Assembly: GCA_021161465.1 (NCBI GenBank)
Contig: JAGHAM010000036.1
Location: 13,512-77,511, forward strand
Source: Candidatus Iainarchaeum sp.
GTDB taxonomy: Archaea > B1Sed10-29 > WALL01 > JAGHAM01
Direction: 5' to 3'
DNA length: 64,000 nt
In this document: one piece after another, positions 1 to 64,000 of the stretch
Numbering within the stretch: position 1 is the stretch's first letter
Layout: each line of letters opens with the position of its first letter
Notes under the pieces: model-generated
The model's database searches: none
What the model saw: the letters and a program-made list of their open reading frames with translations, nothing else
What the model was told of the DNA's origin: nothing
Translations under genes and position numbers: made by a program

Positions 1-876
1 TTTTTGGGTGTACGGTGGATCCCTGCCCTCTTTCACAGTGACGTCAATGTAATCCAGCTGTAAGAGGACCATCACATCTCTAGTTGGGGCCGTGGAGTAA
101 ACTGGACCGTCATACCCATACTTGTAGAGGTACGGCACGAAACCAGAATGGTCAAGATGCGCGTGTGATACCACCACAGCATCTATCTCATCCAACGGGA
201 AATTTAAGGAACCAAACATAGGGTACGCATCGCTGTTATTTGCTACGTTTATTCCGCAGTCAAGAATAACTTTTGATGACGGTGTTTCAAGTAAGAAACT
301 ACTTCTACCAACTTCTCTACTGCCACCTAATGGAGTTAGCCTTACCCAGTCAGTGCTCTTTCCCTCCCTGTAAATACGCTTTGAAACGTTCTTCATTATC
401 TTGACTCTCTCCCCGGCATGCTTTAGAAGATTATGCCTTATGCCTTTCACAACATTAGATGGGGATGTGGGGAGTCTCAGTATCTGTGGATACCACCCAG
501 TTTTTATTGCGATTTCTTTTAGCGTTGAGCCTTGCTTTCCTATCACAACTCCGGGTTTTTTTGCTTCTATGACAACTTCGCTTAGGTCAGGATTAAAACC
601 AATATCCCCCGTCCCTGCATTCTCTGGAACCAATTCACGTATCCTCTTCTCAGCTGTACCCGGGTCTTCCACCATACTTTGGTCAGAGCGTATATGCACC
701 CTTTTCTTGAGAGCTGTGGCTAGGTTTTTGACTATCATCTCATCTTCCAAAAACATAGCTATGTTTTTTGTGAAGACAATCACTTCAGAGGCCTGCATTA
801 GTGTCTTCGTCACCAGAGCCTCTGGTGGAACTGTAGCCTTTATAGTATCCTCTATTTCTGAAAATTCTTCACTCAT
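1..876 (-). CDS. aCPSF1/FttA-like RNA-processing beta-CASP ribonuclease (KH-KH-MBL), N-terminal part; C-terminus lies beyond window start
   Basis: Reverse-strand translation from ATG (complement of 874-876) gives MSEEFSEIED...VIGKQGSTLKEIAIKTGW (KH-like GxxG) then DEIDAVVVSHAHLDHSGFVPYL (MBL HxHxDH). ORF is open to position 1. Not in ORF track because no stop is in the window. ORF 401..937(+) overlaps it and is judged spurious. Confidence 0.8.
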   Translation of the reverse strand, partial: MSEEFSEIEDTIKATVPPEALVTKTLMQASEVIVFTKNIAMFLEDEMIVKNLATALKKRVHIRSDQSMVEDPGTAEKRIRELVPENAGTGDIGFNPDLSEVVIEAKKPGVVIGKQGSTLKEIAIKTGWYPQILRLPTSPSNVVKGIRHNLLKHAGERVKIMKNVSKRIYREGKSTDWVRLTPLGGSREVGRSSFLLETPSSKVILDCGINVANNSDAYPMFGSLNFPLDEIDAVVVSHAHLDHSGFVPYLYKYGYDGPVYSTAPTRDVMVLLQLDYIDVTVKEGRDPPYTQK

Positions 877-897
877 TTTATCCTCTCTAGCTGGGTC

Positions 898-1506
898 TTA
901 TTTCTTCAGGTATTTTGAGGTATCTACCTTTTCGTAGCCTTTTTTGGTTATCTTAATCACATTTATGCCATTCCCAGACATGGCATCTCTCTCCATGGCT
1001 GCCCTAAGGGCCTCCACAGCAAGCTTTACATTTTCGTCAGTTGGCTGCCCCTCTTTGTATTTGTTCTCAAGAACACCATACGCGAATGGTGAGCCAGAGC
1101 CAGTTGATACAACTTTTTCTTCAATCATAGAACCTACAGCATCAAGTGAATACAACCTTGGTTTGGAATCATACCCGCCAAGCAACAGCTGGACCCAATA
1201 AGGGAACCATCTGTTCTCCTGCAGTATGTTAGCAAGCAAAGTAGCAGCTGCTTCGACCTTTATGGTTTCTTTCCTTTCTATCTGGTAAAGGTTGGTTTCA
1301 ACTTGCAGTGTCCTCACAAGTTTTTGGGCATCGGCTACGCTACCAGCGGTTGTCATACCCAAATGGTCTTGTATCTTGAACACTTTTTCAACTTCTTTAT
1401 TAGCTATCATAGTGCCCATAGTTGCCCGTGTTTCTGAGGCTAACACCACTCCATCCTTTCCCAACAAACCGATAGTCGTTGTCCCTTTTCTAGTCTCTCT
1501 TTCCAT
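898..1506 (-). CDS. psmB: proteasome subunit beta
   Basis: TTTIGLLGKDGVVLASETRAT propeptide/Thr1 region and overall similarity to archaeal 20S beta subunits. Confidence 0.9.
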   Translation of the reverse strand: MERETRKGTTTIGLLGKDGVVLASETRATMGTMIANKEVEKVFKIQDHLGMTTAGSVADAQKLVRTLQVETNLYQIERKETIKVEAAATLLANILQENRWFPYWVQLLLGGYDSKPRLYSLDAVGSMIEEKVVSTGSGSPFAYGVLENKYKEGQPTDENVKLAVEALRAAMERDAMSGNGINVIKITKKGYEKVDTSKYLKK

Positions 1507-1566
1507 TTAATGCACCTAAGAATCAGTCTTTTTTAATTTTGTAGTTACACCTTTAAATAACTTTTG

Positions 1567-2244
1567 TTACTGTGTTATTTCGATAGTTGGCTCTTTATAG
1601 GTTTCTACGACCTTGACTTCCTTGACATCTTTAACTTTCATAGCCCTATTTACAAATAAAACTTTCTTTTGTTCATAGTCTTTTTTTGGGTTCTCAACAT
1701 GCAATTCGCAGATTCCGTCCTTAAATGAAACTTGCGCCTCTGGCAGGAATTTCTCGCCCATAACCTTCAATACTTCCTCAGGTTTTTTTAAAATCCTTTT
1801 TACCTTCAAGTTGAATTCAAGTTCTTTCCCTGCAAGTTCATGGTTGAAGTCAACCCGCACTCTACCACCATTTACGCTTTGTATCCTTGCTGGCATATTA
1901 TCTAAAGTTAGCAACATGCCAGGGACAGGTTTTATGTTACTTTGCTTGAAAGCTTTCATTGGAACAACTCTGACTAATTCAGGGCGTCGTTCCCCATAAC
2001 CTTTTTCTGGAGGCACTTTTACAGTTTTTTCTTCGCCCTCTTTCATCTTAAGGAGGGTTTCATCAACACCTTTTATTAGCTCGCCCATGCCAACTTGGAT
2101 TAAAACAGGTTTTGGTTCTCCACGCTTCAGGCCTGCTTTATCAGCAACTTCTTTTATCGTCGTATCAAAGACTTTACCATTGACACGCCCAGTATAATCC
2201 AATTCAATAAATACGCCTTTTTCTACCATTGAATTCAGCTCCAA
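1567..2244 (-). CDS. FKBP-type peptidyl-prolyl cis-trans isomerase (long archaeal type)
   Basis: N-terminal FKBP fold motifs (VEKGVFIELDYTGRVNGKVFDTT...) followed by an insertion/C-terminal domain typical of archaeal FKBP. Confidence 0.85.
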   Translation of the reverse strand: MELNSMVEKGVFIELDYTGRVNGKVFDTTIKEVADKAGLKRGEPKPVLIQVGMGELIKGVDETLLKMKEGEEKTVKVPPEKGYGERRPELVRVVPMKAFKQSNIKPVPGMLLTLDNMPARIQSVNGGRVRVDFNHELAGKELEFNLKVKRILKKPEEVLKVMGEKFLPEAQVSFKDGICELHVENPKKDYEQKKVLFVNRAMKVKDVKEVKVVETYKEPTIEITQ

Positions 2245-2306
2245 TAGAACTCGCGGCTTTATTTGGTAATCCTACCTATTTAAATATTTTGTCTAACAGA
2301 AAAAAA

Positions 2307-3563
2307 GAGATGGTTTCAAAGAATGTGCTTTCTGTAATATTGTTGGTTACTGCATTTGGATTGGTTCTTGGTCCAGTTAGTTACTTCCTTCAAGAGCTGA
2401 ACAAATCTCAGGTTACTGTGGAGAATAACACCCAATCAACGTACAACAATGAGCCACAACAACCACAAACAATCCAACCAATATATGAGTATTATGGAGA
2501 GTCTCGGGGAGTTGTGAAAAGCAAAGAAGGGCTCATCATAATAAACGCAGAAACAGATTTTGGTGATGAGCAACAGGTTAACGAAACAATCCGTGGGATA
2601 GATGGGGTCAAAAACATCACCCTTCTCAACAAATCAGATAACCCAGGTGAGAATGGGCTTTATTCTTATAAGATACACTTGGCAGTTAGTCCAGAGGATA
2701 CAGAAAAAGTAGGCTACTACCTTATGACAAAGCTAACGGAAGAGCCATTTAAGTTTAATCTGGATTCTGTTAGTGTCCCTGCAAAGGTTTCTTTCCCCCC
2801 ACAGCTGAATGTGACCGAGAAAAACTCTGGTAGGCAAAGGGTGATAAACCTACAGAAAGAAGTTGATAGTTACATTTTTTCTTATACCCATGTCAACCAG
2901 ACCTCAAATTTCGTAATATATGTGCGCTTCATCGGCGATGATATGAATGCCATTATGGCATTCGAGAAATCTAGGATTTATATGCCGCCAGTCAATACTT
3001 CAACAATAGTGGAGAATGTAACTGTGCTTAACATTACTGATTATGGCGCTGAGTTCTCAACGGATTACGACACAAAGGTCAACTCAACAGAGCTTGAGCG
3101 AGCGCTTTCTCAAAACGGATTTAACGCATCAGTTTCCTTCTACCCGCCAAAAGACACCTTCCAGGTTAAGGTTAATGGTTCACTACAACTCGTTGAGAAA
3201 CTAAACGAGTCTGGCATAAAAGCGCAAGCCTTCCCAGGAGGTGCGATGATTTGGGTGAATGGCTCACTGGAGAAAACCATGGAAGCGATAAGGAGCGTAG
3301 ATCCAACTATAGAGTACCCAAATTTGACGGGGTTAATTACCATCATCTCAAAACAGCCATCCGACCAGTTTGCTGACTTGATTCCAGGCAACCTAACCAA
3401 GAGATTCCTTACAGGGTATGTTTTTGTTCCTGGTTACAACGACACCATTAAAACCAAGCTACCTCTTGGCACCATGGAAAATGAGCATGTGCCTGCGAAT
3501 GTAACCATCCAAACAATATTTGGCGATGTACAGCATCCTGTTTTGGTTGATGTGGTATACTGA
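2307..3563 (+). CDS. secreted/surface protein with N-terminal signal anchor and about 19 N-glycosylation sequons
   Basis: Start moved to internal Met (MVSKNVLSVILLVTAFGLVLGP) so it does not overlap the divergent FKBP gene. Many NxS/T sequons (NET, NIT, NKS, NVT, NQT...). No recognisable catalytic motifs. Confidence 0.5.
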   Translation, partial: EMVSKNVLSVILLVTAFGLVLGPVSYFLQELNKSQVTVENNTQSTYNNEPQQPQTIQPIYEYYGESRGVVKSKEGLIIINAETDFGDEQQVNETIRGIDGVKNITLLNKSDNPGENGLYSYKIHLAVSPEDTEKVGYYLMTKLTEEPFKFNLDSVSVPAKVSFPPQLNVTEKNSGRQRVINLQKEVDSYIFSYTHVNQTSNFVIYVRFIGDDMNAIMAFEKSRIYMPPVNTSTIVENVTVLNITDYGAEFSTDYDTKVNSTELERALSQNGFNASVSFYPPKDTFQVKVNGSLQLVEKLNESGIKAQAFPGGAMIWVNGSLEKTMEAIRSVDPTIEYPNLTGLITIISKQPSDQFADLIPGNLTKRFLTGYVFVPGYNDTIKTKLPLGTMENEHVPANVTIQTIFGDVQHPVLVDVVY

Positions 3564-3564
3564 C

Positions 3565-3909
3565 TTAGTGCATTTTTTCCTGTAGGGCTATGATTGCTGC
3601 GGCAACTTCACCATTGGCATCTTTTAATGCTTGTTCTGCTTCATCCTTCGAGCAGTTTACTTTTTCCATAACGAGTTTGACATCATCTTCTTTGAATTCC
3701 TCAACCTCTTCTTTAATCTCACCGACAATCTGGTAGGTTTTGATTCCCTGCATTGTTATCTCTGTGACCTGTGGATTGGTTATAATCAGTCTTCCAGAAT
3801 CTGTTTTTATGACAACCTCTTCAGCATTTATCTCCCTGGATTTTATCCCCATTTGTTTCATCAGGTTTTGCATTTGTCGTGGATTTACATTTCCCATTCC
3901 TGGTAGCAT
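3565..3909 (-). CDS. nac: nascent polypeptide-associated complex protein (NAC alpha homolog)
   Basis: MLPGMGNVNPRQMQNLMKQMGI start, NAC domain (VVIKTDSGRLIITNPQVTEI) and C-terminal UBA-like region (EAEQALKDANGEVAAAIIALQ). Start chosen at internal Met. Confidence 0.8.
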   Translation of the reverse strand: MLPGMGNVNPRQMQNLMKQMGIKSREINAEEVVIKTDSGRLIITNPQVTEITMQGIKTYQIVGEIKEEVEEFKEDDVKLVMEKVNCSKDEAEQALKDANGEVAAAIIALQEKMH

Positions 3910-3991
3910 AATTTCACCCTGAAATGTTGTTGGTTTTTTTGTTTTTATACTCTTGCGTTGGTGAAACATTATAAATACTATCACGAGAAAT

Positions 3992-4864
3992 ATGAGTATG
4001 GGTTTCTCAATCGGTGTTTTCTACGGCGTGATTGCCCTTCTAGGTTGGGGCATTTCAGATTTCATTGCCAGAAAGGCCATTGAGAAGGAAAAATACTACA
4101 AGGTTTTCTTCCTCTCACAAATTGCTGGTGTTTCTATACTCTTGCCCTACCTTGCACTATCATCCAAGACCCTGATGGCGCCCATGGGAGACCTAGCCGC
4201 TTTCGCGATTTTAGGCGCTGTGTGGGCCTTTGGTTGTCTCGCGTTCTATAAAGCAATAGAAGTTGGGAAACTCTCTATAGTTAGCCCGGTTGGCGCGTCT
4301 TGGGCAATGGTATCAGCACTGATTGGTTTATCCATATTTTCAGAGGAAATCACTGCTGTAAGGGGAGTGGGTATACTGATTACCCTTGTAGGAATCGCGC
4401 TTGCATCCACGAATATCCCAGAACTGAGAAAGGCAAAAGCCACACGCTTGTTGAAAGGCGTTGATTACGCTCTGCTCGCGATGTTTAGTTGGGGTATAAT
4501 GTTCCCTTTCATGAATACATTCATACCATCTTTAGGACCGTTTCTACCAATAATTTACCTGAAAGGTTTCTCAATCATCTATCTGCTGGCAATCGGTCTG
4601 GTGGCGAAGAAAAGTTTTAGCTTGCCTTCAAGAAATGTCATCCCCCTTATTTTGCTGGTTGGGCTGTTTGACACAGCGGCTTTCATAGGGCTCAACTTTG
4701 GTTTGCAGACCGAGTTTGTTTCCATAGTTTCACCCACAGCAGCAGCTTTCCCAATGGTTACAATACTACTCGCGCGAACCTTCCTGAAAGAGAAGCTTGA
4801 GCTGAACCAAAAGGTAGGCGTCTTTGCGATAATTTGCGGCCTTGTCTTGATGGCCGTAATCTAA
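3992..4864 (+). CDS. EamA/DMT family transporter
   Basis: About 10 predicted TM helices in two repeated halves, typical of drug/metabolite transporters. Confidence 0.7.
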   Translation: MSMGFSIGVFYGVIALLGWGISDFIARKAIEKEKYYKVFFLSQIAGVSILLPYLALSSKTLMAPMGDLAAFAILGAVWAFGCLAFYKAIEVGKLSIVSPVGASWAMVSALIGLSIFSEEITAVRGVGILITLVGIALASTNIPELRKAKATRLLKGVDYALLAMFSWGIMFPFMNTFIPSLGPFLPIIYLKGFSIIYLLAIGLVAKKSFSLPSRNVIPLILLVGLFDTAAFIGLNFGLQTEFVSIVSPTAAAFPMVTILLARTFLKEKLELNQKVGVFAIICGLVLMAVI

Positions 4865-4903
4865 ACCCTTCCGCCTAAACATTTAAAACCAAGTTCTTCG
4901 TTA

Positions 4904-5536
4904 TTGTGTTTGATGCCTAAAACAATTGGTTCTTTCGAGGAGTTCAGCAAACTTTCCCTAAACCTTCCATCAAATAGAGTAGAGGCTGTTAAGACCTATC
5001 TTCGTGGCGGCATAATCAAGTTGGAGGGGAGCAAGCTTGTTTATCCAAACGTGCAGAGACTTGAGAAGCAGGTTCAGGAAAGGGAAGAAAAACTGCGCGG
5101 ACTGGCGAGCCAGCTAAAGGAGTGGGCGGATAGGGAAAAGAAGCTAAAGACCGATAAAAAAACAGACATGGCTGCTGTTGCTGTGGACCCTCTTTACTGG
5201 GAACACAAGATGAAACTTATGACAGACAAAGAGTATAGGGAAGTTTATGAGCTTGTCAAGCCTCCGATGCACCTTATGAACAGGAAGAAGTGGAGGAAGA
5301 GGATTGAAATGTTTGTGAAAAGCAAGGAGTATAGGATTAGGCTTAAAGAAGCGCGCTTAAGCCAGATTGGGAAGAAGCGCGAAAAGATGGCTGATGAAGC
5401 GGAAACCCGTATGGATTTTGATAGGCGATTGGCGACTTTAAACAAGGAGAAGATTGAGAAGAAAAAGCGCGAGCTAGAGCGTGAAGTTTCTGCTATGCGC
5501 GAACTGATACGCTGGGCAAAAGAATCTAGGCCATGA
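4904..5536 (+). CDS. hypothetical coiled-coil, K/E-rich protein
   Basis: Long charged heptad-like stretches. No enzymatic motifs. Confidence 0.4.
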   Translation: MCLMPKTIGSFEEFSKLSLNLPSNRVEAVKTYLRGGIIKLEGSKLVYPNVQRLEKQVQEREEKLRGLASQLKEWADREKKLKTDKKTDMAAVAVDPLYWEHKMKLMTDKEYREVYELVKPPMHLMNRKKWRKRIEMFVKSKEYRIRLKEARLSQIGKKREKMADEAETRMDFDRRLATLNKEKIEKKKRELEREVSAMRELIRWAKESRP

Positions 5537-5540
5537 GCGT

Positions 5541-7097
5541 TTAATGGTTAAAGTGTCTCATACCCGTGAAAACCATTGCTATGTTGTGCTCATTGCAGGC
5601 ATCTATGACTTCCTGGTCGCGTATTGACCCACCAGGTTGTATTATTGCTGTAACTCCTGCTTTTGCAGCTGCATCAATGCCGTCCCTGAACGGGAAGAAC
5701 GCATCAGAGGCCAGGGCAGTGCCTTTTGTATCCAGGCCAGCGTTTTTAGCTTTCATCGCCCCAATGACAGAAGAGTCAACCCTGCTCATCTGACCGGCAC
5801 CTATACCAATAGTCCTATCTTCCAGTGCATAGATGACACTGTTGGATTTTACATGCTTGCATACTTTCCATGCAAAGAGCATAGCCCTCTTCTCCAATTC
5901 GGTTGGTTTCCTTTTTGTGACGACCTTTAAGTGTTCGATATCCCCATCAAGAAGAGTGTTGTCTTTATCCTGTGCTAGCAGACCACCAGCTATGGACCTG
6001 ATGTCAAGGCCATCAGTTCTTTTTGTTGTGAAGTTTTTAAGTTTTAACACCCTGAGCCTTTTTTTCTTACCCAGAATCTCTAAAGCTCCCTTGGAGTATG
6101 ATGGTGCCACTACAACCTCAAGGAACATAGAAGTTAGCTCTTCAGCTAGTTTCTCATCTACTTCCCTATTGAGGGCAACCACACCACCAAAGGCTGATAG
6201 TTTGTCAGTTGCAAGCGCTTTTCTGTACGCTTCCAGAAGGGATTCGCTAGTGGCAACTCCACAAGGATTGTTGTGCTTTAGCACTACAGCGCATGGTTCC
6301 TCAAACTCGCGCAACAAATCTATCGCCGAATCAGTGTCAAGTATGTTGTTGTACGATAGTTTTTTCCCCTGTATCTTCTCTGCTTCAACAACCGAGGGCT
6401 CCTTCACGATAGCTTCCCTGTAAAGCGCGCCGTTCTGGTGGGGGTTCTCGCCATACCTAAGGTCCATGACTTTCTCAAAAGAAGCGTTCAGGTATTTTCT
6501 GAACTTCTCCTCTCCAAATTCACCCGCCAGGTAATTTTCTATGATGGAGTCATAGTGAGCGGTCAGGTTAAAGGCCTTGGCAGCAAGCTTTTTTCTGGTT
6601 TCAAGGCTTATCTCTCCACTGGCTTTAATCTCTTCTGCTATTGTCGTGTAGTCCGCAGGGTCGACCACCACAGCTGTACTAGTGTAGTTTTTGGCTGCTG
6701 CCCGTACCATGGTTGGCCCGCCAATGTCTATGTTTTCAATTATGTCACTGAGCCGGGCTTTTGCCTTTAGTGAGTTCTCAAATGGATAAAGGTTAACCAC
6801 AACCAAATCTATCGGCTCTATCCCCATATCCGACAGCTGGGCCATGTGCTCTTTGTTGCTTTTGTCAGCCAGAATGGCAGCATGGACACGAGGATGGAGG
6901 GTCTTGACACGACCGTCCAGTATCTCAGGAGAACCAGTGTAGTCTGAGATATATGTTATGTCCACACCGTTCTCTTTAAGCATTTTAGCAGTTCCACCAG
7001 TAGATATAATCCCAACACCTAAACTTTTTAGGCCTTTAGCAAATTCGACTATTCCTTGCTTGTCAGAAACACTTATCAACGCTTTTTTTATTTTCAT
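5541..7097 (-). CDS. purH: bifunctional AICAR transformylase / IMP cyclohydrolase
   Basis: MGS-like N-domain (ALISVSDKQGIVEFAKGL...STGGTAK...GRVKTLHPRVHAAILA) plus AICARFT domain. Length 518 aa. Confidence 0.9.
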   Translation of the reverse strand: MKIKKALISVSDKQGIVEFAKGLKSLGVGIISTGGTAKMLKENGVDITYISDYTGSPEILDGRVKTLHPRVHAAILADKSNKEHMAQLSDMGIEPIDLVVVNLYPFENSLKAKARLSDIIENIDIGGPTMVRAAAKNYTSTAVVVDPADYTTIAEEIKASGEISLETRKKLAAKAFNLTAHYDSIIENYLAGEFGEEKFRKYLNASFEKVMDLRYGENPHQNGALYREAIVKEPSVVEAEKIQGKKLSYNNILDTDSAIDLLREFEEPCAVVLKHNNPCGVATSESLLEAYRKALATDKLSAFGGVVALNREVDEKLAEELTSMFLEVVVAPSYSKGALEILGKKKRLRVLKLKNFTTKRTDGLDIRSIAGGLLAQDKDNTLLDGDIEHLKVVTKRKPTELEKRAMLFAWKVCKHVKSNSVIYALEDRTIGIGAGQMSRVDSSVIGAMKAKNAGLDTKGTALASDAFFPFRDGIDAAAKAGVTAIIQPGGSIRDQEVIDACNEHNIAMVFTGMRHFNH

Positions 7098-7139
7098 ACC
7101 TGGCCACCTCTAACCGTTTTTACATTGTTTTTGGTTTTC

Positions 7140-8225
7140 TCAGTACACAATTTTGTCAAGTTGGTTTGTTCTGGTAGCTGTTTTGATTTCCCTGGCGATT
7201 CTCCTGCCGGTGCTCATTGAGTCATGGAATATATATGGGGAGTATGGGGAACCCATGGGATAAAGGTTGGTTCCAGCAACTATCCTCGCAGAAATCTCAA
7301 AAACATAGATGTCTAACTCAGGAGTGACTATGGTTTCAAGGCAGAATGGACCTATTATGCCAGGCTTGAAGAGTTCCTGTGAAACCTCTACAACCCTCTT
7401 TCCCATTTCAAATACTTTTGGCAATAAGGATTCTCTTATGGCTAGAGGAAGGTTTCCAGTAACCACGAAACTTCTCCTTATGCCAGCGGCATCCAACTCT
7501 TTTCTAGTGAAGCCAAAACGGTAGAGTTCATCTATATTTGATTCCACTCTCCTATCTATACCAAGCATCTCAAGCCGGCCGTCCCCAACCCTGTAGCCTT
7601 CCTTGAACAATGGAGTGTAAAAGAAATGGAAGTAGTACCTAGTCCCTATAATGAACTCCTGTATTATGTATTTCTTTTCGTCGCCTATTTTTTTGTAAAA
7701 CTCATCTTCGTTTATTACTATGAAAAACCCTCTGCCGCCCTTTGCCCCGTAAAACTTCACCAGGCAGGGCCTGTCTATCTCTGATGGTTTTTTAAACCTC
7801 TCCGGAACAGTGCATCCAGCCTTTTTGAGCCATTCCCTCTCTTTTTCACGGTCCGATTCCCATTTTAGGACGCGCCTGTTGCCAAGCATAGGGACCCTTA
7901 ATTCTTTTTCTATGTTTTCAGCGCCAACATATTCAACAAATGAGCCGTGTGGGACGAGCACAGCGTTCCTCTCTATGAGCTTATCCTGGATATCTTTCCT
8001 TAGTATATCCGGGTAACTATCTACGACGACATACTCATCAGGTTTGGCAAGAGGGAATCCATCGTACACAGGTTTTGCTTTCTCTGTTGTTATGCCTATA
8101 GTCTTCATACCCTCAAGTCTTGCCCCATGGAATATCTGGAGGGCAGAATGAGAGCAGATAGTTGCTATGGTTGTATTGCCCCTGTAGCCAATTAGTGCAT
8201 CCTCTATATCTTTTTTGCTGACCAT
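7140..8225 (-). CDS. purP: 5-formaminoimidazole-4-carboxamide ribonucleotide synthetase (ATP-grasp, archaeal PurP)
   Basis: Typical PurP N-terminus (TIATICSHSALQIFHGAR..EGMKTIGI) and about 360 aa ATP-grasp architecture. Sits in the purine cluster. Confidence 0.8.
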   Translation of the reverse strand: MVSKKDIEDALIGYRGNTTIATICSHSALQIFHGARLEGMKTIGITTEKAKPVYDGFPLAKPDEYVVVDSYPDILRKDIQDKLIERNAVLVPHGSFVEYVGAENIEKELRVPMLGNRRVLKWESDREKEREWLKKAGCTVPERFKKPSEIDRPCLVKFYGAKGGRGFFIVINEDEFYKKIGDEKKYIIQEFIIGTRYYFHFFYTPLFKEGYRVGDGRLEMLGIDRRVESNIDELYRFGFTRKELDAAGIRRSFVVTGNLPLAIRESLLPKVFEMGKRVVEVSQELFKPGIIGPFCLETIVTPELDIYVFEISARIVAGTNLYPMGSPYSPYIFHDSMSTGRRIAREIKTATRTNQLDKIVY

Positions 8226-8230
8226 TTAAA

Positions 8231-9361
8231 TCACGTAATAACATTTTGGACCATGCTGTTCGTCATCGCATATTTCAATTCCATAATGCACAGGTCAAGT
8301 GGTGAGCGTATATCCAGCTCGTACTTCAATGACAGCCTCCTCATCTCTGGTGAGGTCGGACCAACACATGGGCTGCCTGGTATCCTTGGGCTCACATCAA
8401 ACACAACGAACTCAGGGCGTTTTGTTTCTTTGTTGTATGGCAGTGCCCCCTGCAGGGCGAACAAACCAATAATCCCTGGAGGGAACTCTTTTTCAGAGGC
8501 CCTTATGAATTTCTCAGCGGCGTTGTAAACAAGTGGCTTTAGCGATTCTCTCATAGTAATGCCTTTGTGACCAACCTCCTCGTTTCTTGGGTAAACTTTT
8601 ATCTTCATCTGGTCCCTAGCAGGCAGATTTAGGAGGCCGGTTAAATCGGTTTGGATTCTGTCATCGAAACCAACAAAGTCAAAATCACCGAATTTATCTT
8701 TCACAGCGTAAGACTGGAAATTAGCATTGAATCTTGGCCCCAAAACGAATTCTTCTATCCTTGCCGTTTTAAGTCCTTCTTTACTTATAACTCCATCGTA
8801 AAGCAATTCTTTAGCCTGTGCATAATAGTCCTCAGGGCTTGAAGGGTAAAAGAACGCACGTTCCAATGGGTTTTGCTTTTGTTGGACCTTAACTACTGCG
8901 AGCCGGTCTATCTCCTCTGGTGAGTTGAACTTCTTTGGGAACCTTATGCCCGCCTTCTCAAGCAGGTAGTATTGGCTTTTTACTGCGGTTCTCTCCTCTG
9001 TCCGTAACATCCATCGGTTTCCGTATATCGGAATCTTGAAGTCGTTCTCTATGGCATCGTAGCCAACATATACAGAGAATGAACGGTTTGGTATGAATAT
9101 TGTTCCCATCTCTCTGAGTCGCTCCTGCACTGCCTCAGAGGTTATGTCTGAAAATTTATCAAGCACGATTATCTTACTGAAAAGGTGTGCGCTGTGCCTT
9201 GTATACAACTCCTCCCTCCCTTTCTGGCACACAGCAACCACAGGGACTTTAGCAGCTTTTGCTGCCATACCCACCTCTTCAGCGGAATGGCTCCCCAGTA
9301 CACCTATAGTGTAACTTTCATAGTTCTTCGCAATCTCGTTAATCTCCTCCTGCGTTATCAT
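8231..9361 (-). CDS. PurP-family ATP-grasp paralog
   Basis: TIGVLGSHSAEEV... and length match the PurP/DUF1297 family. It is the second copy, adjacent to the first. Confidence 0.65.
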   Translation of the reverse strand: MITQEEINEIAKNYESYTIGVLGSHSAEEVGMAAKAAKVPVVAVCQKGREELYTRHSAHLFSKIIVLDKFSDITSEAVQERLREMGTIFIPNRSFSVYVGYDAIENDFKIPIYGNRWMLRTEERTAVKSQYYLLEKAGIRFPKKFNSPEEIDRLAVVKVQQKQNPLERAFFYPSSPEDYYAQAKELLYDGVISKEGLKTARIEEFVLGPRFNANFQSYAVKDKFGDFDFVGFDDRIQTDLTGLLNLPARDQMKIKVYPRNEEVGHKGITMRESLKPLVYNAAEKFIRASEKEFPPGIIGLFALQGALPYNKETKRPEFVVFDVSPRIPGSPCVGPTSPEMRRLSLKYELDIRSPLDLCIMELKYAMTNSMVQNVIT

Positions 9362-9924
9362 CGTTTACACACCCCAACAAAATTCTCAAATATCTTTTCC
9401 CCATACTTTGTATGCTCCACTTCCGGGTGGAACTGAATACCATATAATGGCATCTTTTTGTGCCTCATTGCTTCTATCTTGCAATCACGTGATTTAGCCA
9501 GCACCTCAAATCCAGGTGCGCTTGTTACTTCATCATTGTGGGAAGCCCAGGCCGTGAATTTTTTAGGTATTCCCTTAAATAAATCATTTTCATTCAGGAC
9601 TTCTATTTCAACTTGCCCGTATTCTGGAATTTTCGCTGGTTCACTGGTCCCACCGAAATGAATGGCCATGAACTGATGACCCGCGCATAGCCCAACTATT
9701 GGCTTGCCTAAGTTATCGAGGTAGGAGGCAACATGTTTGACAATTTTCTCACCACCACTCCCTATGCGGACGGCCCCGCCGGAAAGCACCAGACCATCGA
9801 CATCCCCTAACTTTTCTATCGGTGTGTCAGGCTCAATTATAGCTGACTCACACCCAAGGTAGTTAAGCCGTCTCCAGATTCTATGGGTCCATTGCCCACC
9901 AAGGTTAACTACAAGGATTTTCAT
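9358..9924 (-). CDS. guaAA: GMP synthase glutamine amidotransferase subunit A
   Basis: Class I GATase motifs (GLCAGHQ, HPE). Small split-type subunit. Confidence 0.85.
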   Translation of the reverse strand: MKILVVNLGGQWTHRIWRRLNYLGCESAIIEPDTPIEKLGDVDGLVLSGGAVRIGSGGEKIVKHVASYLDNLGKPIVGLCAGHQFMAIHFGGTSEPAKIPEYGQVEIEVLNENDLFKGIPKKFTAWASHNDEVTSAPGFEVLAKSRDCKIEAMRHKKMPLYGIQFHPEVEHTKYGEKIFENFVGVCKR

Positions 9925-10880
9925 CATTCCCACTCTATGGTCCCAGGCGGCTTGCTGGTTATATCATAAACTACACGGTTTACTTTGTCCTTCATAGTGT
10001 TTGTTATCCTTATAGATATCTTATGAAGAACCTCATGCGGCACGTGCGAGTAATCTGCGGTCATCCCATCAGTGGAATCAACAGCTCGCACAGAAATCAC
10101 ATAACCATAGGCCCGGGTATCTCCATGCACGCCAACACTCTTTATAGGCATAAGGACAGCAAAATACTGCCACGGGAGTTTCATTTTTCCTTCTTCCGCA
10201 GCTTTTTCCAGTTCCTCTTCCACTATTGCACAGGCTTCCCTAACTATCTCTATTTTTTCTTCGGTTACCTCACCCAATACTCTTACTGCAAGCCCCGGTC
10301 CAGGAAATGGCTGCTTTGAGTATACCTCTTTTGGAATCCCAAGGTATTCGGCAACGCGCCTCACTTCATCTTTGTAGAGGTCCCTCACTGGTTCAATTAA
10401 CTTTAAGTTCATCCTCTCAGGCAGGCCCCCCACATTGTGATGGCTCTTTATAGTGTCTCTTAGCTGACCACCACTTTCAATCCAGTCCGGTGCTAGTGTG
10501 CCCTGTGCGAGATATTTTGCTTTAACCTTTTTAGCTTCCTTCTCAAATATCCTTATGAACAGTTCACCGATTATCTTCCTTTTCTTCTCTGGCTCGACAA
10601 CATCGTGGAGGGCATCGATGAAATCTCTTTTTGCATCTATGACCTTAAGGGGTATGCCAAGCGATTCAAACATCTTGCTAACCTGTTCAGGTTCGTTTTT
10701 TCTCATCATCCCAGTGTCAACAAATATGCATTTTAAGTTTTTTCCAATGGCTTTATGCAGTAGAACCGCTGTGACCGTGCTGTCTACCCCGCCAGAGCAA
10801 GCTATTATTGTTGGCCCGTCGATAGTTTCCTGCAGTTGTTTTATGCTCTCGTCCACAAATTTCTCAGGCTCAAACATCAA
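9924..10880 (-). CDS. guaAB: GMP synthase ATP-pyrophosphatase subunit B
   Basis: PP-loop SGGVDSTV plus GMP synthase C-terminal dimerisation region. Confidence 0.9.
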
Positions 10881-11751
10881 GTTCCCTCCCAGTTAACCTC
10901 TTGTATATATCCAGATATCTCCTGCTGGTTTCGGATACAACTTCCTCTGGCAGCTCTGGTGCAGGCGGCTCCCTGTTCCAACTGCTTTTCAACAAGTACT
11001 GCCTCAGATACTCTTTATCCAATGATTCTGGGGCGGTACCTAGTTCATACCTGTCCATTGGCCAGAACCGTGAGGAGTCAGGAGTCAGGAGTTCATCTAT
11101 GAGAATAAGCTCGCCATCAACCCTACCAAATTCAAACTTCGTGTCAGCTATTATTATACCTCTTTTTTCAGCGTATTCACTCGCCTTTAAGTATATCTCA
11201 ATACTTTTCTCCTTGAGTTCTTTAGCTGTTTCCTTTCCGACAATAGCCTCAAGCTGTTCCATGGAAATGTTCTCATCATGACCGGATGTAGCTTTCGTTG
11301 ATGGTGTGAAAAGGGGTTCTTCAAACTTTTCTGCCTCCTTCAAACCTTTTGGCAACTTAATCCCACATATCTCACCTGTCTTCTTGTAGCTCCTCCAACC
11401 AGAGCCAGCAAGGTACCCCCTAATTACACACTCAACTGGCAGGGGCTCGCTTTTCTTTACTATTATGCTCCTATTTCTTAGCTCGTCAAAACGGGCTTCT
11501 TGAGGAAACTTCTCAAAATCGGATTCCAGGATATGGTTGTTTATGACATCTTTCATTTTGTTAAACCAGAACAAAGATAACTGATTTAGGCATTTGCCCT
11601 TGTGTGGGATTCCCGTTGGAAATACAACATCAAAAGCCGATATCCTATCAGTAGCTATGAACAACAGGTTATCCCCTATTTCGTATATGTCCCTCACTTT
11701 GCCACGTTTCCACAACTTAAGCGGAATTTTTGTTTCAAGTAATACATCCAT
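10870..11751 (-). CDS. purC: phosphoribosylaminoimidazole-succinocarboxamide (SAICAR) synthase
   Basis: [15 protein letters not shown] motif. Start trimmed to MDVLLETK to avoid overlap with purQ. Confidence 0.85.
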
Positions 11752-11761
11752 TTCATTCACC

Positions 11762-12511
11762 CTAAAACTTGCTTGCGTATTTAACAAACCCCCTGAAAAA
11801 CTGTAGGCCGTCGCCCTCTTCATTGATTTTTCCTCTCGTCCAGCTTGGGTGCATCCACCCATGGACAAACCTTTCTGGATGTGGCATCATTCCAAACACA
11901 TTACCTTCTGGATTGCTAACTCCTGCAATGTTTTCAACAGAGCCATTTGGATTCTCAACGTATTTAAACACTATTTGCTTGTTGGAGTTCATCTCTTTTA
12001 TGGTTTCCTTATCCACTATAAATCTTCCTTCTGCATGGGCAATTGGCAGGTATACCCCCTTTTTCACATCTTGTAGGAACTTGCAGGCATGGTTCTTTAC
12101 TGGCTTTAGGTGAACCCATTCATCCTTGAATACCCCGCTATCATTGAATGCAAGTGTGGCATCCTGTTTTATGAATGGCCCATCTATAGCAGGTAGCAGC
12201 CAAGATTTTACGAGGGCCTGGAAGCCATTGCATATGCCCATTATTGGCTTTCCCTCTTCTACGAAAGCCCTGACTTCATTACCCATAAGATATTTTATCT
12301 GGTTTGCTAGTATCACGCCTGCGGATATATCATCACCATGGGAGAATCCTCCAGGTATTATGAGGCCCTGGTAATCCTCTATGCCTTTCTGACCTTTCAT
12401 CAGCGCGTTTATGTGGACTAGTTCAGGCTCAGCACCAGCTAGCCTGAGGGCATTGGCTGTTTCCAGTTCGCAGTTTGTTCCCTCAACTCGAAGTACCAGC
12501 ACTTTTACCAT
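11762..12511 (-). CDS. purQ: phosphoribosylformylglycinamidine synthase I (glutaminase subunit)
   Basis: MVKVLVLRVEGTNCE... GICNGFQ catalytic Cys and HAEGRF/HPER His motifs. Confidence 0.85.
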   Translation of the reverse strand: MVKVLVLRVEGTNCELETANALRLAGAEPELVHINALMKGQKGIEDYQGLIIPGGFSHGDDISAGVILANQIKYLMGNEVRAFVEEGKPIMGICNGFQALVKSWLLPAIDGPFIKQDATLAFNDSGVFKDEWVHLKPVKNHACKFLQDVKKGVYLPIAHAEGRFIVDKETIKEMNSNKQIVFKYVENPNGSVENIAGVSNPEGNVFGMMPHPERFVHGWMHPSWTRGKINEEGDGLQFFRGFVKYASKF

Positions 12512-14856
12512 TTGATAGTCCCACCCCATGCTCTTTTCAGTGAACTCAGCGCTTCGCTTACGACTACTCCTTTCGAGCCCCTGACAACAACTTTCTTTTG
12601 TTTTGTTACCTCACCAATTTTAGCAAAACTGTTTCCCCCCATGACAGCTTCAAAGTCTTTTGCATTCTTCTTGCTGACTTCTACTATGAATCTGCTGTTT
12701 GACTCTGAAAACAGTATTTTATCATCCGTTTTGATTCTCTCGCCCAACGGAACTTTCTTGAGGTTAATCTTTGCACCAAGGCCGCCCGCGAATCCCATCT
12801 CCGAAACAGCGACACCAATCCCACCCTCAGAGCAGTCGTGGCAGGAGGCGACTAATCCACGGTCCATAGCCTCTGTTAGCGCATCCATGGATTTTTTTGC
12901 TTCCTTAAGGTTTACAGTTGGAACTTTTCCACCTTTTGTGCCATTGACCATAAGGTAATGAGAGCCTCCCAGTTCATCGTAAGTCTTGCCAACTATGTAG
13001 ATGTAGTTCCCAGCCTTTTTGAGATCCATGGTGATAGCCGTTCTAACGTCAGGGATTATCCCAATGGCAGTTATTACAAGTGTGTGTGGAATTGAAATTG
13101 TTTTCCCCTTGTAGACATATTCATTATGCAGGCTGTCTTTTCCTGATATGAAAGGAGCACTGAATCCTTTTGCGCCGTCATAGCACGCGCGGCTTGCCTC
13201 GATGAGTGCACCCATAACTTCTGGTTTCTCTGGGTTGCCCCAGCTGAAATTATCAAGGAGTGCGATTCTCCTCCCTCCACAAGCTACGTTATTTCGCATG
13301 GCTTCATCTATGGCTGATAACGCCATGTTATAGGGGTCTTCCGAGTATTTAGAATTAAAGCCATTTGATACTACAATCCCTCTCCAACTATCGTATAGGG
13401 GTTTCAGCACGGTTGCATCGCCCGGACCAAAACCAACACCTTGAAGAGGCTTTACAATCGTCCTCCCCTGAACTTCATGGTCATACTGTCTTATGACCCA
13501 TTCTTTGCTTGCAACATTTGGAGATGCAAGGATTTTCTTAAGGTCTTCACCGAGTTTTTTCTTCCTTGGCAATTTAGGTATAACCTCCTTCGGCTTCTTC
13601 CATTTAGCGGTTCTTGCGATAGCTGGCGTGTCATGTAGGAATCCCGCGTCGAGCTCTCCAACTATTTCTTCATCATAGTAGAGAATTAGCCGCTTGTCTG
13701 CCCTGAACTCACCAATGAAAGTGGCCTCGCATCCTTCGTTTTCAAATATCTCTTTTATCCTTTCCTTGTTTTCTGGTGGAACAGCTAAAATCATCCTTTC
13801 CTGGGATTCAGAAATCCATATTTCCCATGGTTTAAGCCCGCTGTATTTCAGCGGCACCCTATCGAGGTGCACGTTTGCACCAAGATTCTTAGCCATTTCA
13901 CCTACAGCTGAAGACAGTCCACCTCCTCCGCAGTCAGTGACAGCACTGTATAATGGTCTGCTGCCGGCATCTCGGGCTTTAAGCAAGCCATCAAGAACGA
14001 CTTTTTCCTTTATGGGATTTCCTATCTGCACCGCTCCGCTGGAGGTTTCTTCAGAGCTATCCTCAAGCTCAACACTTGCGAAAGTTACACCATGAATGCC
14101 ATCCCTACCGGTTTTGCCGCCAACGAGCAGGATAAGGTCTTTTGGTTTGGGGTTATAGACATATCTTTCTATAGGCATTATCCCAATGCATCCTGCATAA
14201 ACCAGCGGGTTTCCCACATAACCATCGTCAAAGGCCACAGCGCCATTGGCAGTAGGTATGCCCATCCTATTGCCATAGTCTCTTATTCCAGCGACTGAGC
14301 CCTTAAACAGTCTTTTCGGGTGCATGGTTCCTGGTGGAAGCTTGTCATAAGGATAATCCAGCGGACCAAAGAATAACACATCAGTGGACAATATTGGCTT
14401 TGCACCAACACCCATTACATCCCTGAATACCCCTCCAGAGCCAGTTCCAGCTCCACCGTAAGGGTCTAATGCAGTTGGGTGGTTATGGGTTTCAACTTTA
14501 GCTGCTATTGCATACTTCCCATCAAAATCGATTATCCCTGCGTTGTCTTTGAAGACCGACAAGCACCAGGGGTGGTTTAACTCCTCAGTTGCTTTGAATA
14601 TGAAGCTTTTAAAGAGGCTCTCTATCTCGCCTTTTGGGGTTTTTATGGTGGCTTTGAACGTCTTGTGCACGCAGTGCTCAGACCATGTTTGTGCAATGGT
14701 CTCAAGCTCAATGTCAGTTGGGTTCCTCCCCATCCTTACATAGTATTCACGGATTTTTTTCATTTCATCTAAAGTCAGTGAGAGAAGCCCCTTCTTACTT
14801 AATTCCATGAGCTCCTCATCAGTTGCGTCAACTATGTTTATTTCCTTGGCAATCAT
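12505..14856 (-). CDS. purL: phosphoribosylformylglycinamidine synthase II
   Basis: 783 aa. TWSEHCVHKTF and duplicated AIRS-like domains. Confidence 0.9.
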   Translation of the reverse strand: MIAKEINIVDATDEELMELSKKGLLSLTLDEMKKIREYYVRMGRNPTDIELETIAQTWSEHCVHKTFKATIKTPKGEIESLFKSFIFKATEELNHPWCLSVFKDNAGIIDFDGKYAIAAKVETHNHPTALDPYGGAGTGSGGVFRDVMGVGAKPILSTDVLFFGPLDYPYDKLPPGTMHPKRLFKGSVAGIRDYGNRMGIPTANGAVAFDDGYVGNPLVYAGCIGIMPIERYVYNPKPKDLILLVGGKTGRDGIHGVTFASVELEDSSEETSSGAVQIGNPIKEKVVLDGLLKARDAGSRPLYSAVTDCGGGGLSSAVGEMAKNLGANVHLDRVPLKYSGLKPWEIWISESQERMILAVPPENKERIKEIFENEGCEATFIGEFRADKRLILYYDEEIVGELDAGFLHDTPAIARTAKWKKPKEVIPKLPRKKKLGEDLKKILASPNVASKEWVIRQYDHEVQGRTIVKPLQGVGFGPGDATVLKPLYDSWRGIVVSNGFNSKYSEDPYNMALSAIDEAMRNNVACGGRRIALLDNFSWGNPEKPEVMGALIEASRACYDGAKGFSAPFISGKDSLHNEYVYKGKTISIPHTLVITAIGIIPDVRTAITMDLKKAGNYIYIVGKTYDELGGSHYLMVNGTKGGKVPTVNLKEAKKSMDALTEAMDRGLVASCHDCSEGGIGVAVSEMGFAGGLGAKINLKKVPLGERIKTDDKILFSESNSRFIVEVSKKNAKDFEAVMGGNSFAKIGEVTKQKKVVVRGSKGVVVSEALSSLKRAWGGTIKW

Positions 14857-15324
14857 CTAGACCCTCACATATCGGTAATTATGAATTAGTGGGTTACAAA
14901 GGACCTTTTCGCAAACAGTCCTCAGTTCGCTCTCTGTTAACTTTCCTTTGATGATGTAACTGAATGCACTTTCAACACGTTCAACACCATGTATCCCAAT
15001 TAGTGCCATAGCTTTCATCGCGCTTTCCCCAACAGCATCGGTGACACCCGTTTTGCTTTTGACCTGAACCAGCCAAGCATTTTTTTCAGTTATGAGCTTA
15101 AGGCTATCTCCTTCATGCGTGTATGAGAAATCTTGTGTTATTGGGTCAACAAACAACTCTTTACATGCTCTTAGGATTTCTGGCTCGCCTACTGTCCCAT
15201 ATATGAAGTAGACATACATGGTTTCAACACGTTCTACATGGAGCCTAAGGTCATGTATCTCACCTTTTTTCATAATGCCTATTGGGTCATAATCAGGTCG
15301 TTTGTACGTTACACCAACTATCAA
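14857..15324 (-). CDS. purS: PurS-like protein, apparent tandem duplication of the PurS fold
   Basis: 155 aa, about twice PurS length. Second half (VQVKSKTGVTDAVGESAMKAMALIGIHGVERVESAFSY...CEKVLCNPLIHNY) matches the PurS pattern. Sits between purL and purM. Confidence 0.6.
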   Translation of the reverse strand: MIVGVTYKRPDYDPIGIMKKGEIHDLRLHVERVETMYVYFIYGTVGEPEILRACKELFVDPITQDFSYTHEGDSLKLITEKNAWLVQVKSKTGVTDAVGESAMKAMALIGIHGVERVESAFSYIIKGKLTESELRTVCEKVLCNPLIHNYRYVRV

Positions 15325-15336
15325 GAAAATTTCCCC

Positions 15337-16368
15337 CTAAAGCACCAATTCCTTGGTCTTGTATTTTACCACTATCTTTTTCTGCGGTATCACCTTGCCT
15401 ATTATCTCAGGACCAAATTCATCGCCAATCATATCAACACATCTCACCGCATCCTCACGATTTACCACTAGGGCAAAACCCCATCCAAGGTTGAATGTCT
15501 TGAACATCTCATCGTCAGCTATACCACCAATCTGCTGTATCAGTTCAAATATGGGCTGTGGATGAAAGTTGTCGAACTCAAACCCGACACCGAGTTTATG
15601 GAATTTCAGGTAAGCATCCCCTGTTATGTGGACAGCTCCTAAGACTTCTATTTCTTTCATGACTTTCATCACTGGTCTAACGTAAATTTTGGTTGGCTTG
15701 AGGACTTCATATATGAGCTCTTTGTCCAATGGCTCTGGCTTCTCAAAAGGGTCATACCTCCCACCCCACTCTTTGAATAAAACTTTCCTGACGAGACTTA
15801 TACCGTTGCTGTGGACACCAGAGCTTTTGAGTCCTATAACAACGTTACCTGGTTTTATCTTTGAGCCATCTACTATTTTCTCCTCTTTAACTTCTCCGAC
15901 GCAATCGCAGTTTATGTGATATTCAGCCTGCATCAGCTCGGGGACGTCAGCAGTCTCCCCACCTATCAATGGACACCCTGCTTCTGATGCCCCACTATTC
16001 AATCCTTTCAACAGTTCCCCAAAAAGCCCAGGCTCGCTTTTCTTTAGGTCGATTACATCTGTTATGGCAAGCGGTTCTGCACCGGAGCGTATGCAGTCAT
16101 TTGCGACCATAGCTACTGCATCTACACCAATAGTGTCGTGCTTCTCAGCAAGCTGGGCAAGCAGGACTTTCGTTCCAACACCATCTGACGTTTTTACCTG
16201 ATACCTACCATCACCAATAGGGTACAGAACGTTGAATGGCGTTTCAACAACAGGACCATACTTGCTGAATGAGTATGTTTCCTTTAACTCAACCAGATGC
16301 TTTTTTGCTTTCTCCCTTAACTTCCTGTCTACACCTGAATCAGAGTATGTTAAAGGCATTTTTCCCAC
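15337..16368 (-). CDS. purM: phosphoribosylformylglycinamidine cyclo-ligase (AIR synthase)
   Basis: SGVDRK..., VGTKVLLA, AIRS N/C domains. Confidence 0.9.
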   Translation of the reverse strand: MGKMPLTYSDSGVDRKLREKAKKHLVELKETYSFSKYGPVVETPFNVLYPIGDGRYQVKTSDGVGTKVLLAQLAEKHDTIGVDAVAMVANDCIRSGAEPLAITDVIDLKKSEPGLFGELLKGLNSGASEAGCPLIGGETADVPELMQAEYHINCDCVGEVKEEKIVDGSKIKPGNVVIGLKSSGVHSNGISLVRKVLFKEWGGRYDPFEKPEPLDKELIYEVLKPTKIYVRPVMKVMKEIEVLGAVHITGDAYLKFHKLGVGFEFDNFHPQPIFELIQQIGGIADDEMFKTFNLGWGFALVVNREDAVRCVDMIGDEFGPEIIGKVIPQKKIVVKYKTKELVL

Positions 16369-17690
16369 TTCCTCACGACTTCACGGGTTTTCTTCCTGGC
16401 AAGCCCTATGTAGTTCTCAGGTTTCATTATCTTGTCTAGCTCTTTTCTGCTTAGGTATTTCATGACAGTTTTATCCTTTGCCAGGACATCTTTCAATGGT
16501 ATGTCTTCCTTTAGGCTTTTCATGCTGGCTTTCCTCAGAAGTTCATGTGCTTCCTGCCTTTCAAGACCTTTAGCCGCTAGCAGGGTGGTTACTGCTTCAG
16601 CCATTATTCTGCCTTTGGTCAAGTCAAGGTTCTCCTTCATCTTCTCTGGGAATACTTGAAGGTTGTTTAGTACTCTTATCATACGGTCGGTCATGTCATC
16701 TAACAGCAGGAAGACTGTTGGGAACACCGAGCGCTCGGCGGCAGAGTTAGTCAAATCCCTCTCATGCTCAAGTGCAATATTCTCCAGGGCCGGCAGGACA
16801 CAGGAACGCACCACACGGGCGTTGCTGCATACGTTCTCACAGTTTATTGGGTTTCTCTTTTGTGGCATGGCTGAGCTACCAACCTGCTCTTTTCCGAACC
16901 CCTCACTTACTTCAGCGATTTCCGTTCGCTGCAGGTTCCTAATCTCCTTCGCGATTTGTTCCAGTGTGCCAGCCATTATTGCCATGTCAGAAACCAACAT
17001 TGCAATGTCCTCTCTTGGAACAACCTGCGTGCTTATTTCTGCTGCATCCAGGTCAAGCCTCTTCATTATTTTCCTCTCTATGCCAGCAACCCCAAACAGT
17101 TTTTGGGCAGCGTAAGTTCCGGTTGCCCCAGAGAATTTCCCCCTAAGGGAGAAGTAGTCACTCAGCAGGTTGTGCAAGTCATATCCAACTTTGTCAACGT
17201 AGTTGGCAAGCTTGAAACCAAAAGTTATTGGTGTCGCATGTTGACCATGGGTCCTACCCACCATCGCCGTGTTTTCATACTTTAGTGACAGGTCCATAAG
17301 CACCCTCATAAGGACTCTCCCTTTCTCCAGGAGGATAGTCAAGCCCTCCTTTAGCTGGAGAGCCAGGGCGGTGTCAACTATGTCATAGCTGGTTGCAGTT
17401 AAGTGAACATATCTTGCGGTTTTAGGTGAGCACTGTTCCGACAGAGCCTTCACCATTGCCATCACATCGTGTTTTGTCTTGCGCTCTATTTCCTTCACCC
17501 GCTCAAGCTTCACATTCTTTGCTTTTACTCTGATTTCCTTGGCAGCTGTTTTTGGTGCTTTTCCCATATCAGCAAGGGCTTCCACCAGCGCGACTTCAAC
17601 ATCCAGCATTCTCTTAAGTCTGGTTTCCTCGTCGAATACCCTTCTCATCTCTTCGGAGCCGTAACGATAGTCTATTGGATGAACACTCAT
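16350..17690 (-). CDS. purB: adenylosuccinate lyase
   Basis: [14 protein letters not shown] start and fumarase/ASL signature [11 protein letters not shown]. Confidence 0.9.
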
Positions 17691-18154
17691 TTTCTCACCT
17701 TCTCGTCAGACTTCTCAACCTTCTCTCGCATCTTCGCGCGATAGTCTTCCAACTTCTCCCTCAGCTCGGGATGCTTTAAAGCCAAGATTTCTACAGCAAG
17801 TAACGCTGCGTTATCGCCTCGATCAACACCAACGGTAGCTACCGGTATCCCTGGCGGCATCTGCATTATTGACAACAATGCGTCCAATCCCTCTAACTTT
17901 GCATTCACAGGGACACCAATTACAGGCTTCGTCGTATGAGCTGCAACTACTCCAGGTAGAGCAGCAGCAAGCCCAGCGATTGCTATAAAAACATTAGCGT
18001 CAGATTCCTTTACAATCTTTTCAAGTTTTTCCGGAGTCCTATGCGCGGACGCCACCCTTATCTCATTTGAAATTTCAAAAGCGTTTAAAACAGAGATGCA
18101 TTTGTCTGCTACGGGTTTGTCCGACTCCGAACCAAGAATAATAAGAACTTTCAT
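17687..18154 (-). CDS. purE: N5-CAIR mutase / AIR carboxylase catalytic subunit
   Basis: [12 protein letters not shown]...ASAHRTP...[13 protein letters not shown] motifs. Start at internal Met. The N-terminal 25 codons of the ORF are treated as spurious. Confidence 0.85.
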
Positions 18155-18303
18155 CAAATCCCCCACAGGTTTTGTTATAGTGCCTAGGGTTTTTATAATT
18201 TTGTTTGTGGTTAGTTGGCATAGTCCCAAAACGAGTGGAAGCGCCTTAGGGCGGTGGAAAACGGGTTTAGTTGATACAACTGACGGGTTAAGGATAAAGG
18301 CAA

Positions 18304-19566
18304 TTAGTGAGGCACTTTTCTTCCCTTTGTTTTGAAACCATGTTTGGATAAGTTCCTCAATCGTTTTATTGGGCAGTAACTATCGCACATTGAACAAGGG
18401 TTTTCATTCGTTAGCCTGTATCTCTCAAGCTTTGATGGGTCTATGGCATACTTGTGTTGTACGCTCCAGTTTAGTTCAGAGCGCGCTTTTGACATACTGT
18501 GGTCCTTGCCTATATCTATACCCCTAGTTATATCAGCAGCGTGGGCAGCTATCTTTGATGCCACCACACCAAGCCTAACGTCATCTTTTCCAGGCAAACC
18601 CATATGCTCTGATGGGGTTACGTAGCAAAGGAAGTCGGCACCATAGAATGCGGCTAAGGCACCGCCAATAGCCCCAACAATGTGGTCGTAGCCGACACCT
18701 ATGTCAGTCACCAGCGGGCCTAAAACATAGAAAGGCGCGCCTGAACACAGTTTTTTCTCAAGTGCAACATTCTTTTCTATACCATCTAATGGTATGTGCC
18801 CCGGCCCTTCCACCATGGTTTGTACACTAGCTTTTCTGGCTCTTTTCACAAGCTTCCCAAGTATTTCAAGCTCTTTCAGCTGTGCTTTGTCAGTTGCATC
18901 GTATATCGCGCCAGGCCTTAGCCCATCACCAAGACTCAATGTGGCGTCATACTTCTTTGCCAACTCTAAAAGATAGTCAAAGTTCTCGTAAAGAGGGTTC
19001 TCCTCGCCAGTTTTTAGTATATACTCTGCTATAAGCCCCCCTCCTCTACTGACAACAGGAATCATCCTCTTATTCCTCTTTAAAACACCAACACTTTCTT
19101 TAGTTACACCACAATGAACCGTTACAAAATCAACGCCATCTTTAAGGTGCCTCTCAACAGCCTTGAAGACACAGTCTTCGCTTATGCTCCTACAGTCATA
19201 GACGGGAACAGTCCCTAACGGGGCTTTAACTGACTTTATCACAGCCTTCCTGGTCTTACGCGCTTTTGAACCAATGCTTAAGTCCATGATTGTATCGGCG
19301 CCATAGGACACTGCCGTTAATGCTTTTTTCACCTCGGTTGCAGTGTTGCTGCGCGTTTCTGAAACGCCAATGTTGGCATTGACTTTCACCCGCAGGCCTT
19401 TCCCCACCCCTACAACAGGGATATCTCTCACTACGTTCTTTAAAACAACAATCCTACCAGCAGCTATTTCCTTCTTTAGGAATTTGCGAGTAACTCCTTC
19501 TTTTTTTGCCAGCTCGTTGACCTCAGGGCTAGTCTGCCCTCTCTTTGCCTCAACCATTTGTAGCAT
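18304..19566 (-). CDS. thiC: phosphomethylpyrimidine synthase
   Basis: ThiC core (NANIGVSE..., YVTPSEH) and C-terminal CxxCxxxxC cluster (CSMCDSYC). Confidence 0.9.
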
Positions 19567-19580
19567 TAGCTCACCCCTAA

Positions 19581-21836
<2,256 letters not shown>

Positions 21837-21840
<4 letters not shown>

Positions 21841-23096
21841 AGAACCAACAGACTAGCATATAATGCAATGCTGAAGACCGTTGCACCCGCCAACATATCC
21901 AGGAAAGAGTCCTTGATGATTTCAAGTGCTTTGTAAAACCACATTAAAGGTATTGCCCCAAACAAAAGCTCACTTAACGAAGCGGCAGCAAACCCAACCA
22001 CAACCATGTCAGCAGTTATGGCCTTGGTGCTACCCAGTATAGCCAATGAGGCAACCGTCGAGGCGCCGCTTACTAGGCCGCCAAGTATTATCGTAGGTAT
22101 GAATGCATCCGGGAAATAATGCGTGAATAGCTCGATTATGATTATCATGAGAAATAACTTTATCGAAAGCCCAATGGCGTGCATCACGTCGAAAGGAGAC
22201 TTAATCTTTAGCACTGTTTTTTTAGAGCTTCTCAACCTCCTGTAACCTAGCAGGGCAAGTGCAAAAAAGCCCAGGAAGGCAGCCGGGGAGAGTTTTACAA
22301 TCAGCACAGGCATGAATACGCCCACTAGAGCTAGGTTCCTCAGCAGAATTGAAGCGTTCAATGTTATCAGCGACCCCCCAACAAGATTTATATCCTTGGT
22401 TTTCTTGTAGATTTGGATTAACGGGCTGCAGCTTGCCTTCTGGCTTATTAGCCCCCCCAGGAAACCAATCAGTTCGACACATTTCCTTGCGGTTAGTAGT
22501 CTTGAGCCTATGAAGCCGACTAGGTTTATGATTGAGATTAACACAACCAGCAGCCACAACGAACGTAGGTCAAGACTTATGCCAGCGAAGTTGATTGGTG
22601 CTAGGGGTATGAATGGGTAAACTATGCCAATGACCACCATGAACTCAATAAGGTCCAGCATCTCCTTCTGGGTTAAGTGCCTGACTACTCTGTGGAGTTT
22701 CTCCCTTGCGAATAAGATTAAAACAACGATGACCGCTATGAAAACTGCTTCCGCATAACAGTTTATGGAAACGAGGGCACCCATGGCATATGCTAGTAGA
22801 AGCGATATTGTTGTTGTCAGGCCTATCTCCTGAAACTTAAATAGGTTGCCGATATAGAGAGCCAGAGCTAGAAGCCCAATAGCAAGAAAGCCAAGTACAG
22901 GCAGGTAATCAGCACTCATCAGTTCCGGTCCAGCTAGAATGCCTAGGACGCATCCAAGGAGGGAGATAAGCGAGAAGGTTCTAAGCCCAGCTATCTCCTG
23001 GTGTTTTGAATGCTCCCTTTCGAGCCCCATCAGCGCGCCTATCAATGTTGCCAGGACTATCTTTTGGGTAAATTCAAGTCCGATTAGAAAATCCAT
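21837..23096 (-). CDS. MgtC/SapB-family membrane protein with C-terminal DUF4010-like extension
   Basis: MgtC N-terminal signature (ATLIGALMGLEREHS...AGLRT) and multiple TM helices. Confidence 0.6.
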
Positions 23097-23100
23097 TCAA

Positions 23101-23874
23101 TCACTGTTTCGCGTTTTTGATTGCGTTCTTGAATTTTTGTACAGTTTCCTTAACGTTTTTGTTCCCTTCCATCAGCGTACCTATCTGGATTGCATTAGCT
23201 CCTGCCTTCACTATGTTTTTAGCTTCATCAAGTTTTCTTATTCCACCGCCAACTATGTAGGGAACATCTATGGTCTCTGCCACTGCCTTCACCATCTCAA
23301 TTGGCATTGGCCCCTGTGGGCTTGCCGAGCCGCAATCAGTTAGTATGAACCTGTTTCCCATATACTGGCCAGCCAGGGCGAGGGCAGCGGCTATGTTTGG
23401 TCTCCAGCGTGGGACCAGATTGGCATTTCCAACCCACCCAACGCTTCCACCTGGCTCTATTACTATGTAGCCAGTTGGTAATGGCTCAAGGCCATAACTC
23501 TTTATCACAGGCGCGCTTATGGTCTGGGCTGTGGATAACCAGTAAGGGTCACGCGAGTTGAGCATAGTCATAAAGTAAATGGAGTCTGCATGCTTTGTTA
23601 TGGTTGCAACGTTTCCAGGGAACAGGTTTATCGGCACGTTTACGTTTTCCCGTATAAGCTTGGTTGTTGTGTCAAGTAACTCACCCTGTGCACCTATGCT
23701 ACCCCCAACAAGGATGAGGTCCGCCCCGCCCTCAACACTTTCTTTCGCAACCTGTGCAGCGACATCCGGGCTAGGATGGTCACACGGGTCGATTAAAATC
23801 ATGAGCATGCCTTCTCCCCGTTCTTTGTAGTCACCTATGTAACGCTCCACTTTGCCTGGTTTCATCAAATTCAC
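23101..23874 (-). CDS. geranylgeranylglyceryl phosphate synthase (PcrB/GGGPS family)
   Basis: TIM-barrel GGGPS motifs (LILVGGS, IVGGGIR). Archaeal ether-lipid enzyme. Confidence 0.8.
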   Translation of the reverse strand: MNLMKPGKVERYIGDYKERGEGMLMILIDPCDHPSPDVAAQVAKESVEGGADLILVGGSIGAQGELLDTTTKLIRENVNVPINLFPGNVATITKHADSIYFMTMLNSRDPYWLSTAQTISAPVIKSYGLEPLPTGYIVIEPGGSVGWVGNANLVPRWRPNIAAALALAGQYMGNRFILTDCGSASPQGPMPIEMVKAVAETIDVPYIVGGGIRKLDEAKNIVKAGANAIQIGTLMEGNKNVKETVQKFKNAIKNAKQ

Positions 23875-23918
23875 CTTCTCAGCATAACTTTATATTTGAC
23901 CCATTAATATACTTAATC

Positions 23919-24854
23919 TTGATGAGAATACTTGTTACTGGGGCGGATGGTTTCGTTGGTTCACGCCTAGTTAAGAAGCTTTCTGAGAACCACTCAGTCC
24001 TGGCATTTTCCCGGTCCAAAAAGGAAATACCGGGCGCGAAACAGGTAATAGTTGGGGATGTCTTGAAAGATCTGTCTGGCCTTAGGAAAAAGCATTTCGA
24101 TGTAGTTTACCATCTGGCGGCTGTTCTGGATGAGTCTAATCCAGAGCTGTGGAGCGTGAACGTTGAGGGGACGCGCAACCTGCTTGAGCTGTGTAAGAAT
24201 AGAAACGTAGAGAGGTTTGTGTACACAAGTTCAATAGGTGTTCTTGGCGAAACTAAAGAGCCCGCAGAGGAGGATTTCCCATACAACCCACAAACGAAAT
24301 ATGAGAAATCAAAGGCGGAAGCAGAGCGACTGGTCATGGACTACAGGCTAAAGTATAGGATACCTTATACTATCGTGCGCTCGACGATAGTTTATGGTCC
24401 AAACAGTTTCTGGAAGCAGATTTTTGAGGCAGCGAGGGAAGGCTATCCAATCATAGGGAGTGGGAGCAATTATTTCCATTTAGTATACGTGGACGATTTT
24501 GTTGATGCATTGGTTGCTGTTTTGGACCTGAGGGCGCAGAACCAGATATACCACGTGGCAGGGCCGGATGTTTACTCCTACAAAGAAACATACCATATGA
24601 TAGCTAAGGCCCTTGGAGCCAAGGCGCCAGACAAGCATGTCCCAGTTAGTCTGGCAAAAGCGATGGCGCTAGCCCATGAAACTAGGGCGAAGCTGCAAAG
24701 AGAAAAGCCTAAGCTGACGATGATGAGGGCGAGCATAGCCCGGTTGGTTAGGAACAGGATAGTGAGCACAAAAAAAATAGAGAAAGAGTTGGGCTTCAAG
24801 CCAAACTACCCATTAGAGAAAGGCTTGAAGAAGACTGTGCAGGAACTATTATAA
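23919..24854 (+). CDS. NAD-dependent epimerase/dehydratase (SDR family)
   Basis: ILVTGADGFVGSRL Rossmann motif and YxxxK downstream. Confidence 0.75.
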   Translation: MMRILVTGADGFVGSRLVKKLSENHSVLAFSRSKKEIPGAKQVIVGDVLKDLSGLRKKHFDVVYHLAAVLDESNPELWSVNVEGTRNLLELCKNRNVERFVYTSSIGVLGETKEPAEEDFPYNPQTKYEKSKAEAERLVMDYRLKYRIPYTIVRSTIVYGPNSFWKQIFEAAREGYPIIGSGSNYFHLVYVDDFVDALVAVLDLRAQNQIYHVAGPDVYSYKETYHMIAKALGAKAPDKHVPVSLAKAMALAHETRAKLQREKPKLTMMRASIARLVRNRIVSTKKIEKELGFKPNYPLEKGLKKTVQELL

Positions 24855-24876
24855 CCCTCCTTGGCCATAAAGTTTA

Positions 24877-25491
24877 GTGAGAACTATGGATACCGGCACC
24901 CTAACAGCTAGGCAGCTTGCGCCACTCATAGAGTCAAAACCAGTGGTTACAATTTGTCTGTCCGGGCGGGATGAACTTTACAACACATTCAAAGAGAACG
25001 GTATTTCTGCAGCTTTGAAATCACTTAGGTTCAGGTATGACGACTGGGCCGATGGGATGGTTGCAGAGGAAGCTGTCCCCGACGAAGAAATAGATGCAAC
25101 CACAGGATTCCATGTAGTGAGAAAACCTGGTGGGCTTCTATCAACCGCAAGACCAATAGAAGAAGATGAGATTGATGTTTTCCTTGCCATGTTGTTGAAT
25201 CAGCATAAGGATATGTTTGCTTTAAACAAGAACAACCATTTCATAGTGTTTCAGGACACGGTCCACACGGGGAAGTCGCTTGAAGCTATGAGAAAAGCCA
25301 TTTTGTTGAATGGCATCCCAAAGAGTAAGGTGGTGACCGCCGCATTTAAGTCTAGTATATCGCCGGTGTTCCCTCCAGATGTCATTGGTGGGAGAGCCGT
25401 GCTTAGACCACCAAAACAGAAAAAGGATAGACAGTGGATAAGGGTTGACCACCGTGGAAGGGGCTTTGTTCTGAACGTGCCAATGCCATAG
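24877..25491 (+). CDS. hypothetical protein with type I phosphoribosyltransferase-like motif
   Basis: FIVFQDTVHTGKSL resembles the PRTase PRPP-binding motif. Weak. Confidence 0.35.
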   Translation: MRTMDTGTLTARQLAPLIESKPVVTICLSGRDELYNTFKENGISAALKSLRFRYDDWADGMVAEEAVPDEEIDATTGFHVVRKPGGLLSTARPIEEDEIDVFLAMLLNQHKDMFALNKNNHFIVFQDTVHTGKSLEAMRKAILLNGIPKSKVVTAAFKSSISPVFPPDVIGGRAVLRPPKQKKDRQWIRVDHRGRGFVLNVPMP

Positions 25492-25504
25492 GATGTGTTG
25501 TCTT

Positions 25505-26008
25505 ATGATTTTAAATGATAGCCAGCTAGCGAAACTGCAAAAGGCAAAACCACCCTTGATAGAGGACTATATAGATTGGGATAAACAGTTGCAGCCGAAC
25601 GGGTTTGATATCACGGTTAAAGAAGTCCATCGGTTGCTGGGACCCGGGCAGGTGGATTTCTCGAATGAGGAGAGAGAGCTTCCAAAGACAGAAGCTATGG
25701 GATTCAAGGATGGCTGGCTTGAGCTTCCTCCTGGCGCGTACAAAATACGGACAAATGAATATGTGAATATACCCAATGATGTGGTTGCATTCGCACAAAC
25801 CAGGTCAACACTGCTTAGGATGGGCGCGTTTACGGTTCATGCTGTTTGGGACGCAGGGTTTCATGGAAGAAGCGAGTTCCTGCTTGTGGTGCAGAATAAG
25901 CACGGGATACGTTTAAAGAAAAACGCGAGAATAGCCCAGCTGGTTTTTGTGCGCCTTGGAACCAAACCAGACAAAGTTTACTTTGGTGTTTACAAGGGCA
26001 TGAAATAG
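25505..26008 (+). CDS. dCTP deaminase/dUTPase-family protein
   Basis: Beta-barrel dUTPase-family motifs (AFAQTRSTLLRMG, VWDAGFHGRSEF, IAQLVF). Confidence 0.75.
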   Translation: MILNDSQLAKLQKAKPPLIEDYIDWDKQLQPNGFDITVKEVHRLLGPGQVDFSNEERELPKTEAMGFKDGWLELPPGAYKIRTNEYVNIPNDVVAFAQTRSTLLRMGAFTVHAVWDAGFHGRSEFLLVVQNKHGIRLKKNARIAQLVFVRLGTKPDKVYFGVYKGMK

Positions 26009-26083
26009 CTCTTTTGTGGATGGGTCTCATAATTGTTGAATGGCTTTTTGGGAATTTTCTATTCTCATTTACGCACAACTAAT

Positions 26084-26329
26084 TTAATACTCCTTGTCCT
26101 CTATCAACCCGTGTTTTATAAGTTCCTTCCTTATATCCCTGTGTCCAGATAGCTTTCTTATCACTTCTTCTCTTATCTTCAATCCTTCTGGAAGGCTACT
26201 TAAATGTTTTAGTACTCCCTTACGCTCAACTTCTTTCATTCCCAGGAACTCTGCGTTCACGTAACCCCCTGAGGTTCCTGCCCATCTCTTCACGATTTCT
26301 TTTGGTTCTTCCCTTGGTGCCATGAGCAT
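26084..26329 (-). CDS. hypothetical small protein (81 aa)
   Basis: ORF only. Downstream of radA on the same strand. Confidence 0.3.
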   Translation of the reverse strand: MLMAPREEPKEIVKRWAGTSGGYVNAEFLGMKEVERKGVLKHLSSLPEGLKIREEVIRKLSGHRDIRKELIKHGLIEDKEY

Positions 26330-26421
26330 TCAGTCTCAGATTGTGTTAATAAAACTTTCTGTGTGCTGTCGCTTAAAAGCGTCTTTGTGTTTTAGTCCAA
26401 CTAAGCACTTGTTCCAAAGCT

Positions 26422-27375
26422 TTAAACATCCTCAATACCGTTTTCAGTGACGCGGAATATACATTCTCCCTCTGGAAGACACGGACTATCTACAAGCCTT
26501 GCTATACGCTTATCCTCTTTACTCTTGCGCAGATAAACTCTATATGCACTTGCATGCCCAACTATGTGACCCCCTATGGGTGTAGTTGGGTCCCCAAACA
26601 GCAGTCCAGGGTTTGCCATGACCTGGTTGGTTACAAGGATAGCAAGGTTGTTCAGGTCAGCCAGCTTCCTGAGAGTGTGCATGTGCCTGTTCAGCTTCTG
26701 TTGCCTGCCAGCAAGCGCGCCTCTGCCAACGTATTCAGCCCTAAATAACCCTGTTAGTGAGTCAACTATAATTAGTTTTACATTATTCTCCGTTATCAGG
26801 TCTTCAGCTTTCTCAACCAATAGCATCTGGTGGTCAGAACTGAAGGCCCTGCCAACAAAAACATTATCTAGTGCCTCGTCTTCATCCAAACCAACTGCTT
26901 TTGCCATCTGGGCGACACGCTCTGGTCTGAATGTACCTTCAGTGTCTATGTATAGTGTGCTCCCACCCAAGCCACCTTTTTCAACTGGCAGCTGTACATT
27001 TACAGATAACTGAAATGCAAGTTGAGTCTTCCCAACACCAAAACGCGAGTAAAGTTCAGTAATTGTTCTGGTTTCAATCCCTCCTCCAACAAGTGCGTCC
27101 AGCTGCTTTGAGCCGGTTGTTATCTTGCCAACCTCAGCCCGCTTTTTCAACAGTTCCCCAGCAGTTTCAAAGCCCATGTCCATGGCGTTTCTCGCGGAAT
27201 TTATTAATTTTTTTGCTGCACTCTCCCCCATACCTGTTGCATCAACCAGCTCTCCAGTGGAGGCTACTGCTATAGATTCAACACTTTTAAAACCGCTTTC
27301 CCTAAGCTTCTCTGCCGTTGTTGACCCAACACCCGGCAAATCTTCAAGTTCTTTAACATCTCCCATTTTATTCAC
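26422..27375 (-). CDS. radA: DNA repair and recombination protein RadA
   Basis: N-terminal HhH ([15 protein letters not shown]) and RecA core with Walker A GVGKTQ. Confidence 0.9.
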
Positions 27376-28616
27376 CCTTTTAGTTCCTTATCCAGGTTAA
27401 CATCCTCTATCTCCCTAACCACAAATTCCTTTCGGCCGAATCGCTGGTTCTCCTTAACCTGACCCCTGAATATCTTTTCTTCACCAAGGATTTTATTTGT
27501 ATCATAATTCTCAATGCTTTTTGGCTCATCCCTTTTGATACCAAGAAGCTGTTCGGCTATGTCCCTGTAAAACACACCTTTTATAACACCTGTGCCGTCG
27601 TCCAGTTCGCAGTTTAGTATGGCTGTAGTTATCGATTCAACACCACATTCAGGACATTTGCCACTAACCCTTTTCCCGCATTTTGGACAAACCTCAAGTG
27701 GCACTGGCTTATACGCTTGGACTATGACTGCTTTTATCTCTTTGTATTTGTCTCCGACTTGCAATTCTTTTATTTTAACCCGCTCTGATGTGCTGACGTC
27801 CGGTAGCTCTGGAGCCCCATCTGGGTTCACTTCTATCCTACCTTTCCACCCAAGGTTGAGTTCTAATGCTCCCCTGTTCATCTTAACATACGCACCCTCG
27901 GCCCTTATGATGTCGCCAGCATGTAGCTTCTCCGACCAGTCTGCTTGTTTGTCCCATAGAACCAGTCTTGCATCCGTACCATCAGATACGATTATGCTTG
28001 CCAGTTGGCCCTTCCTGTTGTTGGTGCTAAATTCTCTCTTTGGGAACACTCTCCTAACTCTTGCAAAGAAATTAACATTCTTCTGACCTTCAGCAAGGGC
28101 AGAGAGCTTAATGTAGTTGAGTTCTGGTTTGCTTTTGAATACTATTTGTGACGAACGGCCATAGCTGAGCTCCAATTCATTCCTTTTGCGAACCATTAAG
28201 TTTCTGAGCTCCAGCCTGCTACCCTCTCTAGCTTCATCAAGCAGCTTACAGTCATCGTTCCAGAAACTTACTCTTACTGACCCAGAGGCATCAGACACAA
28301 TCAGACTTCCTACTTTCTTGTTTTTTGCCCATTCCCTTGCGGGAAACACGGTCTTTACCTCACCGCTTATACTTGCTGTTCTAAGGGTTTCATCTAGCTC
28401 GCCTATTGGCGTCAGTTTCACGTCCTCTTTTATATCCAGCTCAACACCGAGGTCCTTGGCTATAGAATATGCAGCCCCAGCACGTGTGAGCAATCCACCG
28501 TATTCTTCCTGCTTCTTTTCTATCTCTTTAGCGAGCTGCTCTTTGGACAGGCTAGTTTTAGCTAGTATTTTTTCCTCCAAACCTTCTTCATTGTCTAATA
28601 TCTCCGAGACCATCAT
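27372..28616 (-). CDS. rpa: replication protein A-like ssDNA-binding protein (OB folds plus C4 zinc ribbon)
   Basis: Repeated OB-fold segments and [16 protein letters not shown] zinc ribbon. Stop/start overlap with radA. Confidence 0.8.
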
Positions 28617-28805
28617 TTAGCTTATATGCCAAGCTATTTTTATAGCAACCCGCTAAACATTTCCGAGATTTTTTGTAAATTTTTATCAGAAAATTTTTTT
28701 AATAAGGTTGCACCATAATAGTTCCGGAGGGTGCTTTCGTTTTTTAAAACCGAACCTACCAAGAGTTCCAAAAAGGGGCGCCCTCCTATTTTGTGGGGTG
28801 CGAGC

Positions 28806-28958
28806 ATGAGAAAAGACATAAGTAAAGTTATTGATAGTTATAGGAAGGGGGATATAAGCTTATTCGAGGCTTCTAGGATTGTTGATATGCATCCAAGTGA
28901 ATTCCTGGAATTATTGGTGAGAAGAAATAAGGTTGAAGTTGCTTACAGTTCATTTTAG
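28806..28958 (+). CDS. UPF0175-like small HTH protein (possible antitoxin-like)
   Basis: ISLFEASRIVDMHPSEFLELL resembles the UPF0175 motif. Start taken at MRKDIS within ORF 28731..28958. Confidence 0.35.
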   Translation: MRKDISKVIDSYRKGDISLFEASRIVDMHPSEFLELLVRRNKVEVAYSSF

Positions 28959-29213
28959 TAGGGTTTCATCAACAACAATTACGTCGCTAACGGCGAAAAC
29001 CGCTTTGAACGGTATTGCAACGAAGTCATCCTCAGTTCTGGGTAAATTCTTGGCTGTTTTGCTCTCCTCAGCTGGTTCAACAAGGAAAGTTTCGAGAACA
29101 CCAGTGTGTTCATCGAATTGAATATCACTAAGCCTGCCAATCTCTTCTCCTTTGTTTGTTATAACTCGCTTCCCTCCTAATTGTTTTGCAATAGCGAATT
29201 TCCTCGTAGCCAT
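28950..29213 (-). CDS. PRC-barrel domain protein
   Basis: GKRVITNKGEEIGRLSDIQFDEHTGVLETFLV matches the PRC barrel. Confidence 0.7.
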   Translation of the reverse strand: MATRKFAIAKQLGGKRVITNKGEEIGRLSDIQFDEHTGVLETFLVEPAEESKTAKNLPRTEDDFVAIPFKAVFAVSDVIVVDETLLK

Positions 29214-29236
29214 TTAAATCACTGGTTTCAATTACT

Positions 29237-30955
29237 CTAAAAGCCTATAAAAGCTTTTCGCTGGTTCTTGATGAAGAATACACCCACTGATATCAAAAGG
29301 AGTACAAACATTAAGACTAATGGATTCGGGTATTCATCAGCCATATACTCTTCTCTTCCTTCAACAGAAACCTCAGTAATAGTGGAGTTCAGTACAGAGC
29401 TACCCAACTTATCATAAAGTGTTGTGTTAATGGTATATCTTCCAGGGATTGTAGGCTTCCACTCAAACAACTCCTTTCTCATCTTTTTTCCAGGTAATAC
29501 CTTCTCAATTGAGGACTGAGAATAAACCACTTGCTTATTTTCATCTGTTATCACAATAGTTAGGTTGTAAGAAGTGCTTTGGCTCTCCCCCCTATTTTTT
29601 ACTGTTACTACACTCTTAGTTTTTACTCCTGTTATAAATGGCTTCACGAGTTCAACATTTTCTACAACTAGGTTTGCTTGAGTGCCTCCATGTGGGTGTA
29701 CGTGTAGTAAAGAAGTGTCAACATCTTGAGAACCCTCAGGATTCGTAACGGTTAACTGGAGGTTGTAATCTCCAACATCGGGGCAAATCAAGGGAGACTT
29801 TGCACCAGTTAAAGGTAGAGTCCAAGAACCATTAGTAACGGTCCAAGAGTAGGTCAAAGAGTGGCAGATTCCGCCTCCAGGACAGTAATTTGCGTCAGTT
29901 GAGCCGGTACCATCTAATTCTACATTCTCTCCACGAATACATTCGTAGGGCCCATTTGCATCTGCAACTGGCCTTGAACCGCACGTACAGTCTGCTTTAC
30001 ACAAGCCTGGGCAGACCGAATCATCGTTGCCATCACACTCTTCTCCACAGTTCCTCTTTCCATCACCACAATGATTAGGACAACTGCTGCAGTAGAGTGA
30101 GCCCGTAAAGTACCTACTTGTGCATTTTGAAGAGTAACAGCCTTTTCTTACGAACCTTTGGTTGTTATAATCACAGTGACTTTTGGTATTGCATAATTTG
30201 TAGTTGCACCACTCTACACAAGAGTCTGAATCGCAATCTTTACATTCCTGTAGGGTGCTGCCTAAACATCTCAGCTCTCCAGCATTACACTCATCCGTAC
30301 AGACCGGTCCACAATCTTGCGGACATGTTTCCTTGGTTTCATTACAATCACAAAGACCGTTGGGACAGTGTTTACACGTATTACAATACTCTTCTCCATG
30401 GATGACCCTCCCAATTACCACAACCCCATTCACAGTGTTGAATCTACAATAATCATCATAACAATGGTAACATAGGAGTGCCTGATTCTTACAAGTTAAA
30501 GCACAGCATCCCTCTACACATTCTGCTCCTTTACATTTGTTTTCTCCAACACAGGATGAAAAATTAGAATATGTTGACCAAGAAACACCGCTGCAGTACC
30601 CAAGGAGTCCTCTTTCGTTTCCGCATGCGTACCTCCTGTGGACATATCTATCTGCATGAAGGCAGGACCCTACACATTCCCTTCCCGCATAAGTATCCGA
30701 TGATGGATGGCACGGACCAGCAACACATTCCGGGCTGCCGTTGATCATCTCGCAATGACTATCAGCTCCTGTGCAATACCCACTACAGTACCCGTCTATA
30801 TCACAACTCTCTCCAGGTTTACAATCGGCATCTGTCTGGCACTTTTGTGAAGTTATGTACAAGCACTCAGTGTCACAACAATTGTGGCACAAGTGAGAAA
30901 AAGAAAAAGGAACAAAGAGTAGATAACATAATAGGAAAACAAAAAGCTTCTTCAT
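29237..30955 (-). CDS. secreted cysteine-rich surface protein: signal peptide, about 330 aa Cys-rich region with disintegrin-like CGDG..GEECD motif, PKD-like and CARDB-like domains, C-terminal TM anchor
   Basis: MKKLFVFLLCYLLFVPFSFS signal. More than 60 Cys in the N-terminal third. CGDGKRNCGEECDGNDDSVCPGLC. PKD-like (LDGTGSTD...YSWTV). CARDB-like (VKPFITGVKTKSVVTVKNRGESQSTSYNLTI). Final hydrophobic segment plus KNQRK. Confidence 0.6.
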   Translation of the reverse strand: MKKLFVFLLCYLLFVPFSFSHLCHNCCDTECLYITSQKCQTDADCKPGESCDIDGYCSGYCTGADSHCEMINGSPECVAGPCHPSSDTYAGRECVGSCLHADRYVHRRYACGNERGLLGYCSGVSWSTYSNFSSCVGENKCKGAECVEGCCALTCKNQALLCYHCYDDYCRFNTVNGVVVIGRVIHGEEYCNTCKHCPNGLCDCNETKETCPQDCGPVCTDECNAGELRCLGSTLQECKDCDSDSCVEWCNYKLCNTKSHCDYNNQRFVRKGCYSSKCTSRYFTGSLYCSSCPNHCGDGKRNCGEECDGNDDSVCPGLCKADCTCGSRPVADANGPYECIRGENVELDGTGSTDANYCPGGGICHSLTYSWTVTNGSWTLPLTGAKSPLICPDVGDYNLQLTVTNPEGSQDVDTSLLHVHPHGGTQANLVVENVELVKPFITGVKTKSVVTVKNRGESQSTSYNLTIVITDENKQVVYSQSSIEKVLPGKKMRKELFEWKPTIPGRYTINTTLYDKLGSSVLNSTITEVSVEGREEYMADEYPNPLVLMFVLLLISVGVFFIKNQRKAFIGF

Positions 30956-31671
30956 TTGTTCCCCTCACTCAAACTGATTTTAACATGGTTCTTCTCAATG
31001 GAATCAATTTTCAATGAGTGCTGTTTATCTAACTCACATACTTTTGAAAGGTCTAGTGTTGAACCATTCAATAGAGCATAAAACGAGAAATTCCCATGGC
31101 AAGAAACACCAAGGATAACCATATTTTTAGAACGATCCACATTTTCAACAATGATTTTAACATCTGTTTCTTTTATATGAAGACAAGTGGTCTCATTGAG
31201 GGTCAGATTGCCATGGCTCTTCTCACTGCATGGGTCAGTCAATAGGAGGAGTACTTTGTCACTAGAGATTTCCGACACATTCACATCTAGGAATAACACC
31301 CTATGTTTTCCCTCAGGCAATTGTCTAACTGTTGAGTAGCCACCTACAGACCATACAAAATTCATAAGAGCGGGATTTCCAGCTCTCTCTAAGTCAATCT
31401 CATATTTATCAATTTCAGCACTCTGACCTCTGCAAAGATAAAATTTTTTATCGAAATGAGCCTGAACAACAGGTGGAGGGTTGAAACAAATGCACTCTTC
31501 TTCAGGGAAGTCTTGCGGACAGTTGCTGCAGTTTTCTCCGTCATCTACTTTTCCATTACCACAGGAAAGCAGGTGTTGTTTAGGTATATGTAGGAGATGA
31601 TAAACTACAAGGCTTAGTATAAGTAAAGAAAAGACAAGAAAAATACCAACTAAAATACGAAACTTATCCAT
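30952..31671 (-). CDS. secreted/membrane-anchored protein with disintegrin-like CGNG..GENC motif; co-operonic with 29237..30955
   Basis: N-terminal TM. LLSCGNGKVDDGENCSNCPQDF shares its motif with the downstream gene. 4-nt stop/start overlap. Confidence 0.5.
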   Translation of the reverse strand: MDKFRILVGIFLVFSLLILSLVVYHLLHIPKQHLLSCGNGKVDDGENCSNCPQDFPEEECICFNPPPVVQAHFDKKFYLCRGQSAEIDKYEIDLERAGNPALMNFVWSVGGYSTVRQLPEGKHRVLFLDVNVSEISSDKVLLLLTDPCSEKSHGNLTLNETTCLHIKETDVKIIVENVDRSKNMVILGVSCHGNFSFYALLNGSTLDLSKVCELDKQHSLKIDSIEKNHVKISLSEGNK

Positions 31672-31729
31672 CCATAAGTGACTATTGAGTTTTAGTATAT
31701 ATTTTTAACTATTGCTTACTCTTTAATTT

Positions 31730-32716
31730 ATGAAACTTCATAAAAATGCTATGATTTCGGAGTCACTTAGGAAGGAGCTTACACATCAGCATTACAGGTT
31801 GGCTGGCGCGCATTCGGCAGTAAAGCTATGCCACTGGACTAAACATAGCCTTTTGGAAAACCGCTACTGCTACAAACAGAAGTTCTATGGCATCCAGAGC
31901 CATCGCTGCCTCCAAATGACCCCTGCAATAGCATGGTGCAATCAGAGGTGCCTTTACTGCTGGAGAACGCACAAGCTGGTAACGCCGGATATCAAATGGG
32001 ATGACCCAGAAACAGTGATAGAGGAAAGTATCAAGGCACAGAGGGTGCTGCTTACAGGATATTATGGGCTTCTGGATAGGGTTGACAAGGCAAAGCTTGA
32101 AGAAGCAATGAATCCAAACCAGGTAGCGATAAGTTTAGCCGGCGAGCCGACTCTTTACCCGTATCTCAGCGGCCTAATTGAAGCCTTTACCAAGCGCGAT
32201 TTTAGCACTTTCCTTGTGACAAATGGGCTTAGGCCGCAAGTTCTAGCAGAGCTAGCTCTGCCAACACAGCTTTATGTCTCCCTGAGCGCGCCGAACGAGG
32301 AGATACATAAGAAGCTGAATGTGCCGATGATACCAAACAGCTGGAAACTGTTGAATGAAACACTTAAGCTTTTTCCATCTCTGGATACCCGAAAAGTCAT
32401 AAGGATAACCCTTGTTAAAGGCTGGAACGACGTGCATCCAGAGCTTTATGCCAAGCTGATAAGCAAAGCTAGCCCCGATTTCATCGAGGTTAAGGCGTAT
32501 ATGTTCGTTGGCGATTCAAGGAGGAGAATGACAATAGCTAACATGCCAAGGCATGGGGAAGTTGTTGCTTTCACTAGGCTGCTTGAGAACGAGCTACCAG
32601 ACTACAAGCTGATAGATGAGAAAGAAGACTCGCGTGTTGTGCTTTTGAGTAATGGCAGGAAAACTTCCCTGATAGGCGAGGCTGAAAAACATGAGCAAAA
32701 AACCAAAGAATATTAG
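31730..32716 (+). CDS. taw1: tRNA 4-demethylwyosine synthase (radical SAM, Taw1/TYW1)
   Basis: Auxiliary Cys (HSAVKLCHWTK) plus radical-SAM CNQRCLYCWR, and TYW1-family similarity throughout. Confidence 0.85.
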   Translation: MKLHKNAMISESLRKELTHQHYRLAGAHSAVKLCHWTKHSLLENRYCYKQKFYGIQSHRCLQMTPAIAWCNQRCLYCWRTHKLVTPDIKWDDPETVIEESIKAQRVLLTGYYGLLDRVDKAKLEEAMNPNQVAISLAGEPTLYPYLSGLIEAFTKRDFSTFLVTNGLRPQVLAELALPTQLYVSLSAPNEEIHKKLNVPMIPNSWKLLNETLKLFPSLDTRKVIRITLVKGWNDVHPELYAKLISKASPDFIEVKAYMFVGDSRRRMTIANMPRHGEVVAFTRLLENELPDYKLIDEKEDSRVVLLSNGRKTSLIGEAEKHEQKTKEY

Positions 32717-33245
32717 TGAGTTAGTGCACGAGAGCATAGAGGTTAGGAAGGGTCTAACTAGTGGGAATCATCTATCCTATGTTGTTGTTAAAAAGGAGCC
32801 AGAGGGATTTCTTAAAGGCATTGAAAACAAGGAGCTCGAAAGACAGGTTGCCAACTACATAAAGGAAAAGAAACTGGGACAAGTTGACATTGAATTTAGG
32901 AGAGTGAAGGAGTTGGTTAAAGCCCCCAACCCTAACAAGAGGCTCACGCCAAGTGAGGTAAGGAGATTAGGGCTTAATGAGGGTGACCTCGTTGCCGAAA
33001 TAACTGATTTTTTCCCACTTCACGATGTACCTAACGAATACTATCATAGACACTTTGAGCATGGGATGCATGTTGGTGACAAGGTGCTTGATAAGATTCT
33101 AACCAACTTAAAGGAAAAACACAAAATAAAAGCAGTTTTTGCAGACACACGGATGGAAAAAATGCAAGGGTTGCTAGAGTCCAGGGGCTTCAAAAGGGGG
33201 AGGAAGGGTACTGAGAGGGAACATGTATTTGTGAGGAGATTATAA
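32691..33245 (+). CDS. hypothetical basic protein (184 aa)
   Basis: ORF overlapping the taw1 stop. No known motif recognised. Confidence 0.35.
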   Translation: MSKKPKNISELVHESIEVRKGLTSGNHLSYVVVKKEPEGFLKGIENKELERQVANYIKEKKLGQVDIEFRRVKELVKAPNPNKRLTPSEVRRLGLNEGDLVAEITDFFPLHDVPNEYYHRHFEHGMHVGDKVLDKILTNLKEKHKIKAVFADTRMEKMQGLLESRGFKRGRKGTEREHVFVRRL

Positions 33246-33321
33246 CCAGACAGAACAATGTGCTTCGTGCCCGGCGTTATTATATACCTAAAAAGCGTAA
33301 AAATTATACGGTGTTTTAATC

Positions 33322-34029
33322 ATGGAAAAACCAAGAGGGCGCGTCCGGGAAAAATTGGGGAAAGCAGGCAGGACCATAAAGAAAATCATAGAGCCTGTCC
33401 ACTTCGATGAGCCAGTGAATAGTATAGATTCTAGGGCAAAGATTGGACAGATTAAAAAGAAACCAAAGAAATACGAATCATTTAGGGAGCTTGTGGAGGA
33501 TAACATAATAATTAAGAAATCATACCCATCTCACTCTAATACATACCTTAGATTTGATGTTTTCAAGAAGAAGGCCAGCGGAGATTTTGTTAAAGGCGCG
33601 TCAGAAAAAAGATTGAAAACTGTTTTGGATAAAATGAAAGTGCACCTAGGCGAAAAAAAGTTAGGTAGTGTGGGTGTAGAATATGGTCTTTTGTCATCTT
33701 TTGGGGATATTATCCACGAGGAAGGAAAGAAAGCTGGATTGGGGGGTCTGGATAAGGTTGCCAAGATAGACTGGTTCCGCCCGTCACACAGAATCAACAA
33801 ACTATCCCGCAAGGAGATAATCAGAGAAAAAGTCCTCGATGAGATAATAAAGTTTATGCGAAATGAGCATGAAATCCGAAGAATTCACATTATAAATCCT
33901 CCTGAAGATTTAGTGGAACTTGCTGAGAAAAAAGGCTTTAAGGAGCTCAAACCAAGCGGAGATGTCCGCATAATGGTCAAGGACTTCAAGAAACGAAAGC
34001 AGAAACAAGAGCTGAACTGGTTCCACTAG
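33322..34029 (+). CDS. hypothetical lysine-rich protein (235 aa)
   Basis: ORF only. Confidence 0.35.
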   Translation: MEKPRGRVREKLGKAGRTIKKIIEPVHFDEPVNSIDSRAKIGQIKKKPKKYESFRELVEDNIIIKKSYPSHSNTYLRFDVFKKKASGDFVKGASEKRLKTVLDKMKVHLGEKKLGSVGVEYGLLSSFGDIIHEEGKKAGLGGLDKVAKIDWFRPSHRINKLSRKEIIREKVLDEIIKFMRNEHEIRRIHIINPPEDLVELAEKKGFKELKPSGDVRIMVKDFKKRKQKQELNWFH

Positions 34030-34045
34030 CTGGGTAATCATACAG

Positions 34046-34672
34046 TTAAACTTCTATCCCTTCTCCCGGACTGAGTACTAGGGCATTTTCTGTTTTTATG
34101 TCCTGTTTGCTGTAGCTTGCAATTGCAGGGAGTGTCCCGTAATGCATTGGTATGAAGTGCTTTGGTTTTATGATTCCAACAGCCCTCTCGGCTTCTGTTA
34201 AGTCCATAGTGTAGACCCCACCAACTGGTAGGAATGCATAATCAATGCCTTTTTCAGCAAGAGAGCTCATTTCAGGGATGATGTCTGTGTCACCTGCATG
34301 GTATACTTTTTTGCCTTCCAACGTCAGTATGTAGCCAACACCAAACCCCTTTGGGTGGAATTTCTTGTTTACGTTGTACGCTGGAATGCTCTCGACTGAG
34401 AACCAGTCAAACGATTTAGTTTCACTTTGTCCAATAACTTGCGGTTTGTACCCGGAAAGCTCTTTTTCACAGCTCTCTGGGCAGATTATGATTGTGTCGT
34501 TTTTGTAGACCTGGCTTATCTTGTCTTTATCCAAGTGGTCAAAATGCGGATGTGTTATAAGAATTACATCCGCCTTCTCACTGTAGTCCCCCTCCCAATA
34601 GGGATCAATGTAAACGGTCCTATCACCCGACTTTAAGCGTATGGAAGCATGCCCAATCCATTTCAGTAGCAT
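34046..34672 (-). CDS. MBL-fold metallo-hydrolase
   Basis: ILITHPHFDH motif. Confidence 0.75.
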   Translation of the reverse strand: MLLKWIGHASIRLKSGDRTVYIDPYWEGDYSEKADVILITHPHFDHLDKDKISQVYKNDTIIICPESCEKELSGYKPQVIGQSETKSFDWFSVESIPAYNVNKKFHPKGFGVGYILTLEGKKVYHAGDTDIIPEMSSLAEKGIDYAFLPVGGVYTMDLTEAERAVGIIKPKHFIPMHYGTLPAIASYSKQDIKTENALVLSPGEGIEV

Positions 34673-34680
34673 ACCCTCAC

Positions 34681-34866
34681 CTAAGATGCCTTTCCTTTTT
34701 TCCCTTTCTTGGTTTTCTTTACTGGTGCTTCTGGCTTGGCAGGCTCCATTCTTATCCTTGCCATATCAGTTATGACGTCTGGTATTGGCTTGTCATATTT
34801 GTATGCGAGCTCAATTATCTTTAGCTTTACTTCCATTAGCCTTAGCTCCATTTCAGATTCATCCAT
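34681..34866 (-). CDS. hypothetical small protein (61 aa, basic C-terminus)
   Basis: ORF only. Lies between thyX and the MBL gene on the same strand. Confidence 0.3.
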   Translation of the reverse strand: MDESEMELRLMEVKLKIIELAYKYDKPIPDVITDMARIRMEPAKPEAPVKKTKKGKKGKAS

Positions 34867-34879
34867 AATCTCACCTCAT

Positions 34880-35572
34880 TTATTTTTTTGCCGAAGCAAA
34901 CAGTGGCTCATCGTTTCTTGGTGTTCCACACGTAAACTTCCCTTCTGGGCAGGGACCGCGAATACATGGTGGCCCTGCTTTTTCAAATATTACTGGGGCG
35001 ACTTTCTTCACCTCGGCCAACATTGCGTCGGCCAGTTGCCTTATTTCCCACTGCGCGCGGTAGCAACACCTCAAGGTGAAGAAGTGAAGAAGACTCCTGG
35101 CGTTCATTGTCACAACGATACTTGTATGAGTTGCATTCGGTAAGACGTATCTTGCATCCTCAGCAGGTATGCCCTGCTCAAGCAGATTTTTATAGCTCTC
35201 AAAGCTATTGTCTATTGTTTCTTTGTAGGCTTTTAACAGCTCGGGGTTCTCCTTTATGGTGTCAGGAATGGTATAATTTCCCTCACCAAGCTTAACATAC
35301 CTCTGGCTTTGTTGCGTGTAGGAAGCCAGCCTATGCCTTACCAACTCGTGAGTCACCACCCTCGATACTCCACTTATGTTGAAGGTGAAGCTTGCATGCT
35401 CTATGACAGAAAGGTGCCCTCTTGATATAATATTCCTCAGGACCCGCTCAACCCTCTTCCTGTCGAGATTTTTAAACATCTCATCGTCAAGCTTCTCATG
35501 AGTGCTCGCGTATGCTGCTACTGCGCAGGTCCTCTCTGGATCAGGCGTGTAGTTGATTAGCTCCACATGCAT
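34880..35572 (-). CDS. thyX: FAD-dependent thymidylate synthase
   Basis: ThyX RHRxxSxxxxSQR motif (ELVRHRLASYTQQSQRY). Confidence 0.9.
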   Translation of the reverse strand: MHVELINYTPDPERTCAVAAYASTHEKLDDEMFKNLDRKRVERVLRNIISRGHLSVIEHASFTFNISGVSRVVTHELVRHRLASYTQQSQRYVKLGEGNYTIPDTIKENPELLKAYKETIDNSFESYKNLLEQGIPAEDARYVLPNATHTSIVVTMNARSLLHFFTLRCCYRAQWEIRQLADAMLAEVKKVAPVIFEKAGPPCIRGPCPEGKFTCGTPRNDEPLFASAKK

Positions 35573-35574
35573 TT

Positions 35575-36546
35575 TTATTTCTCCTTAATTGTGTTAATGC
35601 CATTAACACTGTTTATTATTTCCCCTTTTTCAAGGGCGTCCATAATCTGCTTGGCTATCTCTGTGCCAACTCTTTCCTGGGCTTCTATAGTTGACGCTCC
35701 AAGGTGCGGCGTCATGAGCACATTCTCAAGCCCAACCAGGGGAGAGTTTGTTGGTGGCTCTTTCTCCCAGACATCTATAGCAGCACCAGCAACCTTGCCG
35801 GATTTGATGGCTTCTGCAAGAGCTGCTTCATTTATTAGGCCCCCTCTTGCAGCGTTTATTATCCTGACGCCTTCTTTCATAATATCAAACTGCTCCCTAT
35901 CCAGTGTGTTTCTGGTTTCCGGAACCAGCTTAAGGCACATCACTATGAAATCAGACTTTCTGCAGATTTCATCAAGGGTTGCTTTTGTTACCCCCCTTTC
36001 CAATAGTTCCTCTTTACTTCTAAATGCATCATAACCAATTACATTCATGGACAGACCTCTGGCAATTCTGGCTACTATGCTGCCAACATGGCCAATCCCA
36101 ATTATACCCAATGTCTTGTCCTTGACCTCAACACCAACAAAACGCTTTCTGTCCCATTCGCCCTTAAGCATGGACATGTGAGCCTTGTGGATGTTTCTTG
36201 CGAGTGCCAGCATCAGTGCTATGCTATGCTCTGCCGCGCTGTTGATGTTCCCTAAAGGGACATTCATCACAGGGATGCCTCTCCCCTTAGCGGTTTCACA
36301 ATCAATGTTGTCGACTCCAACCCCTGCCCTGCCAATCACTTTAAGTTTTTCGCCAGCTTCTATAATTCTCTTTGTGACTTTGGTGCCACTCCTAACTACC
36401 AGTGCGTCGTAGTTCTTAATCTCAGCCACAAGCTCGTCCTCGCTGAGCCCTGTTTTCATTTCAACATCAAAATTAGGGTTTGATTTAAAGAGCTCTATGG
36501 CTTTGTTCGTGAGCTTATCGCTAACTAAAACCTTAAATACCATCAT
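35575..36546 (-). CDS. serA: D-3-phosphoglycerate dehydrogenase / D-isomer 2-hydroxyacid dehydrogenase
   Basis: GIIGIGHVGSIVA Rossmann motif and catalytic R/E/H pattern. Confidence 0.8.
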   Translation of the reverse strand: MMVFKVLVSDKLTNKAIELFKSNPNFDVEMKTGLSEDELVAEIKNYDALVVRSGTKVTKRIIEAGEKLKVIGRAGVGVDNIDCETAKGRGIPVMNVPLGNINSAAEHSIALMLALARNIHKAHMSMLKGEWDRKRFVGVEVKDKTLGIIGIGHVGSIVARIARGLSMNVIGYDAFRSKEELLERGVTKATLDEICRKSDFIVMCLKLVPETRNTLDREQFDIMKEGVRIINAARGGLINEAALAEAIKSGKVAGAAIDVWEKEPPTNSPLVGLENVLMTPHLGASTIEAQERVGTEIAKQIMDALEKGEIINSVNGINTIKEK

Positions 36547-37646
36547 GCACCACCAACTTTAGGAAAAACCTCTTCATACGCGCCAAACAACGTGTCCAGA
36601 TCTTCCTCCGTAGTGTCGCCCATGTGAGCTATCCTAAAAGTCATCGGTTTTCCAGCATCAGCAAGTTTGTTGTTCAGTTTCCTGTAACCAGAGTCCACGG
36701 AGAAGCCCCTTTCACCCATGAGCTCTTTCATCTTGCTCAAGTCCATGCCTTTGGTGTCAGAGAAGCAACTTACGGTTACCGATTCGTAGCCAGTCTCTGG
36801 GAACAGCTCAAAGCCAAGTTTCTTTCCCCACTTTCTGGTTTTCTCTGCAAGTCGCTCATGCCGTTTGAATCTGTTTTCCAACCCTTCTTCCAACATTCTA
36901 TCAAGCTGGTATTTCAGTGCATACAGGTGACTAACCGAAGGCGTATACGGTGTATTATCTTTGTCGTACATCTTCTTCAACTCAAGCAGGTCGAAGTAAT
37001 AACCTCTTCCCGGGATTTGTTTTGCCCGTTCAAGAGCCTTCTCGGACACGGAAGCCAGCGCAATCCCTGGAGGCAGGGCAAGCGCCTTCTGTGAGCTGGT
37101 TATGCACATATCTATGCCTAGTTTGTCAACCTCTATCTTAGCTCCACCTAAAGAACTTACAGCATCCACGAGGAACATAACATCAGGATAGTTCTTGACA
37201 ACTTCTGATATCTCCTCAAGATGGTGCATAACCCCAGTTGAGGTTTCGTTGTGAGTCACGCAAATTGCATCGAATTCACCAGTAGAGAGCTTTTCTTCAA
37301 TCATATCTGGCTTGATGGCTTTCCCCCAGTCCACCTCAAGCTTCTCAGCTTCCTTTCCGCAGCGGATGGCTATGTTGTACCATTTGTCAGAGAAGGACCC
37401 ACAAACGCAGTTTAAGACCTTCTTGCCAACGAGGTTCCTCATAGCTGCCTCCATAAATCCACTTCCACTTGATGTGGAAACCATCACAGGATTTTCGGTG
37501 TAGAAAAGCTGCTTCAGCTTGCCCTTAACATCATGGAACAGCTCGGCGAACTCCTTTGTTCTGTGTCCCACTAAAGGTGTAGACATCTTCTCCAAAACAT
37601 CCTTTCTCACCTCTACAGGTCCAGGAATGTAAAGTATTTTGTGCAT
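36543..37646 (-). CDS. class V aminotransferase (phosphoserine/serine-pyruvate aminotransferase type)
   Basis: PLP fold with SSQKAL lysine motif. Operonic with serA. Confidence 0.8.
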   Translation of the reverse strand: MHKILYIPGPVEVRKDVLEKMSTPLVGHRTKEFAELFHDVKGKLKQLFYTENPVMVSTSSGSGFMEAAMRNLVGKKVLNCVCGSFSDKWYNIAIRCGKEAEKLEVDWGKAIKPDMIEEKLSTGEFDAICVTHNETSTGVMHHLEEISEVVKNYPDVMFLVDAVSSLGGAKIEVDKLGIDMCITSSQKALALPPGIALASVSEKALERAKQIPGRGYYFDLLELKKMYDKDNTPYTPSVSHLYALKYQLDRMLEEGLENRFKRHERLAEKTRKWGKKLGFELFPETGYESVTVSCFSDTKGMDLSKMKELMGERGFSVDSGYRKLNNKLADAGKPMTFRIAHMGDTTEEDLDTLFGAYEEVFPKVGGA

Positions 37647-37667
37647 CGATACCCCCCAGCGTGATTA

Positions 37668-38945
37668 TTATTTCAAACTATACTTATATAAGAATATGCC
37701 ACTGAGCAATTTTGGCCAGAAATAGGTTGACTTCTGTGGCATGGCTATCTCCGGGTTTTTAATCCCGGCATCCGCCACCTCTTTTAATTCGTAGAACTCT
37801 ACTGGTGCGAGTGAGACAGCGAACTGGTAATCGCCCTTGTCCACCAGCTTTTTCATGTTCTTAAGCCCTTCCTCGTTGCCAGGGAAATAGTTAAAGTAGT
37901 GCTTATCCTTGAGCTTATCGGGGGATAAACCTAACTCTGGGAAGAGAATATGTTCCTGAAGGATGCTTGTGTCCAGGCGCGCCACAGCGTCCCCCCTTAC
38001 CTGTTCAAGCAGACTCTCCCTGGCGCTTAGCTTTGTAGCCTTATCCTTGAAATAAAAGATGAATGAGCGCTTCTCAGGAATTTTTAGCCCGTCAGTAGGT
38101 GTAATTTCAAATTTGCCTTCTAGCCGTTTGGGGAAATTCTCAAGCTTTTCCTCTGGGACCCCCCCAACCACCCTGTCATATGGCAGTATCTTCGCGCTTT
38201 CGGAAGGAGAGATGTATGTCTGCACATACTTCTGGCCCATCACGAGCGCGCAGTGATAGCGGTGGTGGCCATCAGCTATGTAAACATTCTCCCTGGCTAT
38301 GAGGTCGTGGATTCTTCTTCCAGGGGGCGAGTTTTCTGGAATTCTCCACACACTGTTTGTTATCCCGTCCATGTCGGAAGTTCTTTCAAAATCCGTGGCG
38401 AATGAGCAAAGCGGTTTCAGGGTTGAAATCTCGTTAAGAGTTTCAAGTAGGTCCTCATTTTTGTCTTCAACTACTCCAAAAACAACACCGACCTGGTAGC
38501 CTAGCGCTTCTCTGAGTTTCTTCCTGTCTGTTACCTTGTTGTCGAAAGTTTTCTCGTGCCTGACGACTTTACCCTCTGAGTAGTCCGAGACTTCAAGGGC
38601 GAGCATCACACCTATGCGCGACCCACTTTCAAATTCCTGTTTGTAAACGTAATAGCATGGCTCGTCATCCTCAACCAGAAGATTTTGTTTTTTGAATTCT
38701 TCAAGTGCTGCACGCGCGTTTTCATACCTGGCTTCCCCCTCTCCTTTTGGCCTTAGATGTATGTGGATAAGGTTTTTCCTTGATGAGAGAACTTCATAAA
38801 GCTTGCTGTCGTGCGAGATGACATCATAAGGTGGCGCGACGAACTCGGATATGGCATTCTCTGATGGCCTCAGCCCGATTAAGCCTTTATTTTCTGGCAT
38901 GCTATCCCCCATCCACAGCGCTAACCTTTTAAGAGCCCAGTGCAT
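37668..38945 (-). CDS. DUF1015-family protein
   Basis: FVAPPYDVIS signature near the N-terminus and about 420 aa length. Upstream of the aminotransferase and serA on the same strand. Confidence 0.65.
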   Translation of the reverse strand: MHWALKRLALWMGDSMPENKGLIGLRPSENAISEFVAPPYDVISHDSKLYEVLSSRKNLIHIHLRPKGEGEARYENARAALEEFKKQNLLVEDDEPCYYVYKQEFESGSRIGVMLALEVSDYSEGKVVRHEKTFDNKVTDRKKLREALGYQVGVVFGVVEDKNEDLLETLNEISTLKPLCSFATDFERTSDMDGITNSVWRIPENSPPGRRIHDLIARENVYIADGHHRYHCALVMGQKYVQTYISPSESAKILPYDRVVGGVPEEKLENFPKRLEGKFEITPTDGLKIPEKRSFIFYFKDKATKLSARESLLEQVRGDAVARLDTSILQEHILFPELGLSPDKLKDKHYFNYFPGNEEGLKNMKKLVDKGDYQFAVSLAPVEFYELKEVADAGIKNPEIAMPQKSTYFWPKLLSGIFLYKYSLK

Positions 38946-39028
38946 AAAAATGAAACGGTGAGGCGTTCCAACTTTTTCTTAAGTACCAAAAATGTTAGAT
39001 TTTTATATGTTCAAAAACGCAAACCAGA

Positions 39029-39460
39029 ATGATGCATAGAGACACTGCTAAGCTTATAGGGGGCCTTATACTACTTCTTGTTAGTATTTATTTTATTCTT
39101 TATCTTGGATACTTTGTATATGGAGTCAAAGAGGCATTGGCTTTTCTCCAATTTTTGTTTGTGGTGATGGTCCTACTACTCATTCCTTTTTTTCATTTGC
39201 TTTTGATGAGATTACTGCGCTTGTCTTTTCATTTTTTTGAAAAATATATCCATAAAAAGAACCCAAAAATTACTAAATACAAAGCCAAAAAATGTACTGC
39301 GATGTATTCCTTCTTCTTACTTGGATTTCTGATACTCTTCCTTTCTTATTTTTTTAGAAATGATTGGTGGAGGGCAACTCTACTTATTACAATAGCAACA
39401 GTTTTATTTGGCATCGGTATTGGCATGGCTTCGCCAACCGATTGGCTGGAGGACTTTTAA
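39029..39460 (+). CDS. hypothetical membrane protein
   Basis: Four predicted TM segments. AT-rich. Confidence 0.4.
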   Translation: MMHRDTAKLIGGLILLLVSIYFILYLGYFVYGVKEALAFLQFLFVVMVLLLIPFFHLLLMRLLRLSFHFFEKYIHKKNPKITKYKAKKCTAMYSFFLLGFLILFLSYFFRNDWWRATLLITIATVLFGIGIGMASPTDWLEDF

Positions 39461-39994
39461 ATGAAAAAAACCGAACTCATGAATAAAAAATTGGAGATAA
39501 TTGGGATTTATGTTCTTATAATGAGTGCCTGGACATACTCTTCATCTATTTTACTCTCTCTAGTTAGTTTTTTATATAATAAACAGCAGGACAAGATAAT
39601 TGCCTATAGCGGGATAGCTTTGATTCCACTTGCGATTATTGTTTCTTCATTGCTAATCGTTTTTAGTATCCATATATTAAGTTATAAAAAAGAACCGAAG
39701 CTGTGGTTTTACAAGTTTAAAACTCAGAAATACTTTATGAGTTTCATGATGGGGGTAGCTCTCCTTACACTCTCCTTCACCGCTTTTTCTCTTTTTGGTC
39801 TTTTATTGTTCTTTCTTGCTAATACACAACACATCGTACATTTCATAAACGTAGGCCTCTCTGTTTTTCTATTCTTTTTCTATCCTTTTAGCATCCTATT
39901 AGGATTGTTAACCTTCTCGTTGTTCTCAGAAGCTCTTGGCGAGTCGATACCTGATTTTATAAAAAAATTGAAAGGTAAAATAAAAAAGAGTTGA
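39461..39994 (+). CDS. hypothetical membrane protein
   Basis: Multiple TM segments. Start abuts the previous stop. Confidence 0.4.
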   Translation: MKKTELMNKKLEIIGIYVLIMSAWTYSSSILLSLVSFLYNKQQDKIIAYSGIALIPLAIIVSSLLIVFSIHILSYKKEPKLWFYKFKTQKYFMSFMMGVALLTLSFTAFSLFGLLLFFLANTQHIVHFINVGLSVFLFFFYPFSILLGLLTFSLFSEALGESIPDFIKKLKGKIKKS

Positions 39995-40179
39995 TATGTA
40001 TGTGGTCGTTTTCTAAGAAGAAGGATGAGAAAGGCGTCAAGGAAGAGGTAAGTGAAAGCGCGCAGGGGCATGAGTGCGCGGCCTGCGGGAAACCTGGCGC
40101 GGATAAAAAGTATGGCGGGCAGTGGTGGCACAAAAAATGCCTGAGGAAATTAAGAAAGCAGGCTAAGGGCATGGTTTGA
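39991..40179 (+). CDS. small CxxC...HxxC zinc-binding-like protein
   Basis: HECAACGKPGADKKYGGQWWHKKC. Confidence 0.3.
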   Translation: MICMWSFSKKKDEKGVKEEVSESAQGHECAACGKPGADKKYGGQWWHKKCLRKLRKQAKGMV

Positions 40180-40227
40180 TTTCGCCGAGGAAACATATTA
40201 ATAGTTTTACCAACAAAATTAACGCTA

Positions 40228-40701
40228 ATGGAAACGGCGCATGAAACTAAACCAAAGAAGCGGATAGATGCAGACCACTATTTCATGAAGATAGCGGAAG
40301 TCGTTAAGGAACGGTCTACATGCCTGCGCGACCAGGTTGGAGCAGTTCTTGTGAGGGATAAGCACATAATATCCACAGGCTACAACGGCGCTCCTTCGGG
40401 GCTACCCCACTGCACCGATATTGGTTATTGCATAAGGGAGCGGCTTGGTGTTCCCTCAGGCGAGAGGCATGAGCTGTCAAGAGGAGTCCACGCCGAGCAA
40501 AACGCAATTATACAGGCAGCACTCCACGGTGTCAGCACCGAGAACTCAACACTGTACTGCACGCATTCACCTTGCTCTGTTTGTGCCAAGATGTTGATAA
40601 ATGCAAAGGTAAAAAGAGTGGTTTACAAGAGACACTACCCAGATAAAATGGCATTTGATTACTTCAAGCAGGCTGGTGTTGAAGTTGTGCATCTGGACTA
40701 A
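40228..40701 (+). CDS. dCMP deaminase (cytidine/deoxycytidylate deaminase family)
   Basis: HAEQNAI and [10 protein letters not shown] zinc-binding motifs. Confidence 0.85.
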
Positions 40702-40741
40702 CACAATCTGCTTTAAATATAACTAACACGAATATAGTTTT

Positions 40742-40942
40742 ATGGAAAAAAGACGTTGTTTGTTCACGAAGTATGAGTTTGAGATAGGTGTTGTTACACT
40801 CCCTGCTCATCTTGTCGTCCTTAGTGTGGGAATTATATTGTTCAGCACACCAATAGGTAAACTAGTTGCTGTTTTGAGTTTAGTTGGGGCTCTAGCAGCA
40901 GTGAACTCATTGATTCATGGCGCTAAAGAAATCAAATTTTGA
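40742..40942 (+). CDS. small membrane protein (66 aa)
   Basis: Two hydrophobic helices. Confidence 0.3.
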   Translation: MEKRRCLFTKYEFEIGVVTLPAHLVVLSVGIILFSTPIGKLVAVLSLVGALAAVNSLIHGAKEIKF

Positions 40943-40951
40943 GTTGGGATT

Positions 40952-41644
40952 ATGGAAGTTGGAAAAGTTGTGCCTCAAGATTTTCACATATGGGAAGGCC
41001 ATGCCTCTTTTGTGATATTCACTATAGGGTGCAATATGCAATGCCCTTACTGTTTTGTTCCTGATTTGGTGAGACACAGGGTGTCCAAGCTGGACTGGTT
41101 TCCCAAGTTGAGGCCTGTGATACACTCAATTGACAGTGTGGTTATAACTGGTGGCGAGCCGCTTATGCAGAAATATCTACCGGTGGTTTGCAAGAAGCTG
41201 AAGCTTGAAGGACTGAAGGTGAGGATAGAGACAAATGGCTCTAAGCCTGATGTTCTTAAATCCTTGATAAGGATGAAGGTGATTGACAGTGTTGCCCTTG
41301 ATGTTAAGGCACCCTTTGGTGATTACCAGGCGTTGACTAACAGTCAGGTAAGCCCGGAAAACGTTAAGAAAAGCATAGGGCTTTTGCAGGAGAGCGGCAT
41401 AGAGCACGAGCTAAGGACTACCTGGAGCCCAAACTTAACTGAGGAGCAGATAGCCGAGATAGCGAAACAGTGTTCCGGCTCAACATGGGTTTTACAGGAG
41501 TTCAAGCCGGGTGGGTGCCTGGATGCATCCTATGATTCCAAAGAGCAAACCAACTATGAAAAGCTTAAGAGTTTGGCTTCTAGGGTTACCGGCCCAGCCA
41601 GAGTGTTGATAAAAACAGGTAAAGGAGAGGAGTTGATAAGGTAA
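40952..41644 (+). CDS. radical SAM activating enzyme (NrdG/PflA-like family)
   Basis: GCNMQCPYC CxxxCxxC motif, VVITGGEPLM, about 230 aa. No nrdD is adjacent. Confidence 0.65.
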   Translation: MEVGKVVPQDFHIWEGHASFVIFTIGCNMQCPYCFVPDLVRHRVSKLDWFPKLRPVIHSIDSVVITGGEPLMQKYLPVVCKKLKLEGLKVRIETNGSKPDVLKSLIRMKVIDSVALDVKAPFGDYQALTNSQVSPENVKKSIGLLQESGIEHELRTTWSPNLTEEQIAEIAKQCSGSTWVLQEFKPGGCLDASYDSKEQTNYEKLKSLASRVTGPARVLIKTGKGEELIR

Positions 41645-42147
41645 TGCGATGTTTCATAGGGGTTCCTTTAACAGACAATGTCAGGAAAGGCCTCTCTGAA
41701 ATGCAGAAGAGGCTAAAGCACTCTTCCACAAAGATGAAGCTAGTCGAGCCGGAGAATCTACACATAACTTTAAGGTTCCTTGGTGAGATTGCTGATGTGG
41801 AAGTAGCCAAACCCTTGCTGGAGGGCATATCCATTAAAAAGTTTCATGTTCAATTTACCCACATTGGCGCATTCCCTAGCAGGGATTATATACGTGTCGT
41901 TTGGGCTGGCGTTGGCCAGGGGAGGGATGAGTTAGTTGAACTTTACAAGGCAGTTGGCGGGAAAAATAGCCTCGAGCCGCATGTAACCTTAGCTCGTGTG
42001 AAAACTAAACCCGATGCGCTGCTGTTGGAGATGTTAGATGAAAAATTAGATTTATCTATGGATGCTGAGAGGGTGCAGCTAATCGAGAGCAAGTTAACCC
42101 CAACTGGCCCAATATACTCAAAGGTGTTTGAAGTTGAATTTGACTAA
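41644..42147 (+). CDS. thpR: RNA 2',3'-cyclic phosphodiesterase (2H phosphoesterase, ThpR/LigT)
   Basis: Two HxT/S motifs (HITLRF, HVTLAR). Confidence 0.8.
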   Translation: MRCFIGVPLTDNVRKGLSEMQKRLKHSSTKMKLVEPENLHITLRFLGEIADVEVAKPLLEGISIKKFHVQFTHIGAFPSRDYIRVVWAGVGQGRDELVELYKAVGGKNSLEPHVTLARVKTKPDALLLEMLDEKLDLSMDAERVQLIESKLTPTGPIYSKVFEVEFD

Positions 42148-43660
42148 ACTGGCTGTAGCGATGTTGTTAATCTGTGCGACCTCATCAGCCCTTACCATGC
42201 TCGGGAAAACACCAAACGGAACCATGCTGCTCGCGAACAAGAACTATGTAGTGGAGATGGATCCAGCCAACAATACGCTTAACATCAATAACATTATCTC
42301 GGTTTATATGTTCCCAAAAGGCAGGATTCTTGGTACTGATATAAAGCCACTGGAGCCATCCTTTGGAGACATACATACTGGAGAGCAGGTTGAAAGGTAT
42401 ATTGTGGAATACCCCCCCTCAATCGCAAAGAATGTTTACATATCATCAAAAATAAACTTTGAGGATAAGTTCATACGACAGGAGATAACAATTGAAAACA
42501 CTCAGAGCAGCAAACTTGATATAACCCTAAGACTTTCCCAGCAAAAGAACAGGAGCTACTACGTATTCGCGCCGTTCACAAATAATCCCCTTATGAACCA
42601 TATGTGGATTTCTCCAAGTTTTAATCAGGAGAAGGGATTGGGCCTAGCAGTTTATTTCGATTCTGAGAATCCAACTTACTCTCAGACAGGAGAGGTAAGC
42701 CGTGTGGATAACTCTGGTGGCCTTTTGAATTGGAGGCTGTCTGTACCAGCCGGTGAAACAAGGACTATTATAGTTAAGTACATCCTAGGTTATGTTGCAG
42801 ATTCAACACTTCTAAGGTCGCATGCATTTAAAATCCCCTCTACAAAACAGCACCTGCTTGATACAGAAACTGATGCATTGTTCAGCTTCAAGAACGATGA
42901 TGCACTCTCATCAATGCTCGATGGAATAAACGGTAAGAATCCCGGGGAAGTCTTTGATGAAACAAAGAGGGCTATGGGCCAGATTATGAATTCACCTGTG
43001 GAGGCAACTGTCTTAACAACAAACGTAAATTTCCAGGAGCTTGTCAGCAAACAGCAGCTTAATAGCCTGGAAAAGGCTTTGCTATTCAGGAAGCTCATTG
43101 AGGAGAAGGGCATCCCTGCTGAGCTTAACATAGGGATTAAAGGCGGGAGTTATTATGCGTGGGTCAAGGCATACCCAACCATAGAGCCTCTTGTTTACGA
43201 CCCGGCTGGTGGCATGTCCGCTAGCAGGGAAATATACTCTGACCCTACCCCCATCTATTGCAACTCAAACATTGGTAGCTGCAATTGGGCGGGTAGCATA
43301 AAGACAGATGTTGTGTGTATACTTAACCTTTGTTCTTCAGTTTATCTGCTGTCTGCTGTAATACTCATACTCATAATCGCTCTGTTCTTATTGCTGCAAT
43401 ACAAGGCGAATGCCCTGTACAAAGTGCTTGGCAAGAAGAAGACAGGACAGGACATATCACAGATTGATGGCAGCTACATGGTATTGAATGAGAACTTCAC
43501 ACCCGACAATCCACTTGAAGATGCTGTGCTAAAAGAGATAAAGTCAACCATGGGTTCTGTTAAGCTTAGTGACTATACAAGAAAGACTGGGTTCTCCAGT
43601 TTTCTGATTGCTGCAGCCATCGAAAGTCTTATGGAAAAGAAAGTCATAAAAAAGCTTTAA
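42128..43660 (+). CDS. secreted protein with signal peptide and C-terminal TM anchor
   Basis: N-terminal hydrophobic leader. C-terminal LLSAVILILIIALFLLL. Glycosylation sequons. Confidence 0.45.
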   Translation: MKLNLTKLAVAMLLICATSSALTMLGKTPNGTMLLANKNYVVEMDPANNTLNINNIISVYMFPKGRILGTDIKPLEPSFGDIHTGEQVERYIVEYPPSIAKNVYISSKINFEDKFIRQEITIENTQSSKLDITLRLSQQKNRSYYVFAPFTNNPLMNHMWISPSFNQEKGLGLAVYFDSENPTYSQTGEVSRVDNSGGLLNWRLSVPAGETRTIIVKYILGYVADSTLLRSHAFKIPSTKQHLLDTETDALFSFKNDDALSSMLDGINGKNPGEVFDETKRAMGQIMNSPVEATVLTTNVNFQELVSKQQLNSLEKALLFRKLIEEKGIPAELNIGIKGGSYYAWVKAYPTIEPLVYDPAGGMSASREIYSDPTPIYCNSNIGSCNWAGSIKTDVVCILNLCSSVYLLSAVILILIIALFLLLQYKANALYKVLGKKKTGQDISQIDGSYMVLNENFTPDNPLEDAVLKEIKSTMGSVKLSDYTRKTGFSSFLIAAAIESLMEKKVIKKL

Positions 43661-45150
43661 AATGAGGCAATTTTGTTCAGGAAACTATCCTTGTCGGTGT
43701 AAAACTCGTTGGACATCCTCATGATGTCCTCATAGGACACTTTCTGTTTTTTCATCCATTCAAGTATGCCTTCTCTAAGCTTAAGCTCTTCTGTAACCTC
43801 GTTTTTAGTCATACCACAGGTAAATGCTAGTTTCTCAATGGTTTGCGATGGTAGCTGTGTCCTTGAGATGGAGTCTCTTCCTTTGTCCCATTTGTAGATG
43901 CCGTTCAGCAATATCTGGTCACCCATCCAGCTTACCTCTGAAACCTCAGTTACTCTCCTAACAACCCGTCCACCTTCTCCTTTGAACCTGTGTTGTATCA
44001 CTATGAGGTCAAGGAGGGATAGCAGCTGTTTGTGCACATTCATTGGAGGGGACTCCAACCGTAGCACTGTTTCCTTGGCATCATTTGCATGCAATGTTCC
44101 CATCGAGCCAGAGATACCAACATCCATGGCAGTGAAGAGTGAAGTGGCTTCCTCACCGCGCACTTCCCCAACTAGTATCCTATCCGGCCTCATCCTCAAC
44201 GATGCTTTGACAAGGTCGTTCATGGTTATAGTGGTCTTACTTTTGTAGTCATACGTTGCCTCTAGCTGAACCCAGTTATCCCTTGAGCCTAAATTAAGCT
44301 CGAGAGTGTCTTCTATGGTTAGGACTCTGTTGTCATAAGGTATGAAACCAGATATAGCATTTAGGGTTGTTGTTTTTCCACTACCTGCCCCACCACTTAT
44401 GATTAGGTTCATTGGGCTTACCTTCATGCCTTCCACAGCAAGCCACAGGAAGGCAGCAAGCTCGGTTGATACAGTTCCAAAGTTGATTAAGTCAACTATG
44501 GAGAACGGGCGGAATGTGAATTTCCTTATGGTTAAGCTTGGGCTCACGGATGCCGGAGGAATAGCTATGTTAACCCTGGAGCCATCAGGAAGTCGGGTGT
44601 CTATCAGGGGGCTTGATCTACTCAACTCTTTTCCGCTGGAGCTTGAGATCCGGCTTAATAGCACTAAGAGTTTCTCCTGCGAGTGGAAAACAAGATTGGT
44701 CTTGCATGGGCCCTCTTTTCTGTGTACAACCCATACTGGTCTGTCAATACCATTTACAATAATTTCTTCTAGGTGCTGGTCGTGCAGGAGAGGAGTTAAT
44801 TTTCCAACACCACAGAGCATGTTTGTTACTTCCTCAACTAGGTTGTCCTTGTTTTTCGACTTTGGTAGGTATTTATTGACGAATTTGCTGACAATCTCTT
44901 TTTTCCCTTCTAGCTCGGAGGAATCAAACAGGACATCATGTATTTTCAGCTTGTTAAGCAGCTGATTTTCAATGGAATGCAGCCAAGCTCCAGCTTTTTT
45001 GTTTGATAAAAATATCTGTTCTATTTCCTCAACTGAGAATTCCTTCAGTGCCAACTTTGAAACCACATCTAAAAAGAGCTGCTCTTCGTCCGTAAATTCA
45101 GGCCTTTTAAGCAGATAATACTTCTGACCTTTTTTCTCAACTATACGCAT
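43657..45150 (-). CDS. type II/IV secretion system ATPase (FlaI/PilB/VirB11 family)
   Basis: Walker A IISGGAGSGKTT. Asp box, His box and Walker B present. Family assignment from the SGKTT Walker A and overall architecture. Confidence 0.85.
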   Translation of the reverse strand: MRIVEKKGQKYYLLKRPEFTDEEQLFLDVVSKLALKEFSVEEIEQIFLSNKKAGAWLHSIENQLLNKLKIHDVLFDSSELEGKKEIVSKFVNKYLPKSKNKDNLVEEVTNMLCGVGKLTPLLHDQHLEEIIVNGIDRPVWVVHRKEGPCKTNLVFHSQEKLLVLLSRISSSSGKELSRSSPLIDTRLPDGSRVNIAIPPASVSPSLTIRKFTFRPFSIVDLINFGTVSTELAAFLWLAVEGMKVSPMNLIISGGAGSGKTTTLNAISGFIPYDNRVLTIEDTLELNLGSRDNWVQLEATYDYKSKTTITMNDLVKASLRMRPDRILVGEVRGEEATSLFTAMDVGISGSMGTLHANDAKETVLRLESPPMNVHKQLLSLLDLIVIQHRFKGEGGRVVRRVTEVSEVSWMGDQILLNGIYKWDKGRDSISRTQLPSQTIEKLAFTCGMTKNEVTEELKLREGILEWMKKQKVSYEDIMRMSNEFYTDKDSFLNKIASF

Positions 45151-45196
45151 AAATAGTAGTTCTCAGTAACTAAATAAAAGCTTAAGGGTTTGCTGG

Positions 45197-46441
45197 ATGC
45201 GTGACGATATTCTTAGAAAACTGGTACCAACTCCTAAGGAGAGGGAATTTGAGCTAGGATTGGCCAATGAGATAATCGACGAAGTGCGTGAGCATGGGCG
45301 CGATGCCATACTTGTTGGGAGCATAGCTAAGGACACATGTCTGAGGGGGGATAGGGATGTGGATATCTTTGTCTTATTCCCAAAAAACGTTCCTAGGGAG
45401 CAGCTTGAAAGGGAAGGCCTCAGCATAGGAAAGCAGGTGTGTAAGGCTTTTGGTGTGAAGCCAGAACTGAAATACGCGGAGCATCCGTATATAAGAACAG
45501 AAATAAAAGGCTGTGATATTGATATAGTGCCTTGCTATAAAATAAAGCCAGGCGACAGGATAATTTCAGCGGTGGATAGGTCGCCATTGCATACTGAATA
45601 CGTCAAGGCAAGAATTGGTGACAAAACCAAAGATGTGCGGCTGTTGAAGTACTTCTGCAAGCAGATAGGGGTTTATGGTGCCAATGTCCGGGTCAAAGGA
45701 TTTAGCGGATACCTGTGCGAGTTGCTGGTGCTTAACTATGGCTCTTTTGAGAAAACCCTGCGTGCAGCATCTAGCTGGCACTACGGTGAAAAAATAGACC
45801 TTGAGAACCATGGAGAGTTGGAGTTTGATAGTCCTTTGGTTGTTATTGACCCTGTGGATTCCCAGAGGAACGTGGCTGCTGCGTTAAGTGAGGAGAACCA
45901 CAGCTGGTTCATAGCAGCTGCGCGCTACTACTTAAAGTCCGGCGAAATACCAAAGAAAGTGAGGATAGGCACTCCAAGGGGAAAGCTGCTTCTGGTGGAC
46001 TGGCGGATAAAGGAGAACATAGAGGAGATAGTCTGGTCACAGCTTGAGAAATTTAAGGAGCACGTTGTGAAGCATCTCAAACTGAATGGCTTTAGCGTAA
46101 TAGACAGTTTCATCTGGACTGACTCTAAAGCCAGCGCGCAGATGCTTTTGGAGCTGGAGGTGTGGCAGTTACCAGAGATAGAAATGCATTATGGCCCAGC
46201 TGTCTATGACAGGGAGCGCTCTGATAGTTTCATAGCGAAGTACAAGAAAGTTATGGTGAAAGGCAACCAGCTTGTGTCCGAGAAGAAGCGCGATTTCCAT
46301 AGCGCTAGAGACCTTTTAACCAAACTTCTGAAGAAGCCCCCCGCGCACCTTGGGAAGAACTGGAAGATAGTGGAGGGCGCATCCGTGAAGCGCGCAAAGG
46401 TCTTCAAAGAATACGAGAAGAAGCTATGGAAGCTTGCGTGA
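45197..46441 (+). CDS. cca: CCA-adding tRNA nucleotidyltransferase (archaeal class I)
   Basis: GSIAKDTCLRGDRDVDIFVLF polymerase-beta motif and archaeal CCA body/tail. Confidence 0.9.
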   Translation: MRDDILRKLVPTPKEREFELGLANEIIDEVREHGRDAILVGSIAKDTCLRGDRDVDIFVLFPKNVPREQLEREGLSIGKQVCKAFGVKPELKYAEHPYIRTEIKGCDIDIVPCYKIKPGDRIISAVDRSPLHTEYVKARIGDKTKDVRLLKYFCKQIGVYGANVRVKGFSGYLCELLVLNYGSFEKTLRAASSWHYGEKIDLENHGELEFDSPLVVIDPVDSQRNVAAALSEENHSWFIAAARYYLKSGEIPKKVRIGTPRGKLLLVDWRIKENIEEIVWSQLEKFKEHVVKHLKLNGFSVIDSFIWTDSKASAQMLLELEVWQLPEIEMHYGPAVYDRERSDSFIAKYKKVMVKGNQLVSEKKRDFHSARDLLTKLLKKPPAHLGKNWKIVEGASVKRAKVFKEYEKKLWKLA

Positions 46442-46448
46442 TGTGTTT

Positions 46449-47225
46449 TTATGGATAGTGGGAGTACACACCTTTAGCCAATATACCTTCCCTTTTGATT
46501 ATCTCTTCTATACTTGCAACCTGCTCCTCCATCCCATTTTGACTCGATAGTATCTCAAGACTCTCAGGGCTTATCTCTTTTAGCCATCTCTTGAACTTAC
46601 CGCCACTGGCTCGTAGGTTCAGAAATTCAAACCAATAGTAATCTACAAAACCCTTAGTCTTTTCAACGATTTCCTCGATATGGCTTAACCCCGGTATGAT
46701 TGGGGAGATAAAAGCGTAATTTTGGATTCCTTCTTCATGCAAACTCCTTAATGTGTTTACTCTTTTTTCAATTGGCGGAGAAAGAGGCTCAATTTCTTTC
46801 TTGACTTCTTTATCAAATCCGTTCACAGTTAGTCCAACACTGATATCTTTGAATTCTTTGATTAGCTGAATGTCTCTTAGAACTAAATCTGATTTTGTTA
46901 GGATAGAAAGTTCAGTTCCTTTGTCCATAACCTCTAAAATCCTTCTTGTTAGCTCTAGTTTCTTTTCTATTGGTTGATAGGCATCGCTAATGCTGCTCAT
47001 GTAAACTTGGCCTTCAACTTTTTTTCCTTCAGCCAGTTCTGGTATATTCTCTCTGGCAACAACCCATGACCCCCACTCACCATAATCGTACCATCTACAC
47101 ATGAATTTTGCATAGCAGTATTTACAAGCATGTTGGCACCCTATGTACTGGTTTATAACCCATCTAGCCCCAGGAATCTTTGTTCTGTTGAACGCTCTCT
47201 TTGCCTTTTTTATTATTAGCTTCAT
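46449..47225 (-). CDS. radical SAM protein, SplB/DNA-photolyase-like family (COG1533-like)
   Basis: GCQHACKYCYAKF cluster. Start at internal Met MKLIIKK. Confidence 0.65.
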   Translation of the reverse strand: MKLIIKKAKRAFNRTKIPGARWVINQYIGCQHACKYCYAKFMCRWYDYGEWGSWVVARENIPELAEGKKVEGQVYMSSISDAYQPIEKKLELTRRILEVMDKGTELSILTKSDLVLRDIQLIKEFKDISVGLTVNGFDKEVKKEIEPLSPPIEKRVNTLRSLHEEGIQNYAFISPIIPGLSHIEEIVEKTKGFVDYYWFEFLNLRASGGKFKRWLKEISPESLEILSSQNGMEEQVASIEEIIKREGILAKGVYSHYP

Positions 47226-47278
47226 ATGCAAAATTTTGTGACGTAGCCTTTTTATACCGATGTTTCTAAATTCTATTT

Positions 47279-48562
47279 GTGAGTGAGATGGCATTCAAGC
47301 ACATAGCAGAAATTCCAGGATACGTTGGCAAGGAGGTCGCGCTTAGGGGATGGGTCCATCGTCATCGCGCTACCAAGAACAATGTCTTCATAGTCCTTCG
47401 TGATTCGACAGGAGTTGTCCAGTGTGTGGTTAAAAAGGATGCTAAGTTCTTTGAAGATGCCGAGCGCGTGGGTATAGAAACTAGTATAGCTGTGAAGGGA
47501 ACTGTGAAGAAAGATGAGCGCGCCCCTGGTGGGCACGAGCTTACGCTTAACAGCTTTAAGGTGGTTGGGCCGTCAGAGGAATTCCCAATCACAAAAGACC
47601 AGAGCACGGAGTTCTTGCTGGATGTCAGGCATCTCTGGCTTCGCTCACAAAGGATGACACAGATGATGAAAGCCAGGGCATACCTGCTTGGTTATTTCAG
47701 GGACTGGTTCAAGGAGAACGGCTTCTGGGAGGTAAGCCCGCCGATACTAACAGTAACTGGCTGTGAGGGGGGCTCTACATTATTCTCCATAGACTATTTT
47801 GGTAGAAAAGCCTATCTGTCGCAAAGCGCGCAACTGTACCTGGAGGCGATTTCCTATTCACTTGAACGAGTTTACTCCCTCACACCCTCGTTCAGGGCTG
47901 AGAAGTCGCGCACTACAAGGCATCTGATTGAATATTGGCACCTAGAGGCAGAGGAGGCGTTTGTCGATAACGAGGGAAACATGAAGATAGAGGAAGAGTT
48001 AATTTCATATGCTTGCCAGAAGCTAGCCAAGGAGCACCCGCAGATTCTAAAGTTTTTTGGTAGGGAGCCGAAAGAAATGCTAGCTGTGAAACCGCCTTTT
48101 GAAAGACTTAGCTACGACGAAATGCTCGAGGAGCTTAAGCATAAGGGCATTGACCTGCCATGGGGAGAGGACCCCGGTGCAAAAGAGGAAAAAGCGTTAA
48201 CCATGGACAGGAAGAAACCCCTTTTTGTCTACAACTATCCACGTGGTGCTAAGGCCTTCTATATGAAAAAGGCTGATGAGAAGCATGTGGCATGCGCGGA
48301 CTTGCTTGCCCCAGAAGGTCACGGCGAGATAATTGGCGGCAGTGAGCGCATATGGGATTTGAAAGAACTGCTTCAGTCCATAAAGGAGTTTGGTTTGAAT
48401 CCAAAGGACTATGAGTGGTACGTAGACCTAAGACGGTATGGCTCTGTCCCGCACTCTGGCTTCGGGCTTGGTGTCGAAAGAACTCTAAAATGGATACTCA
48501 AGCTGGAGCACATACGTGATGCAGTGCCGTTCCCAAGGACCATAAACAGGGTTTATCCGTGA
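47279..48562 (+). CDS. asnS: class IIb aminoacyl-tRNA synthetase, asparaginyl- (or archaeal aspartyl-) tRNA synthetase
   Basis: OB anticodon-binding N-domain, motif 2 region FRAE, and GFGLGVERTLKWIL...FPR motif 3. LSQSAQLYLE favours AsnRS. Confidence 0.85.
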   Translation: MSEMAFKHIAEIPGYVGKEVALRGWVHRHRATKNNVFIVLRDSTGVVQCVVKKDAKFFEDAERVGIETSIAVKGTVKKDERAPGGHELTLNSFKVVGPSEEFPITKDQSTEFLLDVRHLWLRSQRMTQMMKARAYLLGYFRDWFKENGFWEVSPPILTVTGCEGGSTLFSIDYFGRKAYLSQSAQLYLEAISYSLERVYSLTPSFRAEKSRTTRHLIEYWHLEAEEAFVDNEGNMKIEEELISYACQKLAKEHPQILKFFGREPKEMLAVKPPFERLSYDEMLEELKHKGIDLPWGEDPGAKEEKALTMDRKKPLFVYNYPRGAKAFYMKKADEKHVACADLLAPEGHGEIIGGSERIWDLKELLQSIKEFGLNPKDYEWYVDLRRYGSVPHSGFGLGVERTLKWILKLEHIRDAVPFPRTINRVYP

Positions 48563-48566
48563 GACA

Positions 48567-48791
48567 ATGCAGCTTTCTCATATCATAGGAAAATTGGTTT
48601 TCAAGAAAGAGGAAGGTTTTGTTGAGCTAACGTATAGGGGCGCGCCTGGTAACATAAAGAAGATAGCGCTGGCGCGCATAACCAGGGTCGCTCACGGATA
48701 TTTTTATCTGGACAGTGGTTCTGCAATACCTTTGCACAGGATAGTGAGAGTTAGCAGTGAGGGGAAAGTGCTTTGGGAGAAATCCCCCTAG
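48567..48791 (+). CDS. hypothetical small protein (74 aa)
   Basis: ORF immediately after asnS. Confidence 0.3.
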   Translation: MQLSHIIGKLVFKKEEGFVELTYRGAPGNIKKIALARITRVAHGYFYLDSGSAIPLHRIVRVSSEGKVLWEKSP

Positions 48792-49675
48792 TCTTCTAGA
48801 AGCTTCTTTATCTCCTGTATCTGGTAAAGTGCGTCCTGCATAGATTCCTTTTCTTCTGGGGTGCTGGCGTTATTAACACCCGACTTCAGGACCTGTTCAT
48901 GTTTTTCTATCCCCATTTTTTGTGGAGCTTCCTCAGCCGACTTAAGCTTCTCCAGAGCTTCAAGTGATTTCTCCAGTTCTTCTATCGGCTCCACTTCTTT
49001 AGCTCTTGGCTTTGCCCCTGGTGGTGCTGGTGGGGTCTTTGGCAAGCTTATGAACTCCCTTGACCTGCTTTCTATCTTCTGCACGTCAACACCTCTTGCT
49101 TCCAAGACTTCTTTGCGTATGTTTTTTATAAGTGATTTGGTGCCGTTTTGCACCTCTCCTAATTTACCCTCACCAACCCGTTGATGGGAAACACCATGCC
49201 AGTCCTTCACAAATAGATTTAATTTGTATTTTCCTTTCGCGATTTCATAGGACTCCTCAATAGTATATTTATCGCTTTTTCCCCTCATGTAAAACCCATA
49301 CCAACCAGAGGGAGCATCACTTTTCTGGCCATGTTTGTGGAGCACCCCGCTGAAGAGGAGTATTGGGGGCTTGAAATTGATTGATATCTCGGATTCCTTC
49401 AAATCAAACTCTTTATAGGTGCGTTTTAGTGCGCCCATAACTCTAAAAACAACGTTCAGGTAACCATAGAATCTTAGGAAAGCAATTGCTGCACACATTA
49501 ATGAAACCGTTGGAACAACTACGAGCACAACAGGAAACGCTACAATTTGGAGAGTTATCAAGGTTATATTGAATACGGCGGCGAGTAAGAAGAACAACGT
49601 TAAGAGGTCGCTTATTATGATGTTTACTAGTAAGGTTTCAAACTTTGATGGACTAACCTTTAGGGTAATCTGCAT
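48788..49675 (-). CDS. hypothetical membrane protein with charged coiled C-terminus
   Basis: Two N-terminal TM helices. C-terminal K/E-rich tail. Confidence 0.4.
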   Translation of the reverse strand: MQITLKVSPSKFETLLVNIIISDLLTLFFLLAAVFNITLITLQIVAFPVVLVVVPTVSLMCAAIAFLRFYGYLNVVFRVMGALKRTYKEFDLKESEISINFKPPILLFSGVLHKHGQKSDAPSGWYGFYMRGKSDKYTIEESYEIAKGKYKLNLFVKDWHGVSHQRVGEGKLGEVQNGTKSLIKNIRKEVLEARGVDVQKIESRSREFISLPKTPPAPPGAKPRAKEVEPIEELEKSLEALEKLKSAEEAPQKMGIEKHEQVLKSGVNNASTPEEKESMQDALYQIQEIKKLLED

Positions 49676-49728
49676 ATACGAGAAATAGAAAATATAACTA
49701 TAAAAACCTTTGTAGCCAAAATGAACTC

Positions 49729-50136
49729 ATGAGTGTAGTAATGGCTTTTGGCACTTTCTCCTTGGTACATCCCGGTCACATTTACTACCTTTCCGAGGCC
49801 AAAAAGTTGGCGGATGAATTGATTGTTGTCATTGCGAGGGACTCAACAGTCAAGGAAGTCAAGGGTAAATGTGCTATTCCTGAAAGGCAAAGAGCGAAGG
49901 TAGTTGAGGCACTAAAGCCGGTTGATAAGGTTATACTGGGCTCCAAACAGGATAAATATGAAGTCATAGTGAGCCAAGAGCCCGATATACTTGCTCTTGG
50001 CCCAGACCAGGAGAAAAATATAGACAAATTCAAGTTTGAATTGTCTAAAAGGGGCTTGAACCCGAAGATAGTAAGGATACCTCGCTTGGAGGGTGAACTC
50101 TACAGCACATCAAAAATGTTGAAGTTTCTATGCTAG
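49729..50136 (+). CDS. ribL: FAD synthase (archaeal RibL-type cytidylyltransferase)
   Basis: AFGTFSLVHPGH nucleotidyltransferase motif. About 135 aa. Confidence 0.75.
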   Translation: MSVVMAFGTFSLVHPGHIYYLSEAKKLADELIVVIARDSTVKEVKGKCAIPERQRAKVVEALKPVDKVILGSKQDKYEVIVSQEPDILALGPDQEKNIDKFKFELSKRGLNPKIVRIPRLEGELYSTSKMLKFLC

Positions 50137-50964
50137 TTATTTCCTAAGCAATGTTAAAATAAAGCTTCCAGGTCCACCGCTTCCCTTCTTCAGCTCACTG
50201 ACACCCACTTTTATCACGTCAACCCCATAGTCCTCCAGTACGTTGTTAAGTTCGTTGCAACTTTCGTCTATTATGACTTTATCTGGTTCCAGAGTTATGA
50301 AATCCGGAGCGAATTCTTGTTTGTCTTTTAGTGAGATTAATTCGAAATTCCTGCCTGAAAGGAAAGTTTTAAAGGCTGCTGGAAGTGATGGCTCGTATGC
50401 CACAGCAAGTGAGTCATCCACAATACCAAAAATAGAATCAAGATGCGTTTCCTCTTTGTGGAATACGGGAAGCATTACCTTGTTGAAGAATTCGCACAGT
50501 TGTTCGAATCCATCCTGGTTGGTTCTATTGTTTAAGCCAACCGCAATCACGTCATCAGTTATCTGGACGAAGTCTCCACCCTCAAAGTAGGAGTTTATTA
50601 TCCTGCCGAATACAGGGATGCCTAGCCTATCTCCCATAGCTTCAAGAAACAACTCTTCCCCCTGACGGTATTCATGGCGGAAGTAAGAGAGCACCAGACC
50701 GTTCACGGAACACACACCAAGGTCTTTTGTGAAATAAAGGTTAGGGGGTGGGACGTCTGGCCCAACTTCAACTAAGTCTACTTTCACTCCTTCTTCTTTC
50801 AAAACATTAATTAGCTTATCCATCTCTTCCGAGGCTTTTTTCCAGTTTGGCCGTGCCCTGAAGCCCCATACGCTTGGGTCTGTGATGAGCTCAAGCTCCT
50901 CCCCAGGTTTGTGCATTAGCACTCTTTTCAGCTTGCCAAAGCACGACTTGGTCCCATATTCCAT
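50137..50964 (-). CDS. amidinotransferase/DDAH superfamily protein
   Basis: Length and scattered motifs fit the arginine deiminase/DDAH fold. Weak. Confidence 0.5.
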   Translation of the reverse strand: MEYGTKSCFGKLKRVLMHKPGEELELITDPSVWGFRARPNWKKASEEMDKLINVLKEEGVKVDLVEVGPDVPPPNLYFTKDLGVCSVNGLVLSYFRHEYRQGEELFLEAMGDRLGIPVFGRIINSYFEGGDFVQITDDVIAVGLNNRTNQDGFEQLCEFFNKVMLPVFHKEETHLDSIFGIVDDSLAVAYEPSLPAAFKTFLSGRNFELISLKDKQEFAPDFITLEPDKVIIDESCNELNNVLEDYGVDVIKVGVSELKKGSGGPGSFILTLLRK

Positions 50965-51088
50965 ATACCTAAGTTATGGTTTTTAAAATATAAAAGATAG
51001 GTTTGCGCACATGCAGAAAACAAAAAGCATCTAAGATATATCAGCATAACTGAGCTGATTCTCTTTAACGGGGAAACGAGGTGAGAAC

Positions 51089-51139
51089 ATGCCTGCTAAG
51101 AAGAAAGCCAAGAAGACAACCAAGAAAAAGAAGAAGTAA
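51089..51139 (+). CDS. possible micro-ORF encoding a 16-aa poly-lysine peptide (MPAKKKAKKTTKKKKK)
   Basis: ATG preceded by GGTGA 7 nt upstream. Very short. Could be chance. Confidence 0.15.
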   Translation: MPAKKKAKKTTKKKKK

Positions 51140-51207
51140 CTCCTAAATTGTAATGCTTATCCGAAAACCGTCTATTTTCATTTTCTTTTTTTAATATTGT
51201 GGTAGAA

Positions 51208-51509
51208 GCGCTCCCGCCGGGAATTCCACCTAACGGATTGCGTAGCAATCCTTTGCAGGTTTAGAGGTTCGTTCTCGACCATAGGTCCAGAACGTGTGCA
51301 ACCCTTCTGGTGCACCCTTTGTGCACCCTTTGTGCACCCATCCTTCCTGCGTATCGGGTGGCCTTGTGCCACCCCTGCAGGTTTAGAAAGGGTGCAACCC
51401 TTCTAGTGCAACCAATCTTTTTGAACCCGGGCTCCAAGCTCCGCAAGCTTGTGTTCTTTCCGTGCTTCGCGCTAGCGCGAAGCAATCCAGGCTATACTAC
51501 GGGAGCGCG
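51208..51509. ncRNA. candidate structured ncRNA (about 300 nt) closed by a 9 bp terminal helix; RNase P RNA-like motifs present; strand unresolved
   Basis: GCGCTCCCG at 51208 and its exact complement CGGGAGCGC at 51500-51509. Internal perfect palindrome CTTCGCGCTAGCGCGAAG, a CGTTCTCGACC/GGTCCAGAACG hairpin and GGGTGC repeats. Contains CCGGGCTCCA (identical to the RNase P CR-I core). Region is GC-rich and lacks credible ORFs. Confidence 0.35.
51290..51415. repeat. direct and tandem repeats built on the palindromic GTGCAC core
   Basis: GTGCACCCTTT occurs as 3 copies with 11 bp period. A 22 bp repeat GTGCAACCCTTCTGGTGCACCC / GTGCAACCCTTCTAGTGCAACC occurs about 95 bp apart. CTGCAGGTTTAGA occurs twice. 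Confidence 0.6.
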
Positions 51510-51638
51510 TTGTAATTTATGTTGACAGAATTATTAAAAACCAAAGCATGTTGTAATACAGTTTTTACTCCTTGCAGCGCTATCTTTTTAAAACCCTAAA
51601 CCTAAAATATAGCTCCTTAAATGCGCGAAGGGTTGTAT

Positions 51639-51794
51639 ATGGCACTAAGATGTATTTCATGTAACCGGGAAGTAGCAGACGATTATGTCAGGTTTAAGTG
51701 TCCTTCCTGTAAAAAGGAGATAATTCGATGCCAAGATTGCAGGACGAATGCAATAAGATATAAATGTCCTGAGTGCGGGTTTGAGGGACCATAG
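51639..51794 (+). CDS. Zn-ribbon protein (four CxxC pairs), COG2888-like; missing from ORF track
   Basis: MALRCISCNREVADDYVRFKCPSCKKEIIRCQDCRTNAIRYKCPECGFEGP. Alternative in-frame ATG at 51621. Sits 12 nt upstream of the aEF-1beta gene. Confidence 0.7.
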   Translation: MALRCISCNREVADDYVRFKCPSCKKEIIRCQDCRTNAIRYKCPECGFEGP

Positions 51795-51805
51795 GTGATA
51801 GGACC

Positions 51806-52057
51806 ATGGGTGAAGTTATAGTCATGTTTAAGGTTATGCCTTCAGAGGTTGACCAGTACGATACGATGAAACAAAAAGTGCTTGATATCGTAAAGGCAGA
51901 GAAGGTGGAAGAGGACTATGTTGCCTTTGGTTTGAAGGCATTGAAGATAACTGTTGTTATGCCAGATTCAAAAGGAGGAACCGATGAGCTTGAGCAGAAG
52001 CTTACGGCGATTCCAGAGGTTGGGAGTGTCCAGTTAGAGGGTGTTGGAAGGATTTAA
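51806..52057 (+). CDS. ef1b: elongation factor 1-beta (aEF-1beta)
   Basis: 83 aa. VMFKVMP...GLKALKITVV pattern typical of aEF-1beta. Confidence 0.85.
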   Translation: MGEVIVMFKVMPSEVDQYDTMKQKVLDIVKAEKVEEDYVAFGLKALKITVVMPDSKGGTDELEQKLTAIPEVGSVQLEGVGRI

Positions 52058-52507
52058 GAACTCTTTTTTGATACCTGCCTTTATTTTATCAACGAATCTT
52101 TTAACGCCTTTCCAGTGTGAGCCTTCCCAGTACTGTTGGCCACACTCAGTGCATACCCAACCATAGTTGACAAACTTAGGTAGCTCTTCAGGCTTAGCAA
52201 TACGCAGCCTGCCGTTGCAGGTAGAACAATAAAGCGGAACTGGCTTTTCAGATATTGTTATCCCAAGCTTTCGTATCAGAAACTTTATTTGCTCGATAGG
52301 TGTTTCTGGAACCAGCAGCACGTCCCTGTGCCTTGCCAGCTCCTTATCACGTGTCAGCAATATCCTGACTTCAAGTCTTGCCCTTTCCAGTATTTTCTCG
52401 TCCGATTCTCTTGGAGATGCTAGCTCGGTGTCGTAGCCAAATATCCTTAGCCAGCGCGCAAGCTTTGCAAGCATGGCATCGCACAGGAATATCGGTTTTT
52501 CTTTCAT
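52034..52507 (-). CDS. Mut7-C/DUF82 PIN-like ribonuclease domain protein with C-terminal zinc ribbon
   Basis: FLCDAMLAKLARWLRIFGYD Mut7-C signature plus CSTCNG...CTECG ribbon. Confidence 0.7.
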   Translation of the reverse strand: MKEKPIFLCDAMLAKLARWLRIFGYDTELASPRESDEKILERARLEVRILLTRDKELARHRDVLLVPETPIEQIKFLIRKLGITISEKPVPLYCSTCNGRLRIAKPEELPKFVNYGWVCTECGQQYWEGSHWKGVKRFVDKIKAGIKKEFLNPSNTL

Positions 52508-52560
52508 GGCAAACAATTATTATGATGGTTTCACAATAAATACGGGGGGCTTGATATTGG

Positions 52561-54909
52561 GTGATTAAGTCAGTAGTGCTTGAAAACTGGAAATCCCATG
52601 AGAAGACAGAGCTAGAGTTTACCAGTGGAACGAATGTCTTGATTGGGCAGATGGGTGCAGGAAAGACAAGTGTCATGGATGGCATAACCTTTGCATTGTT
52701 TGGCACCTTTCCAGCGCTTCAGGCCAGAAAACTGAAGCTTGACCAGTGCATAATGGACAAGCCAGAGAAGAAGCAAAAAGCAAAAGTCCAGCTGATTTTC
52801 TCTTTGAACGGAAGCAGCTACGAAATTATCCGGGAAGTTGAGAGAGGCAAGGGGACAACATTTTCTGAGTTCAAAAAGGATGGTACTGTAATAGAAAAGC
52901 CAAACTCTCAGCGTGTGACCGAAGCGATAATCCGTGAGATTCAGGTGGATTACGAACTTTTCTCTCGTGCCGTTTACTCGGAGCAGAACCAGATAGATTA
53001 CTTCCTGCAGATACCAGCTGGCCAGCGCAAGAGGAAGATAGATGAGTTGCTGAAACTGGACAGGCTTGAGAAGGCGAGGTCTGCACTCACCACAGTTGTG
53101 ACGCGATTGAAGACACAGGCAAAGGATAAGGCTAAGGCCATAGAAGATTTTGAGAGGGAAAACATTGCTGAGAAGATTAGGAGCCTCGAGGCTGAGATGA
53201 AGGAGATAGAAGAGAACAAGTCCAAGAACTCCTCAGAGCTTGAAGGCAAGCGCGAGTTGCTTGAGAAAATCTCCACAGAGCTGAAGAGCTTGGAGGAGAA
53301 GGAAAAACGCGTAAGGGATTTGGAGAACCAGCTTAGTTCCATAAAGGGGCAGCTAGGTGAGCTATCTGAGAAGATAGAATCCCTTAAGCACAGGCTTGGC
53401 GACAAGCTGGAGAAAGATTTAAAACATGAAAAAGAGGAGCTCGAAAGGAAGAGCAAAGAGATAACTCTTTCTCTGGAAAAGCTGAACGCCGAGGGATTGC
53501 AGAAGGAGCTTTCCGAGCTGAGCGCGCGTGTTGGCTCGCTTAAAACAACTGTTGAAGAGCTCTCTACCAAAGCTAAGGAGAAGGAAGAGGTTGAAAGAAA
53601 GCTAAGCTTACTGAAAAAAGAGGACTGGAAAAAGAAGCTTGATGATAAAAAAGAAGAACTAAAGCGCCTGGAGGAAAGTTTAACAGGGTTCAAGATTGTG
53701 ATTGAGAACGAGAACAAGCGCATAGGGGAGCTTGAAAAGGCTGGCGATAAATGCCCTGTTTGTGACTCACCAATTTCCAAAACAAAGAAAGAAGAGCTCA
53801 AGAAAAAGTCACTTAATGCTATTGAGTCGGCAAAATCTAGAATAAAAGAGCTGGAAGAGAGAATAAGCAAGATAAGTTTGGATGAGATTGAGGGCAAGAT
53901 TCATGAAACTGAAACACTCTCAAGAAGGCTTGAGGAGCTTGATGTTGCAGGGAAGCTAAAAAAAGCTAAGGAAGAGCTTTTCAAAGCTGAAGCCGAGCTT
54001 GAAAAGAAAAAAGCAGAGCAGGAGAAGGTAGCTGCGGACAGAAAGGAGCTTGAGAAGGAAAAGGAAGAAGTGTTTAAGCGCTTATCAGATGCTGAACGAG
54101 TTGTTGAGCTACAGGGTGAGTACACGGCCGCACGTGAACAAAAAACTAAAAAGTCTGAGGAGCTGTCAGGAATAGAAAAACAGATTGCAGAGATGAAGTT
54201 TGATGAGAACTTGTTGTCGCAAAGGAGGAAAGCTAAGGAAGAGCTGGGGATTGAGGTTAGCAAGCTAGAGGGGTTGGTTGCATCCTTAAAACAGTTGCTT
54301 GAGGAGAAAGGCAAGCGCTTGGATGAGATTAAACTGAAGGAGAAACAAATTGCCCAATGGAAGGAAGATGTGGGATTCCTGAGGAAACAGGCTGGTGCAA
54401 TGGAAGTTTTCAAGAAAGCCCTTGAGGCAACACAAGTCCAGCTTAGGGAAGAGACGCTTTCAGCGTTGAACGTGGGTATGGAAGATATATGGCCTAGGAT
54501 ATACCCATATGGGGACTACACTGGCTTGCGACTGGGCATAGAGGGTGGCGATTACATACTGCAATTGAAGAGGCGGGATGGGAATTGGATAGACGTTGAG
54601 GGCACAGCCAGTGGCGGTGAGCGCTCTGCTGCTTGCCTTGCTTTGAGAATTGCATTTTCCTTGGTGCTAACCCAGAATCTTTCGTGGCTTGTCCTTGATG
54701 AGCCAACCCATAACCTGGATAGTCAGGGTGTGGCAATGTTGTCAAAAGCATTAAGGGAACATCTCCCAGAGTTAGTAGAGCAGGTTTTTATAATAACTCA
54801 CGACGATGAGATGGAATCAGCTGTCAGCGGCGCGCTCTACAGACTTGAAAGGGATAAAGAGCAGGACGAGCCGTCCAGGGCCATACTTGTTAATATGGGA
54901 GCGAAATGA
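52561..54909 (+). CDS. Rad50/SbcC-family SMC-like ABC ATPase with CxxC zinc hook
   Basis: Walker A GQMGAGKTS. Long coiled coils around a CPVCDS hook. Signature ASGGERSAACLAL. D-loop LVLDEPTHNLD. No mre11 nearby. Confidence 0.75.
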   Translation: MIKSVVLENWKSHEKTELEFTSGTNVLIGQMGAGKTSVMDGITFALFGTFPALQARKLKLDQCIMDKPEKKQKAKVQLIFSLNGSSYEIIREVERGKGTTFSEFKKDGTVIEKPNSQRVTEAIIREIQVDYELFSRAVYSEQNQIDYFLQIPAGQRKRKIDELLKLDRLEKARSALTTVVTRLKTQAKDKAKAIEDFERENIAEKIRSLEAEMKEIEENKSKNSSELEGKRELLEKISTELKSLEEKEKRVRDLENQLSSIKGQLGELSEKIESLKHRLGDKLEKDLKHEKEELERKSKEITLSLEKLNAEGLQKELSELSARVGSLKTTVEELSTKAKEKEEVERKLSLLKKEDWKKKLDDKKEELKRLEESLTGFKIVIENENKRIGELEKAGDKCPVCDSPISKTKKEELKKKSLNAIESAKSRIKELEERISKISLDEIEGKIHETETLSRRLEELDVAGKLKKAKEELFKAEAELEKKKAEQEKVAADRKELEKEKEEVFKRLSDAERVVELQGEYTAAREQKTKKSEELSGIEKQIAEMKFDENLLSQRRKAKEELGIEVSKLEGLVASLKQLLEEKGKRLDEIKLKEKQIAQWKEDVGFLRKQAGAMEVFKKALEATQVQLREETLSALNVGMEDIWPRIYPYGDYTGLRLGIEGGDYILQLKRRDGNWIDVEGTASGGERSAACLALRIAFSLVLTQNLSWLVLDEPTHNLDSQGVAMLSKALREHLPELVEQVFIITHDDEMESAVSGALYRLERDKEQDEPSRAILVNMGAK

Positions 54910-54958
54910 CCACAATTTTTAAATAAGCAATACAATAAACACTAAAGAGGAGAGATTA

Positions 54959-55486
54959 ATGCACAGATTTAGTCTTGGTTCTTTATGGGAGGTAGTGACC
55001 ATCCCCTTCGTAGTGATGGTCATATGGAGCTTAGTTGTGTTTGTGATTGGAGTTATTGGCAGTGTGCCCGACTTAAGCATGGAGGCAGCAGGCTCTGGTT
55101 TGGTAGGCTTGATATTGGGGTTTATTAGCTCTTTGTTGCTTGTAATAATGTCTCTGATAGTCGGCTTTAATGCAGCTAGGAATAAGCTAACTGGATTAAA
55201 ATCTTACCTAATCTGTGGAGCTTTATTTGGTTTTCTAGCAAGCCTTTTTGCTGGGATATTAGATTTTATCCTAGCTGTGATTGGCTGGCTAAGTGGCCAG
55301 CCTGCAGCCAGCGGCCTTCAGGGCATCTCACTTAGAGTGATTCTTTCTTTAATCGGTATGCAGGTAAATCCTGTGTGGAATCTTGGTTTGGTACTGGGCA
55401 ATGCTATCTTACTTATGGCTGTGGGTGTATTAGGTGGGGCAATACTAGCAACAATAGCAGGAGCCCTAACTGAAAGGCTTTCCTGA
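54959..55486 (+). CDS. hypothetical polytopic membrane protein
   Basis: About five TM helices. Confidence 0.4.
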   Translation: MHRFSLGSLWEVVTIPFVVMVIWSLVVFVIGVIGSVPDLSMEAAGSGLVGLILGFISSLLLVIMSLIVGFNAARNKLTGLKSYLICGALFGFLASLFAGILDFILAVIGWLSGQPAASGLQGISLRVILSLIGMQVNPVWNLGLVLGNAILLMAVGVLGGAILATIAGALTERLS

Positions 55487-55534
55487 TGTTAGTTTTAAAT
55501 AAACGAATGATTTAATACACAAAGGGGTGTCAGT

Positions 55535-55816
55535 ATGGAAATATACAAGGCAGATGTTGTCTCAATAACCAAGATGCTTGCTATTCTTGGGCTGGTCTTT
55601 GGTTTCCTGGTTGGCATATTAGTGTTTTTTCTTAACATTGTGACTGCAATCTCATCTGGTGCCGATTTGGTAAATTCCTTTGTCTGGGGAATCGTTCTCT
55701 GGATTGCTTATTTCTTTGGTACTACAATAGGTATGGCTTTAGTTGGGGCTATTGGAACCATCGTGTTCAACCTAGTGGCGGAGAAGATTGGCGGAATAAA
55801 TATAGAGCTAAGGTAG
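55535..55816 (+). CDS. hypothetical small membrane protein
   Basis: Three TM helices. Confidence 0.4.
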   Translation: MEIYKADVVSITKMLAILGLVFGFLVGILVFFLNIVTAISSGADLVNSFVWGIVLWIAYFFGTTIGMALVGAIGTIVFNLVAEKIGGINIELR

Positions 55817-56440
55817 TTAGTCCTCGATGAGTGGAACAAAGCTGCACGGGAAGTTAAGGTTGGTTTCTTTTAGCTCTTTGTTTCTCTCCACCAGCATAAG
55901 CTCTGCAGACAGTGGATTCCCAACAGGAATTACCATCCTCCCTTTTTCAGCTAGCTGCTCTTCAAGTTGCTTTGGGATTCTGCGCGCTGCACAGCTTACT
56001 ACTATCCTATCAAACGGCGCATACTCATGGAGGCCTTTTGAGCCATCACCCAGTAAGACCTTGACATTGGTATAACCCTTTAGATTGCTTTTAGCCGTTG
56101 CTGCAAGCTCTGGGATTCTCTCTGTGGTGTAAACTCGGCCCTTTTCACCAACTAGGGCTGACAATATTGCCGCCTGGTAGCCAGAGCCTGCCCCGACCTC
56201 AAGCACTTTATTGCCGGATTCTGGTTTAAGCGCTTGCGTCATAACAGCCACCATATGTGGTGCGGAGATAGTCTGGTTTCTGCCTATTGGAAGTGGCGCA
56301 TCGGCGTAAGCCCTATCATGAAATTCTTCTGGAACGAAGAGTTTTCTATCAACTGCTCTCATTGCAGCTTCAACTTGCTTATTTGATAGTAACCCTGTTT
56401 GGACTAAGTGGTCAATTAGTGCGTCATTTGAGTAAGGCAT
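55817..56440 (-). CDS. pcm: protein-L-isoaspartate O-methyltransferase
   Basis: SAM motif VLEVGAGSGYQAA and PIMT pre/post motifs. Start at internal Met MPYSNDAL. The upstream 40 codons look like promoter read-through. Confidence 0.85.
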   Translation of the reverse strand: MPYSNDALIDHLVQTGLLSNKQVEAAMRAVDRKLFVPEEFHDRAYADAPLPIGRNQTISAPHMVAVMTQALKPESGNKVLEVGAGSGYQAAILSALVGEKGRVYTTERIPELAATAKSNLKGYTNVKVLLGDGSKGLHEYAPFDRIVVSCAARRIPKQLEEQLAEKGRMVIPVGNPLSAELMLVERNKELKETNLNFPCSFVPLIED

Positions 56441-56554
56441 GATTATCAAAGGGATTGCCAACAATAAAACAGTAACTCCAAACATGTATGAAAAGTTTAT
56501 ATATATAAAAATATTATATACTAGTGGCGGTACGGTAGCCAGTGGGGGATACAG

Positions 56555-56938
56555 ATGCATGTTAGGATTCCATCAGACGTAAAAAAAGATTTAGAGCCAA
56601 TCAGAAAGGCAGTTGTACCTAAAATAATCCCCCTGTTTTGCTTGGCGCTCATAAACGAGAAGCCCAGATATGGCTATGACATCATCAAGGAAGCCGCGCG
56701 GGTCAAGGACGAGATGGTTGGTCTTCCAATGAAAAAGACATACACCAATGCAGCGGTCATATACCCAACATTGCACAAGCTTGAGAAGGATGGGCTCCTT
56801 GAGTCTAAGTGGGATGAAAGGAGAAAGGTTTACCACATAACCCGCAAAGGCAAGAGAAGGCTTGATATAAGTAGGGGAGTCTGGAAGGCATCGATTGATG
56901 CCCAAATGAAAATGTATAAAAAAATGTTTGAAAGGTGA
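56555..56938 (+). CDS. PadR-family transcriptional regulator
   Basis: Winged helix (KPRYGYDIIKEA...IYPTLHKLEKDGLLES) and C-terminal helix. Confidence 0.8.
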   Translation: MHVRIPSDVKKDLEPIRKAVVPKIIPLFCLALINEKPRYGYDIIKEAARVKDEMVGLPMKKTYTNAAVIYPTLHKLEKDGLLESKWDERRKVYHITRKGKRRLDISRGVWKASIDAQMKMYKKMFER

Positions 56939-58203
56939 TTGATATGAAAAAAATTTTAAGTTTGGTTTTGCCACTATTGCTCCTTACAGGGCTGGTGTTA
57001 GCGGGTGGATATAAGTCTGCTTTACTTTCCCACCCTCTGGATGCGAACACCTACCCAACGGTTGTAAGACCAGGAGATACTGGAGTATACGTAGAAATAC
57101 CAATAACTAACTACTTTAGCTATAGCTATGAGAACATCTCAACCAGGCTAGAGGTCCAAACGCCATTTAAGGGTATAAAAACCCAAAATTTTATACGACG
57201 GATTGGGCCCGGTGAGAGGAAGAGCTTGTTTTACAAGATAGACATTGATTCTAATGCCAATCCAGGGGAATACCTGGTTAACCACTATATGAACTACAGC
57301 TATACAGAATACGATGATGATGGAGACCCACACACATACAATATCACCGTGAAGAAAGTTATAGCGATTACCGTTAGCTATTCGGAAGATATAGAAATAA
57401 CTTCTGTCGGGTTTGACCCAATTGAAATAAAACCCGGTGATGAAACACTACTCAAAGTTAGTGTCAAGAACACAGGAAGCATCCCGGTGAGGGACGTTGA
57501 GGTCTCCTACTCAGGATTTTCTGAAACCTCCACAACAGTTTCAACTGCGGGGGCAGTCTCAGAAACCAAAGTAAACTTTGTCCCGCTTGAGGCAACAAAG
57601 AAGACCATCAGTTCTATCGCGCCCAACGAAACAAAAACTATCACGTTTAAGATGCGCTCTGTCAAAGACACGGCAGTTAAGGCCTACCAGATGCCAGTGA
57701 CTGTTAGCTTCGATGGTGGCACTCTGACAGATAACGCGGTCATAAACGTGATTGGGAAACCAGACATGAGGTTAGCTGGTTTCCAGTCGGACAAAGAGAC
57801 AATAAAACAAGGCCAGTTGTTCTCATTGTCAGTGCAGTTAGAGAATGTAGGGACCGGGAGTGCAAAGTCAGTCAAGGCTGAAATTTTAAATGGGAATGCG
57901 ACAGCTAACCTAACAGGAATAACTACCTCCTACATAGGAACAATAGACCCAGATGATACAGGAACGGCAATATTTTCCCTTGAGGATACGAATCCAGGAA
58001 AGCACAGTGTTGAAGTTAAAGTATCATTTGAAGACGAATATGGCAACACTATGAGCAAGGACTATCAGGTGGAGTACATCATAACGAAAGTGCCACCAGA
58101 CTACAGCGCGGTGATAATAGCTGTGCTAATCGTTCTTGGGATAATATACTTTGTATACAGGAGATACAAGAGGAAAAAGGAACTTGAAGAGCTGGTGAAG
58201 TAA
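56935..58203 (+). CDS. secreted CARDB/Ig-like-domain surface protein with C-terminal TM anchor
   Basis: Signal peptide. Three beta-sandwich repeats (LKVSVKNTGSIPV.., SVQLENVGTGSAKSV..). C-terminal TM plus RRYKRKK. Confidence 0.6.
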   Translation: MIDMKKILSLVLPLLLLTGLVLAGGYKSALLSHPLDANTYPTVVRPGDTGVYVEIPITNYFSYSYENISTRLEVQTPFKGIKTQNFIRRIGPGERKSLFYKIDIDSNANPGEYLVNHYMNYSYTEYDDDGDPHTYNITVKKVIAITVSYSEDIEITSVGFDPIEIKPGDETLLKVSVKNTGSIPVRDVEVSYSGFSETSTTVSTAGAVSETKVNFVPLEATKKTISSIAPNETKTITFKMRSVKDTAVKAYQMPVTVSFDGGTLTDNAVINVIGKPDMRLAGFQSDKETIKQGQLFSLSVQLENVGTGSAKSVKAEILNGNATANLTGITTSYIGTIDPDDTGTAIFSLEDTNPGKHSVEVKVSFEDEYGNTMSKDYQVEYIITKVPPDYSAVIIAVLIVLGIIYFVYRRYKRKKELEELVK

Positions 58204-59343
58204 TTGCTCAAGATAGCCTATGAGAACCTTACAAGAAATAAGGCTCGTACAGCATTGTCAGTTATGGCACTGGTCATAGGCGTAGTTGCTATCATAACTA
58301 TGGTTTCAGTATCGGATGGCATACGCAATTCTATGGTAGAAGCAATTTCTGGTATGAATGGAATCATAGTATGGGAAAAGGATGCCCTTGACCTTCCTTT
58401 CTCATGTCTCCCAATGAGTTACGAGAAGAAGCTAGAGGCGATACCGGGTGTCAAGGTGGTTTTTCCAGAAGTTTATGGACTTGTGAACACTATAGAGGGT
58501 GAGAAACCAAAAGGGGGTTCTATGACGATGGGCATGGCCGTCCTCGCAGGGTTTGACCCGGTCAAGGAACAGCAGAGAGTAGGCAGTATCTATGGTGTTG
58601 AAGTTGAAAAAGGAAGAAACCTACAGCCTGGAGACAAATACGTTGCAGTCATTGGCCACCAACTAGCGGATGAGTACGATAAAAGAGTAGGCTCCATAAT
58701 GAAAGTTAATGGAAAGAGGTTCAAAGTTATAGGCATTCTTGAGGAAAGCCAATATGCGGGCTCAGCAGTTGTCGTACCAATAGACATTGCCAGGGAACTA
58801 GCTGGTTTAGATTCGGATACGGTTAATTCATTTACAGTGCAAACCTACAATCCATCTGACCAGGAGGGGGTGTCAAAAATTATAGAAGCCAGGCTCGATG
58901 ATGTTGATGCTATGAGCACACAAGCCATGCTTAAAGACCTGGAAGAGGTTATGGTGATTTTTGACTGGGCGTTTATCCTATTGTCATCGATATCTCTGTT
59001 GATAGCAGGGATTGGAATAATCAACACCATGCTGATGTCAGTCATGGATAGACAAAAAGAGATTGGCGTATTGAAGGCTGTAGGCTGGTCAAGTGAGGAT
59101 GTGCTGAAGCTGGTGCTTTACGAATCAGCTTTGATAGGAGTGTTTGGTGGTTTGCTAGGGTGCATAGCTGGGGGACTTGTTGTTATCGGAATAGAGAATG
59201 TTGTGGAGTTTGGCCTAACCCTTAGTTGGACTACAATTCTTGGAGCGTTTGCCTTTGCAGTTTTTGCTGGGCTAGTCGGAGGAGTCTACCCTGCATGGAA
59301 GATTAGCAGGATAGACCCAATACAAGCTATAAGAATGGAGTGA
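58204..59343 (+). CDS. ABC transporter permease (FtsX/MacB-like)
   Basis: N-terminal TM, large extracytoplasmic domain, three C-terminal TMs, KAVGWSSEDV motif. Confidence 0.8.
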   Translation: MLKIAYENLTRNKARTALSVMALVIGVVAIITMVSVSDGIRNSMVEAISGMNGIIVWEKDALDLPFSCLPMSYEKKLEAIPGVKVVFPEVYGLVNTIEGEKPKGGSMTMGMAVLAGFDPVKEQQRVGSIYGVEVEKGRNLQPGDKYVAVIGHQLADEYDKRVGSIMKVNGKRFKVIGILEESQYAGSAVVVPIDIARELAGLDSDTVNSFTVQTYNPSDQEGVSKIIEARLDDVDAMSTQAMLKDLEEVMVIFDWAFILLSSISLLIAGIGIINTMLMSVMDRQKEIGVLKAVGWSSEDVLKLVLYESALIGVFGGLLGCIAGGLVVIGIENVVEFGLTLSWTTILGAFAFAVFAGLVGGVYPAWKISRIDPIQAIRME

Positions 59344-59346
59344 AAC

Positions 59347-60486
59347 ATGATAAAATTAGCACTTGAGAACCTGATGAGAAGGAAGTCGAGGACCTTCCTA
59401 GCTATGCTTGGGCTTATCGTTGGAGTCATGACAATAATATCCCTAATTTCTATAACAGAGGGTGTCCGGCTTAAGGTTTCTGAAATTGTGTCTGAGGTCA
59501 AGGGCATCATGGTGGTAGAGGCAAATGTCAGTATGCCAATGCTTTCAAGACTTGATGCTTCTGATGACAATAAAATAAAAGGGATATCTGGGGTTAGTGT
59601 TGTCTGCCCAAGGGTTGTCGGCTCTGTAGTTTTGCTTAAGGAGGGTGAGGAAAGAAAGAGCACGGCTATGCCAACTACAATTTACGGCATATCTCCAGGT
59701 GTAGAAGCCCTAACGAAGAAAGGTCTGTTGCCCTTTGGCGGGCAGCTTGATAAGGGGCGAATGCTGACAAGTGCAGACAAATATTCTGTCATTATAGATG
59801 AGAAAACAGCTGATGACCAGAAAAAGACTGTTGGTTCCAAGATTGAAATAAGGGGCGAGAAGTATAAGGTGGTTGGCATATCACCTGCTATCGGCGGGCA
59901 GGGCAGAACAATAATCTTACCGATAGACCAGGCTAGGAGGATACTTGAAATCAGCAGTGATAAGGTCACAGGGTTTTTTGTTGAGGTTGTTGACCCATCG
60001 CAGGACAAACTCATAGCTAAAAAAATCGAGGCTAAGCTTGGGAACGCTGAAGCAAGAACCACGGAGGAGTTTGCTTCACAGGTTATGGGGATGCTGGCAA
60101 ATGTTAATTCCTTCCTCTGGGTAGTTTCAGCAATAGCAGTTATCATCAGTGCGCTTGGGATAATCAACACTGTGTTGATGTCAGTCAGGGAGAGGACAAA
60201 AGAGTTCGGCATTTTGAAGGCTGTAGGCTGGTCAAGTGGGGACGTGCTAAAGCTGGTAATAGTTGAGTCTTTTCTTATAGGGGTTGGAGGCGGGTTCTTC
60301 GGGATAATTCTTGGGATAGTCCTGGTTTCTATAGCAAGGCCGCTGCTTGGAATACCATTAGCGGTTACCCCTATACTAGCGGTTCAGGCAGCAGTGTTTG
60401 CAATGGTTGTAGGCGCGCTAGGTGGGATTTACCCAGCATGGGAGGCAAGCAAGCTCGACCCAATACAAGCTATATCAAAGGAGTGA
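59347..60486 (+). CDS. ABC transporter permease (FtsX/MacB-like), paralog of the preceding gene
   Basis: Same architecture. KAVGWSSGDV. Confidence 0.8.
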   Translation: MIKLALENLMRRKSRTFLAMLGLIVGVMTIISLISITEGVRLKVSEIVSEVKGIMVVEANVSMPMLSRLDASDDNKIKGISGVSVVCPRVVGSVVLLKEGEERKSTAMPTTIYGISPGVEALTKKGLLPFGGQLDKGRMLTSADKYSVIIDEKTADDQKKTVGSKIEIRGEKYKVVGISPAIGGQGRTIILPIDQARRILEISSDKVTGFFVEVVDPSQDKLIAKKIEAKLGNAEARTTEEFASQVMGMLANVNSFLWVVSAIAVIISALGIINTVLMSVRERTKEFGILKAVGWSSGDVLKLVIVESFLIGVGGGFFGIILGIVLVSIARPLLGIPLAVTPILAVQAAVFAMVVGALGGIYPAWEASKLDPIQAISKE

Positions 60487-60491
60487 CATGT

Positions 60492-61169
60492 ATGAAGACA
60501 CCATTACTTGAAGCGAGAGATGTGTACAGGGAGTATCTACTGGGCAAGACAGTAGTCAAAGCCCTAAGGGGAGTGGATGTCGTTATCCACAAAGGGGATT
60601 TTGTTTTCATAGTTGGACCATCCGGTTCTGGCAAATCAACGCTGATGCACATACTTGGAGCTCTGGACCACCCCACAAAAGGAAGTGTTCTGCTTGATGG
60701 AAAGAACCTTGCAAGGCTGTCTGACTGGCAGCTTTCTATGGTGAGGCGCAACCGTGTTGGGTTTGTTTTCCAAGGCTTCAATCTGGTTCATTCCTTAAAC
60801 GCCAAAGAGAATGTTATGCTGCCGTTGCAAACAAGCGATATAGACAAGGTCACGCTTGAGGCGAGGGCAATAAAGCTGCTTATGGAGGTTGGGCTCAAGC
60901 ATAGGATAAACCACAGGCCAAATGAACTCTCTGGTGGGGAGAGACAAAGGGTAGCAACAGCCAGAGCTTTGATAAATGAGCCAGAGATTATCCTAGCTGA
61001 TGAACCTACAGGAGAGCTGGACTCAAAGACTGGAGCCGAGATAATGGGTCTAATGAGGACTATCAACAAAGAGAAGGGCACAACCTTTGTGATAGTGACG
61101 CACGATACAGAATACATAACTGAGAAAGACAAAGTTTTTAGGATAAGGGATGGGAAGATAATAAGATAG
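60492..61169 (+). CDS. ABC transporter ATP-binding protein (MacB/LolD-like)
   Basis: Walker A GPSGSGKST, signature LSGGERQR, Walker B ILADEPT, H-loop THD. Start at MKTPLL just after the permease stop. Confidence 0.9.
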   Translation: MKTPLLEARDVYREYLLGKTVVKALRGVDVVIHKGDFVFIVGPSGSGKSTLMHILGALDHPTKGSVLLDGKNLARLSDWQLSMVRRNRVGFVFQGFNLVHSLNAKENVMLPLQTSDIDKVTLEARAIKLLMEVGLKHRINHRPNELSGGERQRVATARALINEPEIILADEPTGELDSKTGAEIMGLMRTINKEKGTTFVIVTHDTEYITEKDKVFRIRDGKIIR

Positions 61170-61191
61170 AGCATAATAGAATGGTGAGCGT

Positions 61192-62601
61192 ATGGACGAA
61201 GTTGCTTTACTTAATTCCTTTCTTGGAAGTACAGTAGTTAGGGAGTTATTGCAAAGGATGACCGGTAATTGTGAGGTGTGCGGGAATAGATTGTATAATT
61301 ATCTAAGTAAGTATGCTGGTGAGGAAGTTAATCTTTGCAAGACTTGTGAACTTGGTTATGAAACTTTCTTCAAGGGAGCAATTTTAGCGGCAAAAAAGAA
61401 GTACGGTGTCACTGATGAAGAACTAAGAGAGTTTGTTTCTTATACATTTAACAGAAGAGCAATCTTAAACATAGCTCACGGAGTTATAGACAATGGTCTA
61501 CAAGAACCGCTTGTACCCAGAGCGCCTACTCTGGTAGTTTGGAACGTTACGAAGGCATGTAATCTCCATTGCAAACACTGCTACGAAAACGCTGGAGAAC
61601 CAATGCCTGATGAGCTTACAACTGAAGAAGCTACGGATCTTATCGATAAGATGAGTAACTTTGGTGTTGCTACAATCGCTTTTTCTGGTGGAGAACCACT
61701 ACTAAGAAAAGATTTAACCAAGTTGGTAGAGCGAGCTAGTAGTCATGGTATGTTCGTTTCAATTGCCACCAATGGAACGCTTTTGAGTCTCAAGAAAGCC
61801 CAAGAGCTGAAAAAAGCAGGAGTGGGTTATGTTGAAATTAGCATAGATTCTCCATACGAGGAGGCACATGATGAGTTTAGGGGGGTTCCTGGTTCTTGGA
61901 GACGGGCTTGGAAAGGTTTGGAAAATGCACGTAAGGCTGGCATGACTAACGGTATAGCCTATACTGTAACGAAGAAAAGTGTAGGTGATGCACAAACGAT
62001 GATTAAAATGGCTTTAGGAAAAGTCGATACTTTAATGTTCTTTAACTTTGTCCCAACAGGCAGAGCTATTGATAAAGAGGAATTAGATCTCTCTCCAGAA
62101 GAGCGAGAGGCATTTCTCAGGCAGGTTTACGAACAATTCGAGAAATATCAGGGAAAGATAATGATATCTTCAACCGCCCCCCAGTTGGGCAGGGTTTGCG
62201 TGCAAGAAAGGGGACCTGGTATGATGCATCTTATAGCTGTGAAAGAGAAGGCAAAGCAACTGGTGAGGCTCATTGGAGGATGTGGTGCTGGAAGGCTTTA
62301 TTGTGCTTTGGAACCCAATGGGGATGTGAAACCGTGTGTTTTCTTACCCATAGTGGTTGGGAATGTGAGAGAAAAACCATTCGATAGGATCTGGTCAGAA
62401 AACCCAATCCTACTTGCCTTAAGAGATAAGAATCTCTTGGAGGGAAGTTGTGGTTCTTGTGAGTATAAGACAGTGTGCGGGGGATGTAGATCCAGGGCTT
62501 ATGCCTTAACTCAAAATTATCTGGGTGGCGATCCTGGTTGTATTTACTATAAGAGATGGACGAGGAAATCAACAGCTGCTACTCAGAAGCAACCCGTTTG
62601 A
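61192..62601 (+). CDS. radical SAM/SPASM-domain enzyme with about 110 aa Cys-containing N-terminal extension
   Basis: CNLHCKHC radical SAM cluster. GGEPLL. C-terminal SPASM Cys pattern (CGAG..C.....C..C, C.SC...C.GGC). N-terminal CEVCGN...CKTC. Confidence 0.8.
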   Translation: MDEVALLNSFLGSTVVRELLQRMTGNCEVCGNRLYNYLSKYAGEEVNLCKTCELGYETFFKGAILAAKKKYGVTDEELREFVSYTFNRRAILNIAHGVIDNGLQEPLVPRAPTLVVWNVTKACNLHCKHCYENAGEPMPDELTTEEATDLIDKMSNFGVATIAFSGGEPLLRKDLTKLVERASSHGMFVSIATNGTLLSLKKAQELKKAGVGYVEISIDSPYEEAHDEFRGVPGSWRRAWKGLENARKAGMTNGIAYTVTKKSVGDAQTMIKMALGKVDTLMFFNFVPTGRAIDKEELDLSPEEREAFLRQVYEQFEKYQGKIMISSTAPQLGRVCVQERGPGMMHLIAVKEKAKQLVRLIGGCGAGRLYCALEPNGDVKPCVFLPIVVGNVREKPFDRIWSENPILLALRDKNLLEGSCGSCEYKTVCGGCRSRAYALTQNYLGGDPGCIYYKRWTRKSTAATQKQPV

Positions 62602-62911
62602 TAAACGTTTTCCCTTCCTTTAAGAGTTCCTTACCTTTTTTTGTTATACTGTAGTATCTCCTTATCCTCCCATTGACTTCTTTTTCTGATGAGGTTACAA
62701 AACCCCTGGTTTCTAGGGGGTATAACACCCTGTACGAGATTATCCTGCTTACCTTCAATCCAAACCGCTTGCTTAGCTCTTCTTGTATGGCATATGCATA
62801 CATTGGCTTCTCATTGAGCAGATACAGTATATGTATCCAAAGGCATTCAACACCCAGCTTTCTTTTCAGTCTGTCCAGCTCGGGTGAGCCAGTTGGAGAG
62901 AAGTCTACCAT
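62579..62911 (-). CDS. PadR-family transcriptional regulator
   Basis: KPMYAYAIQEELSKRFG...YPLETRGFV winged helix. Confidence 0.75.
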   Translation of the reverse strand: MVDFSPTGSPELDRLKRKLGVECLWIHILYLLNEKPMYAYAIQEELSKRFGLKVSRIISYRVLYPLETRGFVTSSEKEVNGRIRRYYSITKKGKELLKEGKTFIKRVASE

Positions 62912-62974
62912 GCTATATTTAACAACCGTTAAATATATAAAATTAGCGCGTGATAATTCATGTGGTGGTTGTAA

Positions 62975-64000
62975 ATGTCCAAAATTAGGGTAGCTATTTC
63001 AGGTATAGGCAACTGCGCCAGCTCTCTTATTCAGGGAAGGTATTACTACAAGGATGTTAGCTCAAATGACGAGCTGGTACCCGGTCTTATGCACAATGTC
63101 TTTGGCGGTTATAAGATAGATGATATAGAGTTCGTGGCTGCCTTCGATATTGATAAGAGAAAAGTTGGTAAGGACCTGAGTGAGGCGATTTTTGCTAAGC
63201 CAAACTGCACCAAAACAGTATACAAGGACATCCCGAAACAAAATGTTATCGTTAAGAAGGGCCCGGTCCTCGATGGGTTCCCTGACCATATGTTGGAATA
63301 CCCTGAGGACAAGAGGTTCATGACTGACGATACGCCACCAGTAGACGTTGTAAAAGAACTGAAAAAGTCAAAGGCGGATATGCTTGTTAACTACATGCCA
63401 GTTGGCAGCCAGAAGGCCACAGAGTTTTATGCTCAAGCTGCCCTTGATGCCGGTATTGCCTTCGTCAATTGTATGCCTGTGTTCATAGCATCTGACCCAG
63501 AGGGCAAATGGCCTAAGAAGTTCGAAGAGGCAGGCTTGCCTGTGGTTGGGGATGATATAAAATCCCAAATAGGGGCAACGATTGTTCATAGGGTGCTTAC
63601 AAAGTTGTTCAATGACAGAGGAGTCAAGTTGGATAAGACCTACCAGCTGAATGTTGGTGGGAACACAGACTTTATGAATCTTATAGAGCACTCCAGGGGA
63701 AAAACAAAGAAGATAAGCAAGACAGAGTCTGTCCAGTCGCAGTTGCCTGTGCCTATGGCGCCGGATACAATCCACATAGGACCATCTGATTACGTGCCTT
63801 GGCTTAAGGACAACAAGCTTTGTTTCCTCAGGATGGAGGGTAGAAAGTTTGGGGACATACCCGTTGAGCTGGAGCTAAGGCTTAGTGTTGAGGATTCGCC
63901 TAATAGTGCGGGGTGTGTTATAGACGCTATACGTGCCTGCAAAATAGCTCTCGATAGGAAAGTCAGTGGCCCACTGATATCTATGTCATCCTATATAATG
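62975..64000 (+). CDS. ino1: myo-inositol-1-phosphate synthase (Ino1 family), 3' end outside window
   Basis: MSKIRVAISGIGNCASSLIQGRYYY matches the bacterial/archaeal MIPS N-terminus. ORF is open to the window end. Missing from the ORF track. Confidence 0.8.
   Translation, partial: MSKIRVAISGIGNCASSLIQGRYYYKDVSSNDELVPGLMHNVFGGYKIDDIEFVAAFDIDKRKVGKDLSEAIFAKPNCTKTVYKDIPKQNVIVKKGPVLDGFPDHMLEYPEDKRFMTDDTPPVDVVKELKKSKADMLVNYMPVGSQKATEFYAQAALDAGIAFVNCMPVFIASDPEGKWPKKFEEAGLPVVGDDIKSQIGATIVHRVLTKLFNDRGVKLDKTYQLNVGGNTDFMNLIEHSRGKTKKISKTESVQSQLPVPMAPDTIHIGPSDYVPWLKDNKLCFLRMEGRKFGDIPVELELRLSVEDSPNSAGCVIDAIRACKIALDRKVSGPLISMSSYIM

Follow-up and report, generated by a model that had tools for sequence, protein, structure and literature searches.

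The 'shoulder' (Ds) subdomain of ADAMs comprises 34 residues (403-436) held by three disulfides and contains Ca2+ site II, for which the consensus is XCGN(X)3EXGEXCD (PMC4885070). In ADAMs as well as in P-III SVMPs (ADAM10 2ao7/6be6, K-like 3k7n, RVV-X 2e3x, bitistatin 2mop) Ds is a 34-residue all-turn module in an extracellular, disulfide-rich setting, and in both respects it is reminiscent of a module, here called module 1, of the archaeal protein A, which is encoded next to a second protein, B, in a Candidatus Diapherotrites (DPANN) MAG. Unlike the ADAMs and SVMPs, A possesses no 'arm' (Da) subdomain, disintegrin loop, Ca site III, cysteine-rich domain or reprolysin protease. It has CDG where ADAM has CDCG, and the second half of its module (DDxxCPGxCxxDCTC) is not significantly similar to ADAM.

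The DUF4215/Myxococcus repeat (PF13948, TIGR02232, IPR011936) has, like module 1, six Cys in approximately 30-40 aa, opens with CG[DN]G..E.GE.CD.GN and is arrayed in tandem in proteins that bacteria and some eukaryotes secrete. The CPGxCxxDCTC second half of module 1 is distinct from it and well conserved, and most members of the module 1 family are not recognised by the Pfam model. Pappalysins carry Cys repeats of the Myxococcus type, which is consistent with a 'pappalysin-1' remark in a study of CPR bacteria. That study proposed that CPR bacteria (Peribacteria) attach by means of large, Cys-rich extracellular proteins (PMC4736985). These proteins and the DPANN/CPR proteins P0103 (Nanoarchaeota/Aenigmatarchaeota), P0070 and P0016 (Paceibacterota) are akin to A in architecture, with a signal peptide, beta-sandwiches, a C-terminal TM and Cys modules that include CG[DN]GxC..E..CPxDC and a second module, module 2. 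They also have small-celled, probably symbiotic hosts and a proposed attachment role in common with A. The CPR proteins, at ~1650 aa on average, are far larger than A, and their Cys content is ~7% as opposed to 10% in A. The N-terminal 175 aa of A are orphan, no orthologue of A was found, and module 1 is not seen in the DPANN members. A further comparison is offered by PKD/CARDB archaeal surface proteins, with which A has in common a PKD domain that passes the threshold and, adjoining the membrane anchor, a CARDB-like domain. Most of these are not Cys-rich, unlike A.

Architecture of the locus and of protein A

DPANN archaea and CPR bacteria are believed to rely on contact with other cells, and the proteins that mediate such contact are mostly unannotated. 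The locus described here encodes a compact, membrane-anchored surface protein with nameable parts, namely two Cys-rich modules, a probable ADAM-type Ca2+ site and a stalk of PKD and CARDB-like domains. The two ORFs of the original prediction were confirmed at their coordinates on the minus strand of the window, the 64-kb stretch of DNA that was analysed (Table 1). At NCBI, A is labelled 'PKD domain-containing protein [Candidatus Diapherotrites archaeon]'.

Table 1. Features of the locus, with positions in the window and residue numbers in proteins A and B
Feature	Position	Strand	Basis and remarks
Gene A	29237..30955	(-)	572 aa; ORF reading; type-I membrane-anchored Cys-rich surface protein
A signal peptide, residues 1-21	30893..30955	(-)	MKK + hydrophobic core + SFS|H; hydropathy; cleavage site by eye
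A orphan Cys-rich head, residues 22-196	30368..30892	(-)	27 Cys; no detectable relative or internal repeat
A CPNGLCDCNETKETCPQDC followed by one module 2 copy, residues 197-263	30167..30367	(-)	Profile match, 57.8 bits
A module 1, residues 294-327, NHCGDGKRNCGEECDGNDDSVCPGLCKADCTCGS	29975..30076	(-)	Profile membership; AF2 pLDDT 83.4
A PKD domain, residues 328-414	29714..29974	(-)	PF00801, 28.3 bits
A CARDB-like beta-sandwich, residues 427-511	29423..29677	(-)	PF07705, 19.2 bits (cut-off 22.7), E 1.5e-3; sub-threshold
A C-terminal transmembrane anchor, residues 541-566	29258..29335	(-)	Hydropathy mean 2.57; followed by basic tail KNQRK
Gene B	30952..31671	(-)	239 aa; ORF reading; N-terminally anchored orphan protein
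B N-terminal signal anchor or signal peptide, residues 1-31	31579..31671	(-)	Kyte-Doolittle window mean 2.92
B Cys motif SCGNGKVDDGENCSNCPQDFPEEECIC, residues 36-62	31486..31566	(-)	Regex + HHalign
B beta-rich ectodomain, residues 63-239	30955..31485	(-)	No significant PDB match; weak likeness to the module 1-PKD region of A
TATA-box-like AT-rich element TTAAAAATATATAC	31695..31708	(-)	~25-35 nt upstream of the ATG of B; by eye, archaeal TATA consensus
PRC-barrel protein gene	28950..29213	(-)	Pfam PRC, E 7.4e-12; 23 nt downstream of A, same strand

The original prediction had described two secreted, extremely Cys-rich proteins and had put more than 60 Cys in the longer one. A contains 57 Cys, of which 54 lie within residues 1-340, and B contains only 10 (4.2%) and is therefore not extremely Cys-rich. 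Secretion and anchoring fared better, as hydropathy supports both the signal peptide and the C-terminal anchor of A, and for B a TM segment or signal anchor at the N-terminus. The predicted PKD domain is likewise borne out: the PF00801 match covers residues 367-414 and exceeds the Pfam cut-off of 23.5 bits, while PKD_4 and K319L-like PKD profiles give matches below their cut-offs in the same region and the collagenase PKD domain 4jrw aligns with A at E 0.12 in a PDB sequence search. The predicted CARDB domain stays below threshold. Together the two beta-sandwiches account for about one third of the A ectodomain, and the description of A as a surface-exposed, membrane-anchored, PKD-bearing protein holds up.

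Pfam and NCBIfam scans, run on A and B as well as on the isolated motif segments, on the Cys-rich region and on the protein P0002, gave nothing other than PKD and CARDB. Neither A nor its Cys-rich region by itself matches the Pfam profiles EGF/Ca-EGF, TNFR Cys-rich, furin-like or ADAM_CR at E<=10, these families are not matched by B either, and self-blast reveals no internal repeats in either A or B. In an exhaustive search the Cys-rich part of A resolves into an N-terminal orphan stretch and two modules that lack annotation and are found again in secreted proteins of prokaryotes. In the phmmer search of 1.84 billion proteins, query positions 1-160 are not covered by any match, and the profiles of the two modules detect no degenerate extra copies in residues 22-196. 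A word-indexed search of 5.8 billion proteins for full-length homologues of A or B returned only the self-matches and one weak repeat protein, B matching nothing other than itself; the same kind of search with A 186-330 gave no match.

Module 2, for which Pfam has no model, is a repeat of proteins secreted by Myxococcota, CPR and DPANN; its consensus is C.DEC..G..RC.G....C.D.D.D.C.EW.., alternatively written C.DEC..G..RC.G....CG.YD.D.C.EW. The bit score of the copy in A (Table 1) was obtained against a profile that comprises 220 copies taken from other proteins, with which it shares the invariant Cys, D and W. The AF2 model of module 2 (pLDDT 80) is a three-stranded sheet, for which the PDB holds neither a significant sequence match nor a fold match at E<=0.001. 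Modules 1 and 2 were modelled separately because a joint MAFFT alignment of A 186-330 with the module fragments placed module 2 onto module 1.

Module 1 and the shoulder of ADAMs

The CG[DN]GK..GE[EN]C strings that had been quoted in support of disintegrin-like domains are present at A 296-311 (CGDGKRNCGEECDGND) and B 37-51 (CGNGKVDDGENCSNC), and among the long reading frames of the window CG[DN]G occurs in A and B only. In A the string is not a chance occurrence, because it belongs to a 34-aa module which scores 44.0 bits against a family profile that includes the copy of A itself. The signature of this module in A is CGDGKRNCGEECDG..CPG.C..DCTC, and to the six Cys of the family it adds a seventh, C303. 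The family is a six-Cys repeat of 30-31 aa that is found in up to 14 copies per bacterial protein and amounts to 235 copies in 66-67 proteins. Its consensus, CG[DN]G..N/E..E.CDG.DD..CPG.C..DCTC, contains six invariant Cys together with G, E, D, CPG and DCTC signatures. The copy in A is 41-68% identical to the 104 other rows of the profile, and module 1 drives phmmer matches to E-values as low as 3.8e-50 among the 1.84 billion proteins. In the subset of 38 proteins surveyed for domains, the relatives are secreted multi-domain proteins in which module 1 occurs alongside CBM96, galactose-binding, phytase, RTX, TSP3 and PKD domains, in agreement with a role as spacer or stalk of extracellular proteins.

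DUF4215 gives weak matches to 9 of 105 module 1 copies (best 0.026), and 2 of the 38 whole proteins reach about 8e-6. The copy in A matches neither PF13948 nor the NCBIfam models at E<=10. This profile evidence indicates that the module 1 family is related to DUF4215 and that the copy in A is not a member. In the literature searched, no paper connects disintegrins with DUF4215, with Myxococcus repeats or with DPANN, and the PAPP-A papers examined are silent on Myxococcus-type Cys repeats.

Residues 295-308 of A (HCGDGKRNCGEECD) fit the ADAM site-II consensus with two substitutions, N to D and E to N, which leave the strict consensus unmatched and are both O-donors. The O-donor residues D298, N302, E305 and D308 occupy the four ADAM ligand positions, at which the family columns read D/N, E/D/N, E and D, and at the ligand position that the regular expression leaves free an O-donor is found in 92 of 103 module 1 copies. 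When the module 1 profile is compared with the PDB, ADAM or disintegrin chains account for every one of the nine best distinct sequences (E 0.013-0.09), among them the long disintegrin bitistatin at E 0.013, and the six alignments examined all begin at the CGN motif with which the disintegrin domain starts. HHalign assigns the profile a probability of 96.5-97.1% against ADAM 'shoulder' segments, with a score of 41.9 compared to 9.5 +/- 2.4 for column shuffles (n=200), whereas the control with another Cys-rich profile, module 2, reaches a probability of 0.4. On its own, the copy in A has no PDB match at E<=10 and an HHalign probability of 66.8 against the ADAM segments. At the profile level, the motif does resemble the opening of ADAM/SVMP disintegrin domains, and the likeness is statistically robust, which upholds the motif part of the original prediction.

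This likeness may reflect common ancestry. Module 1, with its hundreds of prokaryotic copies, would then be a true homologue of the ADAM/SVMP shoulder, and the Ca2+-binding N-terminal third of the metazoan disintegrin-like domain would have descended from, or been exchanged with, an extracellular repeat that is widespread in prokaryotes and so far escapes every Pfam model; we consider this quite possible, if somewhat short of an even chance. Were it so, the disintegrin domain would have a prokaryotic root, A would be an archaeal instance of the repeat, and the tandem repeats of module 1 would provide a simple model system for the Ca2+-dependent rigidity of that domain. The other reading of the same data, which we regard as rather unlikely, is that CG[DN]G...GE.CD arose by convergence or chance, so that module 1 shares no ancestry with the shoulder and possibly does not bind Ca2+. 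Consistent with convergence, nearly all of the ADAM signal resides in the first 15 columns of module 1, which correspond to the site-II consensus, and the second halves score 10.2 with HHalign, inside the shuffle null of 8.8 +/- 2.5. The PDB E-values quoted above are marginal, the only two Foldseek matches to the AF2 model of module 1 are non-significant (PAPP-A2, E 3.1; RVV-X, E 9.6), and a reprolysin (M12B) metalloprotease domain is absent from A, from B and from 38 module 1 relatives. Against it, the alignment with ADAM is ungapped and in register over 32-33 columns with five of six Cys columns coinciding, and a length of 34 aa with three expected disulfides equals that of Ds. The four ligand positions are in addition the best conserved non-Cys columns of the family, and the two Foldseek matches, weak as they are, comprise one P-III/IV SVMP and one pappalysin. 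The ligand pattern predicts Ca2+ binding even under convergence.

A proposed surface role and its alternatives

On balance it is probable that A is a disulfide-knotted, Ca2+-stabilised surface adhesin or envelope protein and that B is its co-translated membrane partner. It is proposed that A is exported via its signal peptide and kept in the membrane through its C-terminal helix. Outward from the membrane, the CARDB-like and PKD stalk would be followed by module 1 and then by a disulfide-knotted head of ~270 aa, made up of the module 2 copy and the orphan region. The N-terminal loop of module 1 (CGDGKRNCGEECD) probably binds Ca2+ in the manner of ADAM/SVMP site II, judging from its ligand pattern, and the 56 Cys of mature A could form up to 28 predicted disulfides, giving a rigid, protease-resistant ectodomain. 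By analogy with the CPR proteins, an attachment role is plausible, and A would most likely serve in attachment or envelope architecture, binding a surface, a polysaccharide or a partner cell. A is an orphan mosaic and reveals no new mechanism. The gain is one of annotation, as two repeat families from secreted proteins of Myxococcota, other Deltaproteobacteria, CPR and DPANN merit profile models, and the comparison connects a prokaryotic repeat, in a way that can be tested, with the Ca2+-binding shoulder of ADAMs from animals.

The Cys residues could alternatively be metal ligands or redox centres of a metallothionein-like, Fe-S or Zn-ribbon-like kind, which would make A a surface protein that binds metal or transfers electrons. 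In keeping with this, A has five CxxC and two CC pairs, and the host is probably anaerobic, like many DPANN archaea, in which case extracellular disulfides are less favoured. Nevertheless, this role is highly improbable: no metal-cluster family is matched apart from a hint of FhuF_C (E 0.056) on a 35-aa fragment of B, both modules belong to secreted multi-domain bacterial families with the invariant, evenly spaced Cys that are typical of disulfide knots, the Cys count of mature A is even, and the AF2 models are confident and compact without cofactors.

As for whole disintegrin domains, Pfam Disintegrin (PF00200) matches neither A, B, the isolated motif segments nor any of 105 module 1 copies at E<=10, a threshold at which HMMER filters could conceal very weak matches. 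The site-III consensus CD(X)2(E/D)XCXG(X)4C(X)2(D/N) is absent from A and B by regular expression, as are RGD and KGD, and the sole ECD sits inside the GEECD motif. The PKD domain follows directly upon module 1, with no Da subdomain or disintegrin loop in between, and in the PDB no ADAM or disintegrin chain aligns with A past the first third of the disintegrin domain. The whole-domain part of the original prediction was rejected because the HHalign signal is confined to those first 15 columns; 'disintegrin module' overstates what A contains. That A carries genuine disintegrin domains which bind an integrin-like or other host receptor through the disintegrin loop is the least credible reading, since the identity of the opening motif is real but a counterpart exists for only ~34 of ~76-90 residues, and integrins are not known from prokaryotes. 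The locus lends no support to an integrin-type 'disintegrin' function in archaea.

Protein B and the putative transcription unit

Like A, B contains a version of the loop, but what it shares is limited to 14 columns. Residues 36-49 (SCGNGKVDDGENCS) match a relaxed version of the ADAM Ca2+-site-II pattern and depart from the consensus at the last position, where S replaces D. Over these 14 columns the HHalign probability is 79.9 with ADAM segments and 73.7 with module 1. The longer segment 36-62 resembles the DPANN/CPR surface-protein element CG[DN]GxC..E..CPxDC minus two Cys positions (compare P0070, CGNGVCEFSESCSNCPQDC). No Pfam or NCBIfam family matches B, and its best PDB match, DddI (E 0.56), was judged spurious. 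In a pairwise blastp comparison, B 37-186 is 24% identical to A 296-442 (E 7e-4 for the pair). B, with half of the loop motif and a beta-rich domain behind an N-terminal anchor, is probably a membrane-proximal partner of A.

The TGA stop codon of B overlaps the ATG of A in the sequence ATGA, and GAGGGG is located 8 nt upstream. The two genes are probably co-transcribed, and translation of A and B would be coupled. Upstream of B lies a divergent intergenic region of 58 nt that contains the TATA-box-like element TTAAAAATATATAC, a candidate promoter of the B-A transcription unit from which a short-leader or leaderless mRNA is predicted. The PRC-barrel gene may be part of one putative transcript with A.

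Layout of the A/B locus

The genes for the 572-aa cysteine-rich protein A and the 239-aa protein B adjoin each other and are the sole long frames with CG[DN]G in the 64-kb window. The stop codon of B overlaps the start codon of A in an ATGA, and GAGGGG is located 8 nucleotides upstream, an arrangement which reads as the usual sign of translational coupling from B to A. The divergent intergenic region upstream of B spans 58 nucleotides and contains a TATA-like element. The gap between A and the PRC-barrel gene that follows has no obvious terminator, and this gene may be co-transcribed with the pair. The pair is set among housekeeping genes (for RadA-like and Rad50-like ATPase proteins, RPA-like OB folds, TYW1 and a purine-synthesis cluster) and therefore lies outside any obvious mobile island. 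The GC content at the locus is 0.414-0.415, a little lower than the ~0.44-0.45 typical of the window. Full-length A and B were found in public databases from their own Candidatus Diapherotrites (DPANN) MAG only, where they are named 'PKD domain-containing protein' and 'hypothetical protein'.

Coordinates of the A/B locus and of other genes in the window
Feature	Position	Strand	Remarks
Gene A	29237-30955	-	ORF, 572 aa
Module 2 of A	30167-30367	-	A 197-263
Gene B	30952-31671	-	ORF, 239 aa
Candidate promoter	~25-35 nt upstream of B ATG	-	TATA-like, AT-rich; by eye, archaeal TATA consensus
PRC-barrel protein gene	28950-29213	-	87 aa; 23 nt downstream of A
Basic protein	32691-33245	+	184 aa
Basic protein	33322-34029	+	235 aa
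Cluster incl. purine genes	~5541-23874	-	long, co-directional
ORF	42128-43660	+	510 aa
T2SSE-family ATPase	43657-45150	-	secretion/assembly
Radical SAM protein	61192-62601	+	SPASM domain

Composition of A and B and two unannotated repeat families

Protein A contains 57 cysteines (10%), 54 of them within the first 340 residues, fewer than the more than 60 of the original prediction, and mature A is predicted to retain an even number of 56. Protein B, which had also been described as extremely cysteine-rich, has only 10 (4.2%). The disintegrin-like motifs noted in both proteins do occur, at A 296-311 and at B 37-51. Hydropathy supports the expected signal peptide and C-terminal membrane anchor of A, as well as an N-terminal anchor of B. 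The PKD domain ascribed to A exceeds the Pfam threshold; the accompanying CARDB domain gives a match, yet at 19.2 versus 22.7 bits it stays under its threshold, and phmmer of A against PDB sequences returned weak PKD/Ig-type matches only. The profiles with which a disintegrin-like or related fold was to be recognised (Disintegrin, ADAM_CR, EGF, furin-like and TNFR), together with DUF4215, have no match at E<=10 in A or B, in the motif segments taken alone or in the complete cysteine-rich region, and NCBIfam gave nothing on the same sequences.

An exhaustive phmmer search of 1.84 billion representative proteins with A 22-327 as query gave 102 matches, every one on either of two short segments, module 1 (A 294-327) and module 2. 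The remainder, A 22-196 with 27 cysteines, has no relative in this search or with the module profiles and no internal repeat by self-blast. No Pfam model covers either module in the relatives scanned, whose source names are 'hypothetical protein' or derive from an attached catalytic domain; both modules are new, unannotated repeat families.

Module 1 is a 30-31-aa six-cysteine repeat with the consensus CGDGvVNqpgEeCDGaDDaaCPGaCraDCTC, of which a regular expression recovers 235 copies in 67 proteins, up to 14 per protein; the copy in A is 41-68% identical to the 104 others in the family alignment. Bacterial arrays lie between or beside domains of the CBM96, galactose-binding-like, phytase, beta-helix, laminin-G and PKD types, the Ca2+-binding RTX and TSP3 repeats, and IPTL-CTERM sorting signals. 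Such proteins are secreted and often carbohydrate-directed, and a role as rigid spacer makes sense in them. P0091, a 653-aa protein from a JGI metagenome, combines module-1 copies with a GEVED domain. Its terminal sequence, ...PIPEFSTIGIIIALAAIGIGLTVIIKKRK, resembles an archaeosortase signal of the PEF-CTERM type; were this correct, other archaea would carry module 1 too.

Module 2 matches the repeat C.DEC..G..RC.G....CG.YD.D.C.EW...C..GE.C, which is carried by secreted proteins from Myxococcota, Paceibacterota (CPR) and DPANN. It occurs in tandem in the relatives P0008, P0011, P0016, P0023, P0031, P0034 and P0084, with up to ~15 matched stretches per protein. Its AF2 model (pLDDT 80) is a small three-stranded disulfide-rich unit without significant fold or sequence match in PDB or Pfam, which rules out an EGF, TNFR or furin-like identity. 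Ahead of module 2, A has a short element, CPNGLCDCNETKETCPQDC, which recurs as CG[DN]GxC..E..CPxDC in Nanoarchaeota/Aenigmatarchaeota, Paceibacterota and one 'PGF-pre-PGF' protein. The B motif, CGNGKVDDGENCSNCPQDF, belongs to the same short type but has lost two cysteine positions (compare CGNGVCEFSESCSNCPQDC of the relative P0070), and HHalign finds only 14 columns in common between B and either ADAM shoulder segments or module 1. A weak collinear blastp alignment of B 37-186 with A 296-442 (24% identity, pairwise E 7e-4) suggests that B might represent a shortened and diverged copy of the module 1-PKD portion of A.

Module 1 and Ca2+ site II of the ADAM shoulder

The shoulder (Ds) subdomain in ADAMs and in P-III SVMPs comprises residues 403-436, 34 residues with three disulfides, and binds a buried structural Ca2+ (site II) via the consensus XCGN(X)3EXGEXCD (PMC4885070). 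When all PDB sequences were searched with a profile built from 105 module-1 copies, the nine best distinct sequences were all ADAM or disintegrin chains: bitistatin and K-like SVMP (E 0.013), six ADAM10 constructs (E 0.024-0.09) and ADAM17 (E 0.045), followed by a conotoxin (E 0.32). For bitistatin, K-like SVMP and three ADAM10 constructs the alignments are gap-free and start at the CGN motif opening the disintegrin domain. The counterpart of the consensus in A is HCGDGKRNCGEECD, where D298, N302, E305 and D308 occupy the four positions of the side-chain ligands. Across the family these four positions are the best conserved non-cysteine columns; the one left unconstrained by the regular expression is E, D, N or Q in 92 of 103 copies.

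HHalign of the module-1 alignment against eight shoulder segments, three of them from the PDB search, gave a probability of 97.1% (P-value 6.9e-11), and 96.5% (9.8e-10) with these three only, versus 0.4% (0.14) for the equally cysteine-rich module-2 profile against all eight. The score of 41.9 compares with 9.5 +/- 2.4 (maximum 16.6) for 200 column shuffles of the ADAM alignment. When both alignments are cut after CD, the first 15 columns by themselves score 38.1 and the second halves 10.2, within their shuffle null of 8.8 +/- 2.5. The single copy of A reaches a probability of only 66.8 against the ADAM segments and has no match in PDB. Foldseek of the AF2 model of module 1 (pLDDT 83.4) gave two non-significant PDB matches, PAPP-A2 (E 3.1, 40% identity) and RVV-X (E 9.6), which are suggestive because one is a pappalysin and the other an SVMP; a resemblance of cysteine-rich CPR proteins to Myxococcus repeats and to pappalysin-1 is on record (PMC4736985).

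A Ca2+-loop motif common to module 1 and the ADAM shoulder, within modules that are equal in size and share part of their cysteine spacing, is demonstrated at the sequence level and constitutes a new, specific and testable match. The resemblance to a disintegrin start holds for the site-II loop and does not extend to a whole domain. Common descent of the two modules is a serious candidate that falls short of an even chance and convergence is the less probable reading, the rest being undecided; that prokaryotic homologues of the shoulder exist is likewise a tentative proposition. An 'archaeal disintegrin' as originally worded is not supported, and a disintegrin domain in A or B is not demonstrated: a Disintegrin profile match is lacking, A differs from ADAM/SVMP disintegrin domains in having no arm subdomain, pattern searches of A and B found neither the Ca-site-III consensus nor RGD/KGD (the sole ECD belongs to the GEECD motif), and a reprolysin domain is absent from A, B and 38 module-1 relatives.

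Proposed role and other genes in the window

Relatives in DPANN and CPR share with A the order of signal peptide, cysteine modules, beta domain and C-terminal TM, and an attachment role has been proposed for large cysteine-rich extracellular proteins of CPR Peribacteria (PMC4736985). On account of this layout, that proposal and the contexts of module 1, A is read as a surface protein for attachment or envelope structure. It would be type-I anchored, with the PKD/CARDB-like segment as a stalk and module 1 probably as a Ca2+-locked joint, which together would present a disulfide-knotted head; B, which is co-translated and N-terminally anchored, is perhaps a diverged partner with the same ground plan. 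Binding of Ca2+, disulfide bonds, adhesion and an interaction between A and B are predicted properties. Orphans at full length, A and B are yet of a recognised kind, the cysteine-rich, Ig-domain surface proteins of ultra-small prokaryotes.

ARAGORN found no tRNA genes in the window. Directly downstream of the TYW1-like radical-SAM gene, adjacent genes encode two paralogous basic proteins (29% identity over 177 aa, E 1e-11) without Pfam match. The T2SSE-family ATPase gene is convergent with that of the 510-aa ORF, which has no Pfam match, their 3' ends overlapping by 4 nucleotides, and both could be part of an assembly system of the pilus or archaellum type. The radical SAM protein with SPASM domain is typical of a peptide- or cofactor-maturase. 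DPANN genomes are often thought to be without nucleotide synthesis, which makes the purine-biosynthesis cluster notable; it includes PurH (AICARFT/IMPCHase), adenylosuccinate lyase and a PurL-like AIR-synthase-related protein with FGAR-AT linker.

Follow-up and report, generated by a model that had tools for sequence, protein, structure and literature searches.

A GC-rich structured element in a Candidatus Diapherotrites genome is very probably a tRNA-Arg(GCG) gene with two non-canonical introns

What is the GC-rich, strongly folding element of about 300 nt that lies at positions 51208-51509 of a Candidatus Diapherotrites metagenome-assembled genome (MAG) contig and is closed by a perfect 9-bp helix? 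Within the window (the whole stretch of 64,000 nt that was analysed), the element has a G+C content of 0.52-0.58, against 0.30-0.44 in its flanks. The initial annotation described it as a non-coding, highly structured RNA gene with paired 5' and 3' ends, possibly RNase P RNA or SRP RNA, and we found all the sequence features that it named (Table 1); the general idea was right, and for the terminal repeat the 9-bp pairing holds, although one arm had been drawn one base too long (51500-51509). Taken alone, such a repeat is unremarkable: a perfect 9-bp inverted repeat is expected about 0.5 times per 500 nt, and several others are present in the region. The element is a real feature because the repeat is accompanied by strong folding and by conservation across assemblies. 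Compared with dinucleotide shuffles, of which none in 100 was equally stable, the whole element has a fold z-score of -6.3 (plus strand) and -7.1 (minus strand), and it is 100% identical in four other, independently assembled contigs from public assemblies over the stretch that each of them contains. The three open reading frames that overlap it (51178..51372, 51261..51485 and 51310..51525) gave no Pfam match, in agreement with their earlier reading as artefacts.

The proposed identity found no such support. With Rfam 15, no family reached its gathering score in any part of the 64-kb window, and a covariance-model search of 51000-51750 on both strands with the RNase P, SRP and all other models yielded only noise, even at E<=10. 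Archaeal RNase P RNA is comparable in size (about 300 nt), in its high G+C relative to the genome and in its paired 5' and 3' ends, but there is no match to its family covariance model here, and the parts of the element that are conserved are tRNA exons. Archaeal SRP RNA (7S) was rejected on the same ground, as its family model has no match either.

Read on the minus strand, the element is, with high confidence, a tRNA-Arg(GCG) gene of a DPANN archaeon that is interrupted by two non-canonical introns, which would be removed by bulge-helix-bulge (BHB) splicing. The gene spans 51506-51209 and has a G+C content of 55.7%, compared with 44.4% for the whole window; a canonical 74-nt cloverleaf results when its three exons (22, 38 and 14 nt) are joined. 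The anticodon arm, CAAGC-UUGCGGA-GCUUG, lies in exon 2, with U33, G37 and the anticodon GCG at 51444-51442. The joined exons carry the universal tRNA nucleotides U8, A14, G18 G19, A21, U33, G53 U54 U55 C56, A58 and C61, and no CCA is encoded after G73. One irregularity, an A12/A23 mismatch in the spliced D stem, is kept in all five intron-bearing orthologs.

Table 1. Positions of the features of the element and its upstream region. Strand is that of the window; descriptions of minus-strand features refer to the RNA. Intron boundaries and promoter function are predictions.
Feature	Position	Strand	Description
Inverted repeat, left arm	51208..51216	+	GCGCTCCCG; pairs perfectly over 9 bp with the right arm
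Segmental duplicate B in intron 2	51254..51317	-	partner copy A at 51376-51413
Near-perfect hairpin	51270..51294	+	CGTTCTCGACC..GGTCCAGAACG
Tandem array in intron 2	51295..51339	-	11-nt unit, 3.8 copies (RNA strand: GGGUGCACAAA; GTGCACCC repeats)
Motif complementary to variable region and T stem	51428..51437	+	CCGGGCTCCA
18-nt palindrome	51465..51482	+	CTTCGCGCTAGCGCGAAG
Inverted repeat, right arm	51500..51508	+	CGGGAGCGC
ACAGAA motif	51526..51531	+	
Exon 3, 14 nt	51209..51222	-	U60, T-stem 3' strand CCCGG, acceptor 3' strand CGGGAGC, discriminator G73 at 51209
Intron 2, 197 nt	51223..51419	-	T loop at 59/60
Exon 2, 38 nt	51420..51457	-	A21, D-stem 3' strand GAAC, A26, anticodon arm, variable GAGC, T-stem 5' strand CCGGG, T loop UUCAAA
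Intron 1, 27 nt	51458..51484	-	D loop, between U20a and A21; palindrome forms the inner hairpin h'
Exon 1, 22 nt	51485..51506	-	acceptor 5' strand GCUCCCG, U8 A9, D stem GUAU, D loop AGCCUGGAU (A14, G18, G19)
2-nt leader G-2, C-1	51507..51508	-	pairs with G73 and C74 (51209, 51208), lengthening the acceptor stem to 9 bp
TATA-like putative promoter box	51531..51540	-	TTTTTAATAA; -34..-25 relative to tRNA position 1

This gene model gives each of the noted features another place. The terminal helix that had been likened to P1 is the 7-bp tRNA acceptor stem plus the two leader/trailer pairs -1:73 and -2:74. The palindrome is present as described, with a role in the hairpin of the D-loop intron and not as an RNase P or SRP element, and both the second hairpin and the GGGTGC-rich repeats, the latter compared at first to the P10-P12 region, lie within the 197-nt T-loop intron. 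What had been taken for the CR-I core of RNase P, CCGGGCTCCA, is complementary to the variable region plus the 5' strand of the T stem, and the ACAGAA motif falls outside the gene, in the promoter spacer.

Standard searches do not report this gene. ARAGORN called no tRNA in the raw window or in the intron-bearing loci of relatives, and the Rfam tRNA model missed the window gene as well. The finders miss it because introns interrupt it, not because a tRNA is absent: with only the 197-nt insert taken out, ARAGORN already found a tRNA, and with both inserts taken out its call was a standard tRNA-Arg(gcg) of 74 nt, both for the window gene and for an ortholog on a 1.17-Mb contig (L007). We counted 145 CGU and CGC codons among the approximately 18,300 codons of the long open reading frames of the window; these codons are used in its genes, and a tRNA-Arg(GCG) is therefore needed.

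To place the gene among its relatives, we reached related loci through the neighbouring aEF-1beta and DDAH-like proteins, which also mark the source as a Candidatus Diapherotrites MAG within DPANN. In every relative the site lies between a DDAH-like gene and an aS21/aEF-1beta pair. Four relatives carry inserts in both loops, as the window gene does (D loop 27 nt, T loop 197 nt; the others are given in this order): L005+L026, joined from two contigs of one run through a 20-nt overlap (25 and 63 nt), L007 (30 and 44 nt), L012/L022 (GenBank JAIOSL010000043.1; 31 and 29 nt) and the metagenome contig L028 (33 and 27 nt). Two more distant relatives, L029 (GCA_042584585.1) and L030/L031 (GCA_021162685.1), have no insert in either loop; theirs is an uninterrupted 74-nt tRNA-Arg(GCG) that ARAGORN calls and that scores 58 bits against the Rfam tRNA model. 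Three further loci (L006, L008 and L027) hold no copy of the gene, which is absent or beyond the end of the contig. A first metagenome scan with CCCGTAGTATAGCYTGGATTG gave no match; a second one with a shorter pattern gave 13 loci, mostly chance matches in coding DNA or 23S rRNA, among them one near-duplicate of L012 and two unrelated tRNA-Pro genes.

The inserts sit at identical positions in all five interrupted genes, with sequences that are unrelated to each other (D-loop inserts of 25-33 nt, T-loop inserts of 27-197 nt), while the exons share a mean identity of 91%. When joined, the window exons align column for column with the intronless orthologs, whose D loop AGCYUGGAUA and T loop UUCAAAU match the predicted splice products exactly. 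Over the seven sequences, of which five were spliced in silico by one shared junction rule, the cloverleaf pairs in 95.9% of cells, and eight pairs show compensatory changes on both sides. None of 500 shuffles reached the observed values, and registers slid by 1-3 columns paired in at most 51% of cells. The anticodon stem illustrates this well, as it changes across orthologs from CAAGC/GCUUG to CGAGC/GCUCG, UAAGC/GCUUA, AUAGC/GCUAU and UGGGC/GCCUG. Wherever the window gene differs from its orthologs in the exons, it does so at covarying or variable sites only, and the tRNA consensus is kept at all 74 positions.

Next to the acceptor stem, pair -1:73 is C:G in the window and in L005+L026, U:A in L007, L012 and L028, and U:G in L029 and L030. 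Upstream, an A/T box (TTTAATAA, TTTTTATA, TTTAAAAA or ATTAATAA) stands at -34..-25 in the window, L005, L007, L012, L028 and L030. A covariance model (R1) built from the six non-window sequences has a single match in the 64-kb window, which covers minus-strand positions 51422-51506 (40.4 bits, E=8.7e-8). The model aligns exon 1 with a posterior probability near 1 and meets 28 inserted nucleotides in place of its single A21; it misplaces the last few nucleotides of the gene because it cannot bridge the 197-nt intron.

These comparisons decide between the gene and several other readings of the element. A stand-alone structured noncoding RNA some 300 nt long, such as RNase P or SRP RNA with its ends paired in a P1-like helix, would account for the perfect terminal helix, the many hairpins, the strongly negative fold z-score on both strands and the GC-rich island within an AT-richer genome. 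Against it stand the missing family matches in the Rfam searches of the window and of 51000-51750, and the pattern of conservation: only the 74 tRNA nucleotides are conserved, and the place of the other 224 nt is taken in relatives by 52-88 nt of unrelated sequence or by nothing. Since only the tRNA part is conserved, the structure of about 300 nt is not conserved as a whole; what covaries in homologous loci is the cloverleaf. We therefore give this reading practically no credence.

A similar fate befalls a miniature inverted-repeat transposable element (MITE) with the two 9-bp arms as its terminal inverted repeats. Its perfect repeats, its size of about 300 bp, a G+C content unlike that of the surroundings and the fact that some contigs break inside the element would all fit, yet we found no target-site duplication and no direct repeat in the flanks, a second copy is absent from the 64-kb window and from every fetched locus, and the supposed terminal repeats form the acceptor stem of a tRNA that is conserved in synteny. 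This origin appears exceedingly improbable.

That the element might encode another tRNA was suggested by ARAGORN itself, which returned a tRNA-Ala(AGC), i(39,23), whose 23-nt intron lies close to the anticodon, when the 197-nt insert alone was removed; half of the palindrome then serves as the anticodon stem. The palindrome is, however, missing from all orthologs, whose D-loop inserts are unrelated, and the arm CAAGC-UUGCGGA-GCUUG is kept with compensatory changes and equals the anticodon arm of the intronless orthologs. To our knowledge, moreover, A34 tRNAs are not normal in archaea. The chance that this is the true product is negligible in our estimation. The tRNA-Ala(AGC), MITE and RNase P/SRP readings are thus all contradicted by the comparative data.

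A blind BHB scan of the 300 nt produced dozens of chance candidates in this self-complementary sequence, and its top-scoring candidate, a 246-nt "intron", leaves no tRNA behind. BHB geometry alone is insufficient to place the splice sites, and the orthologs are therefore needed to fix them. Their intronless D and T loops fix the junctions as GGAU-intron-AGAAC and UUCAAA-intron-UCCCGG. A different D-arm junction, GGAUU-intron-AC (D stem UUAC, 72 nt), is accepted by ARAGORN and was excluded by the GGAUA and the four D-stem nucleotides of the 74-nt intronless orthologs. The cleavage sites of both introns are accordingly predicted from motif geometry together with the intronless orthologs.

BHB-type motifs are present at both junctions, in relaxed and not in strict forms. 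At the T-loop junction of the window gene, the outer helix h is the T stem CCGGG/CCCGG and the central helix H is UUCA/UGGA (4/4 pairs), with the bulges AAA and AUU; no inner helix h' adjoins the bulge, which makes this a relaxed hBH form. The central helix pairs 4/4 in the window and in L028 and at most 3/4 in the other three interrupted orthologs. In L028 the site is near-canonical hBHBh', with H = UUCG/UGGA, an inner hairpin of 8 bp and AAU and ACU as bulges; in L005+L026, itself joined from two contigs, a 3' bulge can be fitted only if it is given 4 nt. At the D-loop junction of the window gene, H is CUGG/ACGG (3/4 pairs), the bulges are AUU and AAA, and h' is a 10-bp hairpin, with no contiguous outer helix h, that is, a relaxed HBh'-like form. 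This central helix is formed by Y17-U17a-G18-G19 with four nucleotides 3' of the intron hairpin, and pairs 3/4 in the window and two orthologs and 4/4 in L007 and L012. Where the window has C17:G, the other interrupted orthologs have U17:A, a compensatory change within the central helix. Across the five orthologs the D-loop site keeps the bulges AU(U/G) and A(A/G)A and an inner hairpin of 7-10 bp.

While the exon and intron positions come from the data above, the processing pathway that we propose follows established archaeal tRNA splicing, in which EndA recognizes the BHB motif (PMC4090602, PMC5829648, PMC3239211). In this pathway, each exon-intron junction would fold into its relaxed BHB motif. 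In the T loop, the T stem would act as outer helix, and U54-A57 (UUCA) would pair with UGGA near the 3' end of the intron; in the D loop, nucleotides 17-19 would pair with the 3' part of the intron, with the 10-bp hairpin as inner helix. The archaeal splicing endonuclease would then cut each bulge after its second nucleotide, leaving the T loop UUCAAAU, and an RtcB-type ligase would join the exons and probably circularise the introns. After trimming of the 2-nt leader and addition of CCA, the mature tRNA-Arg would read CGU and CGC codons. Transcription itself probably starts about 2 nt upstream of position 1 (near G-2), as judged from the TATA-like box at -34..-25; both this start site and the promoter assignment draw on the usual spacing between TATA box and start site in archaea.

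The most striking part of the gene is its second intron. At 197 nt, it is 3-7 times as long as its counterparts in the relatives (27, 29, 44 and 63 nt), and it also exceeds the size range of 11-175 nt quoted for archaeal tRNA introns in 2009 (PMC2738675); we found no newer, post-2009 maximum in the literature that we looked at. Its interior consists of hairpins that are made up of internal duplications, and its inner 190 nt (the first nucleotide and the last six left off) fold at -83.9 kcal/mol. The segmental copies A and B share GCAC-YAGAAGGGUUGCAC and CUAAACCUGCA, followed by a hairpin, with 83% identity over 35 nt plus a 12/12 stretch. Two contigs (L003 and L004) end exactly at these segmental repeats. 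The rest of the 64-kb window and the fetched loci gave no match to the intron or its repeats. Neither of the two introns shows C/D boxes (RUGAUGA and CUGA in the case of intron 2), and intron 2 has no domain-bearing open reading frame by Pfam.

The closest relative is informative about how this intron may have arisen, because its 63-nt intron opens with a similar AGAAGGG...CCCUU hairpin. This likeness points to a local expansion: intron 2 probably grew by slippage and by tandem and segmental duplication in this lineage, and not by capture of foreign DNA. Mobility of the intron is unsupported, given that the 64-kb window and the related loci hold no further copy.

Such an expansion raises the question of whether the gene still works. 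If repetitive or mobile DNA had disabled the T loop, the locus would be a tRNA-Arg pseudogene that has lost its processing, a reading that fits an insert 3-7 times longer than in relatives and internally repetitive, and the lack of an inner helix next to the 5' bulge. We consider this very unlikely. The tRNA consensus is intact at all 74 exon positions, and in the central helix of the T-loop BHB all four pairs form, which among the other interrupted orthologs only L028 matches. The promoter box is undamaged, four assemblies carry the element without a difference, and CGY codons are in use. Nor does the insert show terminal inverted repeats or a target-site duplication, and no extra copy of it turned up in the 64-kb window or the fetched loci. 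We also weighed whether intron 2 is more than a spacer, that is, whether it persists as a structured circular RNA with a function of its own and grew from about 30-60 nt by selection and not by slippage, and we regard this as unlikely. The repeats in that reading are some four units of GGGUGCAC/GGGUUGCAC on helical-turn spacing. The functions imagined for such a circle are those of a protein-binding RNA, a sponge RNA, or an intron that is mobile between the tRNA genes of the genome.

Comparison with known systems places the tRNA-Arg(GCG) gene in familiar company. Closest is pre-tRNA-Cys(GCA) of ARMAN-2 (Ca. Micrarchaeum), which has a relaxed-BHB (hBH) intron at 59/60 that is cut in vitro by the epsilon2 splicing endonuclease (PMC3239211). 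The two genes share a DPANN host, a T-loop intron at 59/60, a motif in which a bulge and a helix of 4 bp follow the T stem as outer helix while the inner helix is weak or lacking, and the failure of standard tRNA finders to detect them; they differ in that the intron described here is 197 nt long and internally duplicated, and in that a second intron interrupts the D loop. For this D-loop intron, a counterpart exists in pre-tRNA-Glu(UUC) of Methanopyrus kandleri, which combines an HBh' D-loop intron before A21 with a canonical intron (PMC5829648). Both genes carry several introns; one of them interrupts the D loop immediately 5' of A21, and its relaxed motif combines a bulge with a short helix and an inner hairpin. 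In our case, though, the partner intron is in the T loop and not at 37/38, and the host belongs to the DPANN archaea and is not a euryarchaeon.

In Thermoproteales, tRNA genes carry up to three BHB-type introns each (Sugahara 2008, Fujishima 2010, reviewed in PMC4033280 and PMC8450103), and our locus resembles them in the non-canonical intron positions, the rapid lineage-specific gain of introns and the presence of intronless orthologs in relatives. There, similar introns recur in different tRNA genes, which points to transposition, in contrast to the single copy seen here in the 64 kb and the related loci. Finally, the tRNA-Trp intron of Haloferax volcanii forms a stable circle that carries a box C/D guide RNA (PMC3326292). 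By analogy, intron 2 is a long structured tRNA intron that might likewise persist as a circle, although the H. volcanii intron is at 37/38 and has C and D boxes, which intron 2 does not.

Overall, the locus is ordinary in kind: it is a disrupted tRNA gene like those in Thermoproteales, Nanoarchaeota and ARMAN, and a new instance in the Diapherotrites lineage, with a T-loop intron that is unusually long and recently expanded. The identity of the element is thereby settled, and an essential translation gene that ARAGORN and the Rfam tRNA model had overlooked is accounted for. Incomplete tRNA sets in DPANN genomes have been attributed to "unidentified disrupted tRNA genes" (PMC5829648), which in effect predicted genes of this type. 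Assemblies tend to break inside such introns, which adds to the "missing" tRNAs in the quality statistics of MAGs. The relatives also provide a natural series at one syntenic site, leading from an intronless gene through one with two short non-canonical introns to one with a T-loop intron of 197 nt. Such a series could serve to trace the gain and growth of BHB introns, and to explore how far the splicing endonuclease tolerates the absence of an inner helix and a very long insert.

In all seven orthologs of the tRNA-Arg(GCG) gene (window, L005+L026, L007, L012, L028, L029 and L030), the discriminator is base-paired with nucleotide -1 (as C:G in two, U:A in three and U:G in two) and G-2 pairs with nucleotide 74. 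The -1:73 and -2:74 pairs therefore extend the acceptor helix of the precursor to 9 bp. The transcription start is predicted only ~2 nt upstream of tRNA position 1, and a precursor with a 9-bp helix and a ~2-nt leader would be atypical as a substrate for 5' maturation. Within the spliced D stem, an A12/A23 mismatch (window 51495 / 51455) is kept in all five intron-bearing orthologs, whereas positions 12 and 23 pair in both intronless ones (G12-C23 in one, C12-G23 in the other), indicating that a weakened D stem accompanies the D-loop intron.

D-loop introns also interrupt tRNA-Pro(UGG) genes on two unrelated, AT-rich metagenome contigs (L015 and L023), and ARAGORN, run on these contigs, detected neither gene. 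Both introns begin at the same GGAUUG sequence and lie at position 19/20 in a good bulge-helix-bulge motif (H = GCCU/GGGC), and the L023 gene carries a second intron at 37/38.

Directly after the tRNA element, the intergenic region is bounded by a 57-aa zinc-ribbon ORF, which is a real small gene: it matches PF07754 (HVO_2753-like small zinc-finger protein; E = 4e-13) and is annotated as aS21 in precomputed matches. In two relatives whose aEF-1beta is 67% and 77% identical to that of the window (L006 and L008), we did not find the tRNA gene upstream of aS21/aEF-1beta (L006 3371-3615, L008 412-643). Because this neighbourhood is rearranged in both, with an MFS transporter in one and a different ORF in the other, the position of the tRNA is not constant across the whole group. 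In every relative, a lysine-rich mini-ORF of highly variable length, for which a Pfam search gave no match, adjoins the tRNA gene. This ORF may encode a genuine basic protein that quickly expands and contracts, or else be a translated repeat.

Coordinates of features in and around the interrupted tRNA genes; mini-ORF lengths for L026, L027 and L028 are lower bounds, some being cut by contig ends
Feature	Locus	Position	Strand	Detail
Leader/trailer pairs	window	51507-51508 with 51208-51209
tRNA-Pro(UGG) gene	L015	about 560-626	-
tRNA-Pro(UGG) gene	L023	about 4270-4411	-
Zinc-ribbon ORF	window	51621-51794	+
Mini-ORF	window	51089-51139	+	16 aa, MPAKKKAKKTTKKKKK
Mini-ORF	L012	5292-5603	+	103 aa, KKK-x repeats
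Mini-ORF	L026	173-337	-	at least 39-54 aa (range)
Mini-ORF	L028	533-652	-	at least 39-54 aa (range)
Mini-ORF	L027	1-132	-	at least 39-54 aa (range)
T-loop intron breaks	window	51260 (L003 start), 51375 (L004 start)		repeat TGCAGGTTTAGA
T-loop intron breaks	relative	L005 end, L026 start		repeat CCCTTCCCTT
11/12-nt match	window	51477-51488 and 51240-51251

Where exon 1 meets intron 1, the sequence GGAU|UGCUUCGC agrees at 11 of 12 nt with GGAUUGCUACGC, which opens the last hairpin in intron 2; such a match is expected ~0.1 times by chance in 300 nt. This may hint that the D-loop junction was the copy source for part of intron 2. The T-loop intron is also where independent assemblies break, at its internal repeats. 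Such repeat-bearing T-loop introns fragment MAGs and contribute to concealing tRNA genes.

Follow-up and report, generated by a model that had tools for sequence, protein, structure and literature searches.

A Gms-family radical SAM protein encoded beside a PadR-flanked MacB-type transporter module in a DPANN-labelled archaeon

In a 64-kb stretch of DNA (hereafter the window) from a genome labelled DPANN (Diapherotrites), a radical SAM/SPASM gene directly follows the genes of an ABC transporter, and the question is whether the two form one system. A preliminary description of the sequence had proposed that seven genes act as one unit, with a maturase coupled to an exporter. We recovered all seven open reading frames at the positions and with the domains described (Table 1). 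Two gene starts were corrected by comparison with the genes called on contig L085, which is 99.7 % identical: the CARDB protein starts at 56944 (419 aa), with a GTG at 56935 as an alternative start, and the ATPase at 60492 (225 aa), so that it does not overlap the second permease gene. Gaps between genes inside the block are 0-22 bp, and the reported gap of 22 bp between the ATPase gene and the radical SAM gene (gms) was confirmed at 61170-61191. The second PadR gene faces gms (or the ABC gene) in convergent orientation, overlaps gms by 23 nt and is divergent from the gene for myo-inositol-1-phosphate synthase (MIPS).

Table 1. Genes, domains and motifs of the locus, in window coordinates
Feature	Position	Strand	Evidence or remark
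PadR1 regulator, first gene of transporter module	56555..56938	+	Pfam PadR 60.6 bits
CARDB/NPCBM_assoc surface protein gene	56944..58203	+	Pfam NPCBM_assoc 35.1 bits, CARDB 31.4 bits
MacB-type permease 1 (MacB_PCD + FtsX)	58204..59343	+	Pfam MacB_PCD 94.7, FtsX 75.4 bits
MacB-type permease 2 (MacB_PCD + FtsX)	59347..60486	+	Pfam MacB_PCD 85.4, FtsX 74.5 bits
ABC ATPase, LolD/MacB/FtsE type	60492..61169	+	ABC_tran 110.6 bits
gms homolog, radical SAM/SPASM, 469 aa	61192..62601	+	Radical_SAM 112.5 bits, SPASM 35.5 bits
Gms N-terminal extension, residues 1-110, six-helix domain	61192..61521	+	AF2 model; aligns across family (alignment A1)
C27xxC30-x18-C49xxC52 motif, putative structural metal site	61270..61347	+	read from translation
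CX3CX2C radical-SAM cluster motif (C123, C127, C130)	61558..61581	+	invariant columns, alignment A1
SPASM region, C364, C382, C420, C423, C429, C432, C450	62281..62541	+	seven invariant Cys, alignment A1
PadR2 regulator	62579..62911	-	Pfam PadR 53.6 bits
Palindrome ATATTTAAC-N4-GTTAAATAT, candidate operator/promoter	62915..62936	.	overlaps TATA-like box, PadR2-MIPS interval
MIPS gene, continuing past window end	62975..64000	+	full gene on L085: Inos-1-P_synth match

The radical SAM protein is 100 % identical to NCBI accession MCD6414958.1, which Li et al. 2024 (PMC11186832) include among the Gms homologs of their source data. In their BLASTP table it has 40.92 % identity (E 1e-93, 469 aa) to METOK_RS04425, the Gms of M. 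okinawensis that was validated in vivo and in vitro, and by these values it passes the cut-offs of that study (E<1e-50, >30 % identity, >420 aa; PMC11186832). An alternative published cut-off is E<1e-80 to Tg-Gms with at least 400 aa. Validation of the T. celer enzyme comes from Garcia et al. 2024 (PMC11214058), and further Gms proteins are those of T. guaymasensis (WP_062369926.1) and P. furiosus (AAL80771.1) (PMC11186832, PMC11214058). Experimentally, members of this family are lipid cross-linkers that convert GDGT to GMGT (PMC11186832, PMC11214058), and their isofunctional SSN cluster is mega-1-1-24 of RadicalSAM.org at an alignment score of 90 (PMC11186832).

The architecture of the protein agrees with this listing. 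[quoted passage not shown] Ahead of the AhbD-matching region lies an extension of about 110 aa for which no Pfam or NCBIfam profile gave a match. In the AF2 model (pLDDT 85.1) it forms six helices (residues 3-12, 14-24, 33-41, 50-71, 75-82 and 85-101), and profile coverage and alignment A1 also indicate the ~100-aa N-extension of Gms. This extension (COG4001) is known to have six helices in Gms and to be missing in AhbD (PMC11186832, PMC11214058). The extra N-terminal domain noticed earlier thus exists but is not novel, being the diagnostic extension of Gms and common to thousands of homologs that align over the full length (coverage of at least about 95 %). Homologs were found in Bathyarchaeia, Thermoprotei, Archaeoglobi, Methanomicrobia, Thermoplasmata, Methanomethylicia, Hadarchaeota, Aerophobetes and Acidobacteria, which matches the published distribution of Gms and therefore supports the family assignment. 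Their most frequent neighbour, at 14 loci, was a B12-binding radical SAM gene (Gmm-like), and clustering of gms with gmm has been published (PMC11214058). Judged by accession listing, architecture and homolog distribution, the radical SAM protein of the window is a Gms-family (GMGT synthase, membrane-lipid cross-linker) protein.

Whether gms belongs to the transporter block was addressed by synteny. Two related genomes (L087 and L088/L089) show the order Rad50, PadR, CARDB, FtsX, FtsX, ABC, convergent PadR and MIPS, followed by a CDP-OH transferase, PHP, a second CDP-OH transferase and DHODH, and in neither block is there a radical SAM gene at the site. Their CARDB proteins are 52-56 % identical to the window protein and belong to the same cassette. 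Both PadR genes said to bracket the cassette are real and are kept in these two relatives, PadR1 in the same position and PadR2 although gms is missing; PadR1 is missing from the more distant CARDB loci L090 and L092. The gene order of the window was kept only in one further locus (L004, radical SAM protein 79 % identical) and in the two ~99 %-identical contigs (L085/L086). The relatives lacking the radical SAM gene indicate that the transporter module is independent and conserved and that gms occupies its 3' end in a lineage-specific manner, and the claim of a single seven-gene unit had to be given up on the same grounds.

We consider it likely that two separate neighbours meet at this locus, namely a self-contained transporter module and gms, which would belong functionally with membrane-lipid genes and not with peptide maturation. 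The module would consist of PadR1, the CARDB/NPCBM_assoc protein, two MacB-type permeases, the LolD/MacB-type ATPase and the convergent PadR2. Its surface protein combines an N-terminal signal-like segment and CARDB/NPCBM_assoc beta-sandwich domains with a basic-tailed TM helix at the C-terminus. The MacB-like arrangement of CARDB, two FtsX and ABC genes had been named correctly and represents a MacB-type (type VII) ABC system at superfamily level only, as the LolC/E, MacB and LolD equivalog profiles all stayed under cut-off: permease 1 matched the LolC/E and MacB profiles weakly, and the best NCBIfam profile of the ATPase was LolD with 257.6 bits under a cut-off of 307.75. By analogy to type VII ABC systems, ATP hydrolysis would most likely move the large extracytoplasmic permease domains and thereby expel or extract an envelope-associated substrate. 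Both regulators belong to the PadR wHTH family, their scores (60.6 and 53.6 bits) lying above the Pfam gathering score of 27, and the module is probably PadR-repressed. The palindrome between PadR2 and MIPS has its core kept in L087 and L088; the window contains one copy of it, and as a pattern it lacks significance. For gms, the CX3CX2C-bound [4Fe-4S] cluster and SAM would yield a 5'-deoxyadenosyl radical, as shown for validated members, and the six-helix N-domain would supply the hydrophobic lipid pocket.

The genes around the locus also point to membrane lipids. On L085 the full MIPS gene matches the inositol-3-phosphate synthase profile with 480 bits, and it heads an inositol-phospholipid head-group cluster directly downstream. 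Two CDP-alcohol phosphatidyltransferases after MIPS have archaetidylinositol-phosphate synthase as best match (67 and 107 bits, under the 180-bit cut-off), and a GGGP synthase is encoded 38 kb upstream (23101-23874) with a score above its cut-off. The window further encodes an NrdG-type anaerobic activase, which fits the restriction of Gms to anaerobes, the only organisms from which it has been reported (PMC11186832). Against the Gms reading, neither tes, whose product supplies the GDGT substrate, nor gmm was seen in the window and an 8.6-kb extension (~73 kb), and DPANN archaea, to which the genome is assigned by its label, are commonly regarded as dependent on lipids of a host.

The 22-bp gap contains an SD-like GGTGA, and transcripts of the transporter operon therefore probably extend into gms. 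This tight spacing could mean that gms shares regulation or function with the transporter, and so could two distant gms loci (L042 and L065) that likewise abut CARDB/FtsX/ABC cassettes. Taken further, gms and the CARDB/MacB-type ABC genes might form one envelope-remodelling operon here and in a few lineages, in which the transporter would for example act on lipids that span the membrane, or on a lipid-anchored component of the surface whose environment Gms stiffens. The gap is too short for a separate promoter, lipid head-group genes lie next door, and the 1.12 Mb that flank 83 other gms loci contain only two FtsX/CARDB cassettes, both of them directly abutting gms (L042, a Thaumarchaeota-labelled MAG, and L065, a Thermoproteota-labelled MAG), where roughly 0.1-0.25 such adjacencies would be expected by chance. 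However, this estimate is a rough, post hoc statistic on two cases whose gms/CARDB/FtsX/ABC gene orders differ, no FtsX/MacB cassette flanks the gene at 81 loci of the initial set of 84 homolog loci (L001-L084), and the nearest syntenic relatives have the cassette without gms at the site. We know of no MacB-type system that transports tetraether lipids, and we regard such a coupling as unlikely. PadR genes adjoin gms in several lineages.

A second possibility concerns the reaction itself. With ~41 % identity to a validated enzyme, substrate or product of the window protein could differ, and it might be a paralogue within the Gms family that acts on other chains or on scavenged host lipids, with a cysteine-containing N-domain as mark of the subtype. 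The N-domain contains the motif CxxC-x18-CxxC (the spacer had been given as x17, and translation gives x18), which is probably a structural Zn/Fe site. The tetraether-forming enzyme GDGT-MAS is reported to carry an extra four-Cys (rubredoxin-like) metal site as well. Of 83 family members, 25 (about 30 %) carry the motif and 58 do not, and several rows of alignment A1 are also without it, so the N-domain exists in Cys-containing and Cys-free forms. It is not discussed in Li et al. 2024 (PMC11186832) or Garcia et al. 2024 (PMC11214058). A different reaction would also be consistent with the missing tes in the ~73 kb examined and with bacterial homologs, which are presumed to use non-isoprenoid membrane-spanning lipids (PMC11214058). 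Against it, the Archaeoglobus homologs (L001, L007 and L052) have the same four-Cys form, and Archaeoglobus species are GMGT producers with Gms (PMC11214058). Proteins identified with validated Gms also diverge from each other as much as from the window protein. We equate accession ASI98480.1 with the validated Tc-Gms of Garcia et al. This T. celer protein has only 37.6 % identity (3e-83) to the same M. okinawensis query (PMC11186832), and a deviating reaction of the window protein appears improbable to us.

A broader and equally doubtful scenario would be that a few unrelated archaeal lineages (the DPANN-labelled one of the window, L042 and L065) recruited gms beside a CARDB/MacB-type ABC system for envelope remodelling, and that the four cysteines form an undescribed fourth metal centre. 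The transporter might then flip membrane-spanning lipids or a lipid-anchored surface protein, or move them into or out of the membrane, with the PadR proteins sensing membrane stress, and the putative additional centre, whose cysteines occur in about 30 % of Gms, might be analogous to the rubredoxin-like iron of tetraether synthase.

That the protein is instead a housekeeping tetrapyrrole enzyme of AhbD/NirJ type (heme b or heme d1) is very improbable. Its best NCBIfam profiles are indeed AhbD (287.9 bits) and NirJ2 (282 bits), which match residues 114-452, but both scores lie far under the equivalog cut-offs of 500 bits, and AhbD heme b synthase (TIGR04545) was rejected on this basis. The N-extension is the very feature that divides Gms from AhbD (PMC11214058), the SSN of Li et al. 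2024 sets Gms homologs apart from AhbC/AhbD, with 413 of 441 homologs retained (PMC11186832), and no other Ahb genes were found in the neighbourhood.

The proposal of the preliminary description, that the radical SAM protein matures a peptide or the CARDB protein, the MacB-type ABC exports it and the PadRs regulate the whole, is to be dismissed as extremely unlikely, for although many SPASM enzymes are RiPP maturases, the nearest solved structures by fold are PqqE, SkfB, SuiB and anSME, and gms starts just behind the ATPase gene, all ORFs of at least 20 aa in the block lie inside or antisense to called genes with no free-standing small ORF in or around it (in line with the earlier remark that no precursor gene was obvious), no PqqD/RRE-type Pfam match was found at E<=0.01, the N-domain is all-helical and Gms-like, the family cross-links lipids in experiments (PMC11186832, PMC11214058), homologs most commonly neighbour lipid-type radical SAM, DUF362 and glycosyltransferase genes, and linkage of maturase and exporter fails in L087, L088 and the 81 cassette-free loci. 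That description had itself named two findings that would speak against it, clustering of the enzyme with a housekeeping family (for example AhbD or anSME) and lack of a conserved ABC adjacency. On both counts the evidence goes against it, as the enzyme falls in the characterised, non-peptide Gms family and the ABC adjacency is not conserved. Its envelope theme holds loosely, since Gms acts on membrane lipids, while peptide modification and export do not.

The literature on GMGTs (H-shaped tetraethers) already covers the enzyme family and its N-terminal domain and even contains accession MCD6414958.1, and the annotation 'radical SAM protein' can be changed to Gms homolog. The locus shows a DPANN-labelled, apparently anaerobic archaeon with its own genes for GGGPS ether-lipid, inositol head-group and tetraether cross-linking functions, and is relevant to the making versus scavenging of lipids in such organisms and to the sources of GMGT biomarkers. 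Modest leads are the recurrent adjacency of gms and MacB cassettes, the several lineages with a PadR gene beside gms, and a four-Cys site that only part of the family carries.

Compared with known systems, the window protein resembles Gms in its AhbD-like core with CX3CX2C, SPASM domain with full Cys complement, six-helix N-extension of ~100-110 aa and length of ~470 aa, as well as in the phyletic spread of its homologs and its apparently anaerobic host. It differs in that its gene has no gmm neighbour and sits behind an ABC transporter operon, and in the N-domain CxxC-x18-CxxC missing in about 70 % of the family. With AhbD/NirJ2 it shares the fold class and the best-scoring curated HMMs, whereas AhbD has no N-extension and a tetrapyrrole gene context is missing here. 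Tes/GDGT-MAS (MJ0619, PDB 7TOL/7TOM) likewise forms lipid C-C bonds by radical SAM chemistry and has a SPASM-type domain, but with 54.6 bits over the RS core only (114-296), a TM of ~0.39 and N-domains that cannot be aligned it is a different family. The transporter is like MacB/LolCDE in the MacB_PCD extracytoplasmic and FtsX 4-TM domains of its permeases, and like LolC/LolE/LolD in having two different permease genes and one LolD-like ATPase. Unlike these it has equivalog scores under cut-off throughout, is paired with a membrane-anchored CARDB/NPCBM_assoc surface protein and is found in an archaeal host without Lol pathway or membrane-fusion partner. PadR repressors beside transporter genes are known, for example LmrR-LmrCD of Lactococcus. 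The module is similar to this type in the small PadR wHTH proteins that flank the transporter operon and in the conserved palindrome over a promoter-like element by PadR2, and differs from it in the orientation of one PadR gene, which converges on the operon and diverges from a lipid gene.

All seven genes named in the preliminary description were confirmed by the ORF list and by Pfam and NCBIfam scans (see table). They are tightly packed, with gaps of 0-22 bp, and the gap between the ABC ATPase gene and the radical SAM gene is indeed 22 bp long and holds a Shine-Dalgarno-like GGTGA. A precursor peptide gene had not been obvious in this block, and a small-ORF scan likewise found no intergenic small ORF: every ORF of at least 20 aa lay within a called gene or antisense to one, which together with the short gaps leaves no room for such a gene. 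Scans for tRNAs and Rfam families gave none in the window. A protein-L-isoaspartate methyltransferase gene divergently adjoins the start of the CARDB cassette, as do its counterparts (L090 3595-4224 and L092 4258-4887) in distant relatives that have a 28 % identical CARDB protein and no PadR1. At the start of a Rad50-like gene, the window differs by a small indel or rearrangement from the otherwise 99.7 % identical contig L085 (1673-1684), on which this gene is called as two pieces.

Features of the block and of its surroundings (window positions unless stated otherwise)
Feature	Position	Strand	Basis or remark
PadR regulator (PadR1)	56555-56938	+	ORF list, Pfam/NCBIfam
NPCBM_assoc/CARDB protein	56935/56944-58203	+	ORF list, Pfam/NCBIfam; start 56944 by L085 gene calls; signal-like N-terminus, C-terminal TM anchor
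MacB_PCD+FtsX permease 1	58204-59343	+	ORF list, Pfam/NCBIfam
MacB_PCD+FtsX permease 2	59347-60486	+	ORF list, Pfam/NCBIfam
ABC ATPase	60492-61169	+	ORF list, Pfam/NCBIfam; start by L085 gene calls
Radical_SAM+SPASM protein (gms)	61192-62601	+	ORF list, Pfam/NCBIfam; 469 aa
Four-Cys motif of the radical SAM protein	61270-61347
PadR regulator (PadR2), convergent	62579-62911	-	ORF list, Pfam/NCBIfam
Palindrome	62915-62936
Inositol-phospholipid head-group cluster	62975-64000; L085 11784-14774		directly after PadR2; on L085 past the window end
Protein-L-isoaspartate methyltransferase	55817-56560	-
Indel/rearrangement, Rad50-like gene start	52822-52870
ORF, 239 aa	30952-31671	-
ORF, 572 aa	29237-30955	-	Cys-rich signal-like N-terminus
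GGGP synthase	23101-23874	-
Purine biosynthesis run	5541-20834	-

The best curated HMMs for the radical SAM protein were AhbD (287.9 bits) and NirJ2 (282 bits), covering residues 114-452 only. An identity as AhbD or NirJ was rejected given scores far below the 500-bit cut-offs and the N-terminal extension. The tetraether synthase Tes (GDGT-MAS) was considered because it carries an extra four-Cys metal site; it was also rejected, as the match to 7TOL (54.6 bits) was confined to the RS core, the N-domains failed to align and the Foldseek TM score was about 0.39. Among solved structures, sequence search and PDB Foldseek retrieved generic rSAM-SPASM enzymes only. A protein search showed that the radical SAM protein is identical to MCD6414958.1 from a MAG named 'Candidatus Diapherotrites archaeon', and that full-length homologs of about 470 aa are abundant (about 95 % coverage or more, 40-45 % identity) in Archaeoglobi, Methanomicrobia, Thermoplasmatota, Thermoprotei, Aenigmarchaeota, Asgard archaea and some bacteria.

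The GMGT synthase Gms was identified by Garcia et al. 2024 (PMC11214058), who describe a homolog of AhbD with 100 additional N-terminal residues (COG4001); AhbD lacks this extension, which forms a hydrophobic pocket for the lipid. For Gms of M. okinawensis, validation in vivo and in vitro came from Li et al. 2024 (PMC11186832). The enzyme as they describe it comprises an N-terminal domain of six helices, an RS domain, a bridging region and a SPASM domain, and has three [4Fe-4S] clusters. The source data of the latter study list MCD6414958.1 (469 aa) among the DPANN matches of the validated Gms with an E value of 1e-93 and 40.92 % identity, this being the value of the published table, and the protein passes the homolog criteria used there; it was not found in the bioRxiv supplement. 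That table gives a lower similarity to the query (37.6 %, 3e-83) for the T. celer protein ASI98480.1, in our reading the Tc-Gms that Garcia et al. validated; this places the window protein within the range of sequences that proven enzymes cover. In our AF2 model (pLDDT 85.1, pTM 0.87), residues 3-101 form exactly six helices, and the RS barrel and SPASM region come after them. The best 80 genomic loci of the family match the published Gms phyletic pattern (PMC11214058), with many Bathyarchaeia, then Thermoprotei, Archaeoglobi, Methanomicrobia, Methanomethylicia, Hadarchaeota, Aerophobetes and Acidobacteria. Judged by its sequence, the radical SAM protein is an already catalogued Gms homolog.

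The N-terminal extension had been presented as a novel Cys domain. Its approximately 110 residues align across the family, and together with the six modelled helices this identifies it as the known N-domain of Gms. The cysteines follow the pattern C27xxC30-x18-C49xxC52, which corrects the spacer of 17 residues given before. Within the family this motif is optional, being present in 25 of 83 members and missing in 58. The form CxxC-x17-21-CxxC occurs in Archaeoglobi, many Bathyarchaeia, Methanocorpusculum and the window protein, and N-domains without it are found for example in L048, in L069 (Methanococci) and in Korarchaeum and Thermoplasma relatives. Since the main texts of the two Gms papers (PMC11214058, PMC11186832) do not mention it, the four-Cys motif appears to be a small detail undescribed in those texts.

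Homologs of the CARDB protein led us to two related genomes, one represented by a 1.17-Mb contig (L087) and the other by L088/L089. Both share a conserved block of Rad50, two small membrane proteins, PadR, CARDB, two FtsX permeases and ABC ATPase, continuing with a convergent PadR, inositol-1-phosphate synthase, a CDP-alcohol transferase, a PHP hydrolase, a second CDP-alcohol transferase and then dihydroorotate dehydrogenase genes. In both genomes the second PadR gene follows the ATPase gene with no radical SAM gene in between. Transporter and both PadR genes are thus conserved as a module independent of gms, and the view of a single seven-gene unit does not hold; gms is either a lineage-specific gain at the 3' end of the module or was lost in the relatives. 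Further distant CARDB loci comprised two contigs stopping just past the CARDB gene (L090, L092) and one locus without a cassette (L091). The arrangement of the window is common only to a 79 %-identical relative (L004) and two approximately 99 %-identical contigs (L085, L086). When 84 loci of gms homologs were screened by tblastn and iterated HMM searches, FtsX/CARDB cassettes were found in three (L004, L042, L065). The adjacency of gms to the ABC genes, on which the preliminary description had let its reading depend, is thus not conserved, and the ABC cassette stands as a conserved module of its own.

Clustering of neighbours across the 84 loci showed that the gene most often found immediately beside gms encodes a B12-binding, Gmm-like radical SAM protein (14 loci, e.g. 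L048 8119-9738, L049 11262-12803, L066 1626-2849 and L005 4242-5708), which confirms the published gms-gmm clustering (PMC11214058). Next in frequency were DUF362 proteins and glycosyltransferases, in Bathyarchaeia. No B12-binding radical SAM gene adjoins gms in the window. In three unrelated archaeal MAGs gms is followed directly by a PadR gene on the same strand, less than 50 bp away (L013 11428-11781, L022 1822-2163, L059 11412-11750), and four of the seven PadR ORFs detected in all loci and the window touch gms. Archaeoglobi (L001, L007, L052) instead carry a small TrmB-like wHTH gene divergently upstream of gms.

Outside the window arrangement, the 1.12 Mb of flanking sequence yielded only two more cassettes (L042, L065). 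Each of them lies directly against gms, where chance would give about 0.1-0.25 such adjacencies by a rough, post hoc estimate on small numbers. In these distant gms loci (L042 9580-15580, L065 9971-16047) NPCBM_assoc/CARDB, FtsX and ABC genes occur in differing orders, and in L042 an ORF of 107 aa without annotation separates gms from the ABC gene, at the position that PadR2 has in the window. We consider a real functional coupling of gms and cassette quite improbable. A literature search for PadR together with FtsX in archaea found nothing pertinent.

L085, which continues past the window end, shows a lipid head-group cluster that is transcribed away from PadR2. This cluster encodes an inositol-3-phosphate synthase (480 bits) and a pair of CDP-alcohol phosphatidyltransferases with best matches to archaetidylinositol-phosphate synthase (67 and 107 bits; cut-off 180); the PHP-family hydrolase encoded between them could supply the missing phosphatase. 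L087 and L088 have the cluster too, there with an added HAD hydrolase. Between PadR2 and the synthase gene the palindrome ATATTTAAC-N4-GTTAAATAT overlaps a TATA-like box and is kept in both relatives (L087 ~14590-14615, L088 ~6280-6305), hence in three lineages including the window. It is a candidate PadR operator/promoter. A role as a repeated operator was rejected: the window has a single copy, and the pattern is not significant.

GGGP synthase scored 281.6 bits against a curated cut-off of 247, so that this DPANN-labelled archaeon encodes the first committed step of ether lipid synthesis and may produce its own ether lipids. Gms is reported to be restricted to anaerobes (PMC11186832), with which the NrdG-type anaerobic activase encoded in the window is consistent. 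The purine run contains PurH-type AICARFT/IMPCHase, PurP-like DUF1246/DUF1297, PurL, adenylosuccinate lyase and synthetase, with ThiC embedded, and pyrimidine genes follow downstream of the window on L085. Despite the DPANN label, the purine cluster and ThiC speak against an extremely reduced metabolism, and with the pyrimidine genes the anabolic repertoire is fuller than the 'Diapherotrites' label would predict. The adjoining ORFs of 572 and 239 aa had no NCBIfam match at E<=1e-5 and are possible secreted or surface proteins.

As shown for the Gms family, the CX3CX2C cluster of the window protein would cleave SAM to a 5'-deoxyadenosyl radical, which would take a hydrogen from a GDGT biphytanyl chain held in the N-domain pocket, and the two auxiliary SPASM clusters would assist formation of the C-C bond to a second chain, yielding GMGT. 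The neighbouring genes probably encode a PadR-controlled mechanotransmission ABC system of the MacB type that works with a surface beta-sandwich protein, and gms of this lineage probably shares a transcript with them. A RiPP-type peptide modification system is not borne out. The remaining leads are the adjacency of gms and cassette in L042 and L065, PadR genes beside gms, and the optional four-Cys site. The gene list is real, yet it is accounted for by known families and in this sense already known.
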